Of a stretch of 36,208 nucleotides of DNA, positions 1 through 36,208 are shown in pieces. Under the pieces are notes generated by a model. That model ran no database searches and had not been told where the DNA came from. It saw only the letters and a list, made by a program, of their open reading frames with translations. The position numbers and the translations under genes are program-made. How positions within the stretch are numbered: the first letter of the stretch is position 1; each line of letters starts with the position of its first letter. This DNA is from a virus: IMG/VR virus record IMGVR_UViG_3300046660_000306; one strand, 5' to 3'.

Positions 1-127
1 GGGGTTGCAGCCCCTCGGCACCACTTCCCGTTATTCCGTTACTTGGCGAGCCAGATCAGTACGTCTGGTACCTGTAGGGCAGTGACAGCGATCAATGCGA
101 CCGTCGCGATTGTGCTGAGCAGGTTGT
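1..127. repeat. Terminal exact direct repeat, copy 1 (identical to 36082-36208). This is the signature of a circular contig written with a 127-nt overlap.
   Basis: ggggttgcagcccctcggcacc...ctgagcaggttgt was read at both ends of the window. A hairpin and the minus-strand operon read straight through the junction. Confidence 0.9.
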
Positions 128-176
128 TCAACAGTTCTCTGCTACCCCGTTGGCCTGTTTCGTTGGTGCGCTGCAT
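39..176 (-). CDS. Small (45 aa) putative membrane peptide, too short for the ORF track: MQRTNETGQRGSRELLNNLLSTIATVALIAVTALQVPDVLIWLAK
   Basis: Hand translation. ATG at 176-174 is preceded by GGAGAGAACC. The C-terminal half is one hydrophobic helix. Stop TAA is at 41-39. It shares a duplicated leader with the 85-aa ORF at 36049. Confidence 0.45.
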   Translation of the reverse strand: MQRTNETGQRGSRELLNNLLSTIATVALIAVTALQVPDVLIWLAK

Positions 177-213
177 GGTTCTCTCCTTTCAGTGGTTGCC
201 GGTTGCAGCCGGC
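174..213 (-). repeat. Leader repeat copy 1: hairpin gccgg-ttgcag-ccggc (198-213) plus the conserved block accactgaaaggagagaaccATGca
   Basis: The 23-nt block catggttctctcctttcagtggt (174-196) is identical to 36047-36069. Both copies follow a GC hairpin with the same ttgcag loop. Confidence 0.7.
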
Positions 214-214
214 G

Positions 215-517
215 CTACATGTCGCTGTCTGGCTTTCGCACCAGGTGCAGCTCCAAGCCTTCAAACTCGTTGTTATCCTCAGTGCTCGATTGCCAATCCA
301 GTGCTGCCTGGATCTGCTGTCGCGAGCAGTTCAAGACCAAAATCTCGCGCTGACCGTCCGTTGCGCGCACTTCTAAGATGTCGACCAGGCCATCAGTACC
401 GTAGGCGTCGGCTTGTACGGTTTTCCGGTGATCGTTGCCCATTTGGCGCATAAGTTCGGTGACGCGGTCTTGCAGGCTTGCCGCTGTGTCGCTTCCGGCG
501 AGTATTTGAATTTGCAT
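215..517 (-). CDS. Hypothetical early-region protein (100 aa)
   Basis: ORF track. GAGGGA lies 7 nt upstream of the ATG at 517. The gene is co-oriented with and directly downstream of the primase-helicase. Confidence 0.6.
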   Translation of the reverse strand: MQIQILAGSDTAASLQDRVTELMRQMGNDHRKTVQADAYGTDGLVDILEVRATDGQREILVLNCSRQQIQAALDWQSSTEDNNEFEGLELHLVRKPDSDM

Positions 518-542
518 TCATCTGTCCCTCGGTGATTGACGG

Positions 543-3350
543 TCAGGCCTGAAAAATCCAGCACTTCACGATGGGTTGCTTGGTGACGACAGCGTTAGAG
601 TGCTTGGCCTGGTGGGCACGCACCGCGCTGTCAGTGGCCTTGTTCGTGTCGATCAATTTTCGAGAGCGGGAATCTTTCAGGCGCTCTCTCAATTCGCCGA
701 TATCGGCAACCTTCTGGCGGTGCTCGGCCGCGCACTTAACGAAGTCGTTGAGGTTGATGGCAATGGTGTTGTCTTTCTTGCTGTGATTGACCACCGGGCC
801 GTCAGCGTCCAGACCTTCGAGGTACTCGTACACTTCCCAGAATTCAGCCACCACCGGATGATCCGAGCTGATCGAGGCCTGACGCTCGATGGCCATACGG
901 ATGATTTGAGTGCGGGTGTGGCTGATTTGCGGCTCGCTGAGAGGCAGGACCAGGCGCAAGCAATCGAGCAGGGCGAGCAGCTGGGCGTGGTTCTTGTTGA
1001 TCCGCTCCACACGGATGTAGCCGCGTAGCTTGTTACCGCAGTGGGCACAGTGGTCGTGCTCATTTTTGAATGGCGTTTCGCACGCGAAGCAGTGGCTGTG
1101 AAGGGTGCGCAGTTTTGCTTCGTAACCAGGCACACGACTGGCGAACAGCTCCATCACTTCTGACTCTTTGCGTACTGCTTGCAGCAGGAAGTTGCTGAGC
1201 TTTGCGCCCTCCAAAGAATTGAGCAGGTCCGCTGCTGCGCGGCTTTCAGCAGTCACGGTTGGCCGCATAAAATGCAATTTCACAATCCGGGTCATGATCG
1301 CCTCGGACGCAACAACTGGGGCGTTCTGACTGATCGCAATGGTGGCGCGGAAGGGCGGCTCGTAGGTTTCGTTGCCAGCGGTTTTGACACCCTTGGTCGC
1401 GAGTGTGCCGCCGCCGTAGTAGTCCTTCAGCTCGTCCCATTCGAACGTTTTGGCGTGCGCCTTATCGTCGCCGCTGCGATCCGATTCCAGCAGCACGACG
1501 GGCATGCCAGAGATTTGACCCATCAAGCGGCTACGGCCGGCTTTGGTGGATTTGGATGGGTCGAAGCCTTCGTATCCTTCGCGGCCCAGCAATTTCCACA
1601 GCAAGGTGAGCAGGGTGGTTTTGCCGGCACCGGCTTCGCCTGTTGCTTCCAGGAAGGGAAACGATTGGTACCGGGCGCGAATCTGCTCGGCGAACAGCGA
1701 GCCAAACCAGAAGGTCAGCGCAACGGTGCCCTGGGCGCCAAAGCACTGCCAGAGCAAATTCAACCACTGTGGGTCGTAGTCCTTGGCGTCCTTCTGCAGG
1801 GCGATCTTCACGCCTTTTTGCAGGCTCTTGAGTTTCAGCTTGCCCATCTCGAAGAATTCCTCTTCGTTGATGGTGATGAGCTGGCCTTCCCGGATAGCGA
1901 TGTCGTTGAACACGTAGCAGCCGTACTCCCTGCTGTAGCCGACGTAGTCGATGGTTTGAACGGTTTTGATGCCGAAGAGCTGGTCTTTCATGATCTTGTC
2001 CAACTGTTGTCCACTACCGGTGAACACGGCCCCGGCGCCCATGCCGAGAAGTCTTTTTTTGAATTCGCTGGCCGCTGCGACCTGGCCACCGGTGAAGGTG
2101 TTTTTCACCGAGCCGCCGTCGTGGGGGAAGTCGACGCGGAAGAAGTACCAGGACTCGTCGGTGATCTCGTTGCGCTGGAAATACAGTGCCTTGGGGTAGC
2201 AGTTGGCGATCTCGACCACGCAGCCAGACATGCGCAGCGCCTTGGCGCGGCGTGCTTTGTCGTTGAGTTGTTGGTCTTCTTGGTTATCGCTGGCATCCAG
2301 TGCCTGCATGGCGCTGTTGAACTTCGAGATGTCCAACTTCCACCAGTACAGGCGGGAGTCGAAGCCGAAGTGAAACTCTTCGCGCTCGCGCCACTGGTAC
2401 ATCAGCAAGGCTTTCTCCACGGCGCTTTCCGCGATCAGCAGGGCTCCGTGATGCTTGGCGTCGTCCAGCTCTTTGTCGATCCGCTGGGTGCGGGCTTCGA
2501 CGTCATCCATGAATGCCCACCGCTGGTGCAGATCGTTCCAATCGACCTTGCGCGAATCAGGCTGGGGAATCTGCGCCGCGTCGCAAGTGAAGCCAAGGTC
2601 GCGCGCCTGGCGGACCCACATGCGGGTGTATTTGTGCGCACCTGGTTCGTTGTCCAGTGCCCAGATCAGCTTCGGCGTTTTGCCGCCGCGAGCGGTGATC
2701 AGAGCTTTCAGCGACTCCTCTGGATAGGCGTTCGAGGAAAGCGCGGCGACGGCTGGAATGCCGTTCTGTACCAAGGCAATGGCATCGAAGATGCCCTCGA
2801 CGATCCACAGCTCGTCGACCTGCATAAGATCCACGCAGGGAGGCACCCACCAATAACCCTTGTAGCTTTCGCCAGGTTTGAAACGAGCCTTCTTCTTGCC
2901 GAAGCGATTCGGCTTGTCGATCAGCCGCTCCCAATAGCCACCCTTTTCGAGTGGAAAGCGAACGGTGGCCGAGCCAATGTTAAGCTCGCGATCAAAGTAG
3001 TTTTCCTGGGTGTACCAGCCTTCGATCATCCCCACGTCGAATCCACGGGCGAAGGTCAGATAGGCTTTGGCGCTCGCTGCGGGTTGATCGTCGGTGGCAG
3101 GGGCTCGCTTGCTCCAGTCGTCGAACAGGTCGCTGTACAGCTCCTTGACCGGTTCCATGTAGCGGCATTTCTGCTCGCGGCCGCAGCGGATGAACCATGG
3201 CTCGTCGTAGCGGGAAAACAGCCGCCGCTGGTTGCACTGCGGGCAAGTCCCCTTGCGCATGTATTGGGTGCCGGCCATATGCTGCAGGCCAAAGTCGGAC
3301 TCGAGCCGCTGCAATACGTCAGCGCGCAATTGGTGGTCCATGGTCTTCAC
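543..3350 (-). CDS. Replication primase-helicase: N-terminal zinc finger, Toprim domain, P-loop NTPase, and C-terminal zinc ribbon / DNA-binding region (P4 alpha-like architecture)
   Basis: CPQC...C..KC near the N-terminus. Toprim-like WIVEGIFDAIAL and ALDNEPGA. Walker A GEAGAGKTT. CFAC...CAHC ribbon. 935 aa, the largest early gene. Confidence 0.8.
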   Translation of the reverse strand: MKTMDHQLRADVLQRLESDFGLQHMAGTQYMRKGTCPQCNQRRLFSRYDEPWFIRCGREQKCRYMEPVKELYSDLFDDWSKRAPATDDQPAASAKAYLTFARGFDVGMIEGWYTQENYFDRELNIGSATVRFPLEKGGYWERLIDKPNRFGKKKARFKPGESYKGYWWVPPCVDLMQVDELWIVEGIFDAIALVQNGIPAVAALSSNAYPEESLKALITARGGKTPKLIWALDNEPGAHKYTRMWVRQARDLGFTCDAAQIPQPDSRKVDWNDLHQRWAFMDDVEARTQRIDKELDDAKHHGALLIAESAVEKALLMYQWREREEFHFGFDSRLYWWKLDISKFNSAMQALDASDNQEDQQLNDKARRAKALRMSGCVVEIANCYPKALYFQRNEITDESWYFFRVDFPHDGGSVKNTFTGGQVAAASEFKKRLLGMGAGAVFTGSGQQLDKIMKDQLFGIKTVQTIDYVGYSREYGCYVFNDIAIREGQLITINEEEFFEMGKLKLKSLQKGVKIALQKDAKDYDPQWLNLLWQCFGAQGTVALTFWFGSLFAEQIRARYQSFPFLEATGEAGAGKTTLLTLLWKLLGREGYEGFDPSKSTKAGRSRLMGQISGMPVVLLESDRSGDDKAHAKTFEWDELKDYYGGGTLATKGVKTAGNETYEPPFRATIAISQNAPVVASEAIMTRIVKLHFMRPTVTAESRAAADLLNSLEGAKLSNFLLQAVRKESEVMELFASRVPGYEAKLRTLHSHCFACETPFKNEHDHCAHCGNKLRGYIRVERINKNHAQLLALLDCLRLVLPLSEPQISHTRTQIIRMAIERQASISSDHPVVAEFWEVYEYLEGLDADGPVVNHSKKDNTIAINLNDFVKCAAEHRQKVADIGELRERLKDSRSRKLIDTNKATDSAVRAHQAKHSNAVVTKQPIVKCWIFQA

Positions 3351-3592
3351 TGCGCACGCTCCACAGCGTTGGTGCTGAGCTGCTTTTTCAGCTCACTGCG
3401 AGTCCGGCAAATGCCGGCCAGGTGCGGGATGTCCTTGAGTACCTTCGGTCCTCGTTGGTCACGCGGTACATTCCGATAACGGTCGGAGTACCAAACGTCA
3501 GCCATGGTGGTGTCGTACTGGCTTTCGAGCCACTGCAGGTATTGCTCTGCCTGCTGTTGGTTCAGTTCCAGTTGGATGGTGATATTGCTCAT
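3347..3592 (-). CDS. Hypothetical early protein (about 81 aa; alternative GTG start at 3601)
   Basis: ORF track. Its stop overlaps the primase ATG by 4 nt. Same strand and operon. Confidence 0.55.
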   Translation of the reverse strand: MSNITIQLELNQQQAEQYLQWLESQYDTTMADVWYSDRYRNVPRDQRGPKVLKDIPHLAGICRTRSELKKQLSTNAVERAQ

Positions 3593-3662
3593 TTCGGCCA
3601 CCAGTAAAGTGCAGTTTCCCCTTACCCACGCAAGGCGGGCAGATGTCAGGGGCGGTTCAGAT

Positions 3663-4037
3663 TTAGTTCGAGGTGTCGCGTGAGGTCAGCAAGCGCGCTG
3701 GTAAGAAGCGCGCCGGTACCGGGTAACGCTTCTGCGTTTGTGTATCCAGCAACCAGACTAGGTACCGGTATGCGCTGCTTGCCGGATAGATGCCCAGCAG
3801 AGCCACACGTTTTGTGGTCATGCTTTCGAATTCGGCAACTGCCAGTTCAGCGATGCGCTGCACCAGGTGCTCGGATACTTCGAGCGATTGGGCGAGGTAG
3901 CGTTTGCAGTTTTCAAGTAGCTGGTGATCGCCGGACAGGTGCTGTCCTTGTTGGCGGTACAGGTAGGCCACGGCCGCTTGCTGCATTGCAGCGCGATAGT
4001 CATTGGTAGGATTGATCGTCAAGGTGATGGCGTTCAT
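3663..4037 (-). CDS. Hypothetical early protein (124 aa)
   Basis: ORF track. Its ATG overlaps the stop of the ogr-like gene (4034-4037), suggesting translational coupling. Confidence 0.6.
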   Translation of the reverse strand: MNAITLTINPTNDYRAAMQQAAVAYLYRQQGQHLSGDHQLLENCKRYLAQSLEVSEHLVQRIAELAVAEFESMTTKRVALLGIYPASSAYRYLVWLLDTQTQKRYPVPARFLPARLLTSRDTSN

Positions 4038-4327
4038 GCGTATTCAACCTCCTTATCGAGTGGTTCCAGCAAATCAAGCTGATCGTCCTGGGACTTCATC
4101 GCCAAGCGCCGCAATGCAACAGGAGCTACGGGTAGCTTGACGGTTGGGTTGGGCATCCCGCTGGGGCTCATTTCATGAGTCATTTCAAACTCGGCTCGCA
4201 CGGACCAGCCGCAAGCCTCGTTTGCGCATTGCAGGTAAGCCACGCGCAGGAAAATGTGAGTGCCTTCGCTGGTGCGAATTCGCATGCGGCCCATGCAGTG
4301 GGGGCAAACCATTTTGTAAACGCTCAT
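4034..4327 (-). CDS. ogr: Ogr/Delta-family zinc-finger late-gene transcriptional activator
   Basis: C8-x2-C11-x22-C34-x4-C39 has the same cysteine spacing as P2 Ogr as I remember it. The motifs are RTS and YLQCxNxxC. 97 aa. Confidence 0.8.
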   Translation of the reverse strand: MSVYKMVCPHCMGRMRIRTSEGTHIFLRVAYLQCANEACGWSVRAEFEMTHEMSPSGMPNPTVKLPVAPVALRRLAMKSQDDQLDLLEPLDKEVEYA

Positions 4328-4797
4328 TGGTCAGCCTCCTTGCTGTGCAGTTGGATCGTGGCCAACACTTCGGAATGCCGCGCACTCAGGTACTTGCTGT
4401 GGGCCGCGAGAATTGCAGCCGCCTCACCTTTCTCGATGACGCCATCGGCCAACGCTTTATCGATGATCTGATCGACTACACCACGCTTGGCTGCTGTGCT
4501 GACCGTACGGCTGTACAACTCGATGTTGTCCAGGGTTTCGGGGGCTGCAATCGGTACGAACATGCCGCTGTATAGGGAGGCCACGTACTCAGGAAAGAAG
4601 CTGGTACCCGCATCTCGCTCGAGCATATGAATCTGGTCATCGCTCAACGGCCGGCTGCCGGCATTTTCGTAGACGTGGTTGTCGAATTTCTTGAGCTCGT
4701 AGCCGAGGCGTGCGGCTGCACATTCGCGACCACCTGGATAAGCGCAAACAACTGCACTGACTACTTGACGTCTGGTTTCTAGCACTAAGCGCTTCAT
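4324..4797 (-). CDS. Phage regulatory CII-like protein (186 CII / CP76-type). An alternative GTG start at 4827 is possible.
   Basis: About 157-167 aa, placed immediately after the cro-like gene as in 186. AAGGAGG lies upstream of the ATG at 4797. The family call is from memory of the general sequence pattern. Confidence 0.5.
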   Translation of the reverse strand: MKRLVLETRRQVVSAVVCAYPGGRECAAARLGYELKKFDNHVYENAGSRPLSDDQIHMLERDAGTSFFPEYVASLYSGMFVPIAAPETLDNIELYSRTVSTAAKRGVVDQIIDKALADGVIEKGEAAAILAAHSKYLSARHSEVLATIQLHSKEADQ

Positions 4798-4826
4798 GTT
4801 CTCGTTTCCCTCCTTGGCTAGCCGCA

Positions 4827-5027
4827 CTACGGTGCAACCTCGCCGTCTTTGATCCCGAGCAAAACCGCTGCCCGGTGTGCCTCGCCTCGACGACCTTTCT
4901 TACGTCCATTGAGTAGATCACTGACCAAATTTTTGTTCAGACCATGTTCGCGGCTGAACTCCGCGATGCTTTTTCCCCGTCGGTCAAGAGCTGCACGGGC
5001 TTGCTCGGGGGTTAGAAGGACATGCAT
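4827..5027 (-). CDS. Small HTH DNA-binding protein, Ner/Nlp-like. By position it is the Cro/Cox/Apl analogue and first gene of the early lytic operon. An alternative TTG start lies at 5036.
   Basis: The segment GKSIAEFSREHGLNKNLVSDLLNGRKKGRRGEAHRAAVLLGI is typical of Ner-type regulators. The gene is divergent from the repressor gene. Confidence 0.6.
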   Translation of the reverse strand: MHVLLTPEQARAALDRRGKSIAEFSREHGLNKNLVSDLLNGRKKGRRGEAHRAAVLLGIKDGEVAP

Positions 5028-5029
5028 AG

Positions 5030-5089
5030 TGTTCAACCGTGTTTAATCGTGTTCGACGGTGAGGATTCTTGGGCAGAAATCTGTTCAAG
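5030..5089. promoter_or_regulatory. Lysis/lysogeny switch. Three direct repeats of TGTTC(A/G)A(C/G) at 5030-5037, 5050-5057 and 5082-5089 are candidate operators. A candidate early promoter on the minus strand has -35 TTGACT (5093-5088) and -10 AAGAAT (5070-5065) with a 17-nt spacer.
   Basis: Read directly in the 84-bp divergent intergenic region. P2 C repressor is known to use direct-repeat half sites. Confidence 0.45.
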
Positions 5090-5111
5090 TCAACTGGTAT
5101 TGATCAAAAAA

Positions 5112-5456
5112 GTGCTCATTTTAAATGGAGTAGGTGAACGCCTACGTGAAGAAAGGGATCGGTTGGGTTTGAATCAGACCGATTTTGGTATCGCTGCTGG
5201 CGTTAGCCGAGGAACTCAGAAGGCGTACGAACTGGAGTCAAGTTCGCCTGATGTGCGCTACTTGGCTGCTTTGCAGGAGATGTCTGTGGATGTTCATTTC
5301 GTCCTCACTGGCAGTCGGCATTCGATTGATGCCGCGAGCCTCAACGAGGAGGAGTCACTGGTTCTCGAACAGTTTCGCTCTCTCCCGGAGCACGACCGCG
5401 CGTCCGTGAAAAGGCTTACTGGTGCACTCGTAGATACTGTGCGAGTGAAGTTGTAA
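5112..5456 (+). CDS. XRE-family HTH immunity repressor (CI/C analogue), about 114 aa from a GTG start
   Basis: GERLREERDRLGLNQTDFGIAAGVSRGTQKAYE is a classic HTH_XRE segment. The ATG at 5022 given by the ORF track would overlap the divergent gene and the operators, so GTG at 5112 is preferred. Confidence 0.75.
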   Translation: MLILNGVGERLREERDRLGLNQTDFGIAAGVSRGTQKAYELESSSPDVRYLAALQEMSVDVHFVLTGSRHSIDAASLNEEESLVLEQFRSLPEHDRASVKRLTGALVDTVRVKL

Positions 5457-5525
5457 TCTGAGGATTCAACATGGCGCAGAACGCGGAATTCAGCCGCGTC
5501 AGTTCGTTCATAAGAAATAAACAGA

Positions 5526-5556
5526 AGCCCGGCCATTCAGCCGGGCTTTTTGTTTT
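5526..5556 (+). terminator. Rho-independent terminator after the repressor gene
   Basis: Stem agcccggc / gccgggct, loop cattca, then ttttTGtttt. Confidence 0.8.
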
Positions 5557-5602
5557 CTCAGCCACGGGAACGTGACTTTGTTGGCAAAATTCTCGCCTCC
5601 GT

Positions 5603-5624
5603 GTACTGTATGCGCATACAGTAC
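5603..5624. promoter_or_regulatory. Perfect 22-bp palindrome containing a LexA (SOS) box: TACTGTATGCGCATACAGTA
   Basis: gtactgtatgcgcatacagtac is its own reverse complement and fits CTGT-N8-ACAG. TTGGCA lies 17 nt upstream (5581-5586). The box is 20 nt upstream of the ATG at 5644. Confidence 0.8.
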
Positions 5625-5643
5625 TTGCGTATGGAGTTTGCGC

Positions 5644-5823
5644 ATGTTGTCGATACGGAAGGTGGAAACCAGTCCCGCCCAAGAACAGTCAAATTCACGT
5701 CGATACATTTCTCGAAAAGAGCGTGTATTGCTTCGATGGTTCCGCCGCTTAGGGAAAGAGGATCGTGCTCATGTCCTGCGTTTTGTGTCGGCAATGGCCA
5801 TAACAAAGCTGCCTCTCAAGTGA
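5644..5823 (+). CDS. 59-aa protein downstream of the LexA box: candidate SOS-induced antirepressor (functional analogue of 186 Tum or the Gifsy antirepressors)
   Basis: GGAG lies 8 nt upstream of the ATG. Sequence: MLSIRKVETSPAQEQSNSRRYISRKERVLLRWFRRLGKEDRAHVLRFVSAMAITKLPLK. The segment KERVLLRWFRRLGKEDRAHVLRFVSAM aligns with the CI C-terminal segment EESLVLEQFRSLPEHDRASVKRLTGAL at about 12/27 identities. Confidence 0.6.
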   Translation: MLSIRKVETSPAQEQSNSRRYISRKERVLLRWFRRLGKEDRAHVLRFVSAMAITKLPLK

Positions 5824-5841
5824 CGTTTCATGGATGAGCGG

Positions 5842-5863
5842 AGGCGCCTTAGGGCGTCTTTTT
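5842..5863 (+). terminator. Rho-independent terminator after the 59-aa gene
   Basis: Stem aggcgcc / ggcgtct (one G-U pair), loop ttag, then ttttt. Confidence 0.65.
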
Positions 5864-7131
5864 CATGCCTGGGCGTTTTGAATTCTCCTCCATTCCCTAT
5901 CTGTCGCCCGTTTCGCCGTCTTCTCACTTGCGTACAACCACTGCAACCGCTTGGGCTTTGTCTGATCGCCCGCCGTCACGGACTTTTCCTGTCCACTCTT
6001 ATCTTCTCGGTAGTAGGCGATGATGCCGGTGTAATCTCCTTTAGTTTCCTCGGCCAAGTCCTCGACCGTGTCCTCCGGCAACTTGCTCTCCAAATCTAGG
6101 CTCATCGTGTAGCCGTTGTCCGCGGTGAGGCTGTGCTGCACGTTGCCTCCGTACCAGATGATTTCCTCAATCTCGGCCTTCACGCCCTGGAGCGTGTAGG
6201 TCAGTTCCGGAATCAGGTCCGGTCGACCTCGAGCAAGGGTGTAGCTAAGGGTGGCGCTGCCGCGTTGGAGGCGATTGAACTCGGCTCGAGCAGCACGAAG
6301 GGCGGACTGCTGATCGCTGTAGGTATGGCGCAGGTCCTTGAGGTTCTCGCCGCCACCGGCAATTGCTTCCTGCTTCTTGGCACTGTTCACGTCGTAGTAA
6401 TAGGCGCGCACACCGTCGTAGCTGTCGCGATCGGCTTGCAGGAAGCGGTGCTGATCGCCATCAACGCGTGTAAGGGTGATGTGAGGCAGTGCCATGCCAC
6501 TGGCCGTCTTGCCACCGCCGGCCGGCATGCACAACAGGCATCCCGCTTTGACGGTTGCCACCGCATCGAACTCTTCCCCCAGTCGACTGATCAGGTTGGC
6601 ATCCGACTCATTGGCCTGGTCGAGCTGCAGGATGGGCAGGTTGCCCAAGGCTTCGGCAATCGTTGCCGTCAGTCCGTTGCTGCTCGCAATAGCGCCCAGT
6701 ACGTTGGCCAGGGTGGTGTTGCTCCAACTGCGTTCGCGCTTTGTCTTGAGCCCTTTGCGCAGGTCCGCCGATCGTGCGCGAATGCTGAGCACGTCAGGTG
6801 CACCGCTGTGTTCGGTTTCGTCGACGGTGTAGGTGCCTTTGTCGACCAGGCCGGTATCACTCCAGCCCAACCACAACCGCAGAACAGCGCCCTTGGGTGG
6901 AATGACCAGCAGGCCGTCGTGGTCGGAGAGTGTGATGCTGAGCTGGTCGGCCTCAATGCCTCGATTGTCGGTCAGCTCCAGGCTCATCAGCCGGGGACTG
7001 ATCAACTGCGCGATGTCATTGCCGTCGACGGTCAGGCGGAACGCCGGTACCGGATAGGCGGCATCACGGCGAATCTGTTCCAGGGCGTTGGTCACGTAGC
7101 CCGTCACTCGGGAAATCGCGGCATCGATCAC
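5863..7131 (-). CDS. D: Tail protein D (P2 gpD, late control D family)
   Basis: PAFRLTVDGNDI...LMSLELTDNRG.EADQLSITLSDHDG and synteny after U. The GTG start overlaps the gpU stop (GTGA). The longer N-terminus shown in the ORF track is rejected. Confidence 0.85.
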   Translation of the reverse strand: MIDAAISRVTGYVTNALEQIRRDAAYPVPAFRLTVDGNDIAQLISPRLMSLELTDNRGIEADQLSITLSDHDGLLVIPPKGAVLRLWLGWSDTGLVDKGTYTVDETEHSGAPDVLSIRARSADLRKGLKTKRERSWSNTTLANVLGAIASSNGLTATIAEALGNLPILQLDQANESDANLISRLGEEFDAVATVKAGCLLCMPAGGGKTASGMALPHITLTRVDGDQHRFLQADRDSYDGVRAYYYDVNSAKKQEAIAGGGENLKDLRHTYSDQQSALRAARAEFNRLQRGSATLSYTLARGRPDLIPELTYTLQGVKAEIEEIIWYGGNVQHSLTADNGYTMSLDLESKLPEDTVEDLAEETKGDYTGIIAYYREDKSGQEKSVTAGDQTKPKRLQWLYASEKTAKRATDREWRRIQNAQA

Positions 7132-7568
7132 AGCAGCCCCCTCAGAATGTTCACCCCGGCGCCGGTGCTTGCGCCGATCAGATCTACACGACCATCGTCG
7201 ACGCGCTTCAGGCTCAGGTTGAATTCGATTCGTCGCGCGGCACCGTTGGGAAAAAAGATCGTCCTGGTCTCTGTCAGGTTGTCGATCACCCAGAGTCCGC
7301 ACAACCGGCCAGTGCCTTCGACCATCGGCCAGGCCTTGCCGGTGTCAGCCATCTGGCGCAACGCATCCAAGCTCAAAACGGTACCGGCCAACTCCGGAAA
7401 GATGATGCCGGGGAGGGTGACGGCATCTTCCCCCCTGCCCAGAAACTGACGGGCAGGGTTGGTGCCGATACGACTGCTGCCAGGGTGACGCCATTCCGTC
7501 TGGCGCTGCATCTCCTGATAGGCAGCCGTGTGCAGGCTAAAAACGAACATGCCGAGGGCGAGCATCAT
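7128..7568 (-). CDS. U: Tail protein U (P2 gpU)
   Basis: MMLALGMFVFSL...TEWRHP...GEDAVTLPG pattern, size and synteny. Confidence 0.85.
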   Translation of the reverse strand: MMLALGMFVFSLHTAAYQEMQRQTEWRHPGSSRIGTNPARQFLGRGEDAVTLPGIIFPELAGTVLSLDALRQMADTGKAWPMVEGTGRLCGLWVIDNLTETRTIFFPNGAARRIEFNLSLKRVDDGRVDLIGASTGAGVNILRGLL

Positions 7569-7573
7569 GCGGG

Positions 7574-10402
7574 TTACTCCTGGTCGGATAGTTGGCTGCG
7601 CTGGCGGGCGGACTTTTCCCGATCGATACGGGTCAGCTCGGCACGCACGGCGTGGGCAACCGCCTGGGAATCCATGCCCGGGGTGGGGTGAATGTTGATT
7701 TCGTAGTGGTCGTGACTGTCGTAGGTCGAGGCAGTCGGTGGTGCAACGGGCGCTCGGTTGTCGATCGCAACGATGGGAGTTGCCGCTGTGCCCATGGCCA
7801 TGACAGGGGCCGCAATGCTGCCCAGCGCCAAGGCGCCGGCTGCGGTGAACTGCTTGCCGAGTGTCGCTAACGACGCCAGAACGCCAGAGTCGGTGCCACT
7901 GGTTTCGCGTACGGCCGTTTGCGCAGCGGCTTGAGCAGCTCTGACAGACTGAGCCACTCCGGCAGCTTCGACCGGTGTGCGTTTCTCCCCGGTTGGAGAT
8001 GGGCCGGCGATCGCATTCATCACGAACGAACCTGCGCTGGTGAGTTGCTTGCTGATTTGCGCGACGGCATCGAGCGGCCCTTGTTCACCGGATTGCAGCC
8101 CCTGCGTCAGGCCCGCCATGGTGAATCCACCCAGTTCGGCAAAGACACGCGATGGGCTGTGGATGCCGAGTTTTTCCTTGAACCAGTCGATGGTCGAACC
8201 GCCGATCGAGGTGATGGCCTCCTTGATCTGTCCGGCGCCGGCCATCAAGCCGTTGACCAGACCATTGACGATCATGTTGCCGAACTCAGTGAAGCGCGTC
8301 GGCAGATCCACACCCAAGTAGCTCAGCACTCCAGCAAAGGCTTGGTAGATCAACCCGATCGGACTGAAGTTGGCCAGAGTGGTGAGAATGCCGCCGATGC
8401 CGCCGCTGAAGCCGGCCTTGATCTCAGTCCACGCATTGGCGAAGTACAGCTTCACCTGGTCCCAGTTCTGATAGATGAGGTAGCCGGCTCCGGCCAGTGT
8501 CGCCACGACGGCAGCGATGGCCAGCGCCACAGGATTGGCTGCCAGTCCCCACAGGGCGATGCTGACGGCGCGGATAGCAGCTACCAGTCCACCGCTGATA
8601 GCCACGGCCAACACTCTCAGCAAGCCCAAGAGAGAGGGGATCTTCAGGCCGATCATGGACAGCGCGAAACGCACAGCGAGGAATGGGCCAAGCACGCCGG
8701 CAATTCCAAGTGCGACGACACCGAAGCCAGCGGAAAGGGCTGCAATCCCGGCCGCGACTTTCAACAGGCTCGAAACGAGCGTGGGGTTTTGAGTGGCCCA
8801 GGTGTTCACCCGCTCAATGATGCGGTTGAAGCCGTCGACCAGTTCGATGATCGTCGGTCGCAGCGTTTCGCCCAAGGCGCTGCTGAGGTTGAACAGACGG
8901 TTTTGGCTCATCTGCCAGCGAGCGGACAGCTGCTCGCCTTTGATGTCGCCTTCGCGCTGCATCGACCCGCCGCTTTTGGTGCTGTTTACCAGTTCCAGTT
9001 GGCGCCGGTACTCGCCGATGTTGGCGGCGAGCTTTGCGGCGTCGTCGCCGTATTCCTTGCCGAACAGCTGAGTCATAACGCCAAGTTGATCGGCCTTGGG
9101 CAACTTGCTTACCGCATCCAGCACCTTCTGGATGGTACCGGTCGCATCCTTGGCCATGCCCGCTTGCACGGCTTTCGCCTCAAGCCCAACTGCTGCCAGT
9201 CCTTGTTGAAACCGCTTCGGCTGCTGCGTCGCAATCGCCAGTTCACGGATCATGGCGTTGGTGGCCGTGCCCGCTACTTCCGCCGAAGCACCCAAGGTCA
9301 AGAAGGTGGAGCCCAGCGCCGCAGCATCCTTGAACGACATGCCCACCGAGGCCGTGATGCCGGCGGTGCGCTGCATCACTTCAATGATGTCGGACCCTTT
9401 GGACATGGCGTTGTCGTCAAGGAAGTTGATGGCGTCACCGAGCTGGCTGACGTTCTTGATCGGCAGTTTGTAGAGCTGGGCGATACGCGCCAGGCTCTCA
9501 CCGACCTGATCAGCTGGTATCTCGAAAGCCGTGGCAGCCGTCGCCGCGACGCGGGCGAACTCGAGCAAGTTGTCCTTGCCCTGAATGCCCATCCGCGCAC
9601 CGCCCTCAACGAGCGCAGCGATGTCGGTGGTGGCCATGGGAATGCTTTCGCCCATCTTTTTGATGGCTGCGCCCATGTCGTAATAGGTCTGGGTGAGTTT
9701 TCCGTTGTCGTCCCGGGCACCGTCGACTTGCTTGGCTACACCGGCCATGGCGTCTTCGAAGCTCGAATAGTTTTTCACCATCGCCAGAATTGGCAGCCCA
9801 GCAGCCGCTCCGGTGGCGACAGCACTGGCGCCCGCCGTTGCGGTGACGCCGACCATCTCTCGATTCTTGGCGAAGTTGCTGCGCATTTTTGCTGCCTGCG
9901 CTTGCCGTGCATTCAAGGCCGCCATGCGCTTGCCCTGAGTGCTGATGCTGGCGTTGGTGGCGTCGATCTGCTCGCGCAGCTGGCGCTCATGACCGTTCAG
10001 GGCTTTGGTGCTGATACCAGCGTCATGTAGCCGGCTGCGCAAGCCCTGGAGTTTTTCGCTCTGTTGCTGATGGGCTTGTTTCAGCGCCTGGGCTTCACGT
10101 ACCGCCGCGCGGAATTCCTTGGCCATCGCTTTGGTCGGGACGCCAGTGCTCGCGAATTGCTGACTGAGCCCTTTGACCTTGGCTTGTGCGGCCGCCATTG
10201 CTTGGCCGGTCTCTTCAGCGGCTGCCCGCTGGGAGCGCCAAGCGCTGATGTCATTCTGTTGGGTGTTGAGCTCTTTCAGACGGTCCCGGGCGCTCTTCAG
10301 CGCCCGGGCCGTTTCGAGGCTTCCCTGGCTGATTTGCCGAAGCGGCGCGGAGGCCTTGTCGATGGCATTGAGCAATACCTGAAGTCGTAGATCATTGGCC
10401 AT
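7574..10402 (-). CDS. T: Tail tape measure protein (P2 gpT)
   Basis: 942 aa. Ala/Gly-rich coiled N-terminus with hydrophobic central segments. Positioned after E/E'. Confidence 0.9.
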   Translation of the reverse strand: MANDLRLQVLLNAIDKASAPLRQISQGSLETARALKSARDRLKELNTQQNDISAWRSQRAAAEETGQAMAAAQAKVKGLSQQFASTGVPTKAMAKEFRAAVREAQALKQAHQQQSEKLQGLRSRLHDAGISTKALNGHERQLREQIDATNASISTQGKRMAALNARQAQAAKMRSNFAKNREMVGVTATAGASAVATGAAAGLPILAMVKNYSSFEDAMAGVAKQVDGARDDNGKLTQTYYDMGAAIKKMGESIPMATTDIAALVEGGARMGIQGKDNLLEFARVAATAATAFEIPADQVGESLARIAQLYKLPIKNVSQLGDAINFLDDNAMSKGSDIIEVMQRTAGITASVGMSFKDAAALGSTFLTLGASAEVAGTATNAMIRELAIATQQPKRFQQGLAAVGLEAKAVQAGMAKDATGTIQKVLDAVSKLPKADQLGVMTQLFGKEYGDDAAKLAANIGEYRRQLELVNSTKSGGSMQREGDIKGEQLSARWQMSQNRLFNLSSALGETLRPTIIELVDGFNRIIERVNTWATQNPTLVSSLLKVAAGIAALSAGFGVVALGIAGVLGPFLAVRFALSMIGLKIPSLLGLLRVLAVAISGGLVAAIRAVSIALWGLAANPVALAIAAVVATLAGAGYLIYQNWDQVKLYFANAWTEIKAGFSGGIGGILTTLANFSPIGLIYQAFAGVLSYLGVDLPTRFTEFGNMIVNGLVNGLMAGAGQIKEAITSIGGSTIDWFKEKLGIHSPSRVFAELGGFTMAGLTQGLQSGEQGPLDAVAQISKQLTSAGSFVMNAIAGPSPTGEKRTPVEAAGVAQSVRAAQAAAQTAVRETSGTDSGVLASLATLGKQFTAAGALALGSIAAPVMAMGTAATPIVAIDNRAPVAPPTASTYDSHDHYEINIHPTPGMDSQAVAHAVRAELTRIDREKSARQRSQLSDQE

Positions 10403-10852
10403 CGGCGCTACTCCTAACCCGCGCCCTCTCGCGCCAGTCCATCAGTTCCTGCAGGCCCAGCCGATCCATGTCGGCTGGCGCCCAGTGAAAGACCACGGCC
10501 AGATCGGCCATGGCGTCCTCTACGCAACGAGGGATGCATCCGTCTTCGCCTGCTTCTGCAGCAAAAAACCGACGACCTTGCCGCCGATGGCCAGCAGATC
10601 GGCAGGGTCCATGCCGGCAGCTTCGGGGGCGGTGATACCTGGTGAGCTGATGCGTGGGATGACCTTGATCAGGCTGGCCACGTCGAGGTTCAGCAGCTCG
10701 GCCAGGTGAATGCCACGCAGCTCACCCGCGCAGGGTTTGCGCAGGGTGACGGTTTCGATCAGCTGCTTGCCGCGTTGGATTGGGGTATCGAGCTGAACGG
10801 TGTTCTCTTCCGGCGCGGTAACAACGGAATCAGTGGTTTCAGGTGTGGACAT
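10392..10852 (-). CDS. Tail assembly chaperone E+E', made by a -1 programmed frameshift
   Basis: Hand translation of the -1 frame after T-TTT-TTG gives AAEAGEDGCIPRCVEDAMADLAVVFHWAPADMDRLGLQELMDWRERARVRSSADGQ*. It ends in a TGA that overlaps the T start (ATGGCCAATGA). Confidence 0.75.
10520..10852 (-). CDS. E: Tail assembly chaperone E (P2 gpE)
   Basis: 110 aa, positioned between FII and T, and contains the slippery site. Confidence 0.85.
   Translation of the reverse strand: MSTPETTDSVVTAPEENTVQLDTPIQRGKQLIETVTLRKPCAGELRGIHLAELLNLDVASLIKVIPRISSPGITAPEAAGMDPADLLAIGGKVVGFLLQKQAKTDASLVA
10562..10570 (-). other. Slippery heptamer T-TTT-TTG (plus strand caaaaaacc) for the E/E' frameshift
   Basis: Zero-frame codons are GGT TTT TTG. 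This is the same heptamer reported for the P2 FETUD operon. Confidence 0.75.
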
Positions 10853-10900
10853 GGTTTTCTCCAGGAGGTGGGGTGCGCCCTCGATCGAGGGCCATTCGAA

Positions 10901-11416
10901 TTAGATGCCCAGCGCTTTTCGCTGGCCTTCGAGCATGTCGACGCCGTCGACCATCTCGACGAAGTTGAGCAGGTCGATCTCGATGATGACTTCACCGTCG
11001 ACGATCAGTTTGTAGTAGCTGCAGGTGGTGGTCATGGCGTGCTCAGTGTCTTCACCCGGCTGGGCATCGCCCATTTCGATGGTTTCATGGCGGCCACGTA
11101 CCACGATTTCGACGGCGCTCATTTCCTCGGTATCGTCTTGTTGGAAGAAGCCGGTGAAGCGCAGCAACACGCCGGACGCCTTGATGGTGGCGAACTGGCG
11201 CAGCGAGATCAGATCCAGTCCGCCGGTTTTCCATTCCAGCTGAATACCGTCGTCGGAGAAGCCCAGATCCGCCTTGACCGGGCCGTTCATACCGCCACCG
11301 CGATAGGCCTCCATCTTGCGACCGAGGGCGGGCAAGGTGACGGACTTGGCGACGGCGAGGTAGCTACTGCCGTCGTTGAAAAGGTTCATGTTCTTGAGTT
11401 TGCGAGGCAGGGCCAT
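10901..11416 (-). CDS. FII: Major tail tube protein (P2 gpFII)
   Basis: MALPRKLKNMNLFNDG... N-terminus typical of FII, 171 aa, synteny. Confidence 0.9.
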   Translation of the reverse strand: MALPRKLKNMNLFNDGSSYLAVAKSVTLPALGRKMEAYRGGGMNGPVKADLGFSDDGIQLEWKTGGLDLISLRQFATIKASGVLLRFTGFFQQDDTEEMSAVEIVVRGRHETIEMGDAQPGEDTEHAMTTTCSYYKLIVDGEVIIEIDLLNFVEMVDGVDMLEGQRKALGI

Positions 11417-11473
11417 GGCGGTGTTCTCCGGTCGGCAGGCGCAGGGTTTCCTCCCCGTGAGGGGAGGCCCGGG

Positions 11474-12646
11474 TTAGCTGTTGAGGCGGCTGGCAAAGTC
11501 GACCAGGTAACGGTCGGTGATGCGCTGACGCAGGGTGAGGTCTTCCAGCGGCGGCACGGGGGTGTAGTCGTAGTCGATGTACAACTTGCCGGCCTTGAGC
11601 GTGGTTTCGTCGTTGATGTCGTCGGGGAACCAGGCGCTGCCGCCGATCAGGTATCCGCCGGCGATCATTTCGCGGAACTTGTCGTTGATGCTTTCGAGCA
11701 TGTCGCGCACCAGCGATGGGTGCATGGGTTTGTCCATGGCCCACATTTGCGCGTTGGCCATCGTGTCGGCCAGTACTTGGGCGGTGCGGGTGTAGTTCTC
11801 GAAGGCGAACAACGGATCGTCGCTGCAGGTGCGGCTGCCCCAGAAGCGATAGCCGCCCTCGTTAATCAGCGTGGTGACTTCGTTGCCGTTGAGGTAGTTG
11901 GCATCGGTGGCCGAGTTCTGCAGATCCCAGAACACGTCGGCACTGATACCGGTAACGCCGTTGACGGCGACGTTGGACAGGGTTTTGTGCCAGCCCACTT
12001 CCTGGTCGATCTTGGCGCGCAGGCCCAAAGCTCGGGCCACGGCTGGTGCGGTGACGGTGGCATTGGTGACGATGTTCCAGTTCTGGAAGTCCGGCCAGAT
12101 GACCATGACTTCGCGGGCACCAAAGTTCTCGCGATAGGTCGTCGCTTCTTCCTTGGTTTGGCAATCCGATGCACTGACATAAGCGAAGGCGCGCAGCTGC
12201 TGGGCGATAGCCACCAGTGCGGTGGCCACGGGCAAGGAGTCGAGACCTGGCACGCCAAGAATGCGCGGGGTGACCTTCAAGCGCGATTTGGCGGCGAGCA
12301 GGGCTTTCATACCGGTGTATTTGCCGGTGGCGGTGGTGGTACCGATCAGGTTGCTGGTGGTCGCGGCATCATCGACGCCGGTGGCGACTCGCACCACGAC
12401 GGTGACCGGTTTGGTCTGGTCGGCAATCGCCTGCAGGCTGGCAGCCAGCGTGCCTTCGGTACCGGCTTTGCCGATCGCGGATTGTACGTTGGTGATCAGG
12501 ACCGGAGTGTCCAGGGGGAACATCGTGGCATCGGCGTCTTCGGCAGTACAGACCAGGCCGATGACAGCGGTGGAAACGGTGCGAATGGGGCGAGTGCCCT
12601 CGTTGATTTCGAGGACTCGCACGCCGTGATGGTATTCGTCGGCCAT
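11474..12646 (-). CDS. FI: Contractile tail sheath protein (P2 gpFI)
   Basis: MADEYHHGVRVLEINEGTRPI... start at the ATG at 12646. 390 aa. Synteny. Confidence 0.9.
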   Translation of the reverse strand: MADEYHHGVRVLEINEGTRPIRTVSTAVIGLVCTAEDADATMFPLDTPVLITNVQSAIGKAGTEGTLAASLQAIADQTKPVTVVVRVATGVDDAATTSNLIGTTTATGKYTGMKALLAAKSRLKVTPRILGVPGLDSLPVATALVAIAQQLRAFAYVSASDCQTKEEATTYRENFGAREVMVIWPDFQNWNIVTNATVTAPAVARALGLRAKIDQEVGWHKTLSNVAVNGVTGISADVFWDLQNSATDANYLNGNEVTTLINEGGYRFWGSRTCSDDPLFAFENYTRTAQVLADTMANAQMWAMDKPMHPSLVRDMLESINDKFREMIAGGYLIGGSAWFPDDINDETTLKAGKLYIDYDYTPVPPLEDLTLRQRITDRYLVDFASRLNS

Positions 12647-12720
12647 GGGGATTGCCTGCGCAGTGGTGGAAAGACACTGCACAGGCTGCCGCGCGCGCGT
12701 TGGTTCGGCGAGCGGGAGGA

Positions 12721-12743
12721 CTTGTAGGCATAAGGCTTACAGG
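12721..12743. promoter_or_regulatory. Late-promoter activator dyad CTTGTA-N11-TACAGG upstream of FI (PF position)
   Basis: cttgtaggcataaggcttacagg. A TGT...ACA dyad like the P2 Ogr sites. One of three copies of the same motif. Confidence 0.6.
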
Positions 12744-13345
12744 TACTCGGCGAGCCATTCGGGTGCTGGCGGTCGGTGATCGAGCAACGGAAACTCACCG
12801 GATTCCGGCCATTTGCGCAGCGCTTGGCGGTATAGCTGCAACTCGGTGTATTGCTCAGGCGTCAGGGTCGTGGCGTCACTCGCCTCCAGTTCGTCACGGT
12901 GCCGGCTTACCACGCCGTCCGTTGCGGCCAGCTTGCCGTCACGCCAGACACGCTCAACTGCCGCAAGTTCTTCCGGCGAGGGCGGCGGCATATCACCCAA
13001 GTACGGATAGCCATCATCGCCCCAGGCGATCACCTTGGTTCCCGATTGCCCCGCCAACAGCCCGGCATGGTATTCAGCGGTAATTTCTACCGCGTCGGCA
13101 GGAATCGAGCAGGCCGGATTCGTCACCTCCACCGTGTCAGGGATTGCGTTCATATCTGGAACGCTGAACGTTTTCGGCTCATCGCCCGTGTTCGTCAACA
13201 CATCGTCACCCGCCCATGCAGACTCGCCAGGCTGCAAGACGATATCGGTCATCGGCCTGATCCACTCAGGATCTTGGATAACGATCAGGCGGCATCCAAA
13301 ATATTCGGTATCGTAAAAACCGCGCGTAGATTTTGAAGCGTACAT
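12737..13345 (-). CDS. G: Tail fibre assembly chaperone (P2 gpG-like)
   Basis: The C-terminal motif WRDGKLAATD...LTPEQYTELQLYRQALRKWPESGEFP is typical of tail fibre assembly proteins. Follows H. Confidence 0.8.
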   Translation of the reverse strand: MYASKSTRGFYDTEYFGCRLIVIQDPEWIRPMTDIVLQPGESAWAGDDVLTNTGDEPKTFSVPDMNAIPDTVEVTNPACSIPADAVEITAEYHAGLLAGQSGTKVIAWGDDGYPYLGDMPPPSPEELAAVERVWRDGKLAATDGVVSRHRDELEASDATTLTPEQYTELQLYRQALRKWPESGEFPLLDHRPPAPEWLAEYL

Positions 13346-13355
13346 AGATCTCTCC

Positions 13356-15332
13356 TTAAAAACCGATGCCGAAGTAGAAAGTGCCGCCGGTCATCTGATT
13401 TACGCCCGTATTGGTCACCGTTATGCCAAGCCCCGACTGAGTTACGTTGTAGACGGTCGTGCCCAATACGTTCCCTGTTGATCCGGTTCCATCACAACTG
13501 GCAGAAGCAAACAAACAGGCGTTCGGAAAGGCGGTAGGCCAGTTCGCCGGAAAGCTTTGTCCGCCTGGAGGAACCGCACCGGGCGCAGTTTTCGCCCACT
13601 GGAAAATCAACCCGCTCGGCAGCCTCTGACTGCCACTGGCGCCCAATGATGCGAAGAAGTCCGCATTGCGCTTGAGTTCCGCTGTCGAGTTAATCACCTG
13701 CCAAATCGTGGGCGACACGGCTATAAACGTCACGACCTGCCCACTCTTGATTGACAAGCTGGCCAGGGACGGAACGTCGTAGTTGATCGCCGTACCTGCA
13801 CCCGGAACAACAGTGCCGGAAGCACTTGTCGTAAGCAGGGTAAAAGACGCACCCAGCGGAGCACCCAGACTGGCTGGCGTTGGCAAGGTAAGCGTTGTCC
13901 CGTTTGTGCCGATGTACAGCCCGTTACCGATGTCGGCAGCCGTCAAAGTTCGCGAGCTTCCTAAAGTAACGAAGCCCCGCAAGCTGCCTAACGCCCGCTG
14001 CACAAACTCAGCAGTCGCAACCGACTTGTCATTAGCAAACTGCGGTTGGGTGAGCCAGTTCGGGCCGGACATCACGGCCGCATATTTAAGGGCCATAGAC
14101 CCGCTACGCAGGCGCCAGCCACCCGGCAATTTCACGAATTCGGCGTTATCCCCCGCGCTCAAAACAATATTTGCCAGGAGGTTACCGACCGGCGCCGCCA
14201 ACACGTCTGTTCCGGACGGCAGAACAGTGAGCGCACCCGGCCCAACGTCCACCACCTCGACCGTCGCCCCGTCTGGAAGCCCGGCTACCGGCGGCAGCGT
14301 GAAGCTGATCGGCATAGGAGAGCTACCGGCGGCAACGCCACCTACGTGCGATGCGCCCAGCGCCGTGCTGATTCCAAACGTTTCGAAGACCGAATACTCG
14401 ACGCCCATGCGCTTGGCAAACGCCGAATTAATCAGGCGCGACGATCGGTCAAACTGATCAGGCGTGTTCGCCGTGGGGTTGATCAGCGCCGGCGAGCTAA
14501 TCGGCGCAAAGCCTTGGGTCACGTTCTGAAACGTCAGTGCCGTGGTGCCCACGACAATCAATCCGTCCGTGACTAGTTGCCAACGCGTGTCGGCCAGGGT
14601 CGCGCCTTGCTCGACCGATGTCAGCAACGCCGACGTCACTTCGGCATTTGTGTCGGCATCCGGCGCGCGGGTCCAAGCCGGCGCGGCCGCAATCCAAATG
14701 CCATTGTCCTTGGCTACCGTCTGGTTTTTCACCAGCACCCGTGCGCCCGCCGGCACGGCCACGCCGTCGATCGTTTGCAGGCCCGCCAGCGCAATGTTGG
14801 CCGTGGTAGCTACCAACACCGATTGCTTGCCGTCCAGCTTGTTCAGTTCCTCCAGGACTTTTGCGTCGACATAAGCGCGTGTGGCCAGAACCACGCTGGG
14901 ATCGATCTTGAGTTCGACGTTGCTGGAGTTGCTGACGATCATATTCATGCGCACAACTTGGGTGCGGCCTGAGCCTTGCGTGAGAAGCGGCTTGAACGAC
15001 GGAGCGCAGTTAGCGATGGCTACCAGGTCGCCGTCAGCGTCATACAGGCCGATTTCACGAATCCACCAGCCGCCGACGTCTTCAGGAATGACCTGTTCGG
15101 CAATGATGATCGCGCTGTTGGCTGGGTCGACCTTGAGCTGGTTGAGCGGGGCTCGGCGGCGCTCATTGATCAGCGCGGTCTGGGTAGCCGAAGGCATTGG
15201 CTCGGTGCCGTTGGCATCGCCGACCCCCATCTGGGTGATCTTCCAGGCGATGCCCAGGGCATCCGCATTGGCTTGTTTGGCCAGGCCGATGTTGGTCAGG
15301 ATGGCGAAGAACTGAGAGGTCTGGTCGATCAT
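13356..15332 (-). CDS. H: Tail fibre protein (P2 gpH-like)
   Basis: Conserved N-terminus FFAILTNIGLAKQANA...ITQMGVGDANG...WIREIGLYD. 658 aa with a Gly/Ser/Thr-rich distal part. Confidence 0.9.
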   Translation of the reverse strand: MIDQTSQFFAILTNIGLAKQANADALGIAWKITQMGVGDANGTEPMPSATQTALINERRRAPLNQLKVDPANSAIIIAEQVIPEDVGGWWIREIGLYDADGDLVAIANCAPSFKPLLTQGSGRTQVVRMNMIVSNSSNVELKIDPSVVLATRAYVDAKVLEELNKLDGKQSVLVATTANIALAGLQTIDGVAVPAGARVLVKNQTVAKDNGIWIAAAPAWTRAPDADTNAEVTSALLTSVEQGATLADTRWQLVTDGLIVVGTTALTFQNVTQGFAPISSPALINPTANTPDQFDRSSRLINSAFAKRMGVEYSVFETFGISTALGASHVGGVAAGSSPMPISFTLPPVAGLPDGATVEVVDVGPGALTVLPSGTDVLAAPVGNLLANIVLSAGDNAEFVKLPGGWRLRSGSMALKYAAVMSGPNWLTQPQFANDKSVATAEFVQRALGSLRGFVTLGSSRTLTAADIGNGLYIGTNGTTLTLPTPASLGAPLGASFTLLTTSASGTVVPGAGTAINYDVPSLASLSIKSGQVVTFIAVSPTIWQVINSTAELKRNADFFASLGASGSQRLPSGLIFQWAKTAPGAVPPGGQSFPANWPTAFPNACLFASASCDGTGSTGNVLGTTVYNVTQSGLGITVTNTGVNQMTGGTFYFGIGF

Positions 15333-15946
15333 GGGAATACATCCAGAGTGTCAATGATGTGATCGCGACCGCCCCGGCCGATGACGGCAGTGACTTCGAT
15401 GTCGCGTTGAATGGGCGGGTACACGGTGATTTCGTCACCCTCGTAAATCACAGCGCGAAGGTAATGGTGGCCGGTTGTTTCGAGACTGATGGCTAGGCCT
15501 GTCAGGTGCCGGCTACGTGGCTTGGCGTCATCGATGAGGAACGTGAGCTCTTGGTACATCTCGTCGGTGATGCCGGTGTCCAGTACGCCAACCTTCAGCG
15601 CGAATGTGCCTGGTACGCCTTCGGGAATGGTCTCGAACCACTCCACCACTTCAATGAGATAGCCCAGCGGCTCGACCACACGGCGCAGGGCGCCGATGGT
15701 GCCCTTGCGAGAGTGGATGTAGTACGCCGCTCGGATGGCGGCGCGTTTGGTGGCTTCCGTCCATTTGCTGTCCCAGCGATCGACCGAAAAGGCCCAAGCC
15801 AAATACGGCAGCAGATCGACCGGGCACGCCATTGGGTTCCAAAGCTGGCGCAGCGGAATGGGTGTGCGCTGAATTTGCGCGAGTGCTTGGGCGGCCAGGT
15901 GTTCCAACTGGCTGGCATTGCCCGGTAACAGCGACACGGAGCTCAT
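15329..15946 (-). CDS. I: Baseplate/tail protein I (P2 gpI)
   Basis: LLPGNASQLE...LWNP..CP..LLPYLAWAFSVD.W motif and synteny. Confidence 0.85.
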   Translation of the reverse strand: MSSVSLLPGNASQLEHLAAQALAQIQRTPIPLRQLWNPMACPVDLLPYLAWAFSVDRWDSKWTEATKRAAIRAAYYIHSRKGTIGALRRVVEPLGYLIEVVEWFETIPEGVPGTFALKVGVLDTGITDEMYQELTFLIDDAKPRSRHLTGLAISLETTGHHYLRAVIYEGDEITVYPPIQRDIEVTAVIGRGGRDHIIDTLDVFP

Positions 15947-16857
15947 TACTCCGCACCCTGTGTCAGCGTGATGGCGGTGCAGTACGGCGCCTGGTACGGC
16001 GTGGCGGCGATATCGCTCCAGGCATCCAGCTCTACCTTGCGCACACCCTCGACGTGCAGGGCGGCGTGGATGGCGGACTCAGATACCTCCATACCCAGCC
16101 GGCGACGTTGATGCACGTAGGCCAGTAGGCGTTGGTTCGCAGCGGCAAGTATCGGCTCGGACTCGGGGCCGCTGGTCTTCAGGTAGAGCCTGGCGCTGAC
16201 TTGATAAGGGATAACAGCCGCGCTCTGCACGGTTAGACGATCCGCCACAGGCCGCCGGTCTTCGTCGCTCAGGTAGGTGTTGACGATGCTGAGCAAGCTC
16301 GCGTCTGCGGTGCCGTTGCCCAGCAAAGATTGCACCGTAACTACCACGACTGCGGGGCTTGGGCTTTCTGCTGTGGCATCGGCCACGCGGCCATCGGCAG
16401 CGCGGGCGTGAAAGATGTAGCTGTTGCGCGGGCCTGCGGTGCTGAGGCCTTCCCACGCCATTTGGGCACGCTCGCGCAAACTATCGTAGCTCTCCAGGAC
16501 TTCGGGGATCGGTGGCACGGCGCTGGGGTTGCCGATCTGCACCACCAGGCGTTCGACGTTGTAATTCGCCGCCAAGTTTTCCAGATCGGCCCCTTGGGCC
16601 AGGGCAAGCATGTTGGCAACGGCGCCTTCGTTGACCCGTTGGCGCCAGATGGTCTCGCGGTAGGCGTTCTCCTCGAGCAGCTTGGTCAGCGGCTCCGACT
16701 TTAGCTCGAGGCGTGCAGCGATTTTCGCTTGCTCGTCCGCCGGCCACAGGCTGATGGCATAGGCCTTGCGCTCGGCCAGGATCAACTCAAAGTCGATTTG
16801 CTCAACGATTTGCGGAGGCGGTAGCTGGCTGAGATCGATTGGGACAAAGGTGTTCAT
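15946..16857 (-). CDS. J: Baseplate wedge protein J (P2 gpJ)
   Basis: 303 aa, positioned between W and I. Start and stop overlap the neighbouring genes. Confidence 0.85.
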   Translation of the reverse strand: MNTFVPIDLSQLPPPQIVEQIDFELILAERKAYAISLWPADEQAKIAARLELKSEPLTKLLEENAYRETIWRQRVNEGAVANMLALAQGADLENLAANYNVERLVVQIGNPSAVPPIPEVLESYDSLRERAQMAWEGLSTAGPRNSYIFHARAADGRVADATAESPSPAVVVVTVQSLLGNGTADASLLSIVNTYLSDEDRRPVADRLTVQSAAVIPYQVSARLYLKTSGPESEPILAAANQRLLAYVHQRRRLGMEVSESAIHAALHVEGVRKVELDAWSDIAATPYQAPYCTAITLTQGAE

Positions 16858-17198
16858 ACGCTGGCCCCCAGTTGCAACGGGATACTCAGGTTGTGCTGTT
16901 GATTACCGTCGACTTCGGCGCCTTCCAGTTCCAAAACAACCTCACCCTGCAGGCTGACACCGCTGAACTGCACGCGACTGAGGTTGATTCGGGGCTCCCA
17001 ACGCAACAGGGCCATAGCGGTGGCGGCATACACGCGCAGCCGCGTGGCGTCGTTGAAGGGCTGGTCCACCAGCTCGGGCAGCAAGCTGCCGTAATCGCGG
17101 CGCATGACCCGGGTTCCGATGCGCGTAGTCAGGATGTCGGTTATCGACTGGCGGATGTGTTCCAGGTCGCCGATGGCGCTGCCGGTTTCTCGGTTCAT
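16854..17198 (-). CDS. W: Baseplate protein W (P2 gpW / gp25-like)
   Basis: LEHIRQSITDILTTRIGTRVMRRDYGS motif. 114 aa. Confidence 0.85.
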   Translation of the reverse strand: MNRETGSAIGDLEHIRQSITDILTTRIGTRVMRRDYGSLLPELVDQPFNDATRLRVYAATAMALLRWEPRINLSRVQFSGVSLQGEVVLELEGAEVDGNQQHNLSIPLQLGASV

Positions 17199-17767
17199 AG
17201 GGGTTTTCCTGACTGATCAGGGCCGGCCCTCACGCCGCCATGCGGGTGTTTGACCAGGCTGATACCGGCGGCGATGACATCTTCCGAGATGGTGACCGTT
17301 CCGGTGATGTTCTGATTGCCGGTCTGGGTGTAGTCGCCCTCATGGGTGATGGGGCCGACAATGTGGATACCACCTTTGCTGATCAGCTCGCTGGTGCCGA
17401 CCTCGGGCAGCACGGCCCTCAAATGATGGGCGATGCTGTCGTATTCGATGACGGCGCCGTCGCGGTAGGTGCGACGGTGTAGGCCTTCGCGGTCGCCATT
17501 GGCCGCATGTTCGTCGCTGAAAATGCCGGTGAGTGCCACGCCGTTGGCAAGTTGACCGGACGGGCTGAACAGAATGACCTGCTCGTTTACGGTGGGTGGG
17601 TTCCAGTCCTTGTCCAGGCCGGCACGCAGGGCAATCCATGGCAACCAGGCCGTGAGCAAATCGCCGGTTTTTACACGCACGCGCGGCGGCTGCATCTGTA
17701 CTTCGGCAACGGTGCCGAAGCGGATGAGGTTTTCCAGCAGGCGGGAGAGGGCGGCGATATTGGTCAT
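17195..17767 (-). CDS. V: Baseplate assembly / spike protein V (P2 gpV)
   Basis: LIRFGTVAEV...RVRVKTGDLLTAWLPW N-terminus. 190 aa. Confidence 0.85.
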   Translation of the reverse strand: MTNIAALSRLLENLIRFGTVAEVQMQPPRVRVKTGDLLTAWLPWIALRAGLDKDWNPPTVNEQVILFSPSGQLANGVALTGIFSDEHAANGDREGLHRRTYRDGAVIEYDSIAHHLRAVLPEVGTSELISKGGIHIVGPITHEGDYTQTGNQNITGTVTISEDVIAAGISLVKHPHGGVRAGPDQSGKPL

Positions 17768-17812
17768 GCCGCCGATGGTGGCGCCACGCGCACGCGAGCG
17801 CAGCCGGGGGAA

Positions 17813-17835
17813 CTTGTAGCGCGGGTGGTTACAGG
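17813..17835. promoter_or_regulatory. Late-promoter activator dyad CTTGTA-N11-TACAGG upstream of V (PV position)
   Basis: cttgtagcgcgggtggttacagg, overlapping the stop of S. The centre lies 57 bp from the V ATG. Confidence 0.55.
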
Positions 17836-18284
17836 GTCAGGTGGGCCAGTAGGGTGTCGCGGATCAATTCAAGGTCGGCATCGGTGAAGCCCAGCACTTC
17901 CCGCTGGTCGTAGCGAACATCAGGGGCTCCCCGTTCGGCGCGATCCTTCAGGCCATATTGGTGGACGCGGGCGATGCGGGCAATCCGCCCGGTAAACCCG
18001 ACGCTGACCAGGTTGCTGTCACCCTTGGCCTTGAGATAACTGGCGGTGCGTAGCTTGCGGAACATCTTCACTTTGCGTTGGATGCGGCCTTGTTTGCCGC
18101 GCAGGTCACGTGCCTTGCGTGGAGCGTATTGGCTGCCGTCCGGGTTGCGTTGGGCGGTGACCCGCTGTTGCTGACTGCGTCGCAGCTGCTGGGCAATGGT
18201 CCTGGCCAGTTTGGTTCGAGCCGCCGGCTCGATACGGTGCAGCAGCAGGCCGGCCCAGTCCTCCAACGCGTGCAGGTCACTCAT
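17829..18284 (-). CDS. S: Tail completion / virion morphogenesis protein S (P2 gpS)
   Basis: Starts at MSDLHALEDWAGLL (ATG at 18284, overlapping the R stop by 8 nt). 151 aa. The upstream part of the track ORF is rejected. Confidence 0.8.
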   Translation of the reverse strand: MSDLHALEDWAGLLLHRIEPAARTKLARTIAQQLRRSQQQRVTAQRNPDGSQYAPRKARDLRGKQGRIQRKVKMFRKLRTASYLKAKGDSNLVSVGFTGRIARIARVHQYGLKDRAERGAPDVRYDQREVLGFTDADLELIRDTLLAHLTL

Positions 18285-18813
18285 TGGCGGGGCGCTGCGG
18301 ATGGGGGGTGGCCAACGCCACGGCATCGGTCGGTTGTGGCGCCAGCCATTCGGCGAGCAGAACGCCGTCGGCAAACACCTGGATCGGGCCTTCGATCTGT
18401 TCGTAGGGCGTGTACTGCGGCTCGGCAGCGTGTTTGACGGTGAAGGTGCCATCGTCCTGTTTCTTGACGATGACGCGTTCGGTCAACGGCAGGCTGAGGC
18501 TCATGTCGACCTTGCTGTGGTCGATAACATCGGCTTCGAACTTGATGCCCTCGGCAGACTTGTCCAGGTTGACCAGCAATTCCGATTGGTTCACGCGCAG
18601 CCAACCCAGCAGCGGCAGCATCACGCTGTCGGGATGGCCGGCGAAGTCGGTCAGGATGATCTGCAGGTCGTAGGCATATTCGAAGGACAGGCCGGCAGCC
18701 GCGGTGCAACGGATCTTGCCGTTGTCGATAAAGATCAACAGGCGATCGGGGTTGTGCTTGAGTTCTGGAATGGCAGCCAGCAGATGGGCGCGGAGACTAT
18801 CGGGCTTGTTCAT
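18277..18813 (-). CDS. R: Tail completion protein R (P2 gpR)
   Basis: Starts at MNKPDSLRAHLLAAIPEL (ATG at 18813). Synteny. Confidence 0.8.
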   Translation of the reverse strand: MNKPDSLRAHLLAAIPELKHNPDRLLIFIDNGKIRCTAAAGLSFEYAYDLQIILTDFAGHPDSVMLPLLGWLRVNQSELLVNLDKSAEGIKFEADVIDHSKVDMSLSLPLTERVIVKKQDDGTFTVKHAAEPQYTPYEQIEGPIQVFADGVLLAEWLAPQPTDAVALATPHPQRPANE

Positions 18814-19063
18814 GTTGCACCTGGTGTTGGTAAACCATATCGACCTGGGCGGCACAGTCCGCCCAAGCGGCCTCAGCGCGGTCCTGATCGGTGAGCAGGG
18901 CGCCGTTAGTGTTCGGTTCCGTCGCTGGCAGGCGGCACGGCACTACGGCCGGACAACCACTGACGATAAGCGTCGGCGCCGGTGAGGGCGGGGCGCTCGC
19001 GCAACCTGCGAGCAGCATCAGGCAGAAGCTGGGCAGCCCAATCACGAAGTTCAGAGTTTTCAC
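18797..19063 (-). CDS. lysC: Outer-membrane spanin lipoprotein (Rz1/LysC-like). It starts inside the i-spanin gene in another frame.
   Basis: Signal peptide plus lipobox LLAGC. Pro-rich mature part. Overlapped architecture as in P2 lysB/lysC. Confidence 0.8.
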   Translation of the reverse strand: MKTLNFVIGLPSFCLMLLAGCASAPPSPAPTLIVSGCPAVVPCRLPATEPNTNGALLTDQDRAEAAWADCAAQVDMVYQHQVQHEQAR

Positions 19064-19349
19064 GCTTCAATTCCTCGATCGTTCGTTCACGGCTGGCCAG
19101 GCCCTGGCGCAGTTGGTCCTGCTGAGTGCGTAGGCTGGCTTGCAGATTGCGCTCCTGTTGCAGTGAGTCGCGCAGGCTGTTCGCGGTAGACAGATTGCGG
19201 TCAGCTTCGCCTCGGGCAGTCTTGAGTTCTTCCTCTGCCAGCTCGGTGTTCTTGTCGGCGATCGCTATGCGCTGCTCCTGACCCCAAATCAATAACGCCA
19301 AGGCGCCAAGCAAGGCGAGGCCATACAGCACCTGGCGCAGGCTGCTCAT
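18906..19349 (-). CDS. lysB: Inner-membrane spanin (Rz/LysB-like)
   Basis: N-terminal TM segment LYGLALLGALALLIW followed by a long coiled coil. Located downstream of the endolysin. Confidence 0.8.
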   Translation of the reverse strand: MSSLRQVLYGLALLGALALLIWGQEQRIAIADKNTELAEEELKTARGEADRNLSTANSLRDSLQQERNLQASLRTQQDQLRQGLASRERTIEELKRENSELRDWAAQLLPDAARRLRERPALTGADAYRQWLSGRSAVPPASDGTEH

Positions 19350-19552
19350 GCGCGGTACCAGCCGAGCTTATTCATGTCGCCGACATCCAGCTGCTGCACC
19401 GGGCCGCGAATGATGATGACTTTGCGGCCTGGCATTTGGACGTATAGCGCGTTGATCAGCAGTTCCATGTCGTGCGAATCGCTATCCGGTGGCACCACCA
19501 GCAGATCGCCATCCTGTACGTTCAGTCGTTGCACAGCGTCGAAATCGATCAT
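19346..19552 (-). CDS. Hypothetical 68-aa soluble protein inside the lysis cassette
   Basis: MIDFDAVQRLNVQDGDLLVV... ATGA overlaps at both ends (endolysin stop and i-spanin start). No TM segment. Confidence 0.55.
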   Translation of the reverse strand: MIDFDAVQRLNVQDGDLLVVPPDSDSHDMELLINALYVQMPGRKVIIIRGPVQQLDVGDMNKLGWYRA

Positions 19553-20391
19553 GCGGCCTCCGGGATAGGGCAGCCGGCAGCATGCCGTTGAAAGGCGCGC
19601 TCCAACTTGATGTCGTACAGATTGCGTTGGTAATCGGGGCCGTTGTAACCCTTGGCAAACAAAGCCCATTTCTTTGCCTTGAGCGCTTTCAGCAGTGCCG
19701 GGTCGGCCTCGAGGAAACGCACGAAGGCTTCGAACTGCTCCTTTTCGTCCTTGGCCATGCGGGCGGCAAAGTCCTGCACGCTGGAGTAGCCCAGGCGTAC
19801 GGCGTGAAAGCCCATGATCTGGAAGGCGCCCCAACTGGCGGACTCCAACGCGCAGGTGTCATCGATGAGCCGGGCGTGTGCCAAGCGCTGGTGTTCAGCG
19901 GTGCCGCCGGCATATCCCCCTGCACGCGGGTTGACCAGGGCCGGATTGCTGGCCGCCAGCTGGTCGGCGTGCTGCTGTAGCTGCTCCACGTCGTCGCCAT
20001 CATGGCGAGGCAGGGCTAGTCGGCGGTACATGATATGGCGTTCGAACAGGATGACCGGCTTGCCGTTGTCCAAGAAACCCCGTCCCTGGGACTCAACCTC
20101 GTTGACCGCCATCACGCTGGCCAGCGGGATGTCGAGGCGTTTGGCGGCATTGACCAGATCCTGGTTCTTTAGCAGCTGCCGACAATCACCCCCAATCAAA
20201 CTGGCCAGTGTTTTATTGCCGGCGATGCCGTCCGCTACCAATCCCACTTTCACCTGGTAAGCACGCACTGCGGCTTCGGTGGCGTCACCGTAGTCGCCAT
20301 CGGCCACCAAATTGGCACCGTGAACATTGAGTTTTTTTTGTAGATCGCGCACCGCCTGTGAGCGGTCGCCGTGACGCAGGGCGGTGGTCAT
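19549..20391 (-). CDS. Endolysin: N-terminal peptidoglycan-binding domain plus N-acetylmuramidase-type catalytic domain
   Basis: GDRSQAVRDLQKKLN...DGDYGDATEAAVRAYQ is a PG_binding_1 pattern. The C-terminal segment ...SWGAFQIMG... is typical of the muramidase family. Confidence 0.8.
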   Translation of the reverse strand: MTTALRHGDRSQAVRDLQKKLNVHGANLVADGDYGDATEAAVRAYQVKVGLVADGIAGNKTLASLIGGDCRQLLKNQDLVNAAKRLDIPLASVMAVNEVESQGRGFLDNGKPVILFERHIMYRRLALPRHDGDDVEQLQQHADQLAASNPALVNPRAGGYAGGTAEHQRLAHARLIDDTCALESASWGAFQIMGFHAVRLGYSSVQDFAARMAKDEKEQFEAFVRFLEADPALLKALKAKKWALFAKGYNGPDYQRNLYDIKLERAFQRHAAGCPIPEAA

Positions 20392-20666
20392 TCGCTAGGC
20401 CTCAGCAGCGCGGCGACATTGCCGCGAGATCGAAAAATCAGGGTGCAGAGCAGCACGGTCGTGGTTGCCTGCCAGACGCTGACGGGAGGTCGGTACAGGA
20501 GAATCTCCAACCCGGACAAACACAGCGAAGCCCCGAACAGGCTGGCCAGCAGCGAAATGCTTCGCCGAAATCGCGCCTCTCCCCGCGAGTAGCAGGCCAG
20601 GCGCAAGGCACCCAGCAAGTAAGCCAATGCCGTCAGCAACGGGATGAGAAAGGTAATGGTCGGCAT
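20388..20666 (-). CDS. Small three-TM membrane protein in the LysA/antiholin position (holin-family)
   Basis: 92 aa with three hydrophobic helices. ATGA overlap with the endolysin start. Confidence 0.6.
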   Translation of the reverse strand: MPTITFLIPLLTALAYLLGALRLACYSRGEARFRRSISLLASLFGASLCLSGLEILLYRPPVSVWQATTTVLLCTLIFRSRGNVAALLRPSE

Positions 20667-20667
20667 G

Positions 20668-21021
20668 TCAGTTACCTCCCCGGATGCGGCGAAGGATGTC
20701 CCAGAAGTCGGCCTGTTCTACCCAGACCATGGCCTTAATGCTGATCGGAATGACCACCAAGGCGCAGCTGAAGGCCGCGCCGCCGCTGGTGATGAACGGC
20801 ACCACCAGCAGCGCCACTGGGGCAAACAAGTAGCCGACACCGCCGGAGAGCAGTAGTGAGCCGACTCTCTGCCAGGCTTTGAGATCGTGTTTCATGCTGG
20901 TCACCAGCCAGGCCCCGAGCACGGCGCCGAAAAGGGCGTTGCCATCGATCAGGGGAACGGCGGTGGCCAGGCCAAGACCCATCAATAGGCCACTGATGAC
21001 GCCGGAGGTTGGATCAGCCAT
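20668..21021 (-). CDS. Holin
   Basis: 117 aa with three or four TM helices and a charged C-terminus (RRIRGGN). Located between X and the endolysin, like P2 Y. Confidence 0.7.
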   Translation of the reverse strand: MADPTSGVISGLLMGLGLATAVPLIDGNALFGAVLGAWLVTSMKHDLKAWQRVGSLLLSGGVGYLFAPVALLVVPFITSGGAAFSCALVVIPISIKAMVWVEQADFWDILRRIRGGN

Positions 21022-21048
21022 GGTTTTGGATTCCTTGGTTAGCGGTGT

Positions 21049-21261
21049 TCAGTTCCATAGGTTCACCATCTGTCGTTGTTCTGCTTGGGGGGCCACCTCC
21101 GGCAACTGCACAAGGGTTCCGTGCGGCAGGGTGGTGCCGAGGTCAGCCAGTCCCGGATTGGCATCCAGCACGGCTTCGGTGACGCCTGCCGTGCGACCGT
21201 AGATTCGCCAGCAAATGGCATCGACCGTTTCGCCTTGATTGGCGATCACGGCGGGCATCAC
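21049..21261 (-). CDS. X: Tail protein X (P2 gpX, LysM-like)
   Basis: GETVDAICWRIYGRT.G.TE.VL.ANPGLA motif. 70 aa. Confidence 0.85.
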   Translation of the reverse strand: MMPAVIANQGETVDAICWRIYGRTAGVTEAVLDANPGLADLGTTLPHGTLVQLPEVAPQAEQRQMVNLWN

Positions 21262-21722
21262 AGAAGCTCCACGGTGGTGTGGCTGATACCAAGGAGACTG
21301 CGCAGTGCTTTGCGTGAATCTCGACGCAGTTGGTCGGCGCTGCTTTCTTCCTCGGTGACCTTCTTCTCGCCGCTATTGGTGGCGTCAAAACTGCTGTAGC
21401 GCTCCACCAATTCGGCCAGCGCGCTGCAATAAATGACTCGGCGGTAGAGGTGCAGCAGCTGGCTTTCGCTTTTGATTTGCTCGGCAGGCACGTCGGACAA
21501 CGTGGCAAAGCCCAAGGCCTGCTGGGCAGTCCGGTAGCCTGCAAGCTCTCGGTTTGCCTCGATCATGGCGTTGACCGTCGCGACCTCCAGGCGATCGTCA
21601 GTGACGGCATCGGTGATACGCATGGCGGCGCGCAAATGCTGGCCGTCAATCTCTGGCCAGAAGGTGCCGTTGCCGATCGGGAAGGCGGTTGTTGGAATGC
21701 CGCCGGCGATGAATCCGCTCAT
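21258..21722 (-). CDS. L: Head completion/stabilisation protein L (P2 gpL)
   Basis: 154 aa, synteny, and the LYRRVIYCSALAEL motif. Confidence 0.8.
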   Translation of the reverse strand: MSGFIAGGIPTTAFPIGNGTFWPEIDGQHLRAAMRITDAVTDDRLEVATVNAMIEANRELAGYRTAQQALGFATLSDVPAEQIKSESQLLHLYRRVIYCSALAELVERYSSFDATNSGEKKVTEEESSADQLRRDSRKALRSLLGISHTTVELL

Positions 21723-21826
21723 GCTTGTCGCTCGAATAGGTCGGCGGTGGTCGGGTCTTCACAGCAAGGAAAGGAGAAAACCCGCTGGTCCGTCCCGAGC
21801 CGCCGGGGTTGCGTGGGAACGCTCAG

Positions 21827-22534
21827 TTAGCTGGCAGGGCCAGCGTGTTTTTTCAGGAGGCGATCAACGCGCTCCAGATCTTTTTTGCCGCCGCAGGAGG
21901 TGTGCAGCGCAATTGCCCGGGTGAGGTTTCCCCTCGCCGATTTGAGCGTTTCCATTTGCTCAGCGGTCGGGGTTTCACCCGTAACTTGTGCAGCCAATGA
22001 TCGACCGATGGCCAGATGCAACTTGGCGCGGGCCTCATCCGGCATGTCCCGCTCCCGCGTCAGCTCCTCGGTGTCGAGCAGTGTCTGCAGGTCGAACTCG
22101 CCGCCGGCTTTCTGTGCCTTGAGGGCAGCCTCGGCTACCTCTTCGGCAATCAGGCAGCCGGTGCTGCGCGCAAAACGGTCGGGCATGATCAGGTTGTGCT
22201 TGAGCACATAGCTCGCGATCTTCAAGGCATCGGGGAATGCACCGGCATCGATCGCCCAGACCATAAGGGTGGTCATCACTTCATCCTGGGCGCCGTTGCC
22301 GCCGGCCAGGACACCCTCGATGTAGGGCTCGTAAGTCGGCAACAGTTGAATCTTGAGCGCGGCCTTGCGCTCATTGCCCTCAATGTTCTTCAAGCGCAGG
22401 CGGTCCTGCAGCAGCTGGGCCAGTTGAAGTTCGTAGGCCGTAGCACCGGCCATGCTCGTCAAGGGGGATGCGGCGGCGGCCTCCAGCTCCGCGAGAACGC
22501 GGAGCCGGTGGCGCTGAGCGAGTGAAAGCGCCAT
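21827..22534 (-). CDS. M: Terminase small (endonuclease) subunit M (P2 gpM)
   Basis: 235 aa, positioned directly after the capsid gene N. Confidence 0.8.
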   Translation of the reverse strand: MALSLAQRHRLRVLAELEAAAASPLTSMAGATAYELQLAQLLQDRLRLKNIEGNERKAALKIQLLPTYEPYIEGVLAGGNGAQDEVMTTLMVWAIDAGAFPDALKIASYVLKHNLIMPDRFARSTGCLIAEEVAEAALKAQKAGGEFDLQTLLDTEELTRERDMPDEARAKLHLAIGRSLAAQVTGETPTAEQMETLKSARGNLTRAIALHTSCGGKKDLERVDRLLKKHAGPAS

Positions 22535-22537
22535 GGC

Positions 22538-23539
22538 TTATGCCTCTTCGATGTTCTCGACCACAGCACCCAGACCGAAGTCTTCGATGACGTAAGCGTC
22601 GTTGGAGGACTGGTAGTCCGCGATGCGATCCCACTCCGGCTCGTCCTTGATGTGACGGCGGCGGGCGCTGATCTGCCAGTAGATCGACAGGTTTTTCAGG
22701 GTGGTGACCATGATCGCCTTGTCCAGGAAGAACGGCGCATCTTCGATCGGCAGGCCACCGAGGCGAGCCTTGGCGATGATCTGGGACGCCGCCAGTTCGT
22801 TCTCGTTGTCAGAGGCGCCTTCGATGTTGGCCAGGAACTTGGCGTGCAGCAGGCTGCGATCGACCAGGACAACCAGATCCGGGCGTTTGCGGTGCCATGG
22901 GTCCAGCAACTGGATGGCGTCATAGACCAGGCCATCAAGTGTCTTGTAGTCGCCGCCGGCGCCGATCGTGACCTTGCCCGCGACCGCGCCTTCGCTCATC
23001 ACGCGTTCCGGCGCATTGGTGCGGTACTTCTGAATCCAGCCGACGTTGACATCCTGCAGCAACGGGTTGGTCGCACGGTTGGTGTCGGCAGCCGCACTGG
23101 TGCCGTTGAAACCAATCATGATGCGATCGAGCGACTGGCGTTCAACGATGGCGCCCGACAGGCGTGCTTGGAAGTCCTGAAACTTGGCCCAAGCATCGAG
23201 CAGGGCATAGGGGATTGCGGTGTCGAAGTCGGTCTTTTTGCAGCTGTAAGTGTCCTTGTTCAAGGAACTCACATCACGCGGCGTACGGGCCTTCTGGTTG
23301 GTGTCAGTACGGCCAGCGATGGAGCTGCCGACACCGAGAACAATGGCTTCGCCGTCCTTTTCGTCCACGCCGATGACGTTGATTTTTTTCAGGAAGTCGC
23401 TGGCTTCCTGAATGGCGGTTTCCAGTTTTTGTTGCACCGAGGGGGTGACGGTGAAGGACTCTGCCGCCGAGCTGACGCCGTTGAGTTTGGCGACTTGTTG
23501 CAGAAGGCCGCTGTAAGCCTGACGAGTTTCATTACGCAT
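22538..23539 (-). CDS. N: Major capsid protein N (P2 gpN)
   Basis: MRNETRQAYSGLLQQVAKLNGV... N-terminus typical of gpN. 333 aa. Confidence 0.9.
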   Translation of the reverse strand: MRNETRQAYSGLLQQVAKLNGVSSAAESFTVTPSVQQKLETAIQEASDFLKKINVIGVDEKDGEAIVLGVGSSIAGRTDTNQKARTPRDVSSLNKDTYSCKKTDFDTAIPYALLDAWAKFQDFQARLSGAIVERQSLDRIMIGFNGTSAAADTNRATNPLLQDVNVGWIQKYRTNAPERVMSEGAVAGKVTIGAGGDYKTLDGLVYDAIQLLDPWHRKRPDLVVLVDRSLLHAKFLANIEGASDNENELAASQIIAKARLGGLPIEDAPFFLDKAIMVTTLKNLSIYWQISARRRHIKDEPEWDRIADYQSSNDAYVIEDFGLGAVVENIEEA

Positions 23540-23564
23540 AGGGTTCTCCGAAAAAAGACTGGGG

Positions 23565-24398
23565 TCAGAACTGGGTCAGCACTTGGTTTTCGCCACCGGT
23601 GACCGGCGGGCGATGCTGTTGGCTGTGATCAGCGGTGTTGCCGAGCTTGACCTCGAGGTCTGCAAACTTCGTTGCTAGCGCATCGTGTTTGCCGGTCAGC
23701 CCCTGCAGATCGGCCTGGGCTTTTTCGTTGGCGTCGAGCGTGCTGGCCACGGCATCCGTCAGCTGACTGATCAAGGTGCCCAGTTCGGCAAATTGCTCCT
23801 GGTCGGCGTCGTCCTTGCCTTTGAGGCGGGTGAACAGGCCGTTAATTTTTTCCTTGAGACCGGAGAACACCTGGGGCTGATCGCTGACCTCTTCGAACTC
23901 CAGTGCGACCTCTTCGGCGGCAGTAAACAGATTGTCCGAGTGGGCTTTTCGGCTGGAGAGGGTGCCGTGCTGGGCGCTGAATGACAGCGCCTCGGTGCCC
24001 AGACTGGCTGGGGTGTCGGTAATCGCCAGGCCCACCAGATAGGCCTTGCCGGTGTCGGCAAATTTCGGTTGAACCTCGATCGAGGTGTAGACCTTTTGGC
24101 CGGCCTTGTTCAGGGCGAGCAGGGCATCGTTCGGCTGGAGCTGGCCAAACAGGGCGAGTTTCTTGGCGCCGTTGATCTCGACCTCTTCGGCCTTCAAGGC
24201 CAGCACGTCGCCATAGGCACCGAACTCGCCACCTGGCCAATAGCCTTTGATGTGTTCGCAGTTGATCCGAGCACCGTAGGTGTTGGGGCTGTACTGGATG
24301 GCCATGTCTTCGATCCAGCTGCGCTCGATCTGACGGCCGTCGGTAGTCGCGCCTTCGACGGCGATGCGAGTCCACTTGGAGCGAAATTTCTTTTTCAT
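23565..24398 (-). CDS. O: Capsid scaffolding protein/protease O (P2 gpO)
   Basis: KWTRIAVEGATTDGR.I...WI.DMA..Y.P..YGARIN.EH motif. 277 aa. Confidence 0.9.
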   Translation of the reverse strand: MKKKFRSKWTRIAVEGATTDGRQIERSWIEDMAIQYSPNTYGARINCEHIKGYWPGGEFGAYGDVLALKAEEVEINGAKKLALFGQLQPNDALLALNKAGQKVYTSIEVQPKFADTGKAYLVGLAITDTPASLGTEALSFSAQHGTLSSRKAHSDNLFTAAEEVALEFEEVSDQPQVFSGLKEKINGLFTRLKGKDDADQEQFAELGTLISQLTDAVASTLDANEKAQADLQGLTGKHDALATKFADLEVKLGNTADHSQQHRPPVTGGENQVLTQF

Positions 24399-24484
24399 GG
24401 GTGAGGCCTCAATGCGTTGGCTGCGGTGGCAGGTAGCGTTGAGGCCATGGTCGGCAGCGCGCGCACGGCGAGCAATGATGACGG

Positions 24485-24507
24485 CCTGTATCCGGCAGTC
24501 CTACAGG
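24485..24507. promoter_or_regulatory. Late-promoter activator dyad CCTGTA-N11-TACAGG in the divergent O/P intergenic region (PO/PP position)
   Basis: cctgtatccggcagtcctacagg has perfect 6-bp arms. It is 57 bp from the P ATG and 98 bp from the O ATG. Confidence 0.6.
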
Positions 24508-24552
24508 TCTCGGCGTTAGGGGCTTCGCGCGCGTGACGGCAGCATCTGCGTC

Positions 24553-26310
24553 ATGAATGAAGCCGCTCACCCACCGATGGATACTCGCCGCCAGGCCAAG
24601 TTTTTGTACTGGACGGGTTGGCGCGTCACCGATATTGCCGACTTCCTGAGCGAGAAAGAGAAAACCATCCACTCCTGGAAGGCCCGCGACGACTGGGACC
24701 GGGCCGACAACGTCGAGCGCATTGGCGGCGCGTTGGAAGCCCGCTTGGTGCAACTGATCCTCAAGGAGGGCAAGTCCGGGGGCGACTTCAAGGAAATCGA
24801 TCTACTGCACCGGCAACTGGAGCGGCAGGCACGCATTCAGCGCTTCCAGGGTGGCGGGACCGAAACCGACCTCAATCCGAAGTTGGCCGCGCGCAACGCT
24901 GAACCGAAGAAACAACCCAAGCGTAACGACTTCTCCGAAGAAGACTTCGAGAAGTTGGAAGAGGCCTTTCGAGACGGTTGCTTTGAGTACCAGCTTGACT
25001 GGTACCGGTCGATGAACCAGCGCACCCGGATGCTGCTCAAGAGTCGGCAGATCGGGGCGACCTACTACTTCGCCCGTGAGGCCCTGATCGATGCGCTCAA
25101 GACCGGGCGGAACCAGATTTTTCTGTCCGCCAGCAAGGCTCAGGCCCACCAGTTCAAGAACTATATGCAGGCATTCGTCAGCGATGTGTTGGGCCGACAG
25201 CTGACGGGTGATCCGATCGTGCTGGCCAATGGCGCCGAGCTCCATTTTCTCGGGACCAACTACCGCACGGCGCAGGGCCGATCGGGCAACTTCTACTTTG
25301 ACGAATTCTTCTGGACCCACAAATTCGAGGAGCTCAACAAAGTCGCCTCGGGCATGGCGCTGCACAAGCACTGGCGCAAAACTTACTTTTCGACGCCTTC
25401 GAGCATGGCCCATGAAGCGTACAAGCTATGGACCGGCGAGCGTTTCAACAAGGGCAAACCGACCGCCCAACATCTCAAGCTGGATGTGAGCCACGACGCC
25501 TTGGGCCAGGGCCGGCTGTGCGAGGACCGTATCTGGCGCCAGATCGTTACGATCCTCGATGCCGAGCAACGTGGCTGCGATCTGTTCGACCTGGAAGAGC
25601 TGCGCTTCGAGTACAACCCCGAGCAATTCGCCAATTTGCTGATGTGCCAGTTTGTCGACGACGGCGCCTCGATCTTCCCGCTGCAAATGCTCCAGCCATG
25701 CATGGTCGATAGCTGGGTGGAGTGGGGCGAGGATTACAAACCGTTCGCCGCACGTCCCTTTGGCGATCGGCAGGTCTGGGTCGGCTACGACCCGGCCGAA
25801 ACCGGCGACAGCGCTGGGCTGATTGTCGTGGCGCCGCCGCTGGTACCGGGCGGCAAGTTCCGCGTGCTTGAGCGTCATCAGTTCCGGGGCATGGACTTCG
25901 CGGCGCAGGCTGAGGCCATCCGCCAGGTGACCAAACGCTACTGGGTGACCTACATCGGCGTCGACGTTACCGGTCTGGGCAGCGGCGTGGCCCAGCTGGT
26001 GCGCCAGTTCTTCCCGGCCGTCACCACGTTCAGTTACTCGCCCGAAGTGAAAACTCGTCTGGTGCTCAAGGCATACGACGTGATCAAGAACGGACGCCTG
26101 GAATTCGATGCCGGCTGGACCGATATGGCCTCCAGCCTGATGGCCATCCGCAAGACCATCACCGCCTCAGGGCGGCAGTTCACTTATACGGCCGGACGTA
26201 ATGACGAAACCGGTCACGCCGACTTGGCGTGGGCATTGTTCCACGCCCTGCACAACGAGCCGCTGGAAGGGCAGACCGCTGCCAACACCGGCATCATGGA
26301 GATTTGTTGA
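24553..26310 (+). CDS. P: Terminase large (ATPase) subunit P (P2 gpP)
   Basis: 585 aa. RQIGATYYFAREAL..A...G.NQIFLSASKAQA. Divergent from O as in P2. An alternative ATG at 24577 is possible. Confidence 0.9.
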   Translation: MNEAAHPPMDTRRQAKFLYWTGWRVTDIADFLSEKEKTIHSWKARDDWDRADNVERIGGALEARLVQLILKEGKSGGDFKEIDLLHRQLERQARIQRFQGGGTETDLNPKLAARNAEPKKQPKRNDFSEEDFEKLEEAFRDGCFEYQLDWYRSMNQRTRMLLKSRQIGATYYFAREALIDALKTGRNQIFLSASKAQAHQFKNYMQAFVSDVLGRQLTGDPIVLANGAELHFLGTNYRTAQGRSGNFYFDEFFWTHKFEELNKVASGMALHKHWRKTYFSTPSSMAHEAYKLWTGERFNKGKPTAQHLKLDVSHDALGQGRLCEDRIWRQIVTILDAEQRGCDLFDLEELRFEYNPEQFANLLMCQFVDDGASIFPLQMLQPCMVDSWVEWGEDYKPFAARPFGDRQVWVGYDPAETGDSAGLIVVAPPLVPGGKFRVLERHQFRGMDFAAQAEAIRQVTKRYWVTYIGVDVTGLGSGVAQLVRQFFPAVTTFSYSPEVKTRLVLKAYDVIKNGRLEFDAGWTDMASSLMAIRKTITASGRQFTYTAGRNDETGHADLAWALFHALHNEPLEGQTAANTGIMEIC

Positions 26311-27317
26311 TGACTACTGATCTGGTTGAGGCGCTGCCTGTGCAGAGTCAGGCCCATGCATTTACCTTCGGTGATCCGGTACCGGTGCTCGATGGCCGCG
26401 AGATCCTCGACTATCTGGAATGTTGGTCGAACGGGCGCTGGTACGAGCCGCCGCTGTCGCTGGATGGCTTGGCCAAGTCGACCCGGGCCAGTGTGTACCT
26501 GCAATCGGGTCTGAACTTCAAACGTAATGCGCTGGCCCGGACTTTCATTCCGCACAAATTGCTGAGCCGCCAGGCCTTCGAGCAGGTTGCCCTCGATTTC
26601 ATATGGTGTGGCAACACCTATCTGGAGAAACGCGACAACATGCTGCGTCAGGCGCTGGGGCTGTTGCCGGCGATGGCTAAGTTCGTGCGTCGTGGCATCG
26701 AGGAGGGGAGTTACTTCCAGGTGCGAGGTTGGCGCGACGAACACGAATTTCGCAAAGACAGCATCTGCCATTTGCGGGAGGCTGATATTAATCAGGAGAT
26801 CTACGGATTACCTGAGTGGCTGTCTGCACTGCAGAGCGCGCTGTTGAACGAGGCGGCGACTTTGTTCCGGCGCAAGTATTACCAGAACGGCAGTCATGCC
26901 GGCTTCATTCTGTACATGACCGACGCGGCACAGAACGAGGACTTCGTTACAGATCTGCGTAGCGCCATGAAGAGCAGCAAAGGCCCGGGCAACTTCCGCA
27001 ACCTTTTCATGTACGCACCTGGTGGGAAGAAAGACGGCATCCAGCTGATCCCCATCAGCGAGGTTGCGGCCAAGGATGACTTCGGCTCGATTAAAAACAT
27101 AAGTCGCGACGATCTGCTCGCGGCCTTACGTATTTATCCTCAACTGATGGGTATCGTGCCGCAGAACTCGGGGGGCTTTGGTTCGATGCGCGAAGCCGCC
27201 CAGGTCTGGGGGTTGAATGAACTGGAGCCGCTGCAGGCGCGCTTGCTGCAAATCAACGAATGGCTGGGCGAGGAGGTTATTCGCTTCAAGCCGTTTGAGT
27301 TAACGGCAGGGGGCTAA
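26310..27317 (+). CDS. Q: Portal protein Q (P2 gpQ)
   Basis: The ATG overlaps the P stop (TGATG). 335 aa starting MTTDLVEALPVQSQAHAFTFGDP. Confidence 0.9.
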   Translation: MTTDLVEALPVQSQAHAFTFGDPVPVLDGREILDYLECWSNGRWYEPPLSLDGLAKSTRASVYLQSGLNFKRNALARTFIPHKLLSRQAFEQVALDFIWCGNTYLEKRDNMLRQALGLLPAMAKFVRRGIEEGSYFQVRGWRDEHEFRKDSICHLREADINQEIYGLPEWLSALQSALLNEAATLFRRKYYQNGSHAGFILYMTDAAQNEDFVTDLRSAMKSSKGPGNFRNLFMYAPGGKKDGIQLIPISEVAAKDDFGSIKNISRDDLLAALRIYPQLMGIVPQNSGGFGSMREAAQVWGLNELEPLQARLLQINEWLGEEVIRFKPFELTAGG

Positions 27318-27327
27318 TCCCGATCCC

Positions 27328-27361
27328 AAAAAAAAGGCCAAGCATTGTGCTTGGCCTTTTT
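27328..27361. terminator. Bidirectional rho-independent terminator between Q (+) and the orphan gene (-)
   Basis: An A8 run, stem ggccaagc / gcttggcc (27336-27356), loop attgt, then a T5 run. Confidence 0.85.
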
Positions 27362-27371
27362 ATTAGGTGGA

Positions 27372-28031
27372 TCAATTCTGGATCTGAACATCTACGAGCA
27401 AATCTTTCGGCAGCTCGACCTTGGAAATCAGTGCGAGGTGGTATTCCTGCCCATCCTCTTCTGACCAAAGCTTATCCTCCAGTTCGTTGAGTGCTTCTTG
27501 ATCGTTGATTGGATCAAGTGTGGCATCCATCATCTGGTAGTAATAAACCTTAAGATCCAGAGCCAGAGCCCTGGACATCAGGCGTTGCCAGAAGAATTTC
27601 CCTTCATTTGTCTGATGATTATCAGACAGGATGACGTCGTAGCGCTCAAGAATGTAATTGAAGAACACATCCTGAGCGAGGTCACGCAACACCAGCTTAT
27701 GGGCGTCAGCTTGCGAACGCCACACAAGCATCTGCGTAGCCGGACGGCAATTCAAATCATGAATGGAAGAAACCATCACGCGGTTGAAATAGACCACGGA
27801 TTTTTCTACATCATTCAGCAGTGCAACATCGAATTCATGCACGTCGGGGGTTAACGCATCAATCCTCAATAGCCTGTAGCCAGGCGGAAGCGTATGCCTC
27901 GCTGCAGCGCTGATCTCAGTGAGATTCTCCGCAGTAGCGATTCGCTGATACAGGTGTGCATTGTCCGCCGTCCGCACCAAATGGGCGAATTCTTGACGAA
28001 TTACAGCTGGTCTAACGATCAGTTTAGGCAT
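27372..28031 (-). CDS. Orphan 219-aa protein of unknown function, located between portal and cos (cargo position). A TTG start at 28040 is possible.
   Basis: Long ORF in visibly AT-richer DNA than the flanking late genes. Convergent with Q. I recognise no motif. Confidence 0.7.
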   Translation of the reverse strand: MPKLIVRPAVIRQEFAHLVRTADNAHLYQRIATAENLTEISAAARHTLPPGYRLLRIDALTPDVHEFDVALLNDVEKSVVYFNRVMVSSIHDLNCRPATQMLVWRSQADAHKLVLRDLAQDVFFNYILERYDVILSDNHQTNEGKFFWQRLMSRALALDLKVYYYQMMDATLDPINDQEALNELEDKLWSEEDGQEYHLALISKVELPKDLLVDVQIQN

Positions 28032-28110
28032 GGCAACCAAGACATATGAGTGTCTAACGAAGATAAGTACGTAGAAAACGTGTGATAACTATATCAAGAG
28101 TCGCCCACAT

Positions 28111-28150
28111 ACCACAAGGATTCACAAGACTCCACAAGGGGTCACAAGGG
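28111..28150. repeat. Four tandem helically phased 10-bp repeats, nYCACAAGrn
   Basis: accacaagga ttcacaagac tccacaaggg gtcacaaggg. CACAAG occurs at 28113, 28123, 28133 and 28143. Confidence 0.85.
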
Positions 28151-28341
28151 TTCTAAATGTTGGGGCGGCCTTGCCTCAAGAGGTTGTCCTCACTATCGCC
28201 AGCATCGCAGCCTGTCTCTGTTAAGCCGCTAGCACCTGCCTCGATACCCTTTGATCTGTTCAATACACGCAGCGTCAACGACGTTGCACCGATGTGGTGC
28301 GACAAATGAGCGATGAAGTGTCTCTTCACTTGGCGCGCGCC

Positions 28342-28360
28342 GTCGTCCCCCCGCCACGCC
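28342..28360 (-). other. Candidate cos (cohesive end) sequence
   Basis: The minus strand reads GGCGTGGCGGGGGGACGAC. Its first 12 nt equal the 186 cohesive end GGCGTGGCGGGG as I remember it (P2: GGCGAGGCGGGGAAAGCAC). Orientation relative to Q matches P2. Confidence 0.55.
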
Positions 28361-28440
28361 TGCGGGCTAAATGTGTCGTTTTTTCTGCACCCCTGCACCC
28401 AGTTCAAGCCGGCCCAGCCCGGGGCTGTGTGCGTGAATAT

Positions 28441-28450
28441 GGGGGGGGGG
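28441..28450 (+). repeat. G10 homopolymer inside a G/T-rich strand-asymmetric tract (about 28390-28610)
   Basis: atat-gggggggggg-aagcc. Further G6 runs lie at about 28523 and 28577. Confidence 0.9.
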
Positions 28451-28505
28451 AAGCCTGCGAATCCCTGCGAGGGTGGGGTAATTCTGAGAGGTGGCTCGGG
28501 AAAAG

Positions 28506-28776
28506 GGTTAGTTTTTGAAAATGGGGGGAGAGGTGCTTTGCAAGTCCCGTGTTTACTGGGTTTGAGTCCTAACTTTGGGGGGTTAGTTATGGTTAGGTTT
28601 GAGGTAAGTAGTTCGTAAAATATTGATTTATAAGGGTTTTATTTATTGGTTTTTTAACGGTTATAAAGGTTAGGAAATTACCTCTCATAACCCTAAAGCT
28701 AACCTAGGGTACCCACCGCAAAGCCGCGCAGTACAAGCCTTTCAGAGCGATTAGCAAAAAACTAACCTTCCTAACC
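28506..28776. repeat. Iteron array: GGTTAG x4 (28506, 28581, 28591, 28668; plus GGTTAT at 28659) facing CTAACC x3 (28699, 28762, 28771; plus ATAACC at 28687), around an AT-rich core (28611-28660). Candidate replication origin.
   Basis: Hexamers counted by eye. Seven exact copies in 270 bp, with the orientation switching across gtaaaatattgatttataagggttttatttattggtttttt. No credible ORF. Confidence 0.5.
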
Positions 28777-28847
28777 TCTTTCCCGTGGGTCAACATGAAA
28801 AGCCGAAAGCACCTAGGGGGTGGGTGCTGGCAAAGGTCCATCTGATG

Positions 28848-28871
28848 TTGTGCATGCGCGCTGATGCACAA
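28848..28871. repeat. Inverted repeat ttgtgcat-N8-atgcacaa
   Basis: Perfect 8-bp arms read directly. Function unknown. Confidence 0.6.
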
Positions 28872-28890
28872 ACACTCCCAGGATTACAGT

Positions 28891-28914
28891 AACTGTCACC
28901 AAAACTGTCACCAG
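28891..28914. repeat. Tandem 12-bp repeat x2 (aactgtcaccaa / aactgtcaccag), arm-site-like, 46 bp from the att-like core A
   Basis: Same copy number, unit length and offset from the tRNA 3' end as the aaacggccccca x2 repeat beside the int-proximal attP. Confidence 0.6.
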
Positions 28915-28938
28915 CTCTGTGTCGCGTCGACTTGATAC

Positions 28939-29013
28939 CGCTGGAAGCCTTAAAAATAGTGGAGCGGGTGAATGGAATTGAACCCTCGTATCAGCTTGGA
29001 AAGCTTGTGTCGG
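28939..29013 (-). other. att-like site A: a diverged 3' fragment of a tRNA-Gly (UCC-type anticodon loop, degenerate T-stem) plus about 20 nt of shared flank
   Basis: Minus strand: ...caagctTTCCAAgctgatacgagggttcaattccattcacccgctcca. About 67/75 identical to 30258-30332. Confidence 0.7.
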
Positions 29014-29025
29014 TAGTGCTCGAAT

Positions 29026-29472
29026 TTACAAAAGACGAGGTTGGTGGAAATTGGTAGGGCCTTGGTACGCCGGTGCAGGAGTAGCAGGCACGGCCATCCC
29101 ATTGATCCGGATTAACATAGGGGTCAGCGCTCTGTTCTGAAAAACAGTGTGATTTTTACCCCAGTGGACGCTGATAACCCTCGGCTGGATTGATGTTCCA
29201 GCTTTAGGGAGGCCGTTTGGAACAACAGTTGTCGTACCGCTCGCCGTATATACCAATACCCAGTCGCCAACATTCACAAAGCCATGCCCAAACCACAGCA
29301 TGTGATCTCGTATTGGAGAAGTGGTGCCATCCACCGATGGCAATCCGAGAAAGAGGCAATACTCCCCTAGATCACAGGGCGCCTTAACATAGATTGCTAT
29401 GCGTTCGAGGTTAGGCACCCCATGATCAAACACATCCACGATCTGTAGATTTTCTATGGTGCCAATGCCCAT
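29026..29472 (-). CDS. Cassette gene 2: 148-aa soluble, apparently beta-rich protein of unknown function
   Basis: The ATG overlaps the upstream stop (TAATG). AT-rich. The pattern LQIVDV...ERIAIYV...GEYCLFLG...WFGHGF.NVGDWVLVYT is faintly reminiscent of lamin-tail/immunoglobulin-like sandwich domains, but this is a weak impression only. Confidence 0.7.
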   Translation of the reverse strand: MGIGTIENLQIVDVFDHGVPNLERIAIYVKAPCDLGEYCLFLGLPSVDGTTSPIRDHMLWFGHGFVNVGDWVLVYTASGTTTVVPNGLPKAGTSIQPRVISVHWGKNHTVFQNRALTPMLIRINGMAVPATPAPAYQGPTNFHQPRLL

Positions 29473-29972
29473 TAGCGCTTACCTCGACTGGGAATGAAAT
29501 TAGTCAGTAGCAAAAATGCTGCAAAGCCGAAAATCAGATAAGACGAATTGGGATTGTTCTTATAAACGTCTACGGCTATGGAGAACAAAAACGGGCTAAC
29601 GAAAGTGCATGCTCGTTGAGCAAGACCTAGCCTAAAATTTTGGTGGGATCGTTCCTCAAACCGAACGGTTTTGAGCTTTTCTTCGTTGAGTTCAGCGAGC
29701 GCTTGGTCGAGCTTGGACTGAGTTTCTTCAGCCAGAGCTTTTGCTCGATCCCTTTCGTTTACGAGATCGTTCACCCATGCGTCGAAAATACGAGCGCTTT
29801 GGGCTCCACCAAATTTACTAGGGTTCTCGTTTGCCAGACCTCGGAACGTATTCGGCAAAAGCTCTCCTGTCAGAGGCGGTGCCGTATCCGATTGGATGTC
29901 AGGGGTTCCGACTGTTTGGGTTCCGCTAACGCCGTTATCGTTTGGGTCTGGAGCGTCGCTGATTAGATTCAT
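29472..29972 (-). CDS. Cassette gene 1: 166-aa protein with a disordered N-terminus, a coiled coil and two C-terminal TM helices
   Basis: AGGAA lies 6 nt upstream of the ATG at 29972 (another ATG at 29978). ERDRAKALAEETQSKLDQALAELNEEKLK is the coiled coil. FVSPFLFSIAVDV and YLIFGFAAFLLLTNFI are hydrophobic. Confidence 0.7.
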   Translation of the reverse strand: MNLISDAPDPNDNGVSGTQTVGTPDIQSDTAPPLTGELLPNTFRGLANENPSKFGGAQSARIFDAWVNDLVNERDRAKALAEETQSKLDQALAELNEEKLKTVRFEERSHQNFRLGLAQRACTFVSPFLFSIAVDVYKNNPNSSYLIFGFAAFLLLTNFIPSRGKR

Positions 29973-30089
29973 AGCCATTTCCTGGAATGGTCGATCGTCC
30001 TACAGAGCCTTTCGAACTGAACCGGGAGCCCTAGGTACTTCGCGCCGGTCATGGCCGAATCTTTGTTACGTCACTTATTACGTATTGCG

Positions 30090-30123
30090 GATAAACGAAA
30101 GGCCCGCATTGCTGCGAGCCTTG
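30090..30123 (-). terminator. Hairpin plus T-rich tail directly downstream of the tRNA-Thr fragment (native tRNA terminator remnant)
   Basis: Minus strand aaggctcgc-agcaat-gcgggcctt followed by tcgttt. Confidence 0.5.
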
Positions 30124-30131
30124 GTTTTGTA

Positions 30132-30181
30132 TGGTGCCGGCACCAGGAGTCGAACCTGGGACCTACTGATTACAAGTCAGT
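30132..30181 (-). pseudogene. 3' fragment (anticodon stem to CCA) of a tRNA-Thr(UGU); the 5' half is absent
   Basis: Minus strand ACTGA-CTTGTAA-TCAGT aggtc CCAGG-TTCGACT-CCTGG TGCCGGC A CCA. The upstream sequence has no D-arm or acceptor. Confidence 0.8.
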
Positions 30182-30208
30182 AAGCTTTGCCTGGACATCC
30201 AAACATTG

Positions 30209-30232
30209 AAACGGCCCCCAAAACGGCCCCCA
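30209..30232. repeat. Tandem 12-bp repeat x2 (aaacggccccca): candidate integrase arm-type sites (P' arm)
   Basis: Perfect tandem repeat read directly, 46 bp from the tRNA-Gly 3' end. Confidence 0.65.
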
Positions 30233-30257
30233 ACTGATTGCAGTCAGGTACATGCAT

Positions 30258-30332
30258 CGCTGGAGGCCTTGAAAATAGTGGAGCGGGTGAAGGGAATCGA
30301 ACCCTCGTTATCAGCTTGGGAAGCTTGGGCGG
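30258..30332 (-). other. attP core: 3' portion of tRNA-Gly(CCC) from the anticodon loop to CCA, plus about 20 nt of flank
   Basis: Minus strand ...aagcTTCCCAAgctgataac GAGGG-TTCGATT-CCCTT CACCCGC T CCA. No 5' half. Adjacent to int. Confidence 0.8.
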
Positions 30333-30452
30333 ATGGTGTTTCAGATTGGCACCGGATGTATGCTTGTGTCCTGAAAAGCCCGCTACGACAGGGCTTTCAG
30401 GACAAGCAGCAATTTCAATGTGTTTCATCGGTTCACCCCATATTTCAGACAT

Positions 30453-30474
30453 ACAGCCCCCGGTAACAGCCCCC
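30453..30474. repeat. Direct repeat ACAGCCCCC x2 (30453-30461, 30466-30474): candidate arm-type sites (P arm)
   Basis: Shares GCCCCC with the 30209-30232 repeats and lies on the other side of the core, just before the int ATG. Confidence 0.55.
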
Positions 30475-30476
30475 AA

Positions 30477-31691
30477 ATGCTCACAGAGAAACAGATCAAG
30501 GCAATGAAGCCAGCGGAAAAGGAGTACACGGTCTCGGATGGGCGTACAGCCCGAGGTGAGGGCGTGCTGCTTCTGCGAGTGCGTCCGAACGGGACGAAGG
30601 AGTTCTACTTCCAGCGCTACAGCAGCGGCAAGAAGATCAAGAACAAGCTCGGCACCTGGCCAACGCTCGGTTTAGCTGACGCTCGGGACCTGTGCCGTGC
30701 TGAAAAGGAAGTGGTGGTTGCAGCCGGCACTTTTCAGGAAGTGATGGATGGCTACATCACCAAACTGTCGGGGGAGGGCGCAGCTTCCGTTGAGGATGTG
30801 AAGTGGTCTTTCAAGCACTACGTTTCCGAACCCTTCCCAAACCTGGTAAAGCTTCCGGCGGTTCTGATTGGACCAGGTGAAATACGGGACATCATTGCCA
30901 AGATGATCGCGAATGGTGTGACCACATACTGCAATCGACTGCGATCGCAGCTACACGCGGCTTTCCAGGTTGCCCTAGAGCAGGAGTTCAACCCTCGCAG
31001 TTATCAGAAAGACAATGTGAAGTTTGGGATCAAAAGCAACCCAGTGGCCAGCGTGCCCGTTCAAGCCGACTGGGAACAGCCAGGCGATCGGGCCTTGTCT
31101 GCAGCAGAACTTGCGCACCTCTGGCAAATGTTGCCGGAGCAATTGAGCGTGGTCACGTCAGAGCTGATCAAATTCTTGATCGCGTCAGGTGGGCAACGCC
31201 CGGAACAGCTGCTCGCAACCGAACGCCGGCACTACCTGAAAGATCACCTTATTATTCGCAACAAGAAGGGGCGAGGGGCTGAAGGAGAGCGCTCGTTGCA
31301 CGTCGTACCCTACAACAAATTGATGCGCCAGAGCCTTAAGACCATGGACGAAATCAATGCGATGAGCCTTTACCCTTTCGAGGGAAAAGTGCCGGATAGT
31401 TCGCTGCACGCAAACTCACTCTCCCGTGCAGTGACCAAGCTGTGCAGCCGACATCCAGACAAATTCAATGGCCCCTTTACCATGCGTGATTTGCGACGGA
31501 CCTGCAAAACGTTGATGGGCGCCGCAGGGCTGAACAAAGAGCTTAGAGATCGCATTCAGGGGCATGCGTTTAATGATGTATCTTCAAAGCATTATGATCG
31601 GTATGACTATTTTAAAGAAAAAAAGCACGGTCTGGATCGTTGGGCTATGTGGTTGCAGAAGAATGCTCTAGTAGCTAGTGTGAATATTTAA
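30477..31691 (+). CDS. int: Tyrosine integrase, P4/CP4-57 type (tRNA-targeting)
   Basis: N-terminus LTEKQIKAMKPAEKEYTVSDG...GLLLRVRPNGTKEFYFQRY (arm-binding domain). C-terminus MRDLRRTCKT...IQGHA...HYDRYDY (catalytic R...H-x-x-R...Y). Confidence 0.9.
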   Translation: MLTEKQIKAMKPAEKEYTVSDGRTARGEGVLLLRVRPNGTKEFYFQRYSSGKKIKNKLGTWPTLGLADARDLCRAEKEVVVAAGTFQEVMDGYITKLSGEGAASVEDVKWSFKHYVSEPFPNLVKLPAVLIGPGEIRDIIAKMIANGVTTYCNRLRSQLHAAFQVALEQEFNPRSYQKDNVKFGIKSNPVASVPVQADWEQPGDRALSAAELAHLWQMLPEQLSVVTSELIKFLIASGGQRPEQLLATERRHYLKDHLIIRNKKGRGAEGERSLHVVPYNKLMRQSLKTMDEINAMSLYPFEGKVPDSSLHANSLSRAVTKLCSRHPDKFNGPFTMRDLRRTCKTLMGAAGLNKELRDRIQGHAFNDVSSKHYDRYDYFKEKKHGLDRWAMWLQKNALVASVNI

Positions 31692-31716
31692 CAGTATTTG
31701 TCAGTAAGGGGGACGT

Positions 31717-32598
31717 ATGGTTGCTATTGATAAAGGTGAAGATGTTGATGGTGAGGCGGTGCTGCGCCGATATATGGATTTGGCTAAGTTCGCATCTCTA
31801 TTGCAAAGTCGCTCTATTTTTCATTGTAAAATGAGTGGCTTTGATGATGGGTTGGAAGGTGGCTTAACATCGAATGATTATTTGGCTTTTACGAATGAGT
31901 TGGCTCATTTTGATTTGGCGAGGGAGCTTTGGCCGGTGGTACAAGAAAGCCAAGAGCAGCGCCAAGTAAGGCTGGATAGGGTAGAGCGTATCAGATCTAT
32001 TGTTGATCAAGAAACATTTGAAACTATATTCGGGCCAATGCTAAAAAATGACGCAGTAGAGTATTTTGAGCGGGCCAGACGGTGGGTATATGTAAGCTGC
32101 TGGAACAAGGCTCAGACAGAGTGTGCGGGTATGTGGTCGTTGTATGGGGCAGATAATTCGATCTGTATCTGTACTACTGTTCATCAGGTTGCTAAGAATT
32201 TGCAGTTTGACGGATTAGAAGTTACCAATGCAGTAATGGCTGAGGTGGATTACTTAGATCATGGGGAGGGCTATTTTGCTGATCAAAAACTTGGCGCTTT
32301 TGTTTCAAAGGCTGAGCCATTTGGTTTTGAAAAGGAGGTTAGAATAATAGCTTGGGATGGTTCAAAGAATTATGGAGAGCTGGCTCAGGAAAATCCATGC
32401 GCAGGGTTTTTTAGCCGTGCTTTAGACCTTAATTTAATAATTAATAAAATTGTCGTGTCACCAAAGGCAGATAGTTGGTTTAAAGCGGTGGTGGAAAAAC
32501 TGTGCAATGTGTATGGGTTAAATGTAGCAATCGAACACTCTTCGTTGCTTTCCCCTCGTATCTCACACTTAACTGATACGAGTCTATTTCGCAAATGA
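31717..32598 (+). CDS. DUF2971-like protein (293 aa), AT-rich cargo immediately downstream of int
   Basis: AGGGGGA RBS. N-terminal segment LRRYMDLAKFASLLQSRSIFHCKMSGFDDGLEG, and later WVYVSCWNK...ECAGMWSLYG, match my memory of DUF2971 motifs. Confidence 0.8.
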   Translation: MVAIDKGEDVDGEAVLRRYMDLAKFASLLQSRSIFHCKMSGFDDGLEGGLTSNDYLAFTNELAHFDLARELWPVVQESQEQRQVRLDRVERIRSIVDQETFETIFGPMLKNDAVEYFERARRWVYVSCWNKAQTECAGMWSLYGADNSICICTTVHQVAKNLQFDGLEVTNAVMAEVDYLDHGEGYFADQKLGAFVSKAEPFGFEKEVRIIAWDGSKNYGELAQENPCAGFFSRALDLNLIINKIVVSPKADSWFKAVVEKLCNVYGLNVAIEHSSLLSPRISHLTDTSLFRK

Positions 32599-32611
32599 TC
32601 GGATAGGCCGT

Positions 32612-32782
32612 CTATGCGGCCTCTGTGGTGGTCTGCCATGTTTCGAACGCTGATTCCCGCCAGCCAACGTGTCCGGCAGAAATCACCACGGACTTAGGAA
32701 GCCTATCTCGTTTAATCTTCAGCCAGAGTGTAGTCCGGGAAGGCGAGGTGACGCTCAATACCTCTTTCTCTCCCTGATTCAA
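32612..32782 (-). CDS. AlpA-family (MerR-like HTH) paralogue 1. N-terminally shortened or degenerate, with a possible TTG start coupled to the upstream stop (TTGA).
   Basis: GEKEVLSVTSPSRTTLWLKIKRDRLPKSVVISAGHVGWRESAFETWQ parallels the 33917-34129 protein. No clean ATG or RBS, so it may be a pseudogene. Confidence 0.45.
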   Translation of the reverse strand: MNQGEKEVLSVTSPSRTTLWLKIKRDRLPKSVVISAGHVGWRESAFETWQTTTEAA

Positions 32783-33786
32783 GTGGAGGACGGGGGGGCG
32801 TGTTTTTCCAGTATCCAGTTGGTGAAAGCTATGCGGCATATTTGCTCAATTCCAGAGTTCATATGGTAAGCCTTCCAGTCACTATCAGCCCAGCCTGTCG
32901 GTATATGTTCGCCTAGAAAGAGAGCGCCAGCATGAAGTATTTTTGAGCGCTGGCCATACGCTTTCTTATAGAACTTTATTAGCTCTTCTGAGTCTGAGCT
33001 ATACTTTGTAAGGAAGTCTGTGAATTTTCTTGTGGTGGAGTAGCGTGGCGCACTGCACTCTTTGCATTTCTCAATTTTGATTCCTTTATTGATATGGTCA
33101 ACAAGTGATTCTATTGAGGAAACAAAGCAAGCAAAAGATATGGAGGGTGATATTGGTTTTATTCTTATCGCGTTGTTGAATAAGGTTGCCGATTTCAAAA
33201 AAGCGTTTTTGTTGTCTTGGTCTAGGCTGTAGTAAGCATCCAGAATGTCGCTGAGTAAGTCCGGGACGGAAAAGTCAGAACCGACAAATCTTCCGCCAAG
33301 TCCATAAGATTCAGAAGTGTTGATTTCGTCAACGTTCGAGACTGAAGAGTTTGTAAAGTCGCTGATTTCGTGCTTGTGTTCTTGAACAAAGTAGGAGAGT
33401 TGACGCCACTCTGGTTCTGTTGCAAGGTTGGTATCTGTGCTGATGGTCCAGCTATGGTTGTCTTGTGTATAAACGAACTTTGAAAAAGAGAATACGGCAA
33501 ATAAGCTGGTTATTTCGCGAGTTATTTTTTTCTCATGGTCTTGTCTTTGTATCCAGTCGGGAACCTCTGTTTGGTCAGGCATTTTCTTGCTTGGGTCGGG
33601 GGCGAAGTTGTATTTTACTTCTAGAAGACAAGGGTGGTGCGCCTCAAGATAAGGTGCGCGAGGGAAGTTGTCAGGTGCTGGTAATATCTGAAAAATTTCC
33701 CTGTATTTGTATTTTCCAGTGACGTTGGCATTTGTGAGCATGATAAAACTTCTAAATGTTTTCGTCATAAGTTTGCCTGTTTCCAT
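32779..33786 (-). CDS. 335-aa protein with an unknown N-terminal domain and a C-terminal HEPN-like domain (R-x4-H). The start is uncertain (33786, 33768 or 33741).
   Basis: SSIESLV helix followed by YGQRSKILHAG (R284-x4-H289 of the track ORF, nt 32932-32949). AT-rich (sampled lines about 35-47% GC against more than 60% in the late genes). Confidence 0.75.
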   Translation of the reverse strand: METGKLMTKTFRSFIMLTNANVTGKYKYREIFQILPAPDNFPRAPYLEAHHPCLLEVKYNFAPDPSKKMPDQTEVPDWIQRQDHEKKITREITSLFAVFSFSKFVYTQDNHSWTISTDTNLATEPEWRQLSYFVQEHKHEISDFTNSSVSNVDEINTSESYGLGGRFVGSDFSVPDLLSDILDAYYSLDQDNKNAFLKSATLFNNAIRIKPISPSISFACFVSSIESLVDHINKGIKIEKCKECSAPRYSTTRKFTDFLTKYSSDSEELIKFYKKAYGQRSKILHAGALFLGEHIPTGWADSDWKAYHMNSGIEQICRIAFTNWILEKHAPPSST

Positions 33787-33916
33787 AGGTGTTGGCAAAG
33801 TGGTAGGTTTATTGTTTTGGGCTGGGCCACTCTAACATCCGAATAGCCACCTGTATAAACCGAGAAGCCATACATAGTGTAGCTGCAGTTTGTATCGCAT
33901 AAATAGATGAGGCCGC

Positions 33917-34129
33917 TTACGCGGCCTCGGTGGTGTTAACTTGCCAGTTTTGGGGACTGGCTTGCCATGCTTCGATAGCTGATTCCCTCCAGCCAACCCG
34001 GCCTGCGGAAATCACCACAGACTTTGGAAATCTGCCACGTTTGATCTCCCTCCATAGTGTGGTTCGGGAGAATGAGGTGACGTCCAATACCTCCTTCTCC
34101 CGCATGAACCGATCAAGCTTTCTTGTCAT
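33917..34129 (-). CDS. AlpA-family HTH protein (excisionase / transcriptional regulator type)
   Basis: REKEVLDVTSFSRTTLWREIKRGRFPKSVVISAGRVGWRESAIEAWQ. The ATG overlaps the methyltransferase stop (ATGA). Confidence 0.8.
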   Translation of the reverse strand: MTRKLDRFMREKEVLDVTSFSRTTLWREIKRGRFPKSVVISAGRVGWRESAIEAWQASPQNWQVNTTEAA

Positions 34130-35799
34130 GGGGCCTCCTGTTGAGCAACGCTCAGACCGACAGCCACAGGCCGAACCCAGATAGGCATGCTGTTGAGCAT
34201 GAACGTTTCGCCCGCGGCGGCCAACAGTAAGGTGGTGCCCATTACGTGGGCGATTGCCTCAGCAGCTTTTGGTGGTACCGCGTTGCCGATCCGTTCGCGC
34301 CAGGCCTGATCGCTCAGTCCATCCAGTTCGAACTGTTCCTCCGGATCAACCAAGCTTTGCAGCGAGGCCAGCTCCAGCGTGGTGAACGGCCGGTGCCAGG
34401 TGCCGTCGAGGCTTTCAATTACGCAGGTCAACCGGTCATTGGCTTCCGGCATGCGCGGATCAGCGACCGACCAACGCCCGTTGTCCTGCTTGGCACTCGC
34501 CGAAACGGCGCCACATTGATCGTTCCATCCAACAACGCCGTAATGGCCGCCAGTCAGGTAGGCATCACCCTTCACGCGTTTCATACCTGGGCGGGGGTCC
34601 TGCACGGCGAAGGCTCCCTGACCAGTGGTGCTGCCGGCGATGACAGTTCCTGTCGACTTATCCCACGGTGACACCAGGTACTTGCCGAACCCTTCACCAG
34701 CTCGGCGCGGGTCGGCAACGCTAAATGTTCCTTGCCCGGGCGATTTCACGCCGATGACGGCTCCGCTCGTTTCGTCCCAGCGACGAACGCCGTACTGCTG
34801 GTATTGCAGGGCGCCGGCCTTGGCGCGTGGATCTGCTACCGAGAACGCACCATTTGTTGGGCTGTTGCGGCCAGCGACCGTACCGGCGGTATCGCGCCAA
34901 TTATGCACGCCGAGATAGCCGGCTCGGTACTCGGGAACAATGACCAGATCACGCAGATAGCCGTCCTCGATCGCCAAGTCATTCAGGCTGCGCCAGTCTT
35001 TGCCGGCGGTGACAAGAGCGAGGCGAACCCATGTTTTCCATTGCAGCGCTGGTACTCGGTGCATCGGGCCGGCGGCTTCGACATCACCAGCCAGGGGCAT
35101 GCGGCCGAGAATTGAGCCGACAGACTTCAGCGTCTTTTTCTCCGGTTCGTACAGGAACGGCGGCACCTTCTCGATATGGCGGGCCACCAACAGGAAACGC
35201 TTGCGGCTCTGGGCCAGGCCACCGATGACGCCGCAATCGTGGGTGGTTTCTGCGACGGCGTAGCCATAGTGGCCCAGTAGCTTGTTGATCTGGTCCAGCA
35301 GATGGCGCCCGCGAGTGGCCAGGCGCGGAACGTTCTCGAATACCAGCAGCGGGACCGGGTCGTTCTTCCAAGCTTCGCACATCAGCCAGATACAGCGCAG
35401 CGTCAGTTCGTTCAGGGCCTGGTACTTCGGCGTCATGCTCATTGTTTCGGACAGCAGGCCCGAGGCGCCTTTGCAAGGGCTGGAAATGAACACAGCGTCA
35501 GGCCGCTCGTTGTTAGCAGCGCGGCGCAGGTCTTCGGCGCTCGCTTCGCTCCAGCCTGCCGGCGGCTCTTTGCCGTGGAAGCGGGTGTACTGGTCACGGT
35601 TGAACAGGTCCATCAGCGTGCCGCGCACACCGGACAGTCGTTCGAAATCGCGCAGCCCGGCCGGGTCAACGTCAACTCCGCCGATGCACTGCCATTCGGC
35701 TTGGATGTTGCCCACGATTGGCTTGGCACTGTTGAAACCCTTGGCGCCGCCACCGAGGCCGCAGCACATATGAAAGTGTTTGAGCGTGCGCTTAAGCAT
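34126..35799 (-). CDS. DNA (cytosine-5) methyltransferase with a four-fold repeated target-recognition region (557 aa from the ATG at 35799)
   Basis: Motif I HMCCGLGGG, IV SSPCKGAS, VI LVFENVP, VIII QSRKR, X GNAVPP. No adjacent restriction endonuclease. Confidence 0.85.
   Translation of the reverse strand: MLKRTLKHFHMCCGLGGGAKGFNSAKPIVGNIQAEWQCIGGVDVDPAGLRDFERLSGVRGTLMDLFNRDQYTRFHGKEPPAGWSEASAEDLRRAANNERPDAVFISSPCKGASGLLSETMSMTPKYQALNELTLRCIWLMCEAWKNDPVPLLVFENVPRLATRGRHLLDQINKLLGHYGYAVAETTHDCGVIGGLAQSRKRFLLVARHIEKVPPFLYEPEKKTLKSVGSILGRMPLAGDVEAAGPMHRVPALQWKTWVRLALVTAGKDWRSLNDLAIEDGYLRDLVIVPEYRAGYLGVHNWRDTAGTVAGRNSPTNGAFSVADPRAKAGALQYQQYGVRRWDETSGAVIGVKSPGQGTFSVADPRRAGEGFGKYLVSPWDKSTGTVIAGSTTGQGAFAVQDPRPGMKRVKGDAYLTGGHYGVVGWNDQCGAVSASAKQDNGRWSVADPRMPEANDRLTCVIESLDGTWHRPFTTLELASLQSLVDPEEQFELDGLSDQAWRERIGNAVPPKAAEAIAHVMGTTLLLAAAGETFMLNSMPIWVRPVAVGLSVAQQEAP
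34453..34917 (-). repeat. Four tandem ~30-aa protein repeats, Y(G/L)V..W.(D/N)..G(A/T)V...........G.(F/W)(S/A)V(A/Q)DPR, within the methyltransferase variable region
   Basis: YLGVHNWRDTAGTVAGRNSPTNGAFSVADPR / YGVRRWDETSGAVIGVKSPGQGTFSVADPR / YLVSPWDKSTGTVIAGSTTGQGAFAVQDPR / YGVVGWNDQCGAVSASAKQDNGRWSVADPR. Confidence 0.85.
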
Positions 35800-36049
35800 A
35801 ACGACGCCCCTTCGCTTGTTTGGATGCTGCTTTTTCTGCCAGGAGGGCAGCCCACTCCGAGGACTTGCGTTGCTGTCTGAGACGACTGCAGTTTTGGTGC
35901 TTACGTGTGGAGCGAGCTTTTCCGCAGATATCGCAGATGCTGGGTAGGTCAAGTCGATGGCTAGCCATTGTGGGGCGAGTTCTAGAGCCGGGAGTGGCTG
36001 TGTTCGTGATAGCCTCGGCGTTGCCATCGTTGTGGGTTTGAGCTTGCAT
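35792..36049 (-). CDS. 85-aa basic protein with a C-x2-C-x8-H-x2-C knuckle, translationally coupled to the methyltransferase
   Basis: GGAGAGAACC RBS. CDICGKARSTRKHQNC. Its stop overlaps the MTase start (ATGCTTAA). Confidence 0.6.
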   Translation of the reverse strand: MQAQTHNDGNAEAITNTATPGSRTRPTMASHRLDLPSICDICGKARSTRKHQNCSRLRQQRKSSEWAALLAEKAASKQAKGRRYA

Positions 36050-36098
36050 GGTTCTCTCCTTTCAGTGGTGGTCGGTGTCGAGGGGTTGCAGCCCCTCG
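36047..36098 (-). repeat. Leader repeat copy 2: hairpin cgagggg-ttgcag-cccctcg (36079-36098) plus the conserved block accactgaaaggagagaaccATGca
   Basis: See 174-213. The hairpin spans the circular junction. Confidence 0.7.
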
Positions 36099-36208
36099 GC
36101 ACCACTTCCCGTTATTCCGTTACTTGGCGAGCCAGATCAGTACGTCTGGTACCTGTAGGGCAGTGACAGCGATCAATGCGACCGTCGCGATTGTGCTGAG
36201 CAGGTTGT
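36082..36208. repeat. Terminal exact direct repeat, copy 2 (duplicate of 1-127)
   Basis: The same 127 nt as the window start. The unit length is therefore 36,081 bp. Confidence 0.9.

Follow-up and report, generated by a model that had tools for sequence, protein, structure and literature searches.

A small gene behind a LexA box in a phiCTX/P2-like Pseudomonas prophage may encode a SinI-like decoy antirepressor, copied from the tail of the immunity repressor

The window (the whole stretch of 36,208 nucleotides that was analysed) is a phiCTX/P2-like Pseudomonas prophage, in which an ORF of 59 aa lies between the terminated gene of an XRE-type repressor and the tail gene D. The immunity region begins with a gene for a Cro/Apl-like HTH protein of 69 aa on the minus strand (4827 to 5036; phrog_925, E 1.7e-27; Pfam HTH_35/HTH_31), which in related loci is accompanied by CII-like, Ogr_Delta and Toprim genes. 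Between this gene and the divergent repressor gene, a repeat scan detected three direct repeats GTGTTyrAyy with 10 bp spacing (5026 to 5061), which we infer to be candidate operators; the repeat sequence is also visible in the related loci L001 and L002. The repressor gene occupies positions 5112 to 5456 of the plus strand, and its transcript is predicted to end at a strong intrinsic terminator on the same strand (5523 to 5550; 11-bp stem, 7 GC pairs, T-run), the hairpin of which is kept in an alignment of 8 loci. A 34-aa ORF just 3' of the repressor gene (5471-5575) is preceded by a GAGGA site, and it was not counted as a gene because its ATG is absent from L001. When the region 4800-6000 was searched against Rfam, only sub-threshold matches on the terminator hairpin were returned, so it holds no known sRNA.

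The small ORF is encoded on the plus strand from ATG 5644 to the stop codon at 5821-5823. Convergent with it is tail gene D of the P2 gpD family, at the end of the late region (minus strand; 5863 to 7302 as the maximal ORF in the ORF list). Homologues of gene D have 411-425 aa, and the Phage_GPD Pfam model matches the syntenic genes of L001 and L030-L035. A hairpin with a T-run at 5842 to 5864, common to the two convergent genes, was read from the sequence by eye, since the terminator scan did not list it, and is a putative bidirectional terminator; stronger equivalents are found 3' of the small ORF in L002 and L030-L032. An earlier note on this DNA had placed the small ORF behind a terminated repressor gene and had given it a GGAG ribosome-binding site and a terminator of its own. 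All three elements are present (the GGAG at 5633-5636), with the qualification that the last one is putative and shared with gene D.

The repressor is a protein of 114 aa, described here from its homologues, Pfam and an AlphaFold model: a five-helix HTH domain of the XRE type (residues 7-66), which a linker connects to a two-helix hairpin at the C-terminus. Its start was set at GTG 5112 by 35 homologues beginning MLI..G.GERLRE; an ATG at 5022, which opens the frame, was dropped because the homologous N-termini place the start at GTG 5112. The model has a mean pLDDT of 88.6 and contains the HTH domain plus two helices. DSSP assigns these two helices to residues 79-90 and 93-113, encoded by 5346 to 5450 of the plus strand. 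The N-domain resembles the P22 C2 and 434 repressors in structure comparison, and Foldseek aligned the model over 106 columns, with a weak score (E 5e-3), to SinR chain 1b0n_A of the SinR/SinI complex. The RstR model NF041951 matches residues 7-107 (E 5.6e-8) with 33 bits, far under the family cut-off of 80; therefore the repressor stands outside the RstR family and is only a distant relative. Pfam matches were limited to HTH_31/HTH_3. An S24 peptidase domain (Ala-Gly site, Ser/Lys dyad) was not found by Pfam, and no beta-rich C-terminal domain is seen in the model. The absence of such a domain, which the earlier note had asserted, thus holds, and it means that some route of inactivation other than self-cleavage is needed. 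By analogy with SinR and AimC, the C-terminal hairpin is presumed to be the oligomerisation module and the target of the small protein.

Upstream of the small ORF, repeat and consensus scans identified GTACTGTATGCGCATACAGTAC at 5603-5624, a perfect palindrome of 11+11 nt with the core CTGT-N8-ACAG at 5606-5621. The short core alone is not significant in the window, where it occurs 2 times (0.56 expected), a number also attained by 9 of 100 shuffles. The extended consensus TACTGTAT-N4-ATACAGTA has a single match, at 5604-5623 and with 0 mismatches, while none was found in 100 shuffles even when 2 mismatches were tolerated. The proposal that the 22-bp palindrome is an SOS box of the gammaproteobacterial type is borne out by this comparison, and host LexA is expected to bind at 5603-5624. 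The second CTGT-N8-ACAG of the window, at 29132, stands without the flanking consensus.

Both the −10 hexamer and the predicted start site of a putative sigma-70 promoter on the plus strand (5581 to 5609) are covered by the box. The promoter is composed of the −35 element TTGGCA (5581-5586), a 17-nt spacer and the −10 element TACTGT (5604-5609). This promoter was called from the invariant TTGGCA, the fixed 17-nt spacing and conservation, not from a consensus scan, and it is termed putative because no more than 3 of the 6 positions of the −10 element agree with the consensus. The LexA box is kept in 7 further loci (L001-L004 and L030-L032); in one of them, L003 of Pseudomonas baetica SMK4, the module is almost identical. 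Across the 8 loci, GTTGGCAA, its spacing, the box and the short 5'UTR (5625 to 5643, plus strand, near-invariant in the alignment and carrying the Shine-Dalgarno GGAG) do not change, while the spacer sequence and the N-terminal codons vary. The same picture of invariant GTTGGCAA and spacing with a variable spacer is obtained in 21 viral contigs of IMG/VR, which were themselves retrieved by the box/5'UTR pattern; 19 of the 21 encode an intact small protein downstream. The leader forms only a weak predicted hairpin, in which no compensatory changes were seen.

The 59-aa ORF is a real gene under selection. The dN/dS of its core is 0.06-0.27, which indicates purifying selection, and an alternative frame at 5631-5837 (68 aa) shows no conservation and is broken in L002. 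Residues 1-54 match positions 1-54 (of 59) of phrog_23693, a family of unknown function, with E 7.9e-6, and an exhaustive HMM search with the small-protein family returned mostly proteins of 46-61 aa. In the AlphaFold model the N-terminal 23 residues are disordered, and a hairpin of two helices (residues 24-35 and 38-53; nt 5713-5802) comes after them. Searches of Pfam and NCBIfam (E up to 1) and of PDB sequences with the protein or its family gave no match, and Foldseek with its model gave only noise (E > 4). A tblastn search with this short query against 50,697 phage records gave no match even at E 10; it appears that either no cultured phage of that set carries the protein or the query is too short.

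The small protein is an ancient copy, a paralogue of the two-helix tail of the repressor. It had been claimed earlier that the core of the ORF resembles the repressor C-terminus, with about 12 identities in an alignment of 27 residues. The resemblance stands, as judged by profile methods; the count does not, since the quoted alignment holds 11 identities, and a direct BLASTP of the two proteins of the window is not significant (E = 18). Pairwise BLASTP being useless at the length of the small protein, profiles were needed. When the small family was aligned with the repressor family by hhalign, a probability of 94.5% (E 8e-8) was obtained, and then 97.4% (E 1e-11); the score was 62-65, whereas 100 rounds of column shuffling never exceeded 13.6 and the reversed sequence scored 12.2. 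The small-protein HMM matches the repressor C-terminus in 21 of 21 Pseudomonas-group genome loci (E 6e-9 to 2e-4), and the repressor tail in turn matches positions 22-52 of phrog_23693 weakly (E 0.11). In the AlphaFold models of both proteins, a helix of 12 residues is joined to a long helix by a turn of 2 residues.

A paralogue of this kind is found downstream of the repressor in 18 of the 21 Pseudomonas-group species genomes having that repressor. Its position was constant in all contexts examined, even at an identity of 33-46%: it is encoded on the same strand as the repressor and is flanked by the repressor gene and gene D. In the P2-like Burkholderia phi52237 and Ralstonia RS-AB1, neither a small paralogue nor a LexA box was found within 3 kb, and the hairpin motif is retained inside longer repressors. 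The comparison of L033 with L034 is instructive: their HTH domains are 43% identical, their hairpins 94%, and their small proteins are identical. As far as these sequences tell, the small gene stays with the repressor hairpin when the HTH domain is swapped. Distance correlations of the small protein are weak, rho being 0.23 for the hairpin and −0.16 for the HTH domain.

Most of the 18 species genomes carry another upstream control region, in which the LexA box is missing; SOS control is therefore not a property of the family. The larger lineage without LexA box, with L014 of Pseudomonas lactis DSM 29167 as an example, has a box TGGTGGCACG-N5-ACATGCTGAGAATCG, and the leader behind it is structured and includes the start codon. 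The TGGCAC box of these relatives was considered as a sigma-54 element, but this was rejected, the GG-to-GC spacing being 13 nt and not 10. The small protein is thus conserved over 18 species genomes, which have two unrelated control regions between them. The surroundings on the 3' side are also variable. In most loci nothing but a terminator follows the small ORF ahead of gene D, and the interval from the repressor to gene D often harbours morons (L002, L004, L030-L033). In L004 the stop codon of the small ORF overlaps the umuD start, giving a translationally coupled smORF-umuDC operon behind a LexA box, so that a reading of the small ORF as a servant of SOS cargo becomes possible. In L020 the same LexA box stands ahead of umuD alone and the small ORF is absent.

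Taken together, these observations make it probable that the 59-aa gene encodes an SOS-induced, SinI-like decoy antirepressor that imitates the presumed oligomerisation module of the repressor. In the lysogen, host LexA bound to the 22-bp box would cover the −10 element and the start site and keep the small gene silent, while the 114-aa repressor would self-associate through its hairpin and occupy the repeats that stand at 10-bp spacing between its own gene and the divergent cro gene. Upon DNA damage, cleavage of LexA, stimulated by RecA, would free the small-gene promoter. The small protein, a disordered head with a hairpin like that of the repressor, might then pair with the repressor hairpin where another repressor subunit would otherwise bind. 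Since such a heteromer would have only one DNA-binding domain, cooperative operator binding would be lost, and release of the operators would switch on the early lytic operon (cro, cII-like, ogr, primase). LexA binding, the hairpin as oligomerisation surface, the formation of heteromers and the induction of the prophage are steps that we infer.

The earlier note had arrived at the same idea of a decoy, and every premise of it that can be tested in silico held up: the box, a gene under selection, a P2-like immunity region, a repressor lacking a cleavage domain, and homology to the tail. The test of cognate covariation, on the other hand, was flat. In 26 loci, the likeness of small protein and hairpin was 0.323 for cognate and 0.309 for non-cognate pairs, which is no signal, and in per-column permutation tests none of the columns survived correction for 38 tests. 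One difference between the two sets does fit preferential heteromers: at hairpin column 31, R or K is present in 19 of 26 small proteins and E in 20 of 26 repressors. The small proteins also have W or F at column 32 and F at column 47, positions at which the repressors are polar or have L or M.

A LexA-controlled decoy derived from a repressor tail would combine elements of known kinds (186 Tum, the Gifsy antirepressors, AimX/AimC and SinI/SinR), and no description of this small-protein family was found in the literature. One close likeness is to SinR/SinI of Bacillus subtilis (PDB 1b0n). SinR, a protein of about 110 aa, joins a five-helix HTH domain of the XRE type to two C-terminal helices, and SinI, with about 57-59 aa, is a paralogue of those two helices. 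In a bioRxiv report, SinI is described as mimicking the oligomerisation domain of SinR and preventing its tetramerisation (10.1101/2025.11.23.689978). The Pfam SinI model, however, matches neither the small protein nor the repressor tail (E up to 1), and the small-protein profile matches no SinI or SinR chain in PDB (E up to 10). Because no sequence match to the SinI family was found, the relation is one of analogy, not of family membership. The settings differ as well, SinR/SinI being a cellular biofilm switch under Spo0A and the present pair a prophage switch with a LexA box.

A second counterpart is the AimC/AimX pair of arbitrium phages of Bacillus. AimX attaches to the oligomerisation domain of AimC, an XRE repressor, and blocks its DNA binding, a relation that its authors liken to SinI/SinR, and in phi106-type phages aimX is under a LexA site (10.1101/2025.11.23.689978). 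Like the present pair as proposed here, it combines an XRE-type phage repressor, oligomerising through its C-terminal domain, with a very small antirepressor that heterodimerises with this domain. It is unlike it in its Gram-positive host, in the size of AimX (29 aa or more), in the overlap of its gene with aimC and in the further control by AimR and peptide signalling. In addition, AimX is not reported as a paralogue of the AimC domain, and the C-terminal domain of AimC has a beta-hairpin and is described as a new fold.

Coliphage 186 offers a comparable plan, a P2-like phage having a non-cleavable repressor and a LexA-controlled antirepressor gene (here the box is predicted). The tum gene of 186 is located at the distal end of the early region, and the CI protein of 186 differs from the present repressor in its larger size and its architecture. 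That LexA-controlled antirepressors are established for 186 (Tum) and the Gifsy prophages, as the earlier note stated, agrees with the literature on Tum, AntC, GfoA and GftA (PMC3121763). In 186, and also in PSP3 and Fels-2, Tum is made from a LexA-repressed promoter and inactivates the non-cleavable CI; it has 146 aa, with a DinI-like second half (PMC3121763). The present protein, unlike Tum, has 59 aa and no match in Pfam, NCBIfam or the annotated PHROGs; the family searches and the description of Tum set the two apart. The GfoR/GfoA and GtgR/GftA pairs of Gifsy and AntC of N15 likewise consist of short repressors without a self-cleavage motif and of LexA-controlled antirepressors that bind them (PMC3121763). 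Those phages, in contrast, are lambdoid or of N15 type, and their antirepressors are unrelated in sequence to the repressors, are encoded far from the immunity region and in some cases act in trans on other prophages.

Two further systems are similar in single features. RstR of CTXphi (NF041951) is a repressor of about 110 aa, which the window repressor matches over nearly its full length. The CTXphi antirepressor RstC is not known to be a paralogue of RstR or to be LexA-controlled. The transcription-factor and small-ORF modules of Vibrio phages, as well as Qtip, use small proteins of about 80 aa or less to inactivate a cI-type repressor (PMC10432266). There the small gene is coupled to sensory inputs that differ between phages, which may be compared with the LexA and non-LexA versions found here. 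The Vibrio modules are different in being SOS-independent and driven by a dedicated transcription factor, and their small proteins are not described as copies of repressor domains.

The flat covariation with the repressor hairpin is one point in favour of the possibility that the small protein, SOS-induced and tail-derived as it may be, has another partner. It might bind a Cro-like or CII-like regulator of the phage, or an SOS protein of the host, for instance UmuD, RecA or LexA, and modulate the DNA-damage response or the lytic programme instead of titrating the repressor. The LexA-controlled operon of L004, where the stop codon of the small ORF overlaps the umuD start, would suit such a role, and the hydrophobic W/F at column 32 and F at column 47 may mean a different interface. 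However, umuDC follows the ORF in only 1 of more than 30 loci, the others having a terminator before gene D, the small gene stays with the repressor hairpin through an exchange of the HTH domain, and the small protein has no similarity to DinI or any other Pfam/NCBIfam family. It seems rather unlikely, therefore, that the main partner is other than the repressor.

It is very improbable that the LexA promoter serves mainly as a slot for SOS cargo, the small ORF being a leader, a coupling ORF or the vestige of a partial repressor duplication, without regulatory effect on lysogeny. This would accord with the morons at that position (L002, L004, L030-L033) and with the box of L020, which drives umuD in the absence of a small ORF. 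A mere leader or remnant is, however, difficult to reconcile with strong purifying selection on the hairpin (dN/dS 0.06-0.27) or with conservation of the protein in 18 species genomes under two unrelated control regions, and in most loci only a terminator follows the ORF. Nor is it at all likely that the small protein aids repression, by capping or stabilising repressor oligomers or by raising immunity under stress. The module common to both proteins and the position of the small gene, downstream on the same strand, would allow this, but the strong terminator and the separate LexA-repressed promoter uncouple the small gene from the repressor, a hairpin without DNA-binding domain is built in the classical dominant-negative manner of SinI and AimX, and a non-cleavable repressor would be left without any route of SOS induction. 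Finally, the notion that palindrome and ORF are functionless chance features, to which the lack of enrichment of the short CTGT-N8-ACAG in the window might lend some colour, is refuted by the conservation data: the extended box is absent from all shuffles, 7 more loci retain the box, the promoter and the ORF, 21 viral contigs were retrieved by the box/5'UTR pattern, and the ORF is under purifying selection.

The decoy antirepressor thus stays the preferred reading for the gene of the window. A broader extension of it, to the whole family, is offered more tentatively, as a possibility that we would not yet call probable. The small proteins may all be tail-derived decoys, a common output for the lysis-lysogeny decision in phiCTX/P2-like Pseudomonas prophages, and lineages may swap the control region in order to choose the signal, the LexA box for SOS and TGGTGGCACG-N5-ACATGCTGAGAATCG with its leader for another, possibly non-SOS signal. 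If true, SinI/SinR and the eukaryotic microProteins would have a Gram-negative counterpart in this family, through which SOS-independent induction in Pseudomonas could be approached directly. The homologues without LexA box would indicate an undiscovered induction signal.

Many prophage repressors are short XRE proteins that do not cleave themselves, and the route from DNA damage to induction is mostly unexplained for them. The sequence evidence points to a compact solution, in which LexA controls a copy of the association module of the repressor that lacks the DNA-binding domain. If this is true, SOS induction would be explained for widespread P2-like prophages of Pseudomonas (18 species genomes and 21 viral contigs in the present survey), and the principle of SinI/SinR and AimX/AimC would extend to phages of Gram-negative bacteria. 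It would also show the birth of an antirepressor by partial duplication of a repressor gene, and would provide a tool of 59 residues to induce or cure these prophages on demand.

The 59-aa product of the small ORF (5644-5823, plus strand) is related to the C-terminus of the XRE-type repressor encoded upstream of it (5112-5456, plus strand). The earlier note had proposed this from a pairwise alignment, which on recounting holds 11 of 27 identities, not 12, and is not significant in BLASTP (E = 18). The relationship itself was borne out by profile-profile comparison. When the close small-protein family was compared with 35 repressor homologues, a probability of 94.5% (E 8e-8) was obtained; this rose to 97.4% (E 1e-11) over 44 columns when a more diverse set of small proteins was aligned, residues 16-59 of the small protein being aligned with repressor residues 71-114. 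As controls, the best score among 100 column-shuffled repressor tails was 13.6 and that of the reversed tail 12.2, against 62-65 for the real tail. In addition, the small-protein HMM, run over six-frame translations of the fetched loci, matches the repressor C-terminus in all 21 Pseudomonas-group genome loci (E 6e-9 to 2e-4). The exhaustive search also returned a 222-aa XRE HTH protein (P0138) in which the hairpin motif, e.g. EEILLRTYRELSEKDKAHTRQTMNMALKA, occurs three times in tandem, which indicates that the motif is a mobile, repeatable two-helix module of XRE regulators.

In a correction to the earlier note, the repressor start is placed at GTG 5112, for a length of 114 aa. In its AlphaFold2 model (mean pLDDT 88.6) a five-helix HTH domain is joined by a low-confidence linker to helices 79-90 and 93-113; the S24 domain is absent, as had been supposed. 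The N-domain resembles the P22 C2 and 434 repressors, and the protein is only distantly related to the RstR family, scoring 33 bits where the cut-off is 80. The small protein is modelled as a disordered head followed by helices 24-35 and 38-53, with a pLDDT of about 90 for the hairpin. It is matched over its full length by PHROG 23693, a 59-position profile of unknown function (E 7.9e-6), and nearly all members of its family, collected by word-based and exhaustive HMM searches, have 46-63 aa. Between loci, dN/dS is 0.06-0.27 in the hairpin-coding part, while the first 22 codons evolve much more freely (0.2-1.2). An overlapping alternative frame is not conserved and was rejected as a gene, and no RNA family was found in this region in Rfam.

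The perfect 22-bp palindrome at 5603-5624, put forward in the earlier note as a LexA box, was confirmed. With two occurrences in the window against 0.56 expected, the core CTGT-N8-ACAG is not significant on its own. The extended consensus TACTGTAT-N4-ATACAGTA has a single match in the window, without mismatches, and none of 100 dinucleotide-preserving shuffles matched it even at two mismatches. The other signals read from the sequence are also present, namely the strong terminator 3' of the repressor gene (5523-5550), GGAG at 5633-5636, ATG at 5644, the stop codon at 5821-5823, and a hairpin with T-run 3' of the small ORF.

The same arrangement was found in seven further loci: contigs L001, L002 and L030-L032, which carry small-protein homologues, and species genomes L003 and L004, which encode the repressor. 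Alignment of the eight intergenic regions gives a clear footprint, in which the terminator hairpin is kept and followed by about 25 variable bases, invariant GTTGGCAA, a 15-nt variable spacer and invariant TACTGTATG..CATACAGT. The 5'UTR TTGCGYAWGGAGTTBGCGY and the first three codons ATGTTGTCG (window 5616-5652) are likewise invariant, and a second control site may lie here. In the codons beyond ATGTTGTCG, identity falls to about 35%. The sole structure predicted for the 5'UTR and start region is a weak hairpin (-6 kcal/mol) without compensatory pairs. The promoter of the small gene is putative because its -10 TACTGT agrees with the consensus at 3 of 6 positions; its distance from the -35 TTGGCA is a constant 17 nt in the eight loci. 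The LexA box spans this putative -10 and the expected start site, which would be a classical repression geometry.

When IMG/VR was scanned with a pattern made of the box and 5'UTR, 21 further viral contigs were recovered. An intact small protein of the same family is encoded in 19; of the other two ORFs, one is truncated at the contig end and the other has a frameshift. Every contig that extends far enough upstream also encodes a repressor with the same tail. The frameshift, in L042 (6640-6830), is due to an error of assembly or else represents a natural variant with loss of function.

The window represents a phiCTX/P2-like Pseudomonas prophage, with DNA matches of about 70% to phiCTX, Dobby and their relatives in the cII-like region. 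On its minus strand lie a primase/Toprim gene (543-3350), an Ogr-like gene (4034-4327), a CII-like gene (4324-4827 as listed; the 157-aa product that was scanned starts at an internal ATG near 4797) and a Cro/Apl-like HTH gene (4827-5036). Divergent from the latter is the repressor gene on the plus strand, followed by the small ORF and, convergent with it, tail gene D (5863-7302, minus strand). The nearest species genome locus is that of Pseudomonas baetica (L003), with a repressor 92% identical to that of the window. Between the divergent cro-like and repressor genes, three GTGTTyrAyy direct repeats with 10-bp spacing (5026-5061), also present in L001 and L002, are candidate operators on one helix face; the direct-repeat operators of P2 C have a similar arrangement. 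A 17-nt inverted repeat (94% complementary) has one arm inside the cro-like gene (4949-4965) and the other, 516 nt away, directly 3' of the repressor stop codon (5482-5498); it is probably fortuitous since the second arm is missing from L001. In P2 the integrase gene lies between gene D and the repressor, whereas none is found there in the window. An integrase gene with an Arm-DNA-bind_3 domain is located at 30420-31691, 1.4 kb beyond a minus-strand fragment resembling a tRNA 3' end (28957-28985, tggagcgggtgaatggaattgaaccc), at which ARAGORN finds no complete tRNA. This is probably an attachment-site remnant at a prophage or island boundary.

The observation made in the earlier note was thus confirmed and extended, and its interpretation, that the small protein is a decoy antirepressor of the repressor, is on the sequence evidence the most likely one, at somewhat better than even odds. 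In a lysogen the small gene would be silenced by LexA. Upon DNA damage the small hairpin would be made and would pair with the repressor hairpin, giving a heteromeric complex with one DNA-binding domain, and cooperative binding to the likely operators at 5026-5061 would be lost. If this model is right and the L042 frameshift is natural, L042 should not be SOS-inducible. As we read the alignments, the conserved hydrophobic positions of each hairpin are too many to be buried within a single two-helix unit, which argues for an intermolecular interface. Hairpin column 31 is R or K in the small proteins of 19 of 26 loci and glutamate in the repressors of 20 of 26; heteromers would be favoured over repressor homodimers if this column faces its counterpart across the dimer axis. 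Cognate pairs in the 26 loci are hardly more similar than non-cognate ones (32.3% against 30.9% identity), and no column shows co-evolution after correction for 38 tests. As the loci are few and related to one another, this counts only weakly against contact.

Phages 186 (Tum) and N15 (AntC) and the Gifsy prophages are known to use antirepressors under LexA control against short repressors that are not cleavable (PMC3121763). The repressor here is likewise short and without a cleavage domain. The small protein is not related to those antirepressors and gives no match to Pfam, NCBIfam or any PHROG with an annotated function. In architecture the closest analogue is SinR/SinI. SinR has about 111 aa (HTH plus two helices), and its antagonist SinI, of about 57 aa, is reported to mimic those helices (10.1101/2025.11.23.689978). 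Foldseek with the repressor model gave a weak match, 106 columns long, to SinR in the 1b0n complex (1b0n_A, E 5e-3); no SinI-family match was found in Pfam (E up to 1) or by PDB profile search (E up to 10). The closest phage precedent is AimC/AimX of the arbitrium phages, in which the very small antirepressor AimX heterodimerises with the XRE repressor AimC through the oligomerisation domain of the latter and, in phi106, is under LexA control (10.1101/2025.11.23.689978). The present case differs in that the candidate antirepressor is clearly paralogous to its presumed target, that the host is Gram-negative and that the phage is P2-like. No description of this Pseudomonas family was found in the full-text literature searched, which is no proof that none exists.

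The position of the small gene, on the repressor strand and between the repressor and gene D, is the same in all contigs examined, sometimes with one to four cargo genes in between, and is kept even where the protein shares only 33-46% identity with that of the window. Among 21 Pseudomonas-group species genomes encoding the repressor family, 18 have the small paralogue downstream and only two of these, L003 and L004, the LexA box. Nine others (L005, L006, L008, L009, L013-L016, L022) share a different upstream region (L014:3400-3563 and equivalents), in which a conserved box TGGTGGCACG-N5-ACATGCTGAGAATCG precedes a hairpin supported by two compensatory base pairs and then a second hairpin pairing with the start codon; it has no match in Rfam, and a sigma-54 promoter was rejected by spacing. 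The remaining loci have still other upstream sequences. What is conserved, therefore, is the repressor tail paired with its small paralogue, the LexA box being one of several inputs. In the otherwise syntenic loci L033 (4494-4892) and L034 (3288-3698) the HTH domains are 43% and the hairpins 94% identical, and the small proteins are identical. The recombination breakpoint lies in the repressor linker, so that immunity specificity and the presumed induction module are exchanged separately. The hairpin motif (LSADEEVLLAGYRSLDAKGRAGVLGMIGGM) also occurs in longer repressors of Burkholderia phage phi52237 (gp23, L036:2950-3408) and Ralstonia phage RS-AB1 (L037:2950-3408), with no small paralogue or LexA box within 3 kb; the phi52237 early operon has an annotated Ant-type antirepressor instead.

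The small ORF might also act in the SOS response itself. In Metapseudomonas otitidis (L004, 4613-5272) the umuD start overlaps the small-ORF stop (TAATG), so that within the immunity region of the prophage the small ORF and umuDC apparently form one translationally coupled operon under LexA control, and in Stutzerimonas zhaodongensis (L020, 5450-5925) the same box precedes a umuD-like gene alone, without the small ORF. In our reading, cargo genes have captured a convenient SOS promoter in both cases.

Since LexA-controlled antirepressors and SinI-type mimicry are already known, a decoy antirepressor here would add no new principle. The interest lies in the clean evolutionary origin of the candidate antirepressor from the repressor tail, in the breadth of the small-protein family in Pseudomonas prophages, and in the second control region, which lacks a LexA box and hints at an induction signal other than SOS.

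Follow-up and report, generated by a model that had tools for sequence, protein, structure and literature searches.

Attachment half-sites stacked between cos and int of a phiCTX/P2-like Pseudomonas phage genome, probable relics of replaced integration modules

Details of the cos site and the ctx moron of phage phiCTX were reportedly given by Nakayama et al. in 1999. In phiCTX, as in phage 186, attP lies beside int, and the arm sites of P2-like phages consist of two direct repeats each (PMC3931495). P2-like phages of the Smp131 family have switched their target between tRNA-Thr, tRNA-Lys and tRNA-Asn (PMC3931495), and some P2-like phages carry unrelated (lambda)-type integrases (PMC3448106).

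Here we refer to the whole stretch of DNA that was analysed, 36,208 nt in length, as the window. It resembles phiCTX in its order, with portal and terminase genes by cos, then a short moron-bearing interval, then an attP directly beside int. However, phiCTX was described with a single attP, whereas the moron interval of the window holds two additional half att sites of other specificities and, as a further difference, the integrase carries a P4-type arm-binding domain (Arm-DNA-bind_3). The site next to int, here called B, is like a lambda/P4-type attP, with tandem arms on both sides of a tRNA-identical core and an arm-binding integrase adjacent; the other two sites, A and Thr, differ from that model in being one-armed and in having repeats that do not match the clade of the resident integrase. 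The tandem accretion seen with ICESt1/ICESt3 CIMEs and in phage-ICE tandems (PMC13651849) also places several directly repeated att cores on one molecule, and the relatives of the window show tandem arrays at the same tRNA, but there one integrase recognises the internal sites and the outer sites that bound the captured unit, while here the arm specificities differ. As in the target-switching phages, close structural modules are paired with different integrases and tRNA targets; those studies infer the switch from comparison of whole phages, whereas the window retains the old half-sites themselves. Stacked half-sites are an ordinary kind of feature, here unusually well resolved, and in a limited literature search we found no description of old half-sites stacked within a free phage genome.

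Genome context and site B

The window was compared with a set of ~160 related loci, labelled L001, L005, L010 and so on. Judged from its sequence, it is a complete, free circular genome of a phiCTX/P2-like Pseudomonas phage; the contig has a terminal direct repeat of 127 nt, lacks any intact tRNA and is P2-like in gene order. The portal gene adjoins the cos region (28325..28397), which holds CGTCGTCCCCCCGCCACGCC, the reverse complement of a P2-family cohesive-end motif; the comparison was made with the cos motif that PMC3931495 gives for Smp131/P2, and the cos block was kept in ~40 portal-side relatives. The sequence comes from a metagenome contig. Megablast of positions 27000-33000 against GenBank phages returned only 47-nt, tRNA-like matches, thus no close cultured relative was available.

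Three tRNA 3′ fragments (A, Thr and B) were identified in the interval between cos and int. ARAGORN found no intact tRNA in the whole window, and a search of the window for a second integrase detected none besides the single int. At E<=1, Rfam reported only the Thr fragment and neither of the two Gly fragments, so the identity of the latter rests on alignment to the host tRNA-Gly(CCC), whose reference sequence was reconstructed from the attL loci of relatives.

At site B, the P-arm (30210..30231, + strand) is made of two copies of AACGGCCCCC with a period of 12 (30210-30219 and 30222-30231) and shows homology to the P-arm in the attL of Group 1 prophages. The core (30279..30325, − strand) covers tRNA-Gly(CCC) positions 28-74, was identical to the host tRNA at 47/47 positions, and recurred with the same sequence in more than 30 relatives. 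On the other side, the P′-arm (30452..30474, + strand) has TACAGCCCCC at 30452-30461 and AACAGCCCCC at 30465-30474, which together read as [TA]ACAGCCCCC repeated twice; it stops 2 nt before the int ATG and is kept at the same position in all Group 1 relatives. RGCCCCC-type repeats were present just before the ATG of every integrase that shared 72% identity or more with the window int. Arm repeats thus flank the B core on both sides and match the clade of the resident integrase.

That integrase is a Group 1 tyrosine integrase (30477..31691, + strand) with an N-terminal arm-DNA-binding domain. It matched the Pfam models Arm-DNA-bind_3 (3.5e-10) and Phage_int_M (5e-4) and the PHROG 1 integrase (4e-35, residues 19-415), and the Pfam catalytic-domain model stayed below threshold on it. 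Its start was set by homology at the ATG at 30477; the mechanical ORF begins with a GTG at 30420.

Integrated relatives were identified as well. L010 and L152 proved to come from opposite ends of a single 37-kb contig, with amino-acid identities of 92% for int and 98% for primase. The int end of this contig holds host flank and a truncated core, and its other end holds the P-arm and a complete tRNA-Gly(CCC), which indicates an integrated prophage. An attL with a complete tRNA-Gly(CCC), as in L152, was also found in L147, L149, L153 and L154. With an arm-binding integrase adjacent, a core identical to the tRNA, arms on two sides, and attL and attR sites in relatives, B is the sole predicted complete attP in the window (P-arm, core and P′-arm), cognate to the Group 1 integrase and expected to direct integration at tRNA-Gly(CCC). 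The preliminary description had already taken B, next to int, for the working attP, and its two-sided repeats, 47/47 core and integrated relatives agree with that.

Half-sites A and Thr and the X-Y cassette

The P-arm at site A (28891..28912, + strand) consists of two copies of AACTGTCACC with a period of 12, at 28891-28900 and 28903-28912, which are the only copies in the window free of mismatches. It corresponds to the arm-type site of a sister clade of integrases, Group 2. The core that follows (28960..29005, − strand) is a decayed copy of tRNA-Gly(CCC) positions 28-74 and was identical to the host tRNA at 43/47 positions, with 3 substitutions and 1 deletion, one of the changes sitting in the middle of the anticodon loop. 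Arm repeats were present on the left only, and no P′-type repeat of either the AACTGTCACC or the AACGGCCCCC kind was found to the right of A. The left flank of A, up to ~28951, was 97-99% identical to active sites in L141, L143 and L123, and the changes relative to active sites cluster to the right of that point; arm and spacer together match active sites at 67-68/69 positions, the differences being concentrated in the core.

A and B are genuine repeats of each other. Positions 28939-29008 and 30258-30328 agree in 64/70 columns of an alignment that needs a single 1-nt gap, a repeat search returned segments of 51 nt at 92% and 30 nt at 80% with a spacing of 1319-1320, and the repeat extends ~21 nt past the CCA end of the tRNA. 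In both sites, 47 nt lie between the second arm repeat and the TGG that complements the tRNA CCA (28960 and 30279). The preliminary description, which saw in A an att-related repeat of B that shares its geometry but has arm repeats of another kind, was therefore right on this, and a chance match is not what we see; its figures of ~67/75 identity and a 46-bp offset now become 64/70 and 47 nt.

Group 2 relatives carry tandem AACTGTCACC also just upstream of their int ATG, as the P′-arm. Their integrases are ~70% identical to that of the window, and the N-terminal arm-binding domains consistently differ from those of Group 1. A complete Group 2 attP was identified in L141, a metagenome contig, in which a P side 97% identical to window positions 28891-28959 leads into a core without any change, then AACTGTCACC x2 and finally the int, of Group 2; a second one was present in L129, and at 12 loci a Group 2 attL was found whose tRNA is intact. 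From these comparisons, A is most probably the P half of an attP of the sister Group 2 integrase, likewise targeting tRNA-Gly(CCC), and now a relic half-site.

Two other assignments for A were rejected. It had been described as having a UCC-type anticodon loop, but an origin from tRNA-Gly(UCC) was rejected: A shares the phage-derived 3′ flank and the arm geometry with CCC-type attPs, and its "UCC" anticodon arose by a single base change from the tRNA-Gly(CCC) core. The right flank, 29007-29025, was tried as a remnant of a Group 1 P′ or as a hybrid junction of tandem prophages; this was dropped, as L156 has a homologous linker between the core and Y, and the flank is instead the old junction of that lineage.

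Between A and B, a tRNA-Thr(UGU) 3′ fragment and its terminator are present as previously described. The fragment (30132..30181, − strand) covers positions 27-76 of the tRNA, was identical to the tRNA-Thr of L108 at 49/50 positions and matched the Rfam tRNA model with 33.3 bits, the D arm missing. The intrinsic terminator (30099..30122, − strand) is kept in Thr-type relatives, among them prophages whose tRNA-Thr is complete, and would follow the reconstituted tRNA-Thr in a lysogen. A Thr-type P-arm that had been missed (30063..30083, + strand) is made of TTGTTACGT and TTATTACGT with a period of 12, and its repeats end 48 nt from the tRNA end; at the same distance, TTGTTACGT x2 (TTGGTACGT x2 in L098) was found in 8/8 Thr-type loci compared. 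Complete tRNA-Thr genes occupy the corresponding position in L049, L050, L070, L108, L110 and L112. As with A, the arm repeats lie on the left only, and we interpret the fragment as the core of a relic Thr half-site, presumably the P half of an attP of a Thr(UGU)-specific integrase.

The two cassette genes lie between A and the Thr site. Y (29026..29472, − strand; 148 aa) is an all-beta moron gene product with no match in Pfam, PHROGs or PADLOC; its AlphaFold model had a pLDDT of 82, and Foldseek matches were weak, to lamin-tail/Ig-like folds (E ~0.01). Homologues of Y numbered 29 and, where named, belonged to Pseudomonas. X (29472..29978, − strand; 168 aa), which is co-transcribed with Y, is disordered at its N-terminus and has a coiled coil, with two transmembrane helices predicted, and in the same three databases showed only a marginal coiled-coil match (ZorA, 1e-3). 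At prophage ends in Pseudomonas genomes, a complete tRNA-Thr(UGU) with its terminator is followed immediately downstream by the X-Y pair, and the cassette is most readily seen as a moron that travels with the Thr site. A Gly core abuts the 3′ end of Y in three diverged lineages (the window and L156; L070; L033 and L132), and this recurrent adjacency, a caveat to the explanation given below, may mean that the joining was not random. In prophages that lack the relics, such as L108, a possible pseudo-attB downstream of Y was considered and rejected, its resemblance to the Gly core (14/20) being too weak.

Mosaic structure and competing explanations

Each layer of the stack was found without the others. 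L156-158 carry the A-type arm, Gly core, Y, X and Thr contiguously without B (73.5% over 28331-30155). The same order without B occurs in L070, a phage that is integrated at tRNA-Thr and whose tRNA-Thr is complete, and L122 has the A-Thr arrangement of L156-158 and L070 with a different cargo gene. Thr-X-Y without A was identified in L108, L110, L112 and L159. Conversely, the Thr-to-B junction of the window (30182..30209), which contains GCCTGGACATCCAAACA, recurs identically beside decayed Thr relics, without A or the cassette, in L147, L152, L153 and L155, the extent of Thr decay varying among them; a Group 1 P-arm and then a complete tRNA-Gly(CCC) come after it in L147, L152 and L153, and L155 ends within the Gly core. 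Since the A-cassette-Thr and Thr-B stacks occur separately, the window is better described as a mosaic joined at shared half-sites than as a cassette bounded by A and B. The latter had been proposed at first, with the proviso that relatives carrying the segment without the A repeat would speak against it, and such relatives were found.

The similarity of each part to its relatives follows the same pattern. From the structural genes through the A arm, the window is L123-like (92-97% identity), whereas for the cassette and Thr block identity to the relatives found was 71-76%, and the B P′-arm, int and p293 are L001-like (89-95%); the recombination breakpoints map to the half-sites. To the right of int lie two copies of an excisionase-like gene. 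One of them, alpA2 (33917..34129, − strand), is the copy common to close relatives, belongs to the AlpA family of excisionases/regulators (Pfam Phage_AlpA, 1e-13) and showed 88-90% nucleotide identity to L010 and L001. The other, alpA1 (32612..32839, − strand), is diverged (78% over 137 nt to alpA2), has its nearest match in the alpA of a different lineage, that of L005 (85%), and is probably the right-hand scar of a module exchange.

We therefore consider it likely that three stacked half-sites, of three related integrase specificities, lie between cos and int of a free circular phage, that only B is complete, and that A and the Thr site are relics of modules that were replaced. The general suggestion of the preliminary description, that the region is the scar of a history of att sites, fits this well. 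Integration modules would have been replaced twice, in the suggested order Group 2-Gly, Thr and Group 1-Gly, and on the cos side of each incoming module the P-arm and core of its predecessor would have stayed behind as a scar. The shared half-sites may later have served for recombination of the two-layer products, among themselves as well as with active relatives. The primary joining would have taken place a few to ~25 nt beyond each core, either by illegitimate recombination or by nested or tandem integration followed by deletion, and both A and the Thr site would now be inert for the integrase of this phage.

Perhaps the half-sites serve other integrases instead. They could be a selected "multi-key" array, used for recombination in trans by the integrases of co-resident prophages and as preferred crossover points at which phages of this family exchange integration modules and structural modules, which we regard as rather unlikely, or relics kept as docking or exchange points at which co-resident Group 2 and Thr-type integrases allow piggy-back integration or module exchange, which is unlikely too. 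The breakpoints at the half-sites would suit the latter, as would L156 and L070, in which A-type arms and cores beside non-cognate DNA are much better kept than the spacer and flanks: the arms matched at 22/22 positions in L156 and 21/22 in L070, against 36/47 and 29/52 for the spacers, and the adjacent DNA was 56-80% identical. However, relics do decay, as in A of the window, in L126, L136, L137 and L142, and in the Thr relics of L147, L152, L153 and L155, and the conserved ones have near-identical counterparts among active sites elsewhere, so that recent derivation suffices to account for them. The P side of L070, for example, hardly differs from the P side of L119, an active attL. We attribute the conservation of the A-type arms in L156 and L070 to recent exchange with active sites, selection for function being the other possibility.

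An explanation by accretion, in which the A-to-B segment is an integrase-less, CIME-like island that sat in tandem at tRNA-Gly(CCC) and was co-excised through the outer att sites, appears improbable, even though tandem arrays are common at this tRNA. In many prophages, the P-arm and core are followed by another island and not by the tRNA (L033, L067, L115, L117, L120, L128, L132, L134 and L139), and in L033 and L132 a pair similar to X-Y lies at the core-proximal end of the island. Yet the window X-Y showed only 52% and 33% amino-acid identity to these island copies, while the X-Y block, with the Thr arm and core, showed 72-76% nucleotide identity as a unit to a Thr-type prophage end. Moreover, the segment is flanked by arms of different specificity, Group 2 on the left and Group 1 on the right, and A-Y-X-Thr stands without B in L070, integrated at tRNA-Thr. 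The flanking sites thus do not belong to the same integrase, and the segment does not move as a unit.

That A is a second functional att site, at which the resident Int, with AlpA, would recombine A and B to release a ~1.3-kb circle with the cassette, or which would act as an alternative attP, was suggested earlier and seems very improbable. A and B are direct repeats with identical arm-to-core spacing, and the arm repeats of A are intact, but these arms belong to a sister clade whose integrases have a different arm-binding domain and are not encoded in the window, a P′ arm is lacking, and the blocks common to relatives do not end at A and B. In addition, one of the four differences in the 47-nt core falls at the centre of the anticodon loop. 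In all relatives, the phage-specific sequence starts at the edge of this loop, which makes it the probable overlap, or strand-exchange, region; tyrosine recombinases are blocked from productive exchange when the two overlap sequences differ. For these reasons A is unlikely as a second functional site for this phage, and the loop-out of the cassette is unlikely with it.

That the assembly fused two or three phages of the same sample through their repeated tRNA cores is hardly credible. This is a metagenome contig, and similar samples do contain related phages side by side, but the repeats do not exceed 70 nt and are only 91% identical, far below the 127-nt overlap that closes the contig, and the A-to-Y and Thr-to-B junctions each recur in independent assemblies from other samples.

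Meaning of the stacked half-sites

Stacks of this kind can mislead programs that use tRNA fragments to find prophage ends and att sites, so that internal, non-mobile "islands" are called. On the other hand, the three pairings of integrase and arm, with AACGGCCCCC, AACTGTCACC and TTGTTACGT at one site geometry, form a natural set for the study of arm specificity and for integrase tools. For the phages themselves, relic half-sites that were left behind by replaced modules would be a stepwise record of the switching of integrase and target, from Group 2 at tRNA-Gly, through tRNA-Thr, to Group 1 at tRNA-Gly, with the intermediates still present in public data.

The closed phage genome and its three half-sites

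The contig (36,208 nt, from a JGI metagenome) has an exact 127-nt terminal direct repeat (window 1-127 and 36082-36208), thus it is a circular assembly with a unique genome of 36,081 bp. Its gene set is P2/phiCTX-like: the primase (543-3350) and the tail and capsid genes on the minus strand, the large terminase (24553-26310) and the portal (26229-27317) on the plus strand, and a cos-like block (28325-28397) kept in about 40 relatives, past which come the A/Thr/B region with its three tRNA 3′ fragments, the integrase, two AlpA-like genes and a C5 methyltransferase. All relatives bearing names are Pseudomonas. As the contig is closed, carries P2/phiCTX-like genes and has no intact tRNA gene in the window, the A/Thr/B region sits within a free, excised phage genome. 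phiCTX has a cos-moron-attP-int interval, and the region occupies the same interval in the window. The position of attP in phiCTX is also given in PMC3931495.

Between the portal gene and cos, a 222-aa minus-strand ORF (27372-28040) matched PHROG 1349 (unknown function, 1.5e-34). Among the loci compared (about 160, denoted by L-numbers), only L152 had a partial match to it (72% over 444 nt) and the close relative L123 had none; the ORF is another variable cargo slot. From cos to the A arm, GGTTAG/CTAACC occurs 7 times in 270 nt (28506-28776), and 14 times genome-wide. Other words are repeated at this position in relatives (GGTAAT in L108 and L112, GTGATAT in L110), and such words could be lineage-specific protein-binding repeats.

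A (28939-29008) and B (30258-30328), both 3′ fragments derived from tRNA-Gly(CCC), agree at 64 of 70 aligned positions with one gap. AACTGTCACC occurs exactly twice in the window, left of A (28891-28912), two copies of AACGGCCCCC lie left of B (30210-30231), and the spacer from the second repeat to the end of the tRNA-derived sequence is 47 nt in both, which confirms the direct repeat with equal arm-to-core offset proposed in the preliminary description. On its right side, B has TACAGCCCCC and AACAGCCCCC (30452-30474), which stop 2 nt short of the conserved int ATG (30477). Arm repeats had been credited to A and B only; this holds for these two, but those of the third fragment, the 3′ part of tRNA-Thr(UGU) (30132-30181; 49/50 vs tRNA-Thr, Rfam tRNA 33 bits), were overlooked. 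This fragment has a terminator downstream on its own strand (30122-30099) and the tandem repeats TTGTTACGT and TTATTACGT (30063-30083, period 12), which end 48 nt from the tRNA end and are kept in every Thr-type relative. Since A, B and the Thr fragment each have paired arm repeats at this distance, the three share one anatomy: two arm repeats, a spacer of 47-48 nt and a tRNA 3′ core.

The attP at B and the half-site at A

The integrase relatives split into two clades, Group 1 (at least 72% identical to the window integrase) and Group 2 (about 70%), with consistent differences in their arm-binding N-terminal domains and a common tRNA-Gly(CCC) core. Just upstream of the int ATG, Group 1 has ACAGCCCCC or AACGGCCCCC repeats, like B, and Group 2 has GAACTGTCACCAcGAACTGTCACCA, the same repeat as that left of A.

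The B core is identical to positions 28-74 of the host tRNA-Gly(CCC) (47/47) and is flanked by cognate arms on both sides. Integrated relatives have the matching attL, the prophage junction with a complete tRNA. A single 37-kb contig (int 92%, primase 98% amino-acid identity) carries L010 and L152 at its opposite ends: at the int end lie a truncated core and host downstream DNA, and at the other a Group 1 P-arm (the repeats left of the core) and a complete tRNA-Gly(CCC), then host genes. The same attL was found in L147, L149, L153 and L154. These features uphold the earlier proposal that B is the working attP.

Other arrangements were also observed around Group 1 sites. Immediately upstream of int in L007 (1249-1400) and L008 (5764-5915), a partial Group 1 core and a complete tRNA-Gly(CCC) gene of different sequence are separated by about 50 nt, a junction that differs from those in other integrated relatives. 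In L030 (10806-10998), L144 and L150, the core after the Group 1 P-arm is tRNA-Gly in the acceptor and T arm only and continues into a different structured-looking sequence (GAACCCTTACTCCGAATCTTAGCCTTCCACCC...), at which ARAGORN called no tRNA. Between the B core and its right-hand (P′) repeats, the window has a perfect 10-bp inverted repeat, TGTCCTGAAA / TTTCAGGACA, with an 18-nt loop (30367-30404); relatives have an equivalent hairpin of other sequence at this position.

L141, a metagenome contig, has a complete Group 2 attP with the P side, a perfect core, AACTGTCACC x2 again and a Group 2 int, followed by alpA, methyltransferase and primase; its P side, including AACTGTCACC x2, is 97% identical to window 28891-28959. 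L129 has a second complete Group 2 attP, present at both ends of its contig, and twelve further loci have Group 2 attL junctions with a complete tRNA. A is thus one half, the P-arm side, of an attP of the Group 2 type.

Over its 47 nt, the A core departs from the host tRNA by three substitutions and a single deletion. The UCC-type anticodon loop attributed to A turned out to be an apparent 'UCC', produced by one of these substitutions at the loop centre of a tRNA-Gly(CCC)-type core. Strand exchange most likely occurs at the anticodon loop, since phage- or island-specific sequence begins at the loop edge in all relatives. Tyrosine recombinases cannot exchange strands productively across a mismatched overlap region, and the A-core mismatch would be expected to have this effect. 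No P′-type repeat was found right of A, and no Group 2 integrase is encoded in the window. With the core decayed and both of these absent, the suggested second functional att site is unlikely, while the reading as an att-related repeat with its own arm type was retained; A is most probably a relic. Further decayed A-type sites were found in L126, L136, L137/L038 and L142. In such sites, arm repeats beside non-cognate DNA are better conserved than their own spacers. Recent derivation from active sites is sufficient to explain this, because the sites are nearly identical to active sites elsewhere (e.g., L070 vs L119); a retained function of the repeats, for instance as sites for integrases provided in trans, is improbable.

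The Thr half-site and its cassette

Relatives that integrate at tRNA-Thr have the Thr core, terminator and arm repeats as their P side, with a complete tRNA-Thr at this place in L049, L050 and L070 and the fragment form in L106 and L098, whose integrase (L098) has the same three-domain plan. Between A and the Thr fragment lie two minus-strand genes, X (168 aa) and Y (148 aa). In Pseudomonas genomes (L108, L110 and L112), a complete tRNA-Thr, the terminator, X, Y and the prophage follow in that order, in a block homologous to window 30181-29051 (67-72%), so X-Y is a moron situated at the end of Thr-type prophages. Y is all-beta (AlphaFold pLDDT 82) and resembles lamin-tail/Ig-like folds only weakly, and X combines a coiled coil with two predicted transmembrane helices; neither matched a protein family or a defence system.

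Layers of the stack and their probable assembly

Each layer of the stack also occurs by itself. L156-158 have, contiguously, A-type arms, the Gly core, a linker of about 22 nt, Y, X, the Thr arms and the Thr core (73.5% over 28331-30155); L070 has the same order with the Thr site as a complete tRNA in a lysogen, and L122 has the same frame but a single different cargo gene. L147, L152, L153 and L155 have a visibly decayed Thr relic, the junction GCCTGGACATC..AAC and the Group 1 P-arm, in that order, and all four lack A and X-Y. CIMEs are a known case of tandem accretion at att sites. The A-to-B segment failed the tests for a CIME-like unit; its layers occur separately in relatives.

A segment-by-segment nearest-neighbour map gave L123-like sequence from the terminase through the A arm (92-97%), a cassette and Thr block only 71-76% identical to anything found, and L001-like sequence in the B P′ side, int and the ORF after it (89-95%). 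The A arm and spacer match L123, L143 and L141 at 67-68 of 69 positions and the differences are concentrated in the core, a pattern that reads as a recombination breakpoint signature. Primary joins lie a few to about 25 nt past each core. The Gly-core-to-Y adjacency recurs in three diverged lineages (the window with L156; L070; L033 with L132, as an island-type junction), which suggests a non-random process.

Most likely, a Group 2 Gly phage gained a Thr-type end and integrase, which would have left its P-arm and core behind as a scar. Separately, a Thr-type phage would have gained a Group 1 Gly module, and its Thr half-site would be the scar of that event. The window would then be the product of two further steps: recombination at the Thr half-site common to both, and a later exchange with an L123-like phage at the A half-site.

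Across int from the stack, alpA1 (32612-32839) repeats alpA2 (33917-34129) only in part and in diverged form (78% over 137 nt); its nearest match is alpA in a different lineage (L005, 85%). It has the look of a right-hand scar left by the same module-exchange process; 32612-34129 as a whole looks like this scar plus a moron insertion. Both alpA genes have a terminator-like GGCCG...CGGCC hairpin, and between them is a low-GC (43-45%) 339-aa ORF (32779-33798) with no family match. Directly after int, a 293-aa ORF (31717-32598) matched the PADLOC candidate defence family PDC-S31 (8e-12) and PHROG 34615, with a copy 90% identical at the protein level in L001.

In ten loci (L033 at 12167-12260, L067, L115, L117, L120, L123, L128, L132, L134 and L139), the Gly core beside a prophage P-arm runs into a palindrome (CCCTCGTTATCAGCTTGGGAAGCTGATAACGAGGG) that has the anticodon loop at its centre, with unrelated genes to its right, including a distant X-Y pair in L033 and L132 and, after that pair in L033, a Fic-domain protein. 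The palindrome and genes probably mark one end of a different island family that occupies tRNA-Gly(CCC) in tandem.

Both the site type, an arm-core-arm attP that lies in a tRNA 3′ end and serves an arm-binding tyrosine integrase, and the phiCTX-like genome plan are already known, as are tRNA-target switching between related P2-like phages (Smp131, PMC3931495), P2-like genomes with lambda-type integrases (PMC3448106) and tandem accretion at att sites in phage-ICE tandems (PMC13651849). A limited literature search found no description of stacked old half-sites kept inside a free phage genome. The stack in the window is an ordinary attP with well-resolved recombination scars.

What the first reader, a model, noticed from the sequence alone, without database searches (positions are those of the whole stretch)
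29026..29978. AT-rich two-gene cassette (coiled-coil 2-TM protein plus small beta-rich partner) inserted beside attP: candidate novel defence / abortive-infection pair
Two translationally coupled genes (TAATG overlap) sit in DNA that is clearly AT-richer than the phage backbone. They lie between cos and attP, which in a P2-type genome is the tin/old-equivalent cargo hotspot.

Gene 1 has a low-complexity N-terminus, a heptad-like coiled coil and two C-terminal TM helices, the layout of many membrane-disrupting Abi effectors. Gene 2 is a 148-aa soluble protein I cannot assign to a family.

Neither gene has any role in the otherwise complete P2 gene set. The pair is bracketed by att-like repeats, which implies acquisition as a unit.
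Basis: partly seen in the sequence, partly recalled or inferred. Interest (0 to 1): 0.8.

Follow-up and report, generated by a model that had tools for sequence, protein, structure and literature searches.

The report
Unknown two-gene cargo in prophage hotspot
A Pseudomonas phage of the P2/phiCTX type carries, next to its integration site, two tightly coupled genes of unknown function (a membrane-anchored coiled-coil protein and a small beta-sandwich protein); the pair also occurs in distant bacteria, sometimes beside known anti-phage genes, so it is a reasonable but untested candidate for a new defence system.

Summary
Two ORFs on the minus strand (29472-29978 and 29026-29472) share a TAATG overlap. 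They are AT-richer than the backbone (GC 0.49 against 0.61) and evolve under strong purifying selection (dN/dS about 0.1). They lie between cos (28341-28361) and attP of a circular phiCTX-like Pseudomonas phage genome of about 36.1 kb.

Gene 1 has a disordered N-terminus with a conserved D-x-G-x-x-G-x-Q motif, a coiled coil and a C-terminal two-helix hydrophobic hairpin. Gene 2 is a cytoplasmic beta-sandwich whose predicted fold is closest to the lamin tail Ig-like domain. This resemblance is at fold level only.

Neither protein matches Pfam, NCBIfam, PHROGs or PADLOC. Gene 2 has at least 602 clusters (50% identity) of relatives. A gene-1-like partner is intact upstream in 26 of 28 loci examined, from Pseudomonas to Desulfobaccales, Binatia and Rhodobacterales.

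In Pseudomonas the pair sits beside tRNA-Thr at the edge of P2-like prophages and survives prophage decay. In 4 of 9 distant loci a known defence gene lies within 6 kb.

The defence reading is plausible by position, architecture and association, but it is untested. The repeats that bracket the pair are a duplicated tRNA-Gly-type attP, and a remnant of a tRNA-Thr-type attP lies inside them.

The parts
29472..29978 (-). Gene 1: 166-168 aa (probable start ATG at 29972). It has a disordered N-terminus with a conserved P-x-P-D-x-G-V-x-G-x-Q motif, a PL-x-G-E and FGG segment, a coiled coil, a C-terminal two-helix hydrophobic hairpin and a basic tail.
   Evidence: ORF. AF2 gives disorder at 1-40 and helices at 59-141 and 143-161, mean pLDDT 66. 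Hydropathy. Alignment of 27 partners from 27 loci. dN/dS 0.07-0.13. No Pfam, NCBIfam, PHROGs or PADLOC family, apart from one weak PADLOC match (ZorA3, E 1.3e-3, coiled coil only) and generic coiled-coil matches elsewhere.
29026..29472 (-). Gene 2: a 148-aa cytoplasmic beta-sandwich protein with no signal peptide. The predicted fold is closest to the lamin-tail Ig-like domain. Family motifs are G-V-P-N-x-E-R-I, D-H-M-L-W-F-G, G-D-W-x-x-V-Y-T and H-W-G-K-x-x-T-x-F.
   Evidence: ORF. AF2 mean pLDDT 82, pTM 0.72, 8 strands. Foldseek top 9 of 10 PDB hits are lamin A/C or B1 Ig domains (E 1.3e-2 to 3.4e-2, prob 0.92-1.0, TM 0.35-0.56). Relatives: 29 clusters at 90% identity and 602 clusters at 50% identity. 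No Pfam family in 29 + 145 members.
29979..30098 (-). Upstream region of gene 1, which must hold its promoter. The sequence is not conserved among relatives except for the RBS and start (CCAGGGAATGGCnATGAA).
   Evidence: Alignment of seven upstream regions. The consensus scan found no sigma-70 site on this strand.
30099..30122 (-). Terminator-like hairpin directly after the tRNA-Thr 3' fragment. It is conserved in all relatives with the tRNA-Thr att, so read-through from the tRNA into gene 1 is unlikely.
30063..30083 (-). Two copies of ACGTAA(C/T)AA, conserved in every tRNA-Thr-type att arm, including phages that lack the pair. They are presumed arm-type binding sites of the lost Thr-type integrase (inference).
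   Evidence: Homology of Sirocco and UFJF_PfPro ends at 30063.
30128..30194 (-). 3' part of tRNA-Thr(TGT), about 52 nt identical to the host tRNA, with the D-arm missing. It is a remnant of a tRNA-Thr-type attP core.
   Evidence: Rfam tRNA 30135-30194, 33.3 bits, D-arm deleted. ARAGORN finds no tRNA. Relatives have the intact tRNA-Thr at this position.
30258..30338 (-). Repeat copy B: the attP core of this phage's own integrase. It resembles the 3' half of tRNA-Gly(CCC) and includes 21 nt of the cos-side arm.
   Evidence: Eleven IMG/VR relatives of the integrase carry the same core next to int, and two of them have an intact tRNA-Gly(CCC) beside it.
28939..29018 (-). Repeat copy A: a degenerate duplicate of the same attP core plus 21 nt, beginning 7 nt after the gene 2 stop. 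It continues into the cos-side arm.
   Evidence: The equivalent copy in the related contig L053 is 97% identical to copy B.
28341..28361 (-). cos site, matching 20 of 21 bases of the phiCTX cohesive end.
   Evidence: The same 20-mer lies 0.5-0.75 kb after gene 2 in L006, L014, L016, L023 and L028.
30420..31691 (+). Tyrosine integrase with an Arm-DNA-bind_3 N-terminus. It is unrelated to the Thr-type integrase of UFJF_PfPro.

Best explanation
The two genes form a self-contained, horizontally mobile two-gene module. Here the module is accessory cargo in the attP-cos part of the cos-proximal hotspot of a circular phiCTX/P2-like Pseudomonas phage.

Shown:
- The genes are real, translationally coupled and under purifying selection.
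- The pairing of a coiled-coil protein with a two-helix hydrophobic hairpin and a small beta-sandwich protein is conserved from Pseudomonas to Desulfobacterota, Binatia and Alphaproteobacteria.
- In Pseudomonas the module sits at the attL edge of P2-like prophages beside tRNA-Thr. It stays intact when the rest of the prophage decays.
- Related phages carry other genes in this slot.

Inferred, and my preferred mechanism: the module is expressed from the prophage and protects the lysogen against other phages, by superinfection exclusion or abortive infection.
- The cytoplasmic beta-sandwich protein (gene 2) would act as the sensor or regulator. It may dock on the conserved N-terminal linear motif of gene 1.
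- Gene 1 would be the effector. Its coiled coil would drive oligomerisation, and its C-terminal hairpin, which ends in a conserved acidic or polar residue, would perturb the inner membrane once released or activated.

The functional logic would resemble lambda RexA/RexB or the mycobacteriophage gp30/gp31 pairs, without any homology to them.
For: Real genes and coupling. Overlaps of 1 or 4 nt also occur in relatives.

Co-occurrence: an intact partner with the same architecture lies directly upstream in 26 of 28 loci. The two exceptions are an IS insertion (L035) and a frameshift (L036).

Cargo status:
- Relatives with the same att carry unrelated genes in the slot.
- Gene 2 is absent from 50,697 GenBank phages and 72,556 plasmids.
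- GC is low.

Hotspot: the pair lies between the homologue of phiCTX orf37 (replication) and the portal gene, next to cos. This is the interval defined as the P2 defence hotspot (PMC9122126). Other cargo in the same interval:
- PDC-S31 in the window.
- A DUF4238 protein in strain R84. DUF4238 is a validated P2-hotspot defence gene.
- HicAB and Fic genes.

Retention in decayed prophages: L010, L012 and L014.

Defence neighbours in distant lineages:
- L031: type I MTase/specificity fusion with mad2/mad3 hits.
- L034: type III REase.
- L036: Avs2, confirmed against PDB 9o4e.
- One locus with a HEC-01A/B pair, most likely L032.

Architecture: a membrane hairpin plus a soluble partner.
Against: - There is no homology to any known defence, Abi, toxin or holin family. 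The only PADLOC match is ZorA3 at E 1.3e-3, confined to the coiled coil.
- Five of the nine distant loci are flanked only by housekeeping genes: class II RNR, gyrB/parE-like, mutS, hydrogenase. L020 is likewise flanked by EF-G and a MotB-like gene.
- The defence association rests on nine loci only. The expected background rate comes from my own knowledge, not from a computation here.
- No expression data exist, and no recognisable promoter was found.
- The gene 1 model has low confidence (pLDDT 66). Membrane insertion is inferred from hydropathy alone.
- The interaction between the two proteins is inferred only from gene order and coupling.
Confidence: 0.4

Rival explanations
1. Addiction or toxin-antitoxin-like module. 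Gene 1 would be a small membrane toxin, a hairpin that depolarises the membrane. Gene 2 would be its co-translated protein antidote. The pair would stabilise the prophage end or island rather than sense phages.
For: The pair persists intact next to tRNA-Thr when the prophage has decayed. Translational coupling is tight. The genes are small, and the distribution is patchy and points to horizontal transfer. Bona fide TA pairs (HicAB) share the same slot.
Against: No TA family hit was found. In L035 gene 2 survives without gene 1 after an IS insertion. In L036 gene 1 is frameshifted. Both cases fit either model. The long conserved N-terminal motif and coiled coil of gene 1 are more elaborate than typical small membrane toxins. 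TA and Abi functions are not mutually exclusive.
Confidence: 0.15
2. Lysogenic-conversion or host-fitness module unrelated to phage defence. An inner-membrane scaffold and a cytoplasmic adaptor would alter envelope stress handling, motility, secretion or another host trait. Such a module would be a moron in the sense of ctx in phiCTX.
For: The ctx-type moron slot is adjacent in phiCTX. Many distant loci are embedded among housekeeping genes with no mobile-element signature. The gene 1 profile matches Vipp1/PspA weakly (E 2e-3), probably through coiled-coil composition.
Against: Nothing points to a specific host pathway. Neighbours differ in every lineage, which argues against a role in any one conserved process. 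Defence genes neighbour the pair in 4 of 9 distant loci.
Confidence: 0.2
3. Accessory function in the carrier phage's own life cycle, for example membrane-associated control of lysis timing, DNA entry or exit, or prophage induction.
For: The order att - pair - cos is conserved in at least six phiCTX-like phage or prophage sequences, with cos 0.5-0.75 kb after gene 2. Gene 1 has a holin-like two-helix hairpin.
Against: The pair is absent from phiCTX, Sirocco, UFJF_PfPro, Dobby and all other GenBank phages. It is present in many genomes with no phage genes nearby. It is kept when the prophage is dead. There is no PHROGs hit.
Confidence: 0.08

Closest known systems
Lambda RexA/RexB, and the mycobacteriophage Butters and Sbash gp30/gp31 prophage-mediated defence pairs (from my own knowledge of the literature; not retrieved here)
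   Same: These are two-gene, prophage-borne modules that encode one membrane protein and one cytoplasmic partner. They are accessory to the phage. The mycobacteriophage pairs lie near attP-int.
   Different: No sequence or profile similarity was found; PADLOC, Pfam and PHROGs are all negative. RexB has four transmembrane helices. Gene 1 has a C-terminal two-helix hairpin preceded by a coiled coil and a conserved N-terminal linear motif. No phenotype is known for the pair.
old/tin hotspot cargo of P2-like phages (Rousset et al. 2022, PMC9122126)
   Same: The genomic interval is the same in principle: cos-proximal, between the replication gene and the portal gene. Content varies between related phages. 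A DUF4238 gene, validated there as a defence gene, occurs in the same interval of the R84 prophage.
   Different: In this phiCTX-type layout, int and attP lie inside the interval, and the pair sits between attP and cos. None of the systems reported in that paper (as modelled in PADLOC) matches. The host is Pseudomonas, not E. coli.
ctx moron of phiCTX
   Same: It is accessory, AT-rich cargo next to cos in the closest well-described phage genome.
   Different: ctx lies between cos and the portal gene. In the window that slot holds the 222-aa phrog_1349 ORF. The pair lies on the other side of cos. ctx encodes a cytotoxin (record annotation), whereas these proteins are predicted to be cytoplasmic and inner-membrane.
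Lamin tail domain (LTD, Ig-like beta-sandwich; Pfam PF00932)
   Same: The predicted fold of gene 2 is closest to the lamin A/C and B1 Ig-like domains. Nine of the ten best Foldseek PDB hits are such domains.
   Different: The Pfam LTD model matches none of 174 family members at E up to 10 or 0.01. hhalign of the family profile against the lamin A domain gives probability 0.1. TM-scores are only 0.35-0.56. Bacterial LTDs are described in the papers found here as parts of large extracellular proteins such as the nuclease ExeM (PMC6085458). They are not stand-alone cytoplasmic proteins.

Membership tests
Lamin tail domain (Pfam LTD, PF00932) | Significant match to the family profile | tested here: not met
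   No LTD hit for the window protein, for 29 close members (E up to 10) or for 145 diverse members (E up to 0.01).
Lamin tail domain (Pfam LTD, PF00932) | Profile-to-sequence similarity to a solved LTD (lamin A Ig domain) | tested here: not met
   hhalign of A3 against lamin A 430-544 gives probability 0.1. The identity of the lamin sequence was verified against PDB. The family profile has no PDB hit.
Lamin tail domain (Pfam LTD, PF00932) | Ig-like beta-sandwich fold superimposable on LTD structures | tested here: inconclusive
   Foldseek gives E 1.3e-2 to 3.4e-2, prob 0.92-1.0 and TM 0.35-0.56 to 1ifr, 7crg, 6ghd and 3jt0. This is a consistent top family but with modest scores, and the query is a predicted model (pLDDT 82).
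Known or candidate anti-phage systems in PADLOC-DB v2 | HMM match of either protein to a system component | tested here: not met
   Gene 2 has no hit. Gene 1 has only ZorA3 at E 1.3e-3, 15 bits, residues 61-122 (coiled coil).
Defence system in the operational sense (defence-island association) | Family members are enriched next to known defence genes in unrelated genomes | tested here: inconclusive
   Four of nine distant GTDB loci have a recognised defence gene within 6 kb: MADS/type I R-M, type III REase, Avs2 and HEC-01. The sample is small and no computed background is available.
Defence system in the operational sense | Protection against phage when expressed | not testable with these tools
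   This needs an experiment.
P2-like cos-proximal hotspot cargo (PMC9122126) | Located between the replication gene and the portal gene, next to cos, with content that varies among related phages | tested here: met
   cos lies at 28341-28361, the portal gene at 26229-27317 and the replication homologue at 543-3350 across the circular junction. Sirocco and UFJF_PfPro carry other genes in the slot.
Type II toxin-antitoxin modules | Match to a known toxin or antitoxin family | tested here: not met
   Pfam, NCBIfam and PADLOC are negative.
Phage holins and lysis proteins | Match to a holin family, or location in the lysis cassette | tested here: not met
   There is no PHROGs or Pfam hit. Endolysin homology of the backbone lies about 9 kb away, at about window 19.6-20.8 kb.

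The most novel reading that the evidence does not exclude
The pair is the founding example of an undescribed, widespread two-gene anti-phage system. The gene 2 family alone has at least 602 clusters at 50% identity and spans several phyla. A stand-alone cytoplasmic beta-sandwich with a lamin-tail-like fold would sense infection. It would then release or activate a coiled-coil protein that carries a conserved N-terminal D-x-G-x-x-G-x-Q motif and a C-terminal membrane hairpin, leading to membrane-level exclusion or abortive infection. The system would spread on P2/phiCTX-like phages by riding next to the attachment site.
Probability: 0.35. Interest if true: 0.7.

Novelty: new variant of a known kind. 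Interest (0 to 1): 0.55.

Why it matters
If the pair is a defence system, it adds a new and taxonomically broad family to the bacterial immune repertoire. Its sensor fold, lamin-tail-like, has not been linked to immunity in the literature searched here. The effector layout is simple, small and easy to dissect.

The locus also gives a clean natural example of how cargo is passed between temperate phages at attachment sites. A remnant of one attP (tRNA-Thr type) and its adjacent cargo are embedded in a duplicated attP of another integrase (tRNA-Gly type).

If the pair is not a defence system, it is still a conserved, unannotated two-protein module. It is found in hundreds of lineages and merits a family definition.

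Tried and rejected
- Family searches. Pfam, NCBIfam, PHROGs and PADLOC scans of both proteins gave nothing usable. The same holds for 29 and 145 gene 2 relatives and for 20 gene 1 relatives.
- PDB sequence and profile searches gave only noise for gene 2 and coiled-coil hits for gene 1.
- Structure searches. Foldseek of the low-confidence gene 1 model returned only ATP-synthase c-subunit hairpins and helical bundles at E above 2, which is uninformative. BFVD gave only partial domain matches in large phage proteins.
- LTD test. hhalign against lamin A did not support sequence-level LTD membership.
Distant genomic contexts therefore come only from the 13 loci that A1 reached.
- tblastn of three family members against GenBank phages and plasmids found nothing.
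- I first guessed that the HEC-01 pair was in L030. A PDB search showed that ORF is a NiFe hydrogenase subunit. A Walker-A scan points to L032 instead.
- I considered that the tRNA promoter drives the pair in the lysogen. A conserved terminator hairpin sits between the tRNA fragment and gene 1, so this is unlikely.
- I considered a conserved third gene and rejected it. Neighbours differ in every lineage.
- Literature searches for lamin tail domain together with anti-phage terms found no relevant paper.
Full report
WHAT IS THERE

The window has an exact 127-nt terminal direct repeat, so it is a circularly assembled genome of about 36,081 bp. It is a P2/phiCTX-type Pseudomonas phage:
- It shows about 73% nucleotide identity to vB_PaeM-D14A and Dobby over tail, baseplate and lysis genes.
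- The portal gene lies at 26229-27317.
- The 935-aa ORF at 543-3350 is 56% identical to the phiCTX orf37 replication protein.
- The phiCTX cohesive-end 21-mer occurs at 28341-28361 with a single mismatch.

The two ORFs of the finding are present exactly as described, at 29472..29978 and 29026..29472 on the minus strand. The TAA stop of the first and the ATG start of the second share base 29472. Relatives begin at MNL, and an AGGA lies 7 nt before the second ATG, so gene 1 probably starts at 29972.

GC content is 0.494 in the cassette and 0.608 in the structural block. The cassette belongs to a longer low-GC accessory block, 27372-33798.

Against four Pseudomonas orthologues, dN/dS is 0.07-0.13 for both genes, with saturated dS. 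Both genes therefore encode proteins under constraint.

THE PROTEINS

Gene 1:
- AlphaFold2 (9 sequences, mean pLDDT 66) gives a disordered stretch at residues 1-40, one long helix at 59-141 and a second helix at 143-161.
- Hydropathy shows two hydrophobic 17-mers at about 121-139 and 144-162, followed by a basic tail.
- An alignment of 27 partners from 27 loci shows a nearly invariant N-terminal motif, P-x-P-(D/E)-x-G-(V/A/S)-x-G-x-Q. It also shows a PL-x-G segment, an FGG segment, a heptad region ending in (R/V)LEER, and a conserved D, E or Q right after the first hydrophobic helix.
- Only generic coiled-coil matches were found: ZorA3 at E 1.3e-3, Vipp1 at 2e-3, the lamin rod and Lpp. The structure search was uninformative.

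Gene 2:
- AlphaFold2 (29 sequences) gives an eight-strand beta protein with mean pLDDT 82 and pTM 0.72.
- Nine of the ten best Foldseek PDB hits are lamin A/C or lamin B1 Ig-like tail domains, with E 1.3e-2 to 3.4e-2, probability 0.92-1.0 and TM 0.35-0.56.
- The Pfam LTD model matches none of 174 family members. hhalign of the family profile against the lamin A domain finds nothing (lamin sequence verified).
- I therefore call it a beta-sandwich with a lamin-tail-like fold, not a member of the LTD family.
- It has no signal peptide.

No Pfam, NCBIfam, PHROGs or PADLOC family covers either protein.

HOW WIDESPREAD, AND DO THE GENES TRAVEL TOGETHER

Close relatives are few and mostly from Pseudomonas: 29 clusters at 90% identity for gene 2 and 9 for gene 1. 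A full profile search found much more. It returned 602 clusters at 50% identity with E up to 1e-3, of which 261 have E up to 1e-10; the 150 best listed are mostly stand-alone proteins of about 130-190 aa (range 80-266).

I examined 28 loci. In 26 of them an ORF with the gene 1 architecture lies directly upstream of gene 2, overlapping it or abutting it. The two exceptions are:
- L035, where an IS5-like transposase ORF occupies the place of gene 1.
- L036, where gene 1 looks frameshifted.

The loci include MAGs or genomes of Desulfobaccales, Binatia, Syntrophobacterales, Rhodospirillales, Woeseiaceae, Roseovarius and Ruegeria. No third gene is conserved. The unit is a two-gene module.

CONTEXT IN PSEUDOMONAS

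In Pseudomonas sp. R84, Pseudomonas sp. Wu6, P. iridis, P. lutea and several MAGs, the pair lies immediately downstream of the intact chromosomal tRNA-Thr(TGT). This is beside an ABC-transporter and Methyltransf_32 locus, at the edge of a P2-like prophage or its remnant.

Nucleotide homology to the window runs from inside the tRNA (window 30181), through a conserved arm and both genes, to about 29051.

In L010, L012 and L014 the prophage is largely gone but the pair is intact.

Six metagenomic or IMG/VR phage contigs carry the pair within 0.8 kb of the contig end. In five relatives the phiCTX-type cos 20-mer lies 0.5-0.75 kb after gene 2, as it does in the window.

By contrast, the phages Sirocco and UFJF_PfPro share the tRNA-Thr att arm but carry unrelated genes in the slot. 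No GenBank phage or PLSDB plasmid encodes a detectable gene 2 homologue.

The slot lies inside the interval from the replication gene to the portal gene, next to cos. Rousset et al. identified this interval as the old/tin defence hotspot of P2-like phages (PMC9122126). In phiCTX the order is int - attP - cos - ctx - Q. In the window the 222-aa phrog_1349 ORF occupies the ctx position, and the pair lies between attP and cos.

Other cargo in the same interval:
- A PDC-S31 homologue in the window.
- A DUF4238 protein in R84. DUF4238 is a validated P2-hotspot defence gene.
- HicAB, Fic and Lar-like genes.

THE ATT-LIKE REPEATS

The repeats are real: 28939-29018 and 30258-30338. They resemble the 3' half of tRNA-Gly.

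The window's integrase is unrelated to the Thr-type integrase of UFJF_PfPro. Its eleven IMG/VR relatives (72-95% amino-acid identity) all carry the same core next to int. Two of them have an intact tRNA-Gly(CCC) beside it. Copy B is therefore the attP of this phage.

Alignment shows the following:
- Copy B consists of the int-side arm, the core and 21 nt of the cos-side arm.
- Copy A consists of the end of gene 2, a core with five changes, and the same 21 nt continuing toward cos.

The segment between them (29019-30257) holds three things:
- Gene 2 and gene 1.
- A terminator hairpin (30099-30122) and two ACGTAA(C/T)AA arm repeats.
- A tRNA-Thr fragment that lacks the D-arm (Rfam 33 bits; no ARAGORN call).

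That combination is a remnant of a Thr-type attP. So a piece of a Thr-integrating relative (attP plus cargo) sits inside a roughly 70-nt duplication of the Gly-type attP.

An independent Logan contig (L052) is 100% identical across the junction of gene 2 and copy A. A 73%-identical relative (L053) also has a Gly core right after gene 2, and that core is 97% identical to copy B. The arrangement is therefore real and older than this particular genome.

Integrase-mediated recombination between att sites of two phages is the simplest origin. This is an inference. The order of events cannot be resolved from these data.

DEFENCE ASSOCIATION

Among nine phylogenetically distant GTDB loci, four have a recognised defence gene within 6 kb:
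- L031: a type I MTase/specificity fusion with mad2 and mad3 hits.
- L034: a type III restriction enzyme immediately upstream.
- L036: Avs2, 1.1 kb downstream (PADLOC 5.7e-224; PDB 9o4e 5.5e-67).
- One locus with a HEC-01A/B pair, assigned to L032 by a Walker-A motif and ORF sizes.

The other five loci are flanked by housekeeping genes: class II RNR, gyrB/parE-like, mutS and hydrogenase. L020, which is not one of the nine, is likewise flanked by EF-G. From my own knowledge, random gene families lie near defence genes far less often than 4 in 9. With nine loci and no computed control, this is suggestive only.

MECHANISM

I commit to a prophage-expressed anti-phage module. The soluble beta-sandwich protein would act as sensor or regulator. 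The coiled-coil hairpin protein would act as an oligomerising membrane effector. The logic is comparable to RexAB or to the mycobacteriophage gp30/gp31 pairs.

Shown:
- The genes are real and coupled, and the pairing is conserved.
- The pair is cargo in a hotspot.
- The pair is retained after prophage decay.
- Some neighbours are defence genes.

Inferred:
- Membrane insertion of gene 1.
- Interaction between the two proteins.
- Any sensing or killing step.

Rivals are a TA-like addiction module (0.15), a host-fitness moron unrelated to phages (0.2) and a role in the carrier phage's own cycle (0.08). The last is weakened by the many phage-free loci and by absence of the pair from all cultured relatives.

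VERDICT

The protein families are undescribed in the libraries searched. The kind of system, a two-gene prophage cargo with a membrane protein and a soluble partner, is familiar. Interest is 0.55.

Noticed in passing
window 1-127 and 36082-36208: An exact 127-nt terminal direct repeat shows that the contig is a circular assembly of a complete genome of about 36,081 bp.
   Followed up: yes
window 32629-32770 and 33958-34099: A 142-nt direct repeat (77% identity, spacing 1329 nt) brackets the AT-rich 339-aa ORF at 32779-33798 (-), which has no family hit. Relatives of the integrase module have the two segments overlapping, so they lack this ORF. This is a second repeat-bracketed cargo insertion, of almost the same size as the one holding the pair.
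   Followed up: partly
window 31717-32598 (+): A 293-aa protein directly after the integrase matches the PADLOC candidate defence family PDC-S31 (8e-12) and phrog_34615. Its GC is 0.42. It is conserved with the integrase in L039.
   Followed up: partly
window 27372-28040 (-): A 222-aa ORF of unknown function (phrog_1349, 1.5e-34) occupies the position between cos and the portal gene. In phiCTX that position holds the cytotoxin gene ctx.
   Followed up: partly
window 28341-28361 (-): The cos site matches the phiCTX cohesive end in 20 of 21 bases. The same 20-mer is found in L006, L014, L016, L023 and L028.
   Followed up: yes
window 34126-36105 (-): A 659-aa C5 cytosine DNA methyltransferase (Pfam DNA_methylase; phrog_32684 and phrog_116) lies in the accessory region between the replication gene and the integrase.
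   Followed up: no
L052-L055 (Logan contigs), first bases: Three of four independent short contigs that carry the pair begin at window-equivalent positions 30153-30155, inside the tRNA-Thr fragment. This is most likely an assembly break at a sequence shared with host tRNA genes.
   Followed up: no
L035 5333-5803; L036 5513-5998 and 7556-11887: In a Woeseiaceae MAG, an IS5-like transposase ORF replaces gene 1 upstream of an intact gene 2. In a Pseudomonadales MAG, gene 1 appears frameshifted and an Avs2 gene lies 1.1 kb downstream.
   Followed up: partly
L037 3316-5436 and L038 3273-5441: In Roseovarius and Ruegeria the pair directly follows a full-length gyrB/parE-like gene. In L038 the two appear to overlap by 4 nt. 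In L038 this gene is preceded by a 939-aa protein with HSDR_N, AAA and S1 domains. It was not resolved whether this is a conserved chromosomal site or a larger module.
   Followed up: no

What the first reader, a model, noticed from the sequence alone, without database searches (positions are those of the whole stretch)
32779..33786. HEPN-like (R-x4-H) single-protein candidate abortive-infection effector with an unknown N-terminal domain
The C-terminal ~120 aa show the HEPN signature: a helix with a conserved acidic residue (SSIESLV) followed by YGQRSKILHAG, that is R-x4-H. HEPN domains are the RNase effectors of many Abi, TA and CRISPR-accessory systems.

The N-terminal ~200 aa match nothing I recognise and could be a sensor.

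The gene is the most AT-rich stretch of the window and is bracketed by two diverged AlpA gene copies. It has no counterpart in the P2 gene set.
Basis: partly seen in the sequence, partly recalled or inferred. Interest (0 to 1): 0.7.

Follow-up and report, generated by a model that had tools for sequence, protein, structure and literature searches.

The report
Unnamed single-gene HEPN-type phage-defence candidate
This gene encodes a two-part protein, an unknown front half fused to a likely RNA-cutting (HEPN) back half, from a large, unnamed family that sits among anti-phage genes in mobile DNA; it is a credible but untested suicide-type phage-defence gene.

Summary
A minus-strand ORF (32779..33798; probable start ATG 33768, 329 aa) contains SSIESLV and RSKILH.

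One R-x4-H is expected by chance about 0.4 times in such a protein. In 105 homologues at 20-35% identity, however, R and H are the only invariant columns. E226, C241, C244, S281 and Y277 are nearly invariant.

A confident AlphaFold model (pLDDT 94) has the canonical HEPN topology. The acidic residue lies in helix 2, a CxxC hairpin plus a helix is inserted between helices 2 and 3, and R-x4-H lies at the end of helix 3. Nine of the 12 best PDB fold matches are HEPN proteins, but none is significant on its own (E >= 0.19).

No Pfam, NCBIfam, PADLOC, PHROG or PDB sequence model matches the window protein. The profile still finds 1051 clusters, so the family is large and undescribed.

About ten independent homologue loci lie in defence islands or cargo slots of mobile elements: Pycsar, CBASS, restriction-modification, PD-T4-5, a phage satellite and prophages. 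No partner gene is conserved.

Verdict: a new family of stand-alone HEPN abortive-infection candidates with a novel N-terminal sensor-like domain. RNase activity, trigger and phenotype are all untested.

The gene lies in an integrase/AlpA island next to the P2-like prophage, not inside it.

The parts
32779..33768 (-). Coding sequence of the candidate defence protein (329 aa plus stop). The open frame continues upstream to ATG 33786 and TTG 33798.
   Evidence: The start is chosen from the homologue alignment and the upstream sequence.
33259..33768 (-). N-terminal alpha/beta domain (residues 7-176 in 335-aa numbering). It has no known relatives. Conserved G24, R/K27, Y28, D30, F32, Q33, P36, P52, E56, W113, W127, Y132, F144, Y160 and Y161 suggest a pocket. 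Proposed sensor.
   Evidence: The AF2 model is at pLDDT 94. Conservation. No Pfam, PADLOC or PDB match.
32794..33258 (-). C-terminal HEPN-type helical domain (residues 177-331). H1 is 190-209 and H2 is 214-232. The insert is 233-266. H3 is 267-286 and H4 is 301-329.
   Evidence: The topology criteria come from PMC3710099.
32932..32949 (-). RSKILH, the R-x4-H motif at the end of helix 3. R and H are invariant in 105 homologues, and S after R is present in 97 of 105.
33100..33120 (-). SSIESLV in helix 2. The E (E226) is conserved in 104 of 105 homologues and is the HEPN helix-2 acidic residue.
33055..33066 (-). CKEC, a CxxC knuckle on a beta-hairpin inserted between helices 2 and 3. Both Cys are conserved in 103 of 105 homologues. 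They are the only two conserved Cys, so this is possibly half of an inter-subunit Zn site.
33909..33928 (-). GC-rich hairpin followed by a T-rich tail, overlapping the alpA1 stop codon. This terminator-like site suggests the HEPN gene is a separate transcription unit. A similar hairpin ends alpA2.
33917..34129 (-). alpA1, an intact AlpA-family regulator or excisionase (70 aa).
   Evidence: PF05930, E 1e-13
32612..32839 (-). alpA2, a 5'-truncated AlpA copy. It shares a 142-nt direct repeat (77% identity) with alpA1, spaced 1329 bp apart. Its annotated start lies inside the HEPN gene's 3' end in another frame.
31717..32598 (+). Neighbouring cargo gene (293 aa, GC 0.424), related to the PADLOC candidate PDC-S31 and to phrog_34615.
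30420..31691 (+). Tyrosine integrase of the island, with Arm-DNA-bind_3 and Phage_int_M domains.
30135..30326 (-). Two att remnants. The first is a tRNA-Thr(UGU) copy lacking its D-arm (30135-30194). The second is a 3' tRNA-Gly-like fragment (about 30280-30326). They mark the junction between the P2-like prophage and the island.
   Evidence: The tRNA-Gly fragment was read by eye only.
34126..36105 (-). C5 cytosine DNA methyltransferase (659 aa), overlapping alpA1 by 4 bp.

Best explanation
The gene encodes a stand-alone, two-domain defence protein. Its C-terminal half is a HEPN-fold, metal-independent endoribonuclease. Catalysis would use R280 and H285, assisted by E226, S281, Y277 and the acidic residue 293 (335-aa numbering). 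Its N-terminal half is a previously undescribed alpha/beta domain that probably acts as the infection sensor.

By analogy with the characterised solo HEPN systems HepS, ApeA and DARNA, the protein is probably made constitutively and held as an inactive HEPN dimer or higher oligomer. A phage-derived cue, either a protein or a small nucleotide ligand, would bind the N-terminal domain or the interface between the two domains. That would open the composite active site. The enzyme would then cut host RNA, most likely tRNA anticodon loops, stop translation and abort the infection.

The conserved CxxC hairpin inserted in the HEPN domain may hold a structural Zn ion, possibly shared between two subunits.

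The gene travels as cargo in the variable slot between integrase and alpA of an integrative, satellite-like island that is integrated in tandem with a P2-like prophage.

Shown here: the motif invariance, the predicted fold and topology, the absence of a conserved partner gene, and the defence-island and mobile-element context.

Inferred: RNase activity, oligomerisation, sensing, the RNA target and the abortive phenotype.
For: Conservation:
- R280 and H285 are the only invariant columns among 105 homologues at 20-35% identity.
- E226 is conserved in 104/105, S281 in 97/105, Y277 in 103/105 and C241/C244 in 103/105. Position 293 is always D or E.

Fold:
- The AF2 model built on the deep alignment has pLDDT 94.1 and pTM 0.90.
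- Its C-terminal helices reproduce the HEPN definition of PMC3710099: four up-down helices, an acidic residue in helix 2, an insert between helices 2 and 3, R-x4-6-H at the end of helix 3 running into the H3-H4 loop, and a polar residue after R.
- Foldseek against the PDB puts HEPN proteins in 9 of the top 12 places: 2hsb (prob 0.97, TM 0.58 normalised to the target), 5yep, 6tug, 7bxo, 3o10 and 5yjc. 7ae2, 1ylm, 8xeh and AbiV (9bj6) appear further down.

Family size:
- The profile finds 1051 clusters at 50% identity with E<=1e-3, and 635 with E<=1e-10. Most of the 150 best listed hits match over nearly the full length.

Context of homologues:
- Directly after Pycsar PycTM and PycC.
- After PDC-M65A/B in P. 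aeruginosa.
- Between an Mrr-type nuclease and PD-T4-5/Abi_2 plus PDC-S06 on a Pantoea plasmid.
- After Mrr and an MmeI-type restriction-modification enzyme.
- In an island with SIR2, AbiEii, CBASS and a helicase.
- Near a type I restriction-modification system.
- As the last gene of a TerS-AlpA-primase-integrase satellite.
- Next to cI in a lambdoid prophage.
- In prophage arms.

No partner:
- No partner gene is conserved.
- There is no tandem-repeat RNA antitoxin.

Precedent:
- HepS, ApeA and DARNA are single HEPN proteins that cut tRNA anticodon loops on activation (PMC13043305; 10.64898/2026.01.26.701840; 10.64898/2026.02.22.705581).
Against: No sequence model of any HEPN family matches:
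- Pfam, PADLOC and NCBIfam give nothing for the window protein.
- 105 relatives scanned against Pfam and PADLOC gave no HEPN-family match.

Other weaknesses:
- hhalign against an Abi_2 alignment aligned only the 22-residue motif region, at probability 0.2% and E 0.31.
- Every individual Foldseek match has E >= 0.19.
- The shallow-alignment model gave no HEPN matches at all.
- The acidic residue is not in the common E-x3-[KR] form.
- Coordinates of the model were not available, so I could not check that E226 lies next to R280/H285 in space.
- One distant homologue sits alone among housekeeping genes.
- There are no experimental data for any family member.
Confidence: 0.62

Rival explanations
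1. It is the toxin of a toxin-antitoxin or addiction module that stabilises the island. The antitoxin would be the adjacent AlpA-like protein, an unannotated small ORF, or an RNA.
For: Many HEPN proteins are TA toxins, for example HepT-MNT and the AbiF RNA antitoxin (from the text found). In the window the gene is flanked by small HTH genes, and alpA2 overlaps its 3' end.
Against: Neither AlpA nor any other small neighbour is conserved across homologue loci. The upstream and downstream small ORFs are unrelated to one another (contexts). alpA2 is a truncated remnant. There are no tandem repeats of the kind that encode type III antitoxin RNAs. The fused, conserved N-terminal domain of about 170 aa fits self-regulation better.
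Confidence: 0.1
2. It is the effector half of a Dazbog-like system. In this reading it is a DzbB homologue that needs a DUF262 partner (DzbA) encoded elsewhere.
For: Seven of 105 family members hit the PADLOC DzbB model at E about 4e-4. The matches are co-linear, covering profile positions 258-317 of 341 and the stretch from CxxC to R-x4-H. The model length is similar to the family's.
Against: The window protein itself does not hit DzbB even at E<=1. The matches cover only about 50 residues. No DUF262 gene is adjacent in any of the roughly 14 loci examined, including the locus of P0033, which does hit DzbB. That locus is a satellite with the gene as solo cargo.
Confidence: 0.08
3. It is a catalytic HEPN RNase used by the mobile element for its own ends rather than for host-protective abortive infection. 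Examples would be satellite interference with a helper phage, or RNA processing and regulation.
For: Several homologues are cargo of satellite-like elements with AlpA, a primase and an integrase. The window island is integrated in tandem with a P2-like prophage that could be its helper.
Against: Many homologues are in chromosomal or plasmid defence islands with no satellite. Helper interference is itself a form of phage defence, so this rival overlaps with the main explanation.
Confidence: 0.12
4. The helical domain is not a nuclease. The conserved R/H pair and the CxxC serve ligand or nucleic-acid binding, as in non-catalytic HEPN-like or other four-helix bundles.
For: No sequence profile links it to catalytic HEPN families. 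Four-helix bundles recur by convergence, and non-HEPN helical proteins also appear among the fold matches.
Against: Absolute invariance of exactly R and H at x4 spacing is hard to explain otherwise. So are the polar residue after R, the helix-2 acidic residue and the motif's position at the end of helix 3.
Confidence: 0.08

Closest known systems
HepS (HEPN Solo defence element, Gifsy-1 prophage; PMC13043305)
   Same: It is a single-gene, prophage- or mobile-element-borne HEPN protein with an R-x4-H site and no conserved partner. It sits in an accessory slot of a lambdoid prophage; one homologue of the present family sits next to cI. HepS works by abortive infection through anticodon nuclease activity.
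   Different: HepS is under 250 aa and consists essentially of the HEPN domain, with R100/H105. The present protein has an extra conserved N-terminal alpha/beta domain of about 170 aa and a CxxC hairpin insert. There is no detectable sequence similarity, and HepS is not among the top 50 fold matches.
ApeA (Gao et al. 2020; 10.64898/2026.01.26.701840)
   Same: It is a single protein with non-catalytic N-terminal domain(s) followed by a C-terminal HEPN domain that carries family-specific inserts. [quoted passage not shown] Some ApeA homologues hold a structural Zn at the dimer interface. It is a tRNA anticodon nuclease.
   Different: ApeA is about twice as long, and its N-terminal and Mid domains are mostly helical. 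The N-domain here is a beta-sheet plus one long helix. The PADLOC and Pfam libraries gave no match for the window protein, and 105 relatives gave no ApeA-family match.
DARNA / PD-T7-3 (10.64898/2026.02.22.705581)
   Same: It is a single-protein HEPN abortive-infection tRNase with a fused sensor domain.
   Different: The domain order is reversed, with HEPN at the N-terminus, and the sensor is an all-helical ssDNA-binding domain. There is no sequence match.
DzbB of the Dazbog system (PADLOC model PDLC03836)
   Same: This is the only described defence-protein model that any family member hits. The match is co-linear over the CxxC-to-R-x4-H segment and the overall lengths are similar.
   Different: The match is weak (E about 4e-4, about 50 aa, 7 of 105 members), and the window protein itself does not match. 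Dazbog is a two-gene system with a DUF262 partner (PMC10952713), and no such partner is present at any locus examined.
Abi_2 / AbiD-AbiF / PD-T4-5 HEPN proteins
   Same: They are stand-alone Abi proteins of similar size with an R-N-x3-H site. hhalign places RSKIxH on RNRLxH in register. One sits two genes from a homologue on the Pantoea plasmid.
   Different: The profile-profile probability is 0.2%, which is not significant. The architecture differs and Abi_2 has no CxxC insert.

Membership tests
HEPN superfamily (definition of Anantharaman et al. 2013, PMC3710099) | A conserved R-x4-6-H motif with a polar residue after R | tested here: met
   R and H are invariant in 105 of 105 homologues. 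The residue after R is S in 97 and C in 8.
HEPN superfamily (definition of Anantharaman et al. 2013, PMC3710099) | A four-helix up-down bundle, with the motif at the end of helix 3 running into the H3-H4 loop | tested here: met
   In the AF2 model (pLDDT 94), H1 is 190-209, H2 is 214-232, H3 is 267-286 with R280..H285 at its end, the loop is 287-300 and H4 is 301-329. Criteria. This is a predicted model, not an experimental structure.
HEPN superfamily (definition of Anantharaman et al. 2013, PMC3710099) | A conserved acidic residue in helix 2, often as E-x3-[KR] | tested here: met
   E226 lies in helix 2 and is E in 104 of 105 and D in 1. The x3-[KR] part is absent. Spatial proximity to R/H could not be measured.
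HEPN superfamily (definition of Anantharaman et al. 2013, PMC3710099) | [quoted passage not shown] | tested here: met
   Residues 233-266 form a CxxC beta-hairpin plus one helix.
HEPN superfamily (definition of Anantharaman et al. 2013, PMC3710099) | Significant structural similarity to solved HEPN domains | tested here: inconclusive
   Nine of the top 12 Foldseek PDB matches are HEPN proteins. The best is 2hsb (prob 0.97, TM 0.58 normalised to the target), but all E-values are >= 0.19. The residue-level superposition of R/H was not available.
HEPN superfamily (definition of Anantharaman et al. 2013, PMC3710099) | Significant profile similarity to a recognised HEPN family | tested here: not met
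   No Pfam hit for the protein or for 105 relatives. hhalign against Abi_2 gave probability 0.2%. Only one HEPN family could be tested profile against profile, and there was no HHpred search against Pfam or PDB.
HEPN superfamily (definition of Anantharaman et al. 2013, PMC3710099) | Metal-independent endoRNase activity leaving 2',3'-cyclic phosphate ends; dimerisation forming a composite site | not testable with these tools
   This needs biochemistry or a multimer model.
ApeA | A match to the ApeA HEPN or ApeA N-terminal-domain models | tested here: not met
   No ApeA-family match from PADLOC or Pfam for the window protein or for 105 relatives.
Dazbog (DzbA + DzbB) | A DzbB-family protein | tested here: inconclusive
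   The window protein has no hit at E<=1. Seven of 105 relatives hit at E about 4e-4 over about 50 aa.
Dazbog (DzbA + DzbB) | An adjacent DUF262 partner (DzbA) | tested here: not met
   No DUF262 gene is next to the gene in the window or in any homologue locus examined.
Type II or III toxin-antitoxin module | A conserved adjacent antitoxin gene or repeat RNA | tested here: not met
   Neighbouring small ORFs are unrelated and there are no tandem repeats.
Anti-phage defence gene (operational definition) | Recurrent location in defence islands or cargo hotspots of mobile elements | tested here: met
   About 10 of 12 independent contexts qualify: Pycsar, CBASS/SIR2/AbiEii, restriction-modification, PD-T4-5, PDC-M65, a satellite and prophages.
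Anti-phage defence gene (operational definition) | Protection against phage in an infection assay | not testable with these tools
   No experimental data were found for any member.

The most novel reading that the evidence does not exclude
This is the founding example of a large, unnamed family of solo HEPN immune nucleases (more than 1000 clusters at 50% identity). It has a new sensor fold that recognises a so far unknown infection cue. Its CxxC half-site pairs across the HEPN dimer, so that Zn-mediated dimerisation gates the active site. The same CxxC-HEPN module would be the unrecognised effector domain of Dazbog DzbB, which would give that system a mechanism.
Probability: 0.3. Interest if true: 0.65.

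Novelty: new variant of a known kind. Interest (0 to 1): 0.5.

Why it matters
Solo HEPN proteins such as HepS, ApeA and DARNA have recently become models for how one polypeptide both senses infection and kills the cell. Each known family uses a different sensor and a different trigger.

This family has no model in Pfam, NCBIfam, PADLOC or PHROGs, yet it has over a thousand sequence clusters. It repeatedly occupies defence islands, prophages, satellites and plasmids. It would therefore add a widespread, compact (about 330 aa) system with a new sensor domain to the catalogue and improve annotation of defence hotspots.

The weak link to DzbB could also give a first mechanistic handle on Dazbog.

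It is not a conceptual surprise. The kind of system is known, and the function here is predicted, not shown.

Tried and rejected
- Direct family scans of the protein (Pfam, PADLOC, NCBIfam, PHROGs) and a sequence search of the PDB gave only noise.
- A PDB search with the 105-sequence profile also gave noise.
- The first AF2 model, built from 22 close homologues, was mediocre (pLDDT 69). It gave no meaningful fold matches and was replaced by the deep-alignment model.
- Foldseek against viral predicted structures (BFVD) found nothing.
- tblastn against sequenced phages found nothing. Against plasmids it found one distant hit, in Pantoea.
- With the close alignment it found no relative in GTDB species representatives and two in IMG/VR.
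- The word-indexed homologue search with the profile added almost no distant members and no informative names. Cluster look-up gave only 'hypothetical protein'.
- hhalign against Abi_2 aligned only the motif.
- AlpA as a functional partner or antitoxin was considered and rejected because it is not conserved and the downstream copy is a remnant.
- An RNA antitoxin was rejected because there are no repeats.
- Membership of the P2 prophage was rejected because att remnants and a separate integrase lie between them.
Full report
**1. What is in the sequence**

The finding's coordinates hold a real minus-strand ORF, 32779..33798 (339 aa from a TTG).
- 22 close homologues mostly begin at the next ATG (33768, MTKTF...), which has a weak AGG 9 nt upstream. 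The likely product is therefore 329 aa.
- I use the 335-aa numbering of the alignments below.
- SSIESLV (33100-33120), CKEC (33055-33066) and RSKILH (32932-32949) are present as stated.
- GC is 0.428 against 0.579 for the window. The adjacent 293-aa gene is just as AT-rich at 0.424, so 'the most AT-rich stretch' is a tie.

**2. Is the motif more than chance?**

One R-x4-H is expected 0.39 times in a protein of this composition, so the motif in one sequence is not evidence. Conservation is.
- The close family has 29 proteins, the few named ones from Pseudomonas, at 50-100% identity. All of the 22 aligned keep R280 and H285.
- A profile search of 1.84 billion cluster representatives found 1051 proteins at E<=1e-3, 635 at E<=1e-10 and 66 at E<=1e-30. 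Most of the 150 best hits listed match over nearly the whole length.
- In an alignment of 105 of these, at 20-35% identity to the window protein, the only invariant columns are R280 and H285.
- Nearly invariant positions are:
  - E226 (104 E, 1 D);
  - C241 and C244 (103 each);
  - Y277 (103);
  - S281 (97 S, 8 C);
  - position 293 (always D or E);
  - N323 and W324;
  - in the N-terminal half, P36, P52 and W113, plus a set of aromatic and polar residues.

**3. Fold**
- A model from the 22 close sequences was poor (pLDDT 69) and matched nothing.
- With the 105-sequence alignment, AlphaFold2 gave pLDDT 94.1 and pTM 0.90.
- Residues 7-176 form an alpha/beta domain: strands 8-18, 25-28, 32-36 and 51-61; a long helix 77-99; then further strands.
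- Residues 177-331 are helical:
  - H1 is 190-209.
  - H2 is 214-232 and carries E226.
  - An insert follows, made of a beta-hairpin carrying CxxC (about 240-247) and a helix (251-262).
  - H3 is 267-286, with R280..H285 at its C-terminal end.
  - The loop is 287-300, and H4 is 301-329.
- The reference analysis of the superfamily (PMC3710099) defines HEPN as follows:
  - a four-helix up-down bundle;
  - frequent inserts between helices 2 and 3;
  - a polar residue after R;
  - a second conserved acidic residue in helix 2.
- Every one of these features is present.
- Foldseek against the PDB gave no match with E<=1e-3. However, 9 of the 12 best matches are HEPN proteins:
  - AF_0298 (2hsb): prob 0.97, TM 0.58 normalised to the target;
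  - the HepT-type toxin SO_3166 (5yep);
  - Csm6 (6tug, 5yjc);
  - HEPN-MNT (7bxo);
  - sacsin HEPN (3o10).
- 7ae2, 1ylm, 8xeh and AbiV (9bj6) appear lower down.
- That enrichment is far beyond chance, although no single match is significant.
- The N-terminal domain attracted no match in the PDB or BFVD.

**4. Sequence-level membership**
- No model in Pfam, NCBIfam, PADLOC or PHROGs matches the protein.
- Scanning all 105 relatives against Pfam and PADLOC gave no HEPN family.
- A subset of members about 400 aa long showed Zn-ribbon-type hits, probably in their N-terminal extension of about 90 aa; the matched regions were not shown, so that placement is inferred.
- I built an alignment of a bona fide HEPN family, Abi_2/PD-T4-5, taken from a neighbour of the Pantoea homologue. 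I compared the two profiles with hhalign.
- The only alignment placed RSKIxH on RNRLxH in register, but at probability 0.2%.
- Membership of the HEPN superfamily therefore rests on motif, topology and fold enrichment, not on profile similarity. I put the HEPN assignment at about 0.8.

**5. A weak link to Dazbog**
- Seven of the 105 relatives hit the PADLOC DzbB model at E about 4e-4.
- For two of them I mapped the match. It covers DzbB profile positions 258-317 of 341. In the window protein that corresponds to residues 241-299, the stretch from the CxxC knuckle through R-x4-H.
- The window protein itself does not hit DzbB.
- No DUF262 partner (the other Dazbog gene, PMC10952713) is adjacent at any locus, including that of a relative that does hit DzbB.
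- I read this as a possible shared CxxC-HEPN module, not as membership of Dazbog.

**6. Surroundings in the window**
- Bases 1 to about 30000 are a P2-like prophage, with a P2-family capsid, gpP-type terminase, portal, sheath, baseplate J and gpD.
- At 30135-30194 (-) there is a tRNA-Thr(UGU) copy lacking its D-arm. Rfam scores it at 33 bits and ARAGORN does not call it.
- At about 30280-30326 (-) there is a fragment resembling the 3' end of tRNA-Gly. I read this one by eye only.
- I interpret both as att remnants of two elements integrated in tandem.
- The second element reads, from left to right:
  - a tyrosine integrase (30420-31691, +);
  - a 293-aa gene related to the PADLOC candidate PDC-S31 and to phrog_34615 (31717-32598, +);
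  - alpA2 (-);
  - the HEPN gene (-);
  - alpA1 (-);
  - a 659-aa C5 DNA methyltransferase (-).
- The two alpA copies share a 142-nt direct repeat at 77% identity, spaced 1329 bp apart. Each ends in the same GC-rich hairpin.
- alpA2 has lost its own 5' end. Its annotated first ~24 codons are an alternative-frame reading of the HEPN gene's 3' end. The same spurious ORF start is called in an unrelated locus.
- The HEPN cassette thus looks like cargo recombined into the variable slot between alpA and int.
- 'No counterpart in P2' is correct but follows simply from the gene being in a different element.

**7. Context of homologues**

The gene appears in many unrelated settings with no conserved neighbour.

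| Setting of the homologue |
|---|
| Directly after a Pycsar system (PycTM, PycC) |
| After PDC-M65A/B in a P. aeruginosa islet present in at least 24 contigs read (57 index blocks) |
| Between an Mrr-type nuclease and PD-T4-5 plus PDC-S06, beside VapBC, on a Pantoea plasmid |
| After Mrr and an MmeI-type enzyme |
| In an island with SIR2, AbiEii, CBASS (CD-NTase + Cap15) and a helicase |
| Near a type I restriction-modification system, HNH and FRG genes |
| Last gene of a TerS-AlpA-primase-integrase satellite, abutting pheST |
| At the end of an AlpA/AAA_25 island |
| Next to cI in a lambdoid P. mosselii prophage |
| In or beside prophage arms in two IMG/VR contigs, one of them P2-like |
| Alone among housekeeping genes (one distant homologue) |

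Small flanking ORFs are unrelated to one another, and there are no tandem repeats that could encode an RNA antitoxin. This is the signature of a self-contained defence gene.

**8. Mechanism**

Shown: an invariant R/H catalytic-type pair in a predicted HEPN fold, a fused conserved N-terminal domain, a solo gene, and defence and mobile-element context.

Inferred by analogy with HepS (PMC13043305), ApeA (10.64898/2026.01.26.701840) and DARNA (10.64898/2026.02.22.705581):
- The protein forms HEPN dimers or higher oligomers that are kept inactive.
- A phage cue binds the N-terminal domain or the pocket between the domains. The conserved aromatic cluster W113, W127, Y132, F144, Y160 and Y161 is a candidate pocket.
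- The composite site opens and RNA is cut, most likely tRNA anticodon loops, which aborts the infection.
- The two conserved cysteines are the only conserved Cys, so a Cys4 Zn site shared between two subunits is possible. This is speculation, prompted by the interface Zn seen in some ApeA proteins.

My confidence:
- about 0.8 that it is a HEPN-type RNase domain;
- about 0.65 that it is a phage-defence gene;
- about 0.35 that tRNA is the target.

**9. Novelty and verdict**

Single-protein HEPN abortive-infection systems are a known kind. This protein belongs to none of the described families.
- It has a new N-terminal domain and a distinctive CxxC insert.
- It represents a large family without any database model.
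- I found no paper describing it, but my literature searches covered related systems, not this family by name or accession.

I rate it a new variant of a known kind, of moderate interest. It is a strong, well-delimited candidate for experimental testing rather than a conceptual surprise.

Noticed in passing
window 31717-32598 (+): A 293-aa gene, as AT-rich as the target (GC 0.424). It matches the PADLOC candidate single-gene system PDC-S31 (E 8e-12) and phrog_34615 (E 6e-27), and has no Pfam match. It is a second likely defence cargo gene directly after the integrase.
   Followed up: partly
window 30135-30194 (-) and about 30280-30326 (-): A tRNA-Thr(UGU) copy lacking its D-arm (Rfam 33 bits; not called by ARAGORN), and a fragment resembling the 3' end of tRNA-Gly. 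They look like att remnants showing that the P2-like prophage and the integrase/AlpA island are integrated in tandem. A 12-nt tandem repeat, AAACGGCCCCCA x2, lies between them at 30209-30233.
   Followed up: partly
window 32612-32839 (-): The downstream alpA copy is a 5'-truncated remnant. Homology to alpA1 begins at codon ~25, and the annotated start is an alternative-frame ATG inside the HEPN gene. The same alt-frame ORF start (MPHS.HQLDT) is called in locus L003 with an unrelated continuation, so it is probably a gene-calling artefact.
   Followed up: yes
window 34126-36105 (-): A 659-aa C5 cytosine methyltransferase with an N-terminal extension of about 100 aa and a long insert between the conserved MTase blocks. 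It overlaps alpA1 by 4 bp, which suggests translational coupling. No cognate restriction gene is visible before the window ends.
   Followed up: no
window 27372-29978: An accessory region of lower GC (0.496) lies between the portal gene of the P2-like prophage and the att remnant. It holds three ORFs (222, 148 and 168 aa) with no Pfam match. This is the position where P2-like phages carry morons or defence genes.
   Followed up: no
L008 5465-6512: The 86%-identical homologue in an IMG/VR P2-like contig is split into two overlapping ORFs (275 and 108 aa). This is a frameshift, caused either by pseudogenisation or by an assembly error.
   Followed up: no
relatives P0033, P0060 (and 5 others of alignment A2): These relatives give weak, co-linear hits to the PADLOC DzbB model over the CxxC-to-R-x4-H segment. 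Dazbog's second protein may therefore carry the same CxxC-HEPN module.
   Followed up: partly
alignment A2, members of about 390-436 aa (e.g. P0098, P0120, P0145): About a fifth of the aligned relatives carry an extra N-terminal extension of about 90 aa. A few members gave weak Pfam hits to Zn-ribbon-type models (DZR, DZR_2, Prok-RING_1, DUF7129); the matched regions were not shown, so placing them in the extension is a guess. One such member sits in a SIR2/AbiEii/CBASS island (L023).
   Followed up: partly
L001 4526-7866: In P. aeruginosa the homologue directly follows a PDC-M65A/B gene pair (E 3e-43 and 9e-113). The islet lies between a GGDEF gene and the tail-specific protease gene and is present in many isolates. 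It may be a recurrent defence hotspot.
   Followed up: no
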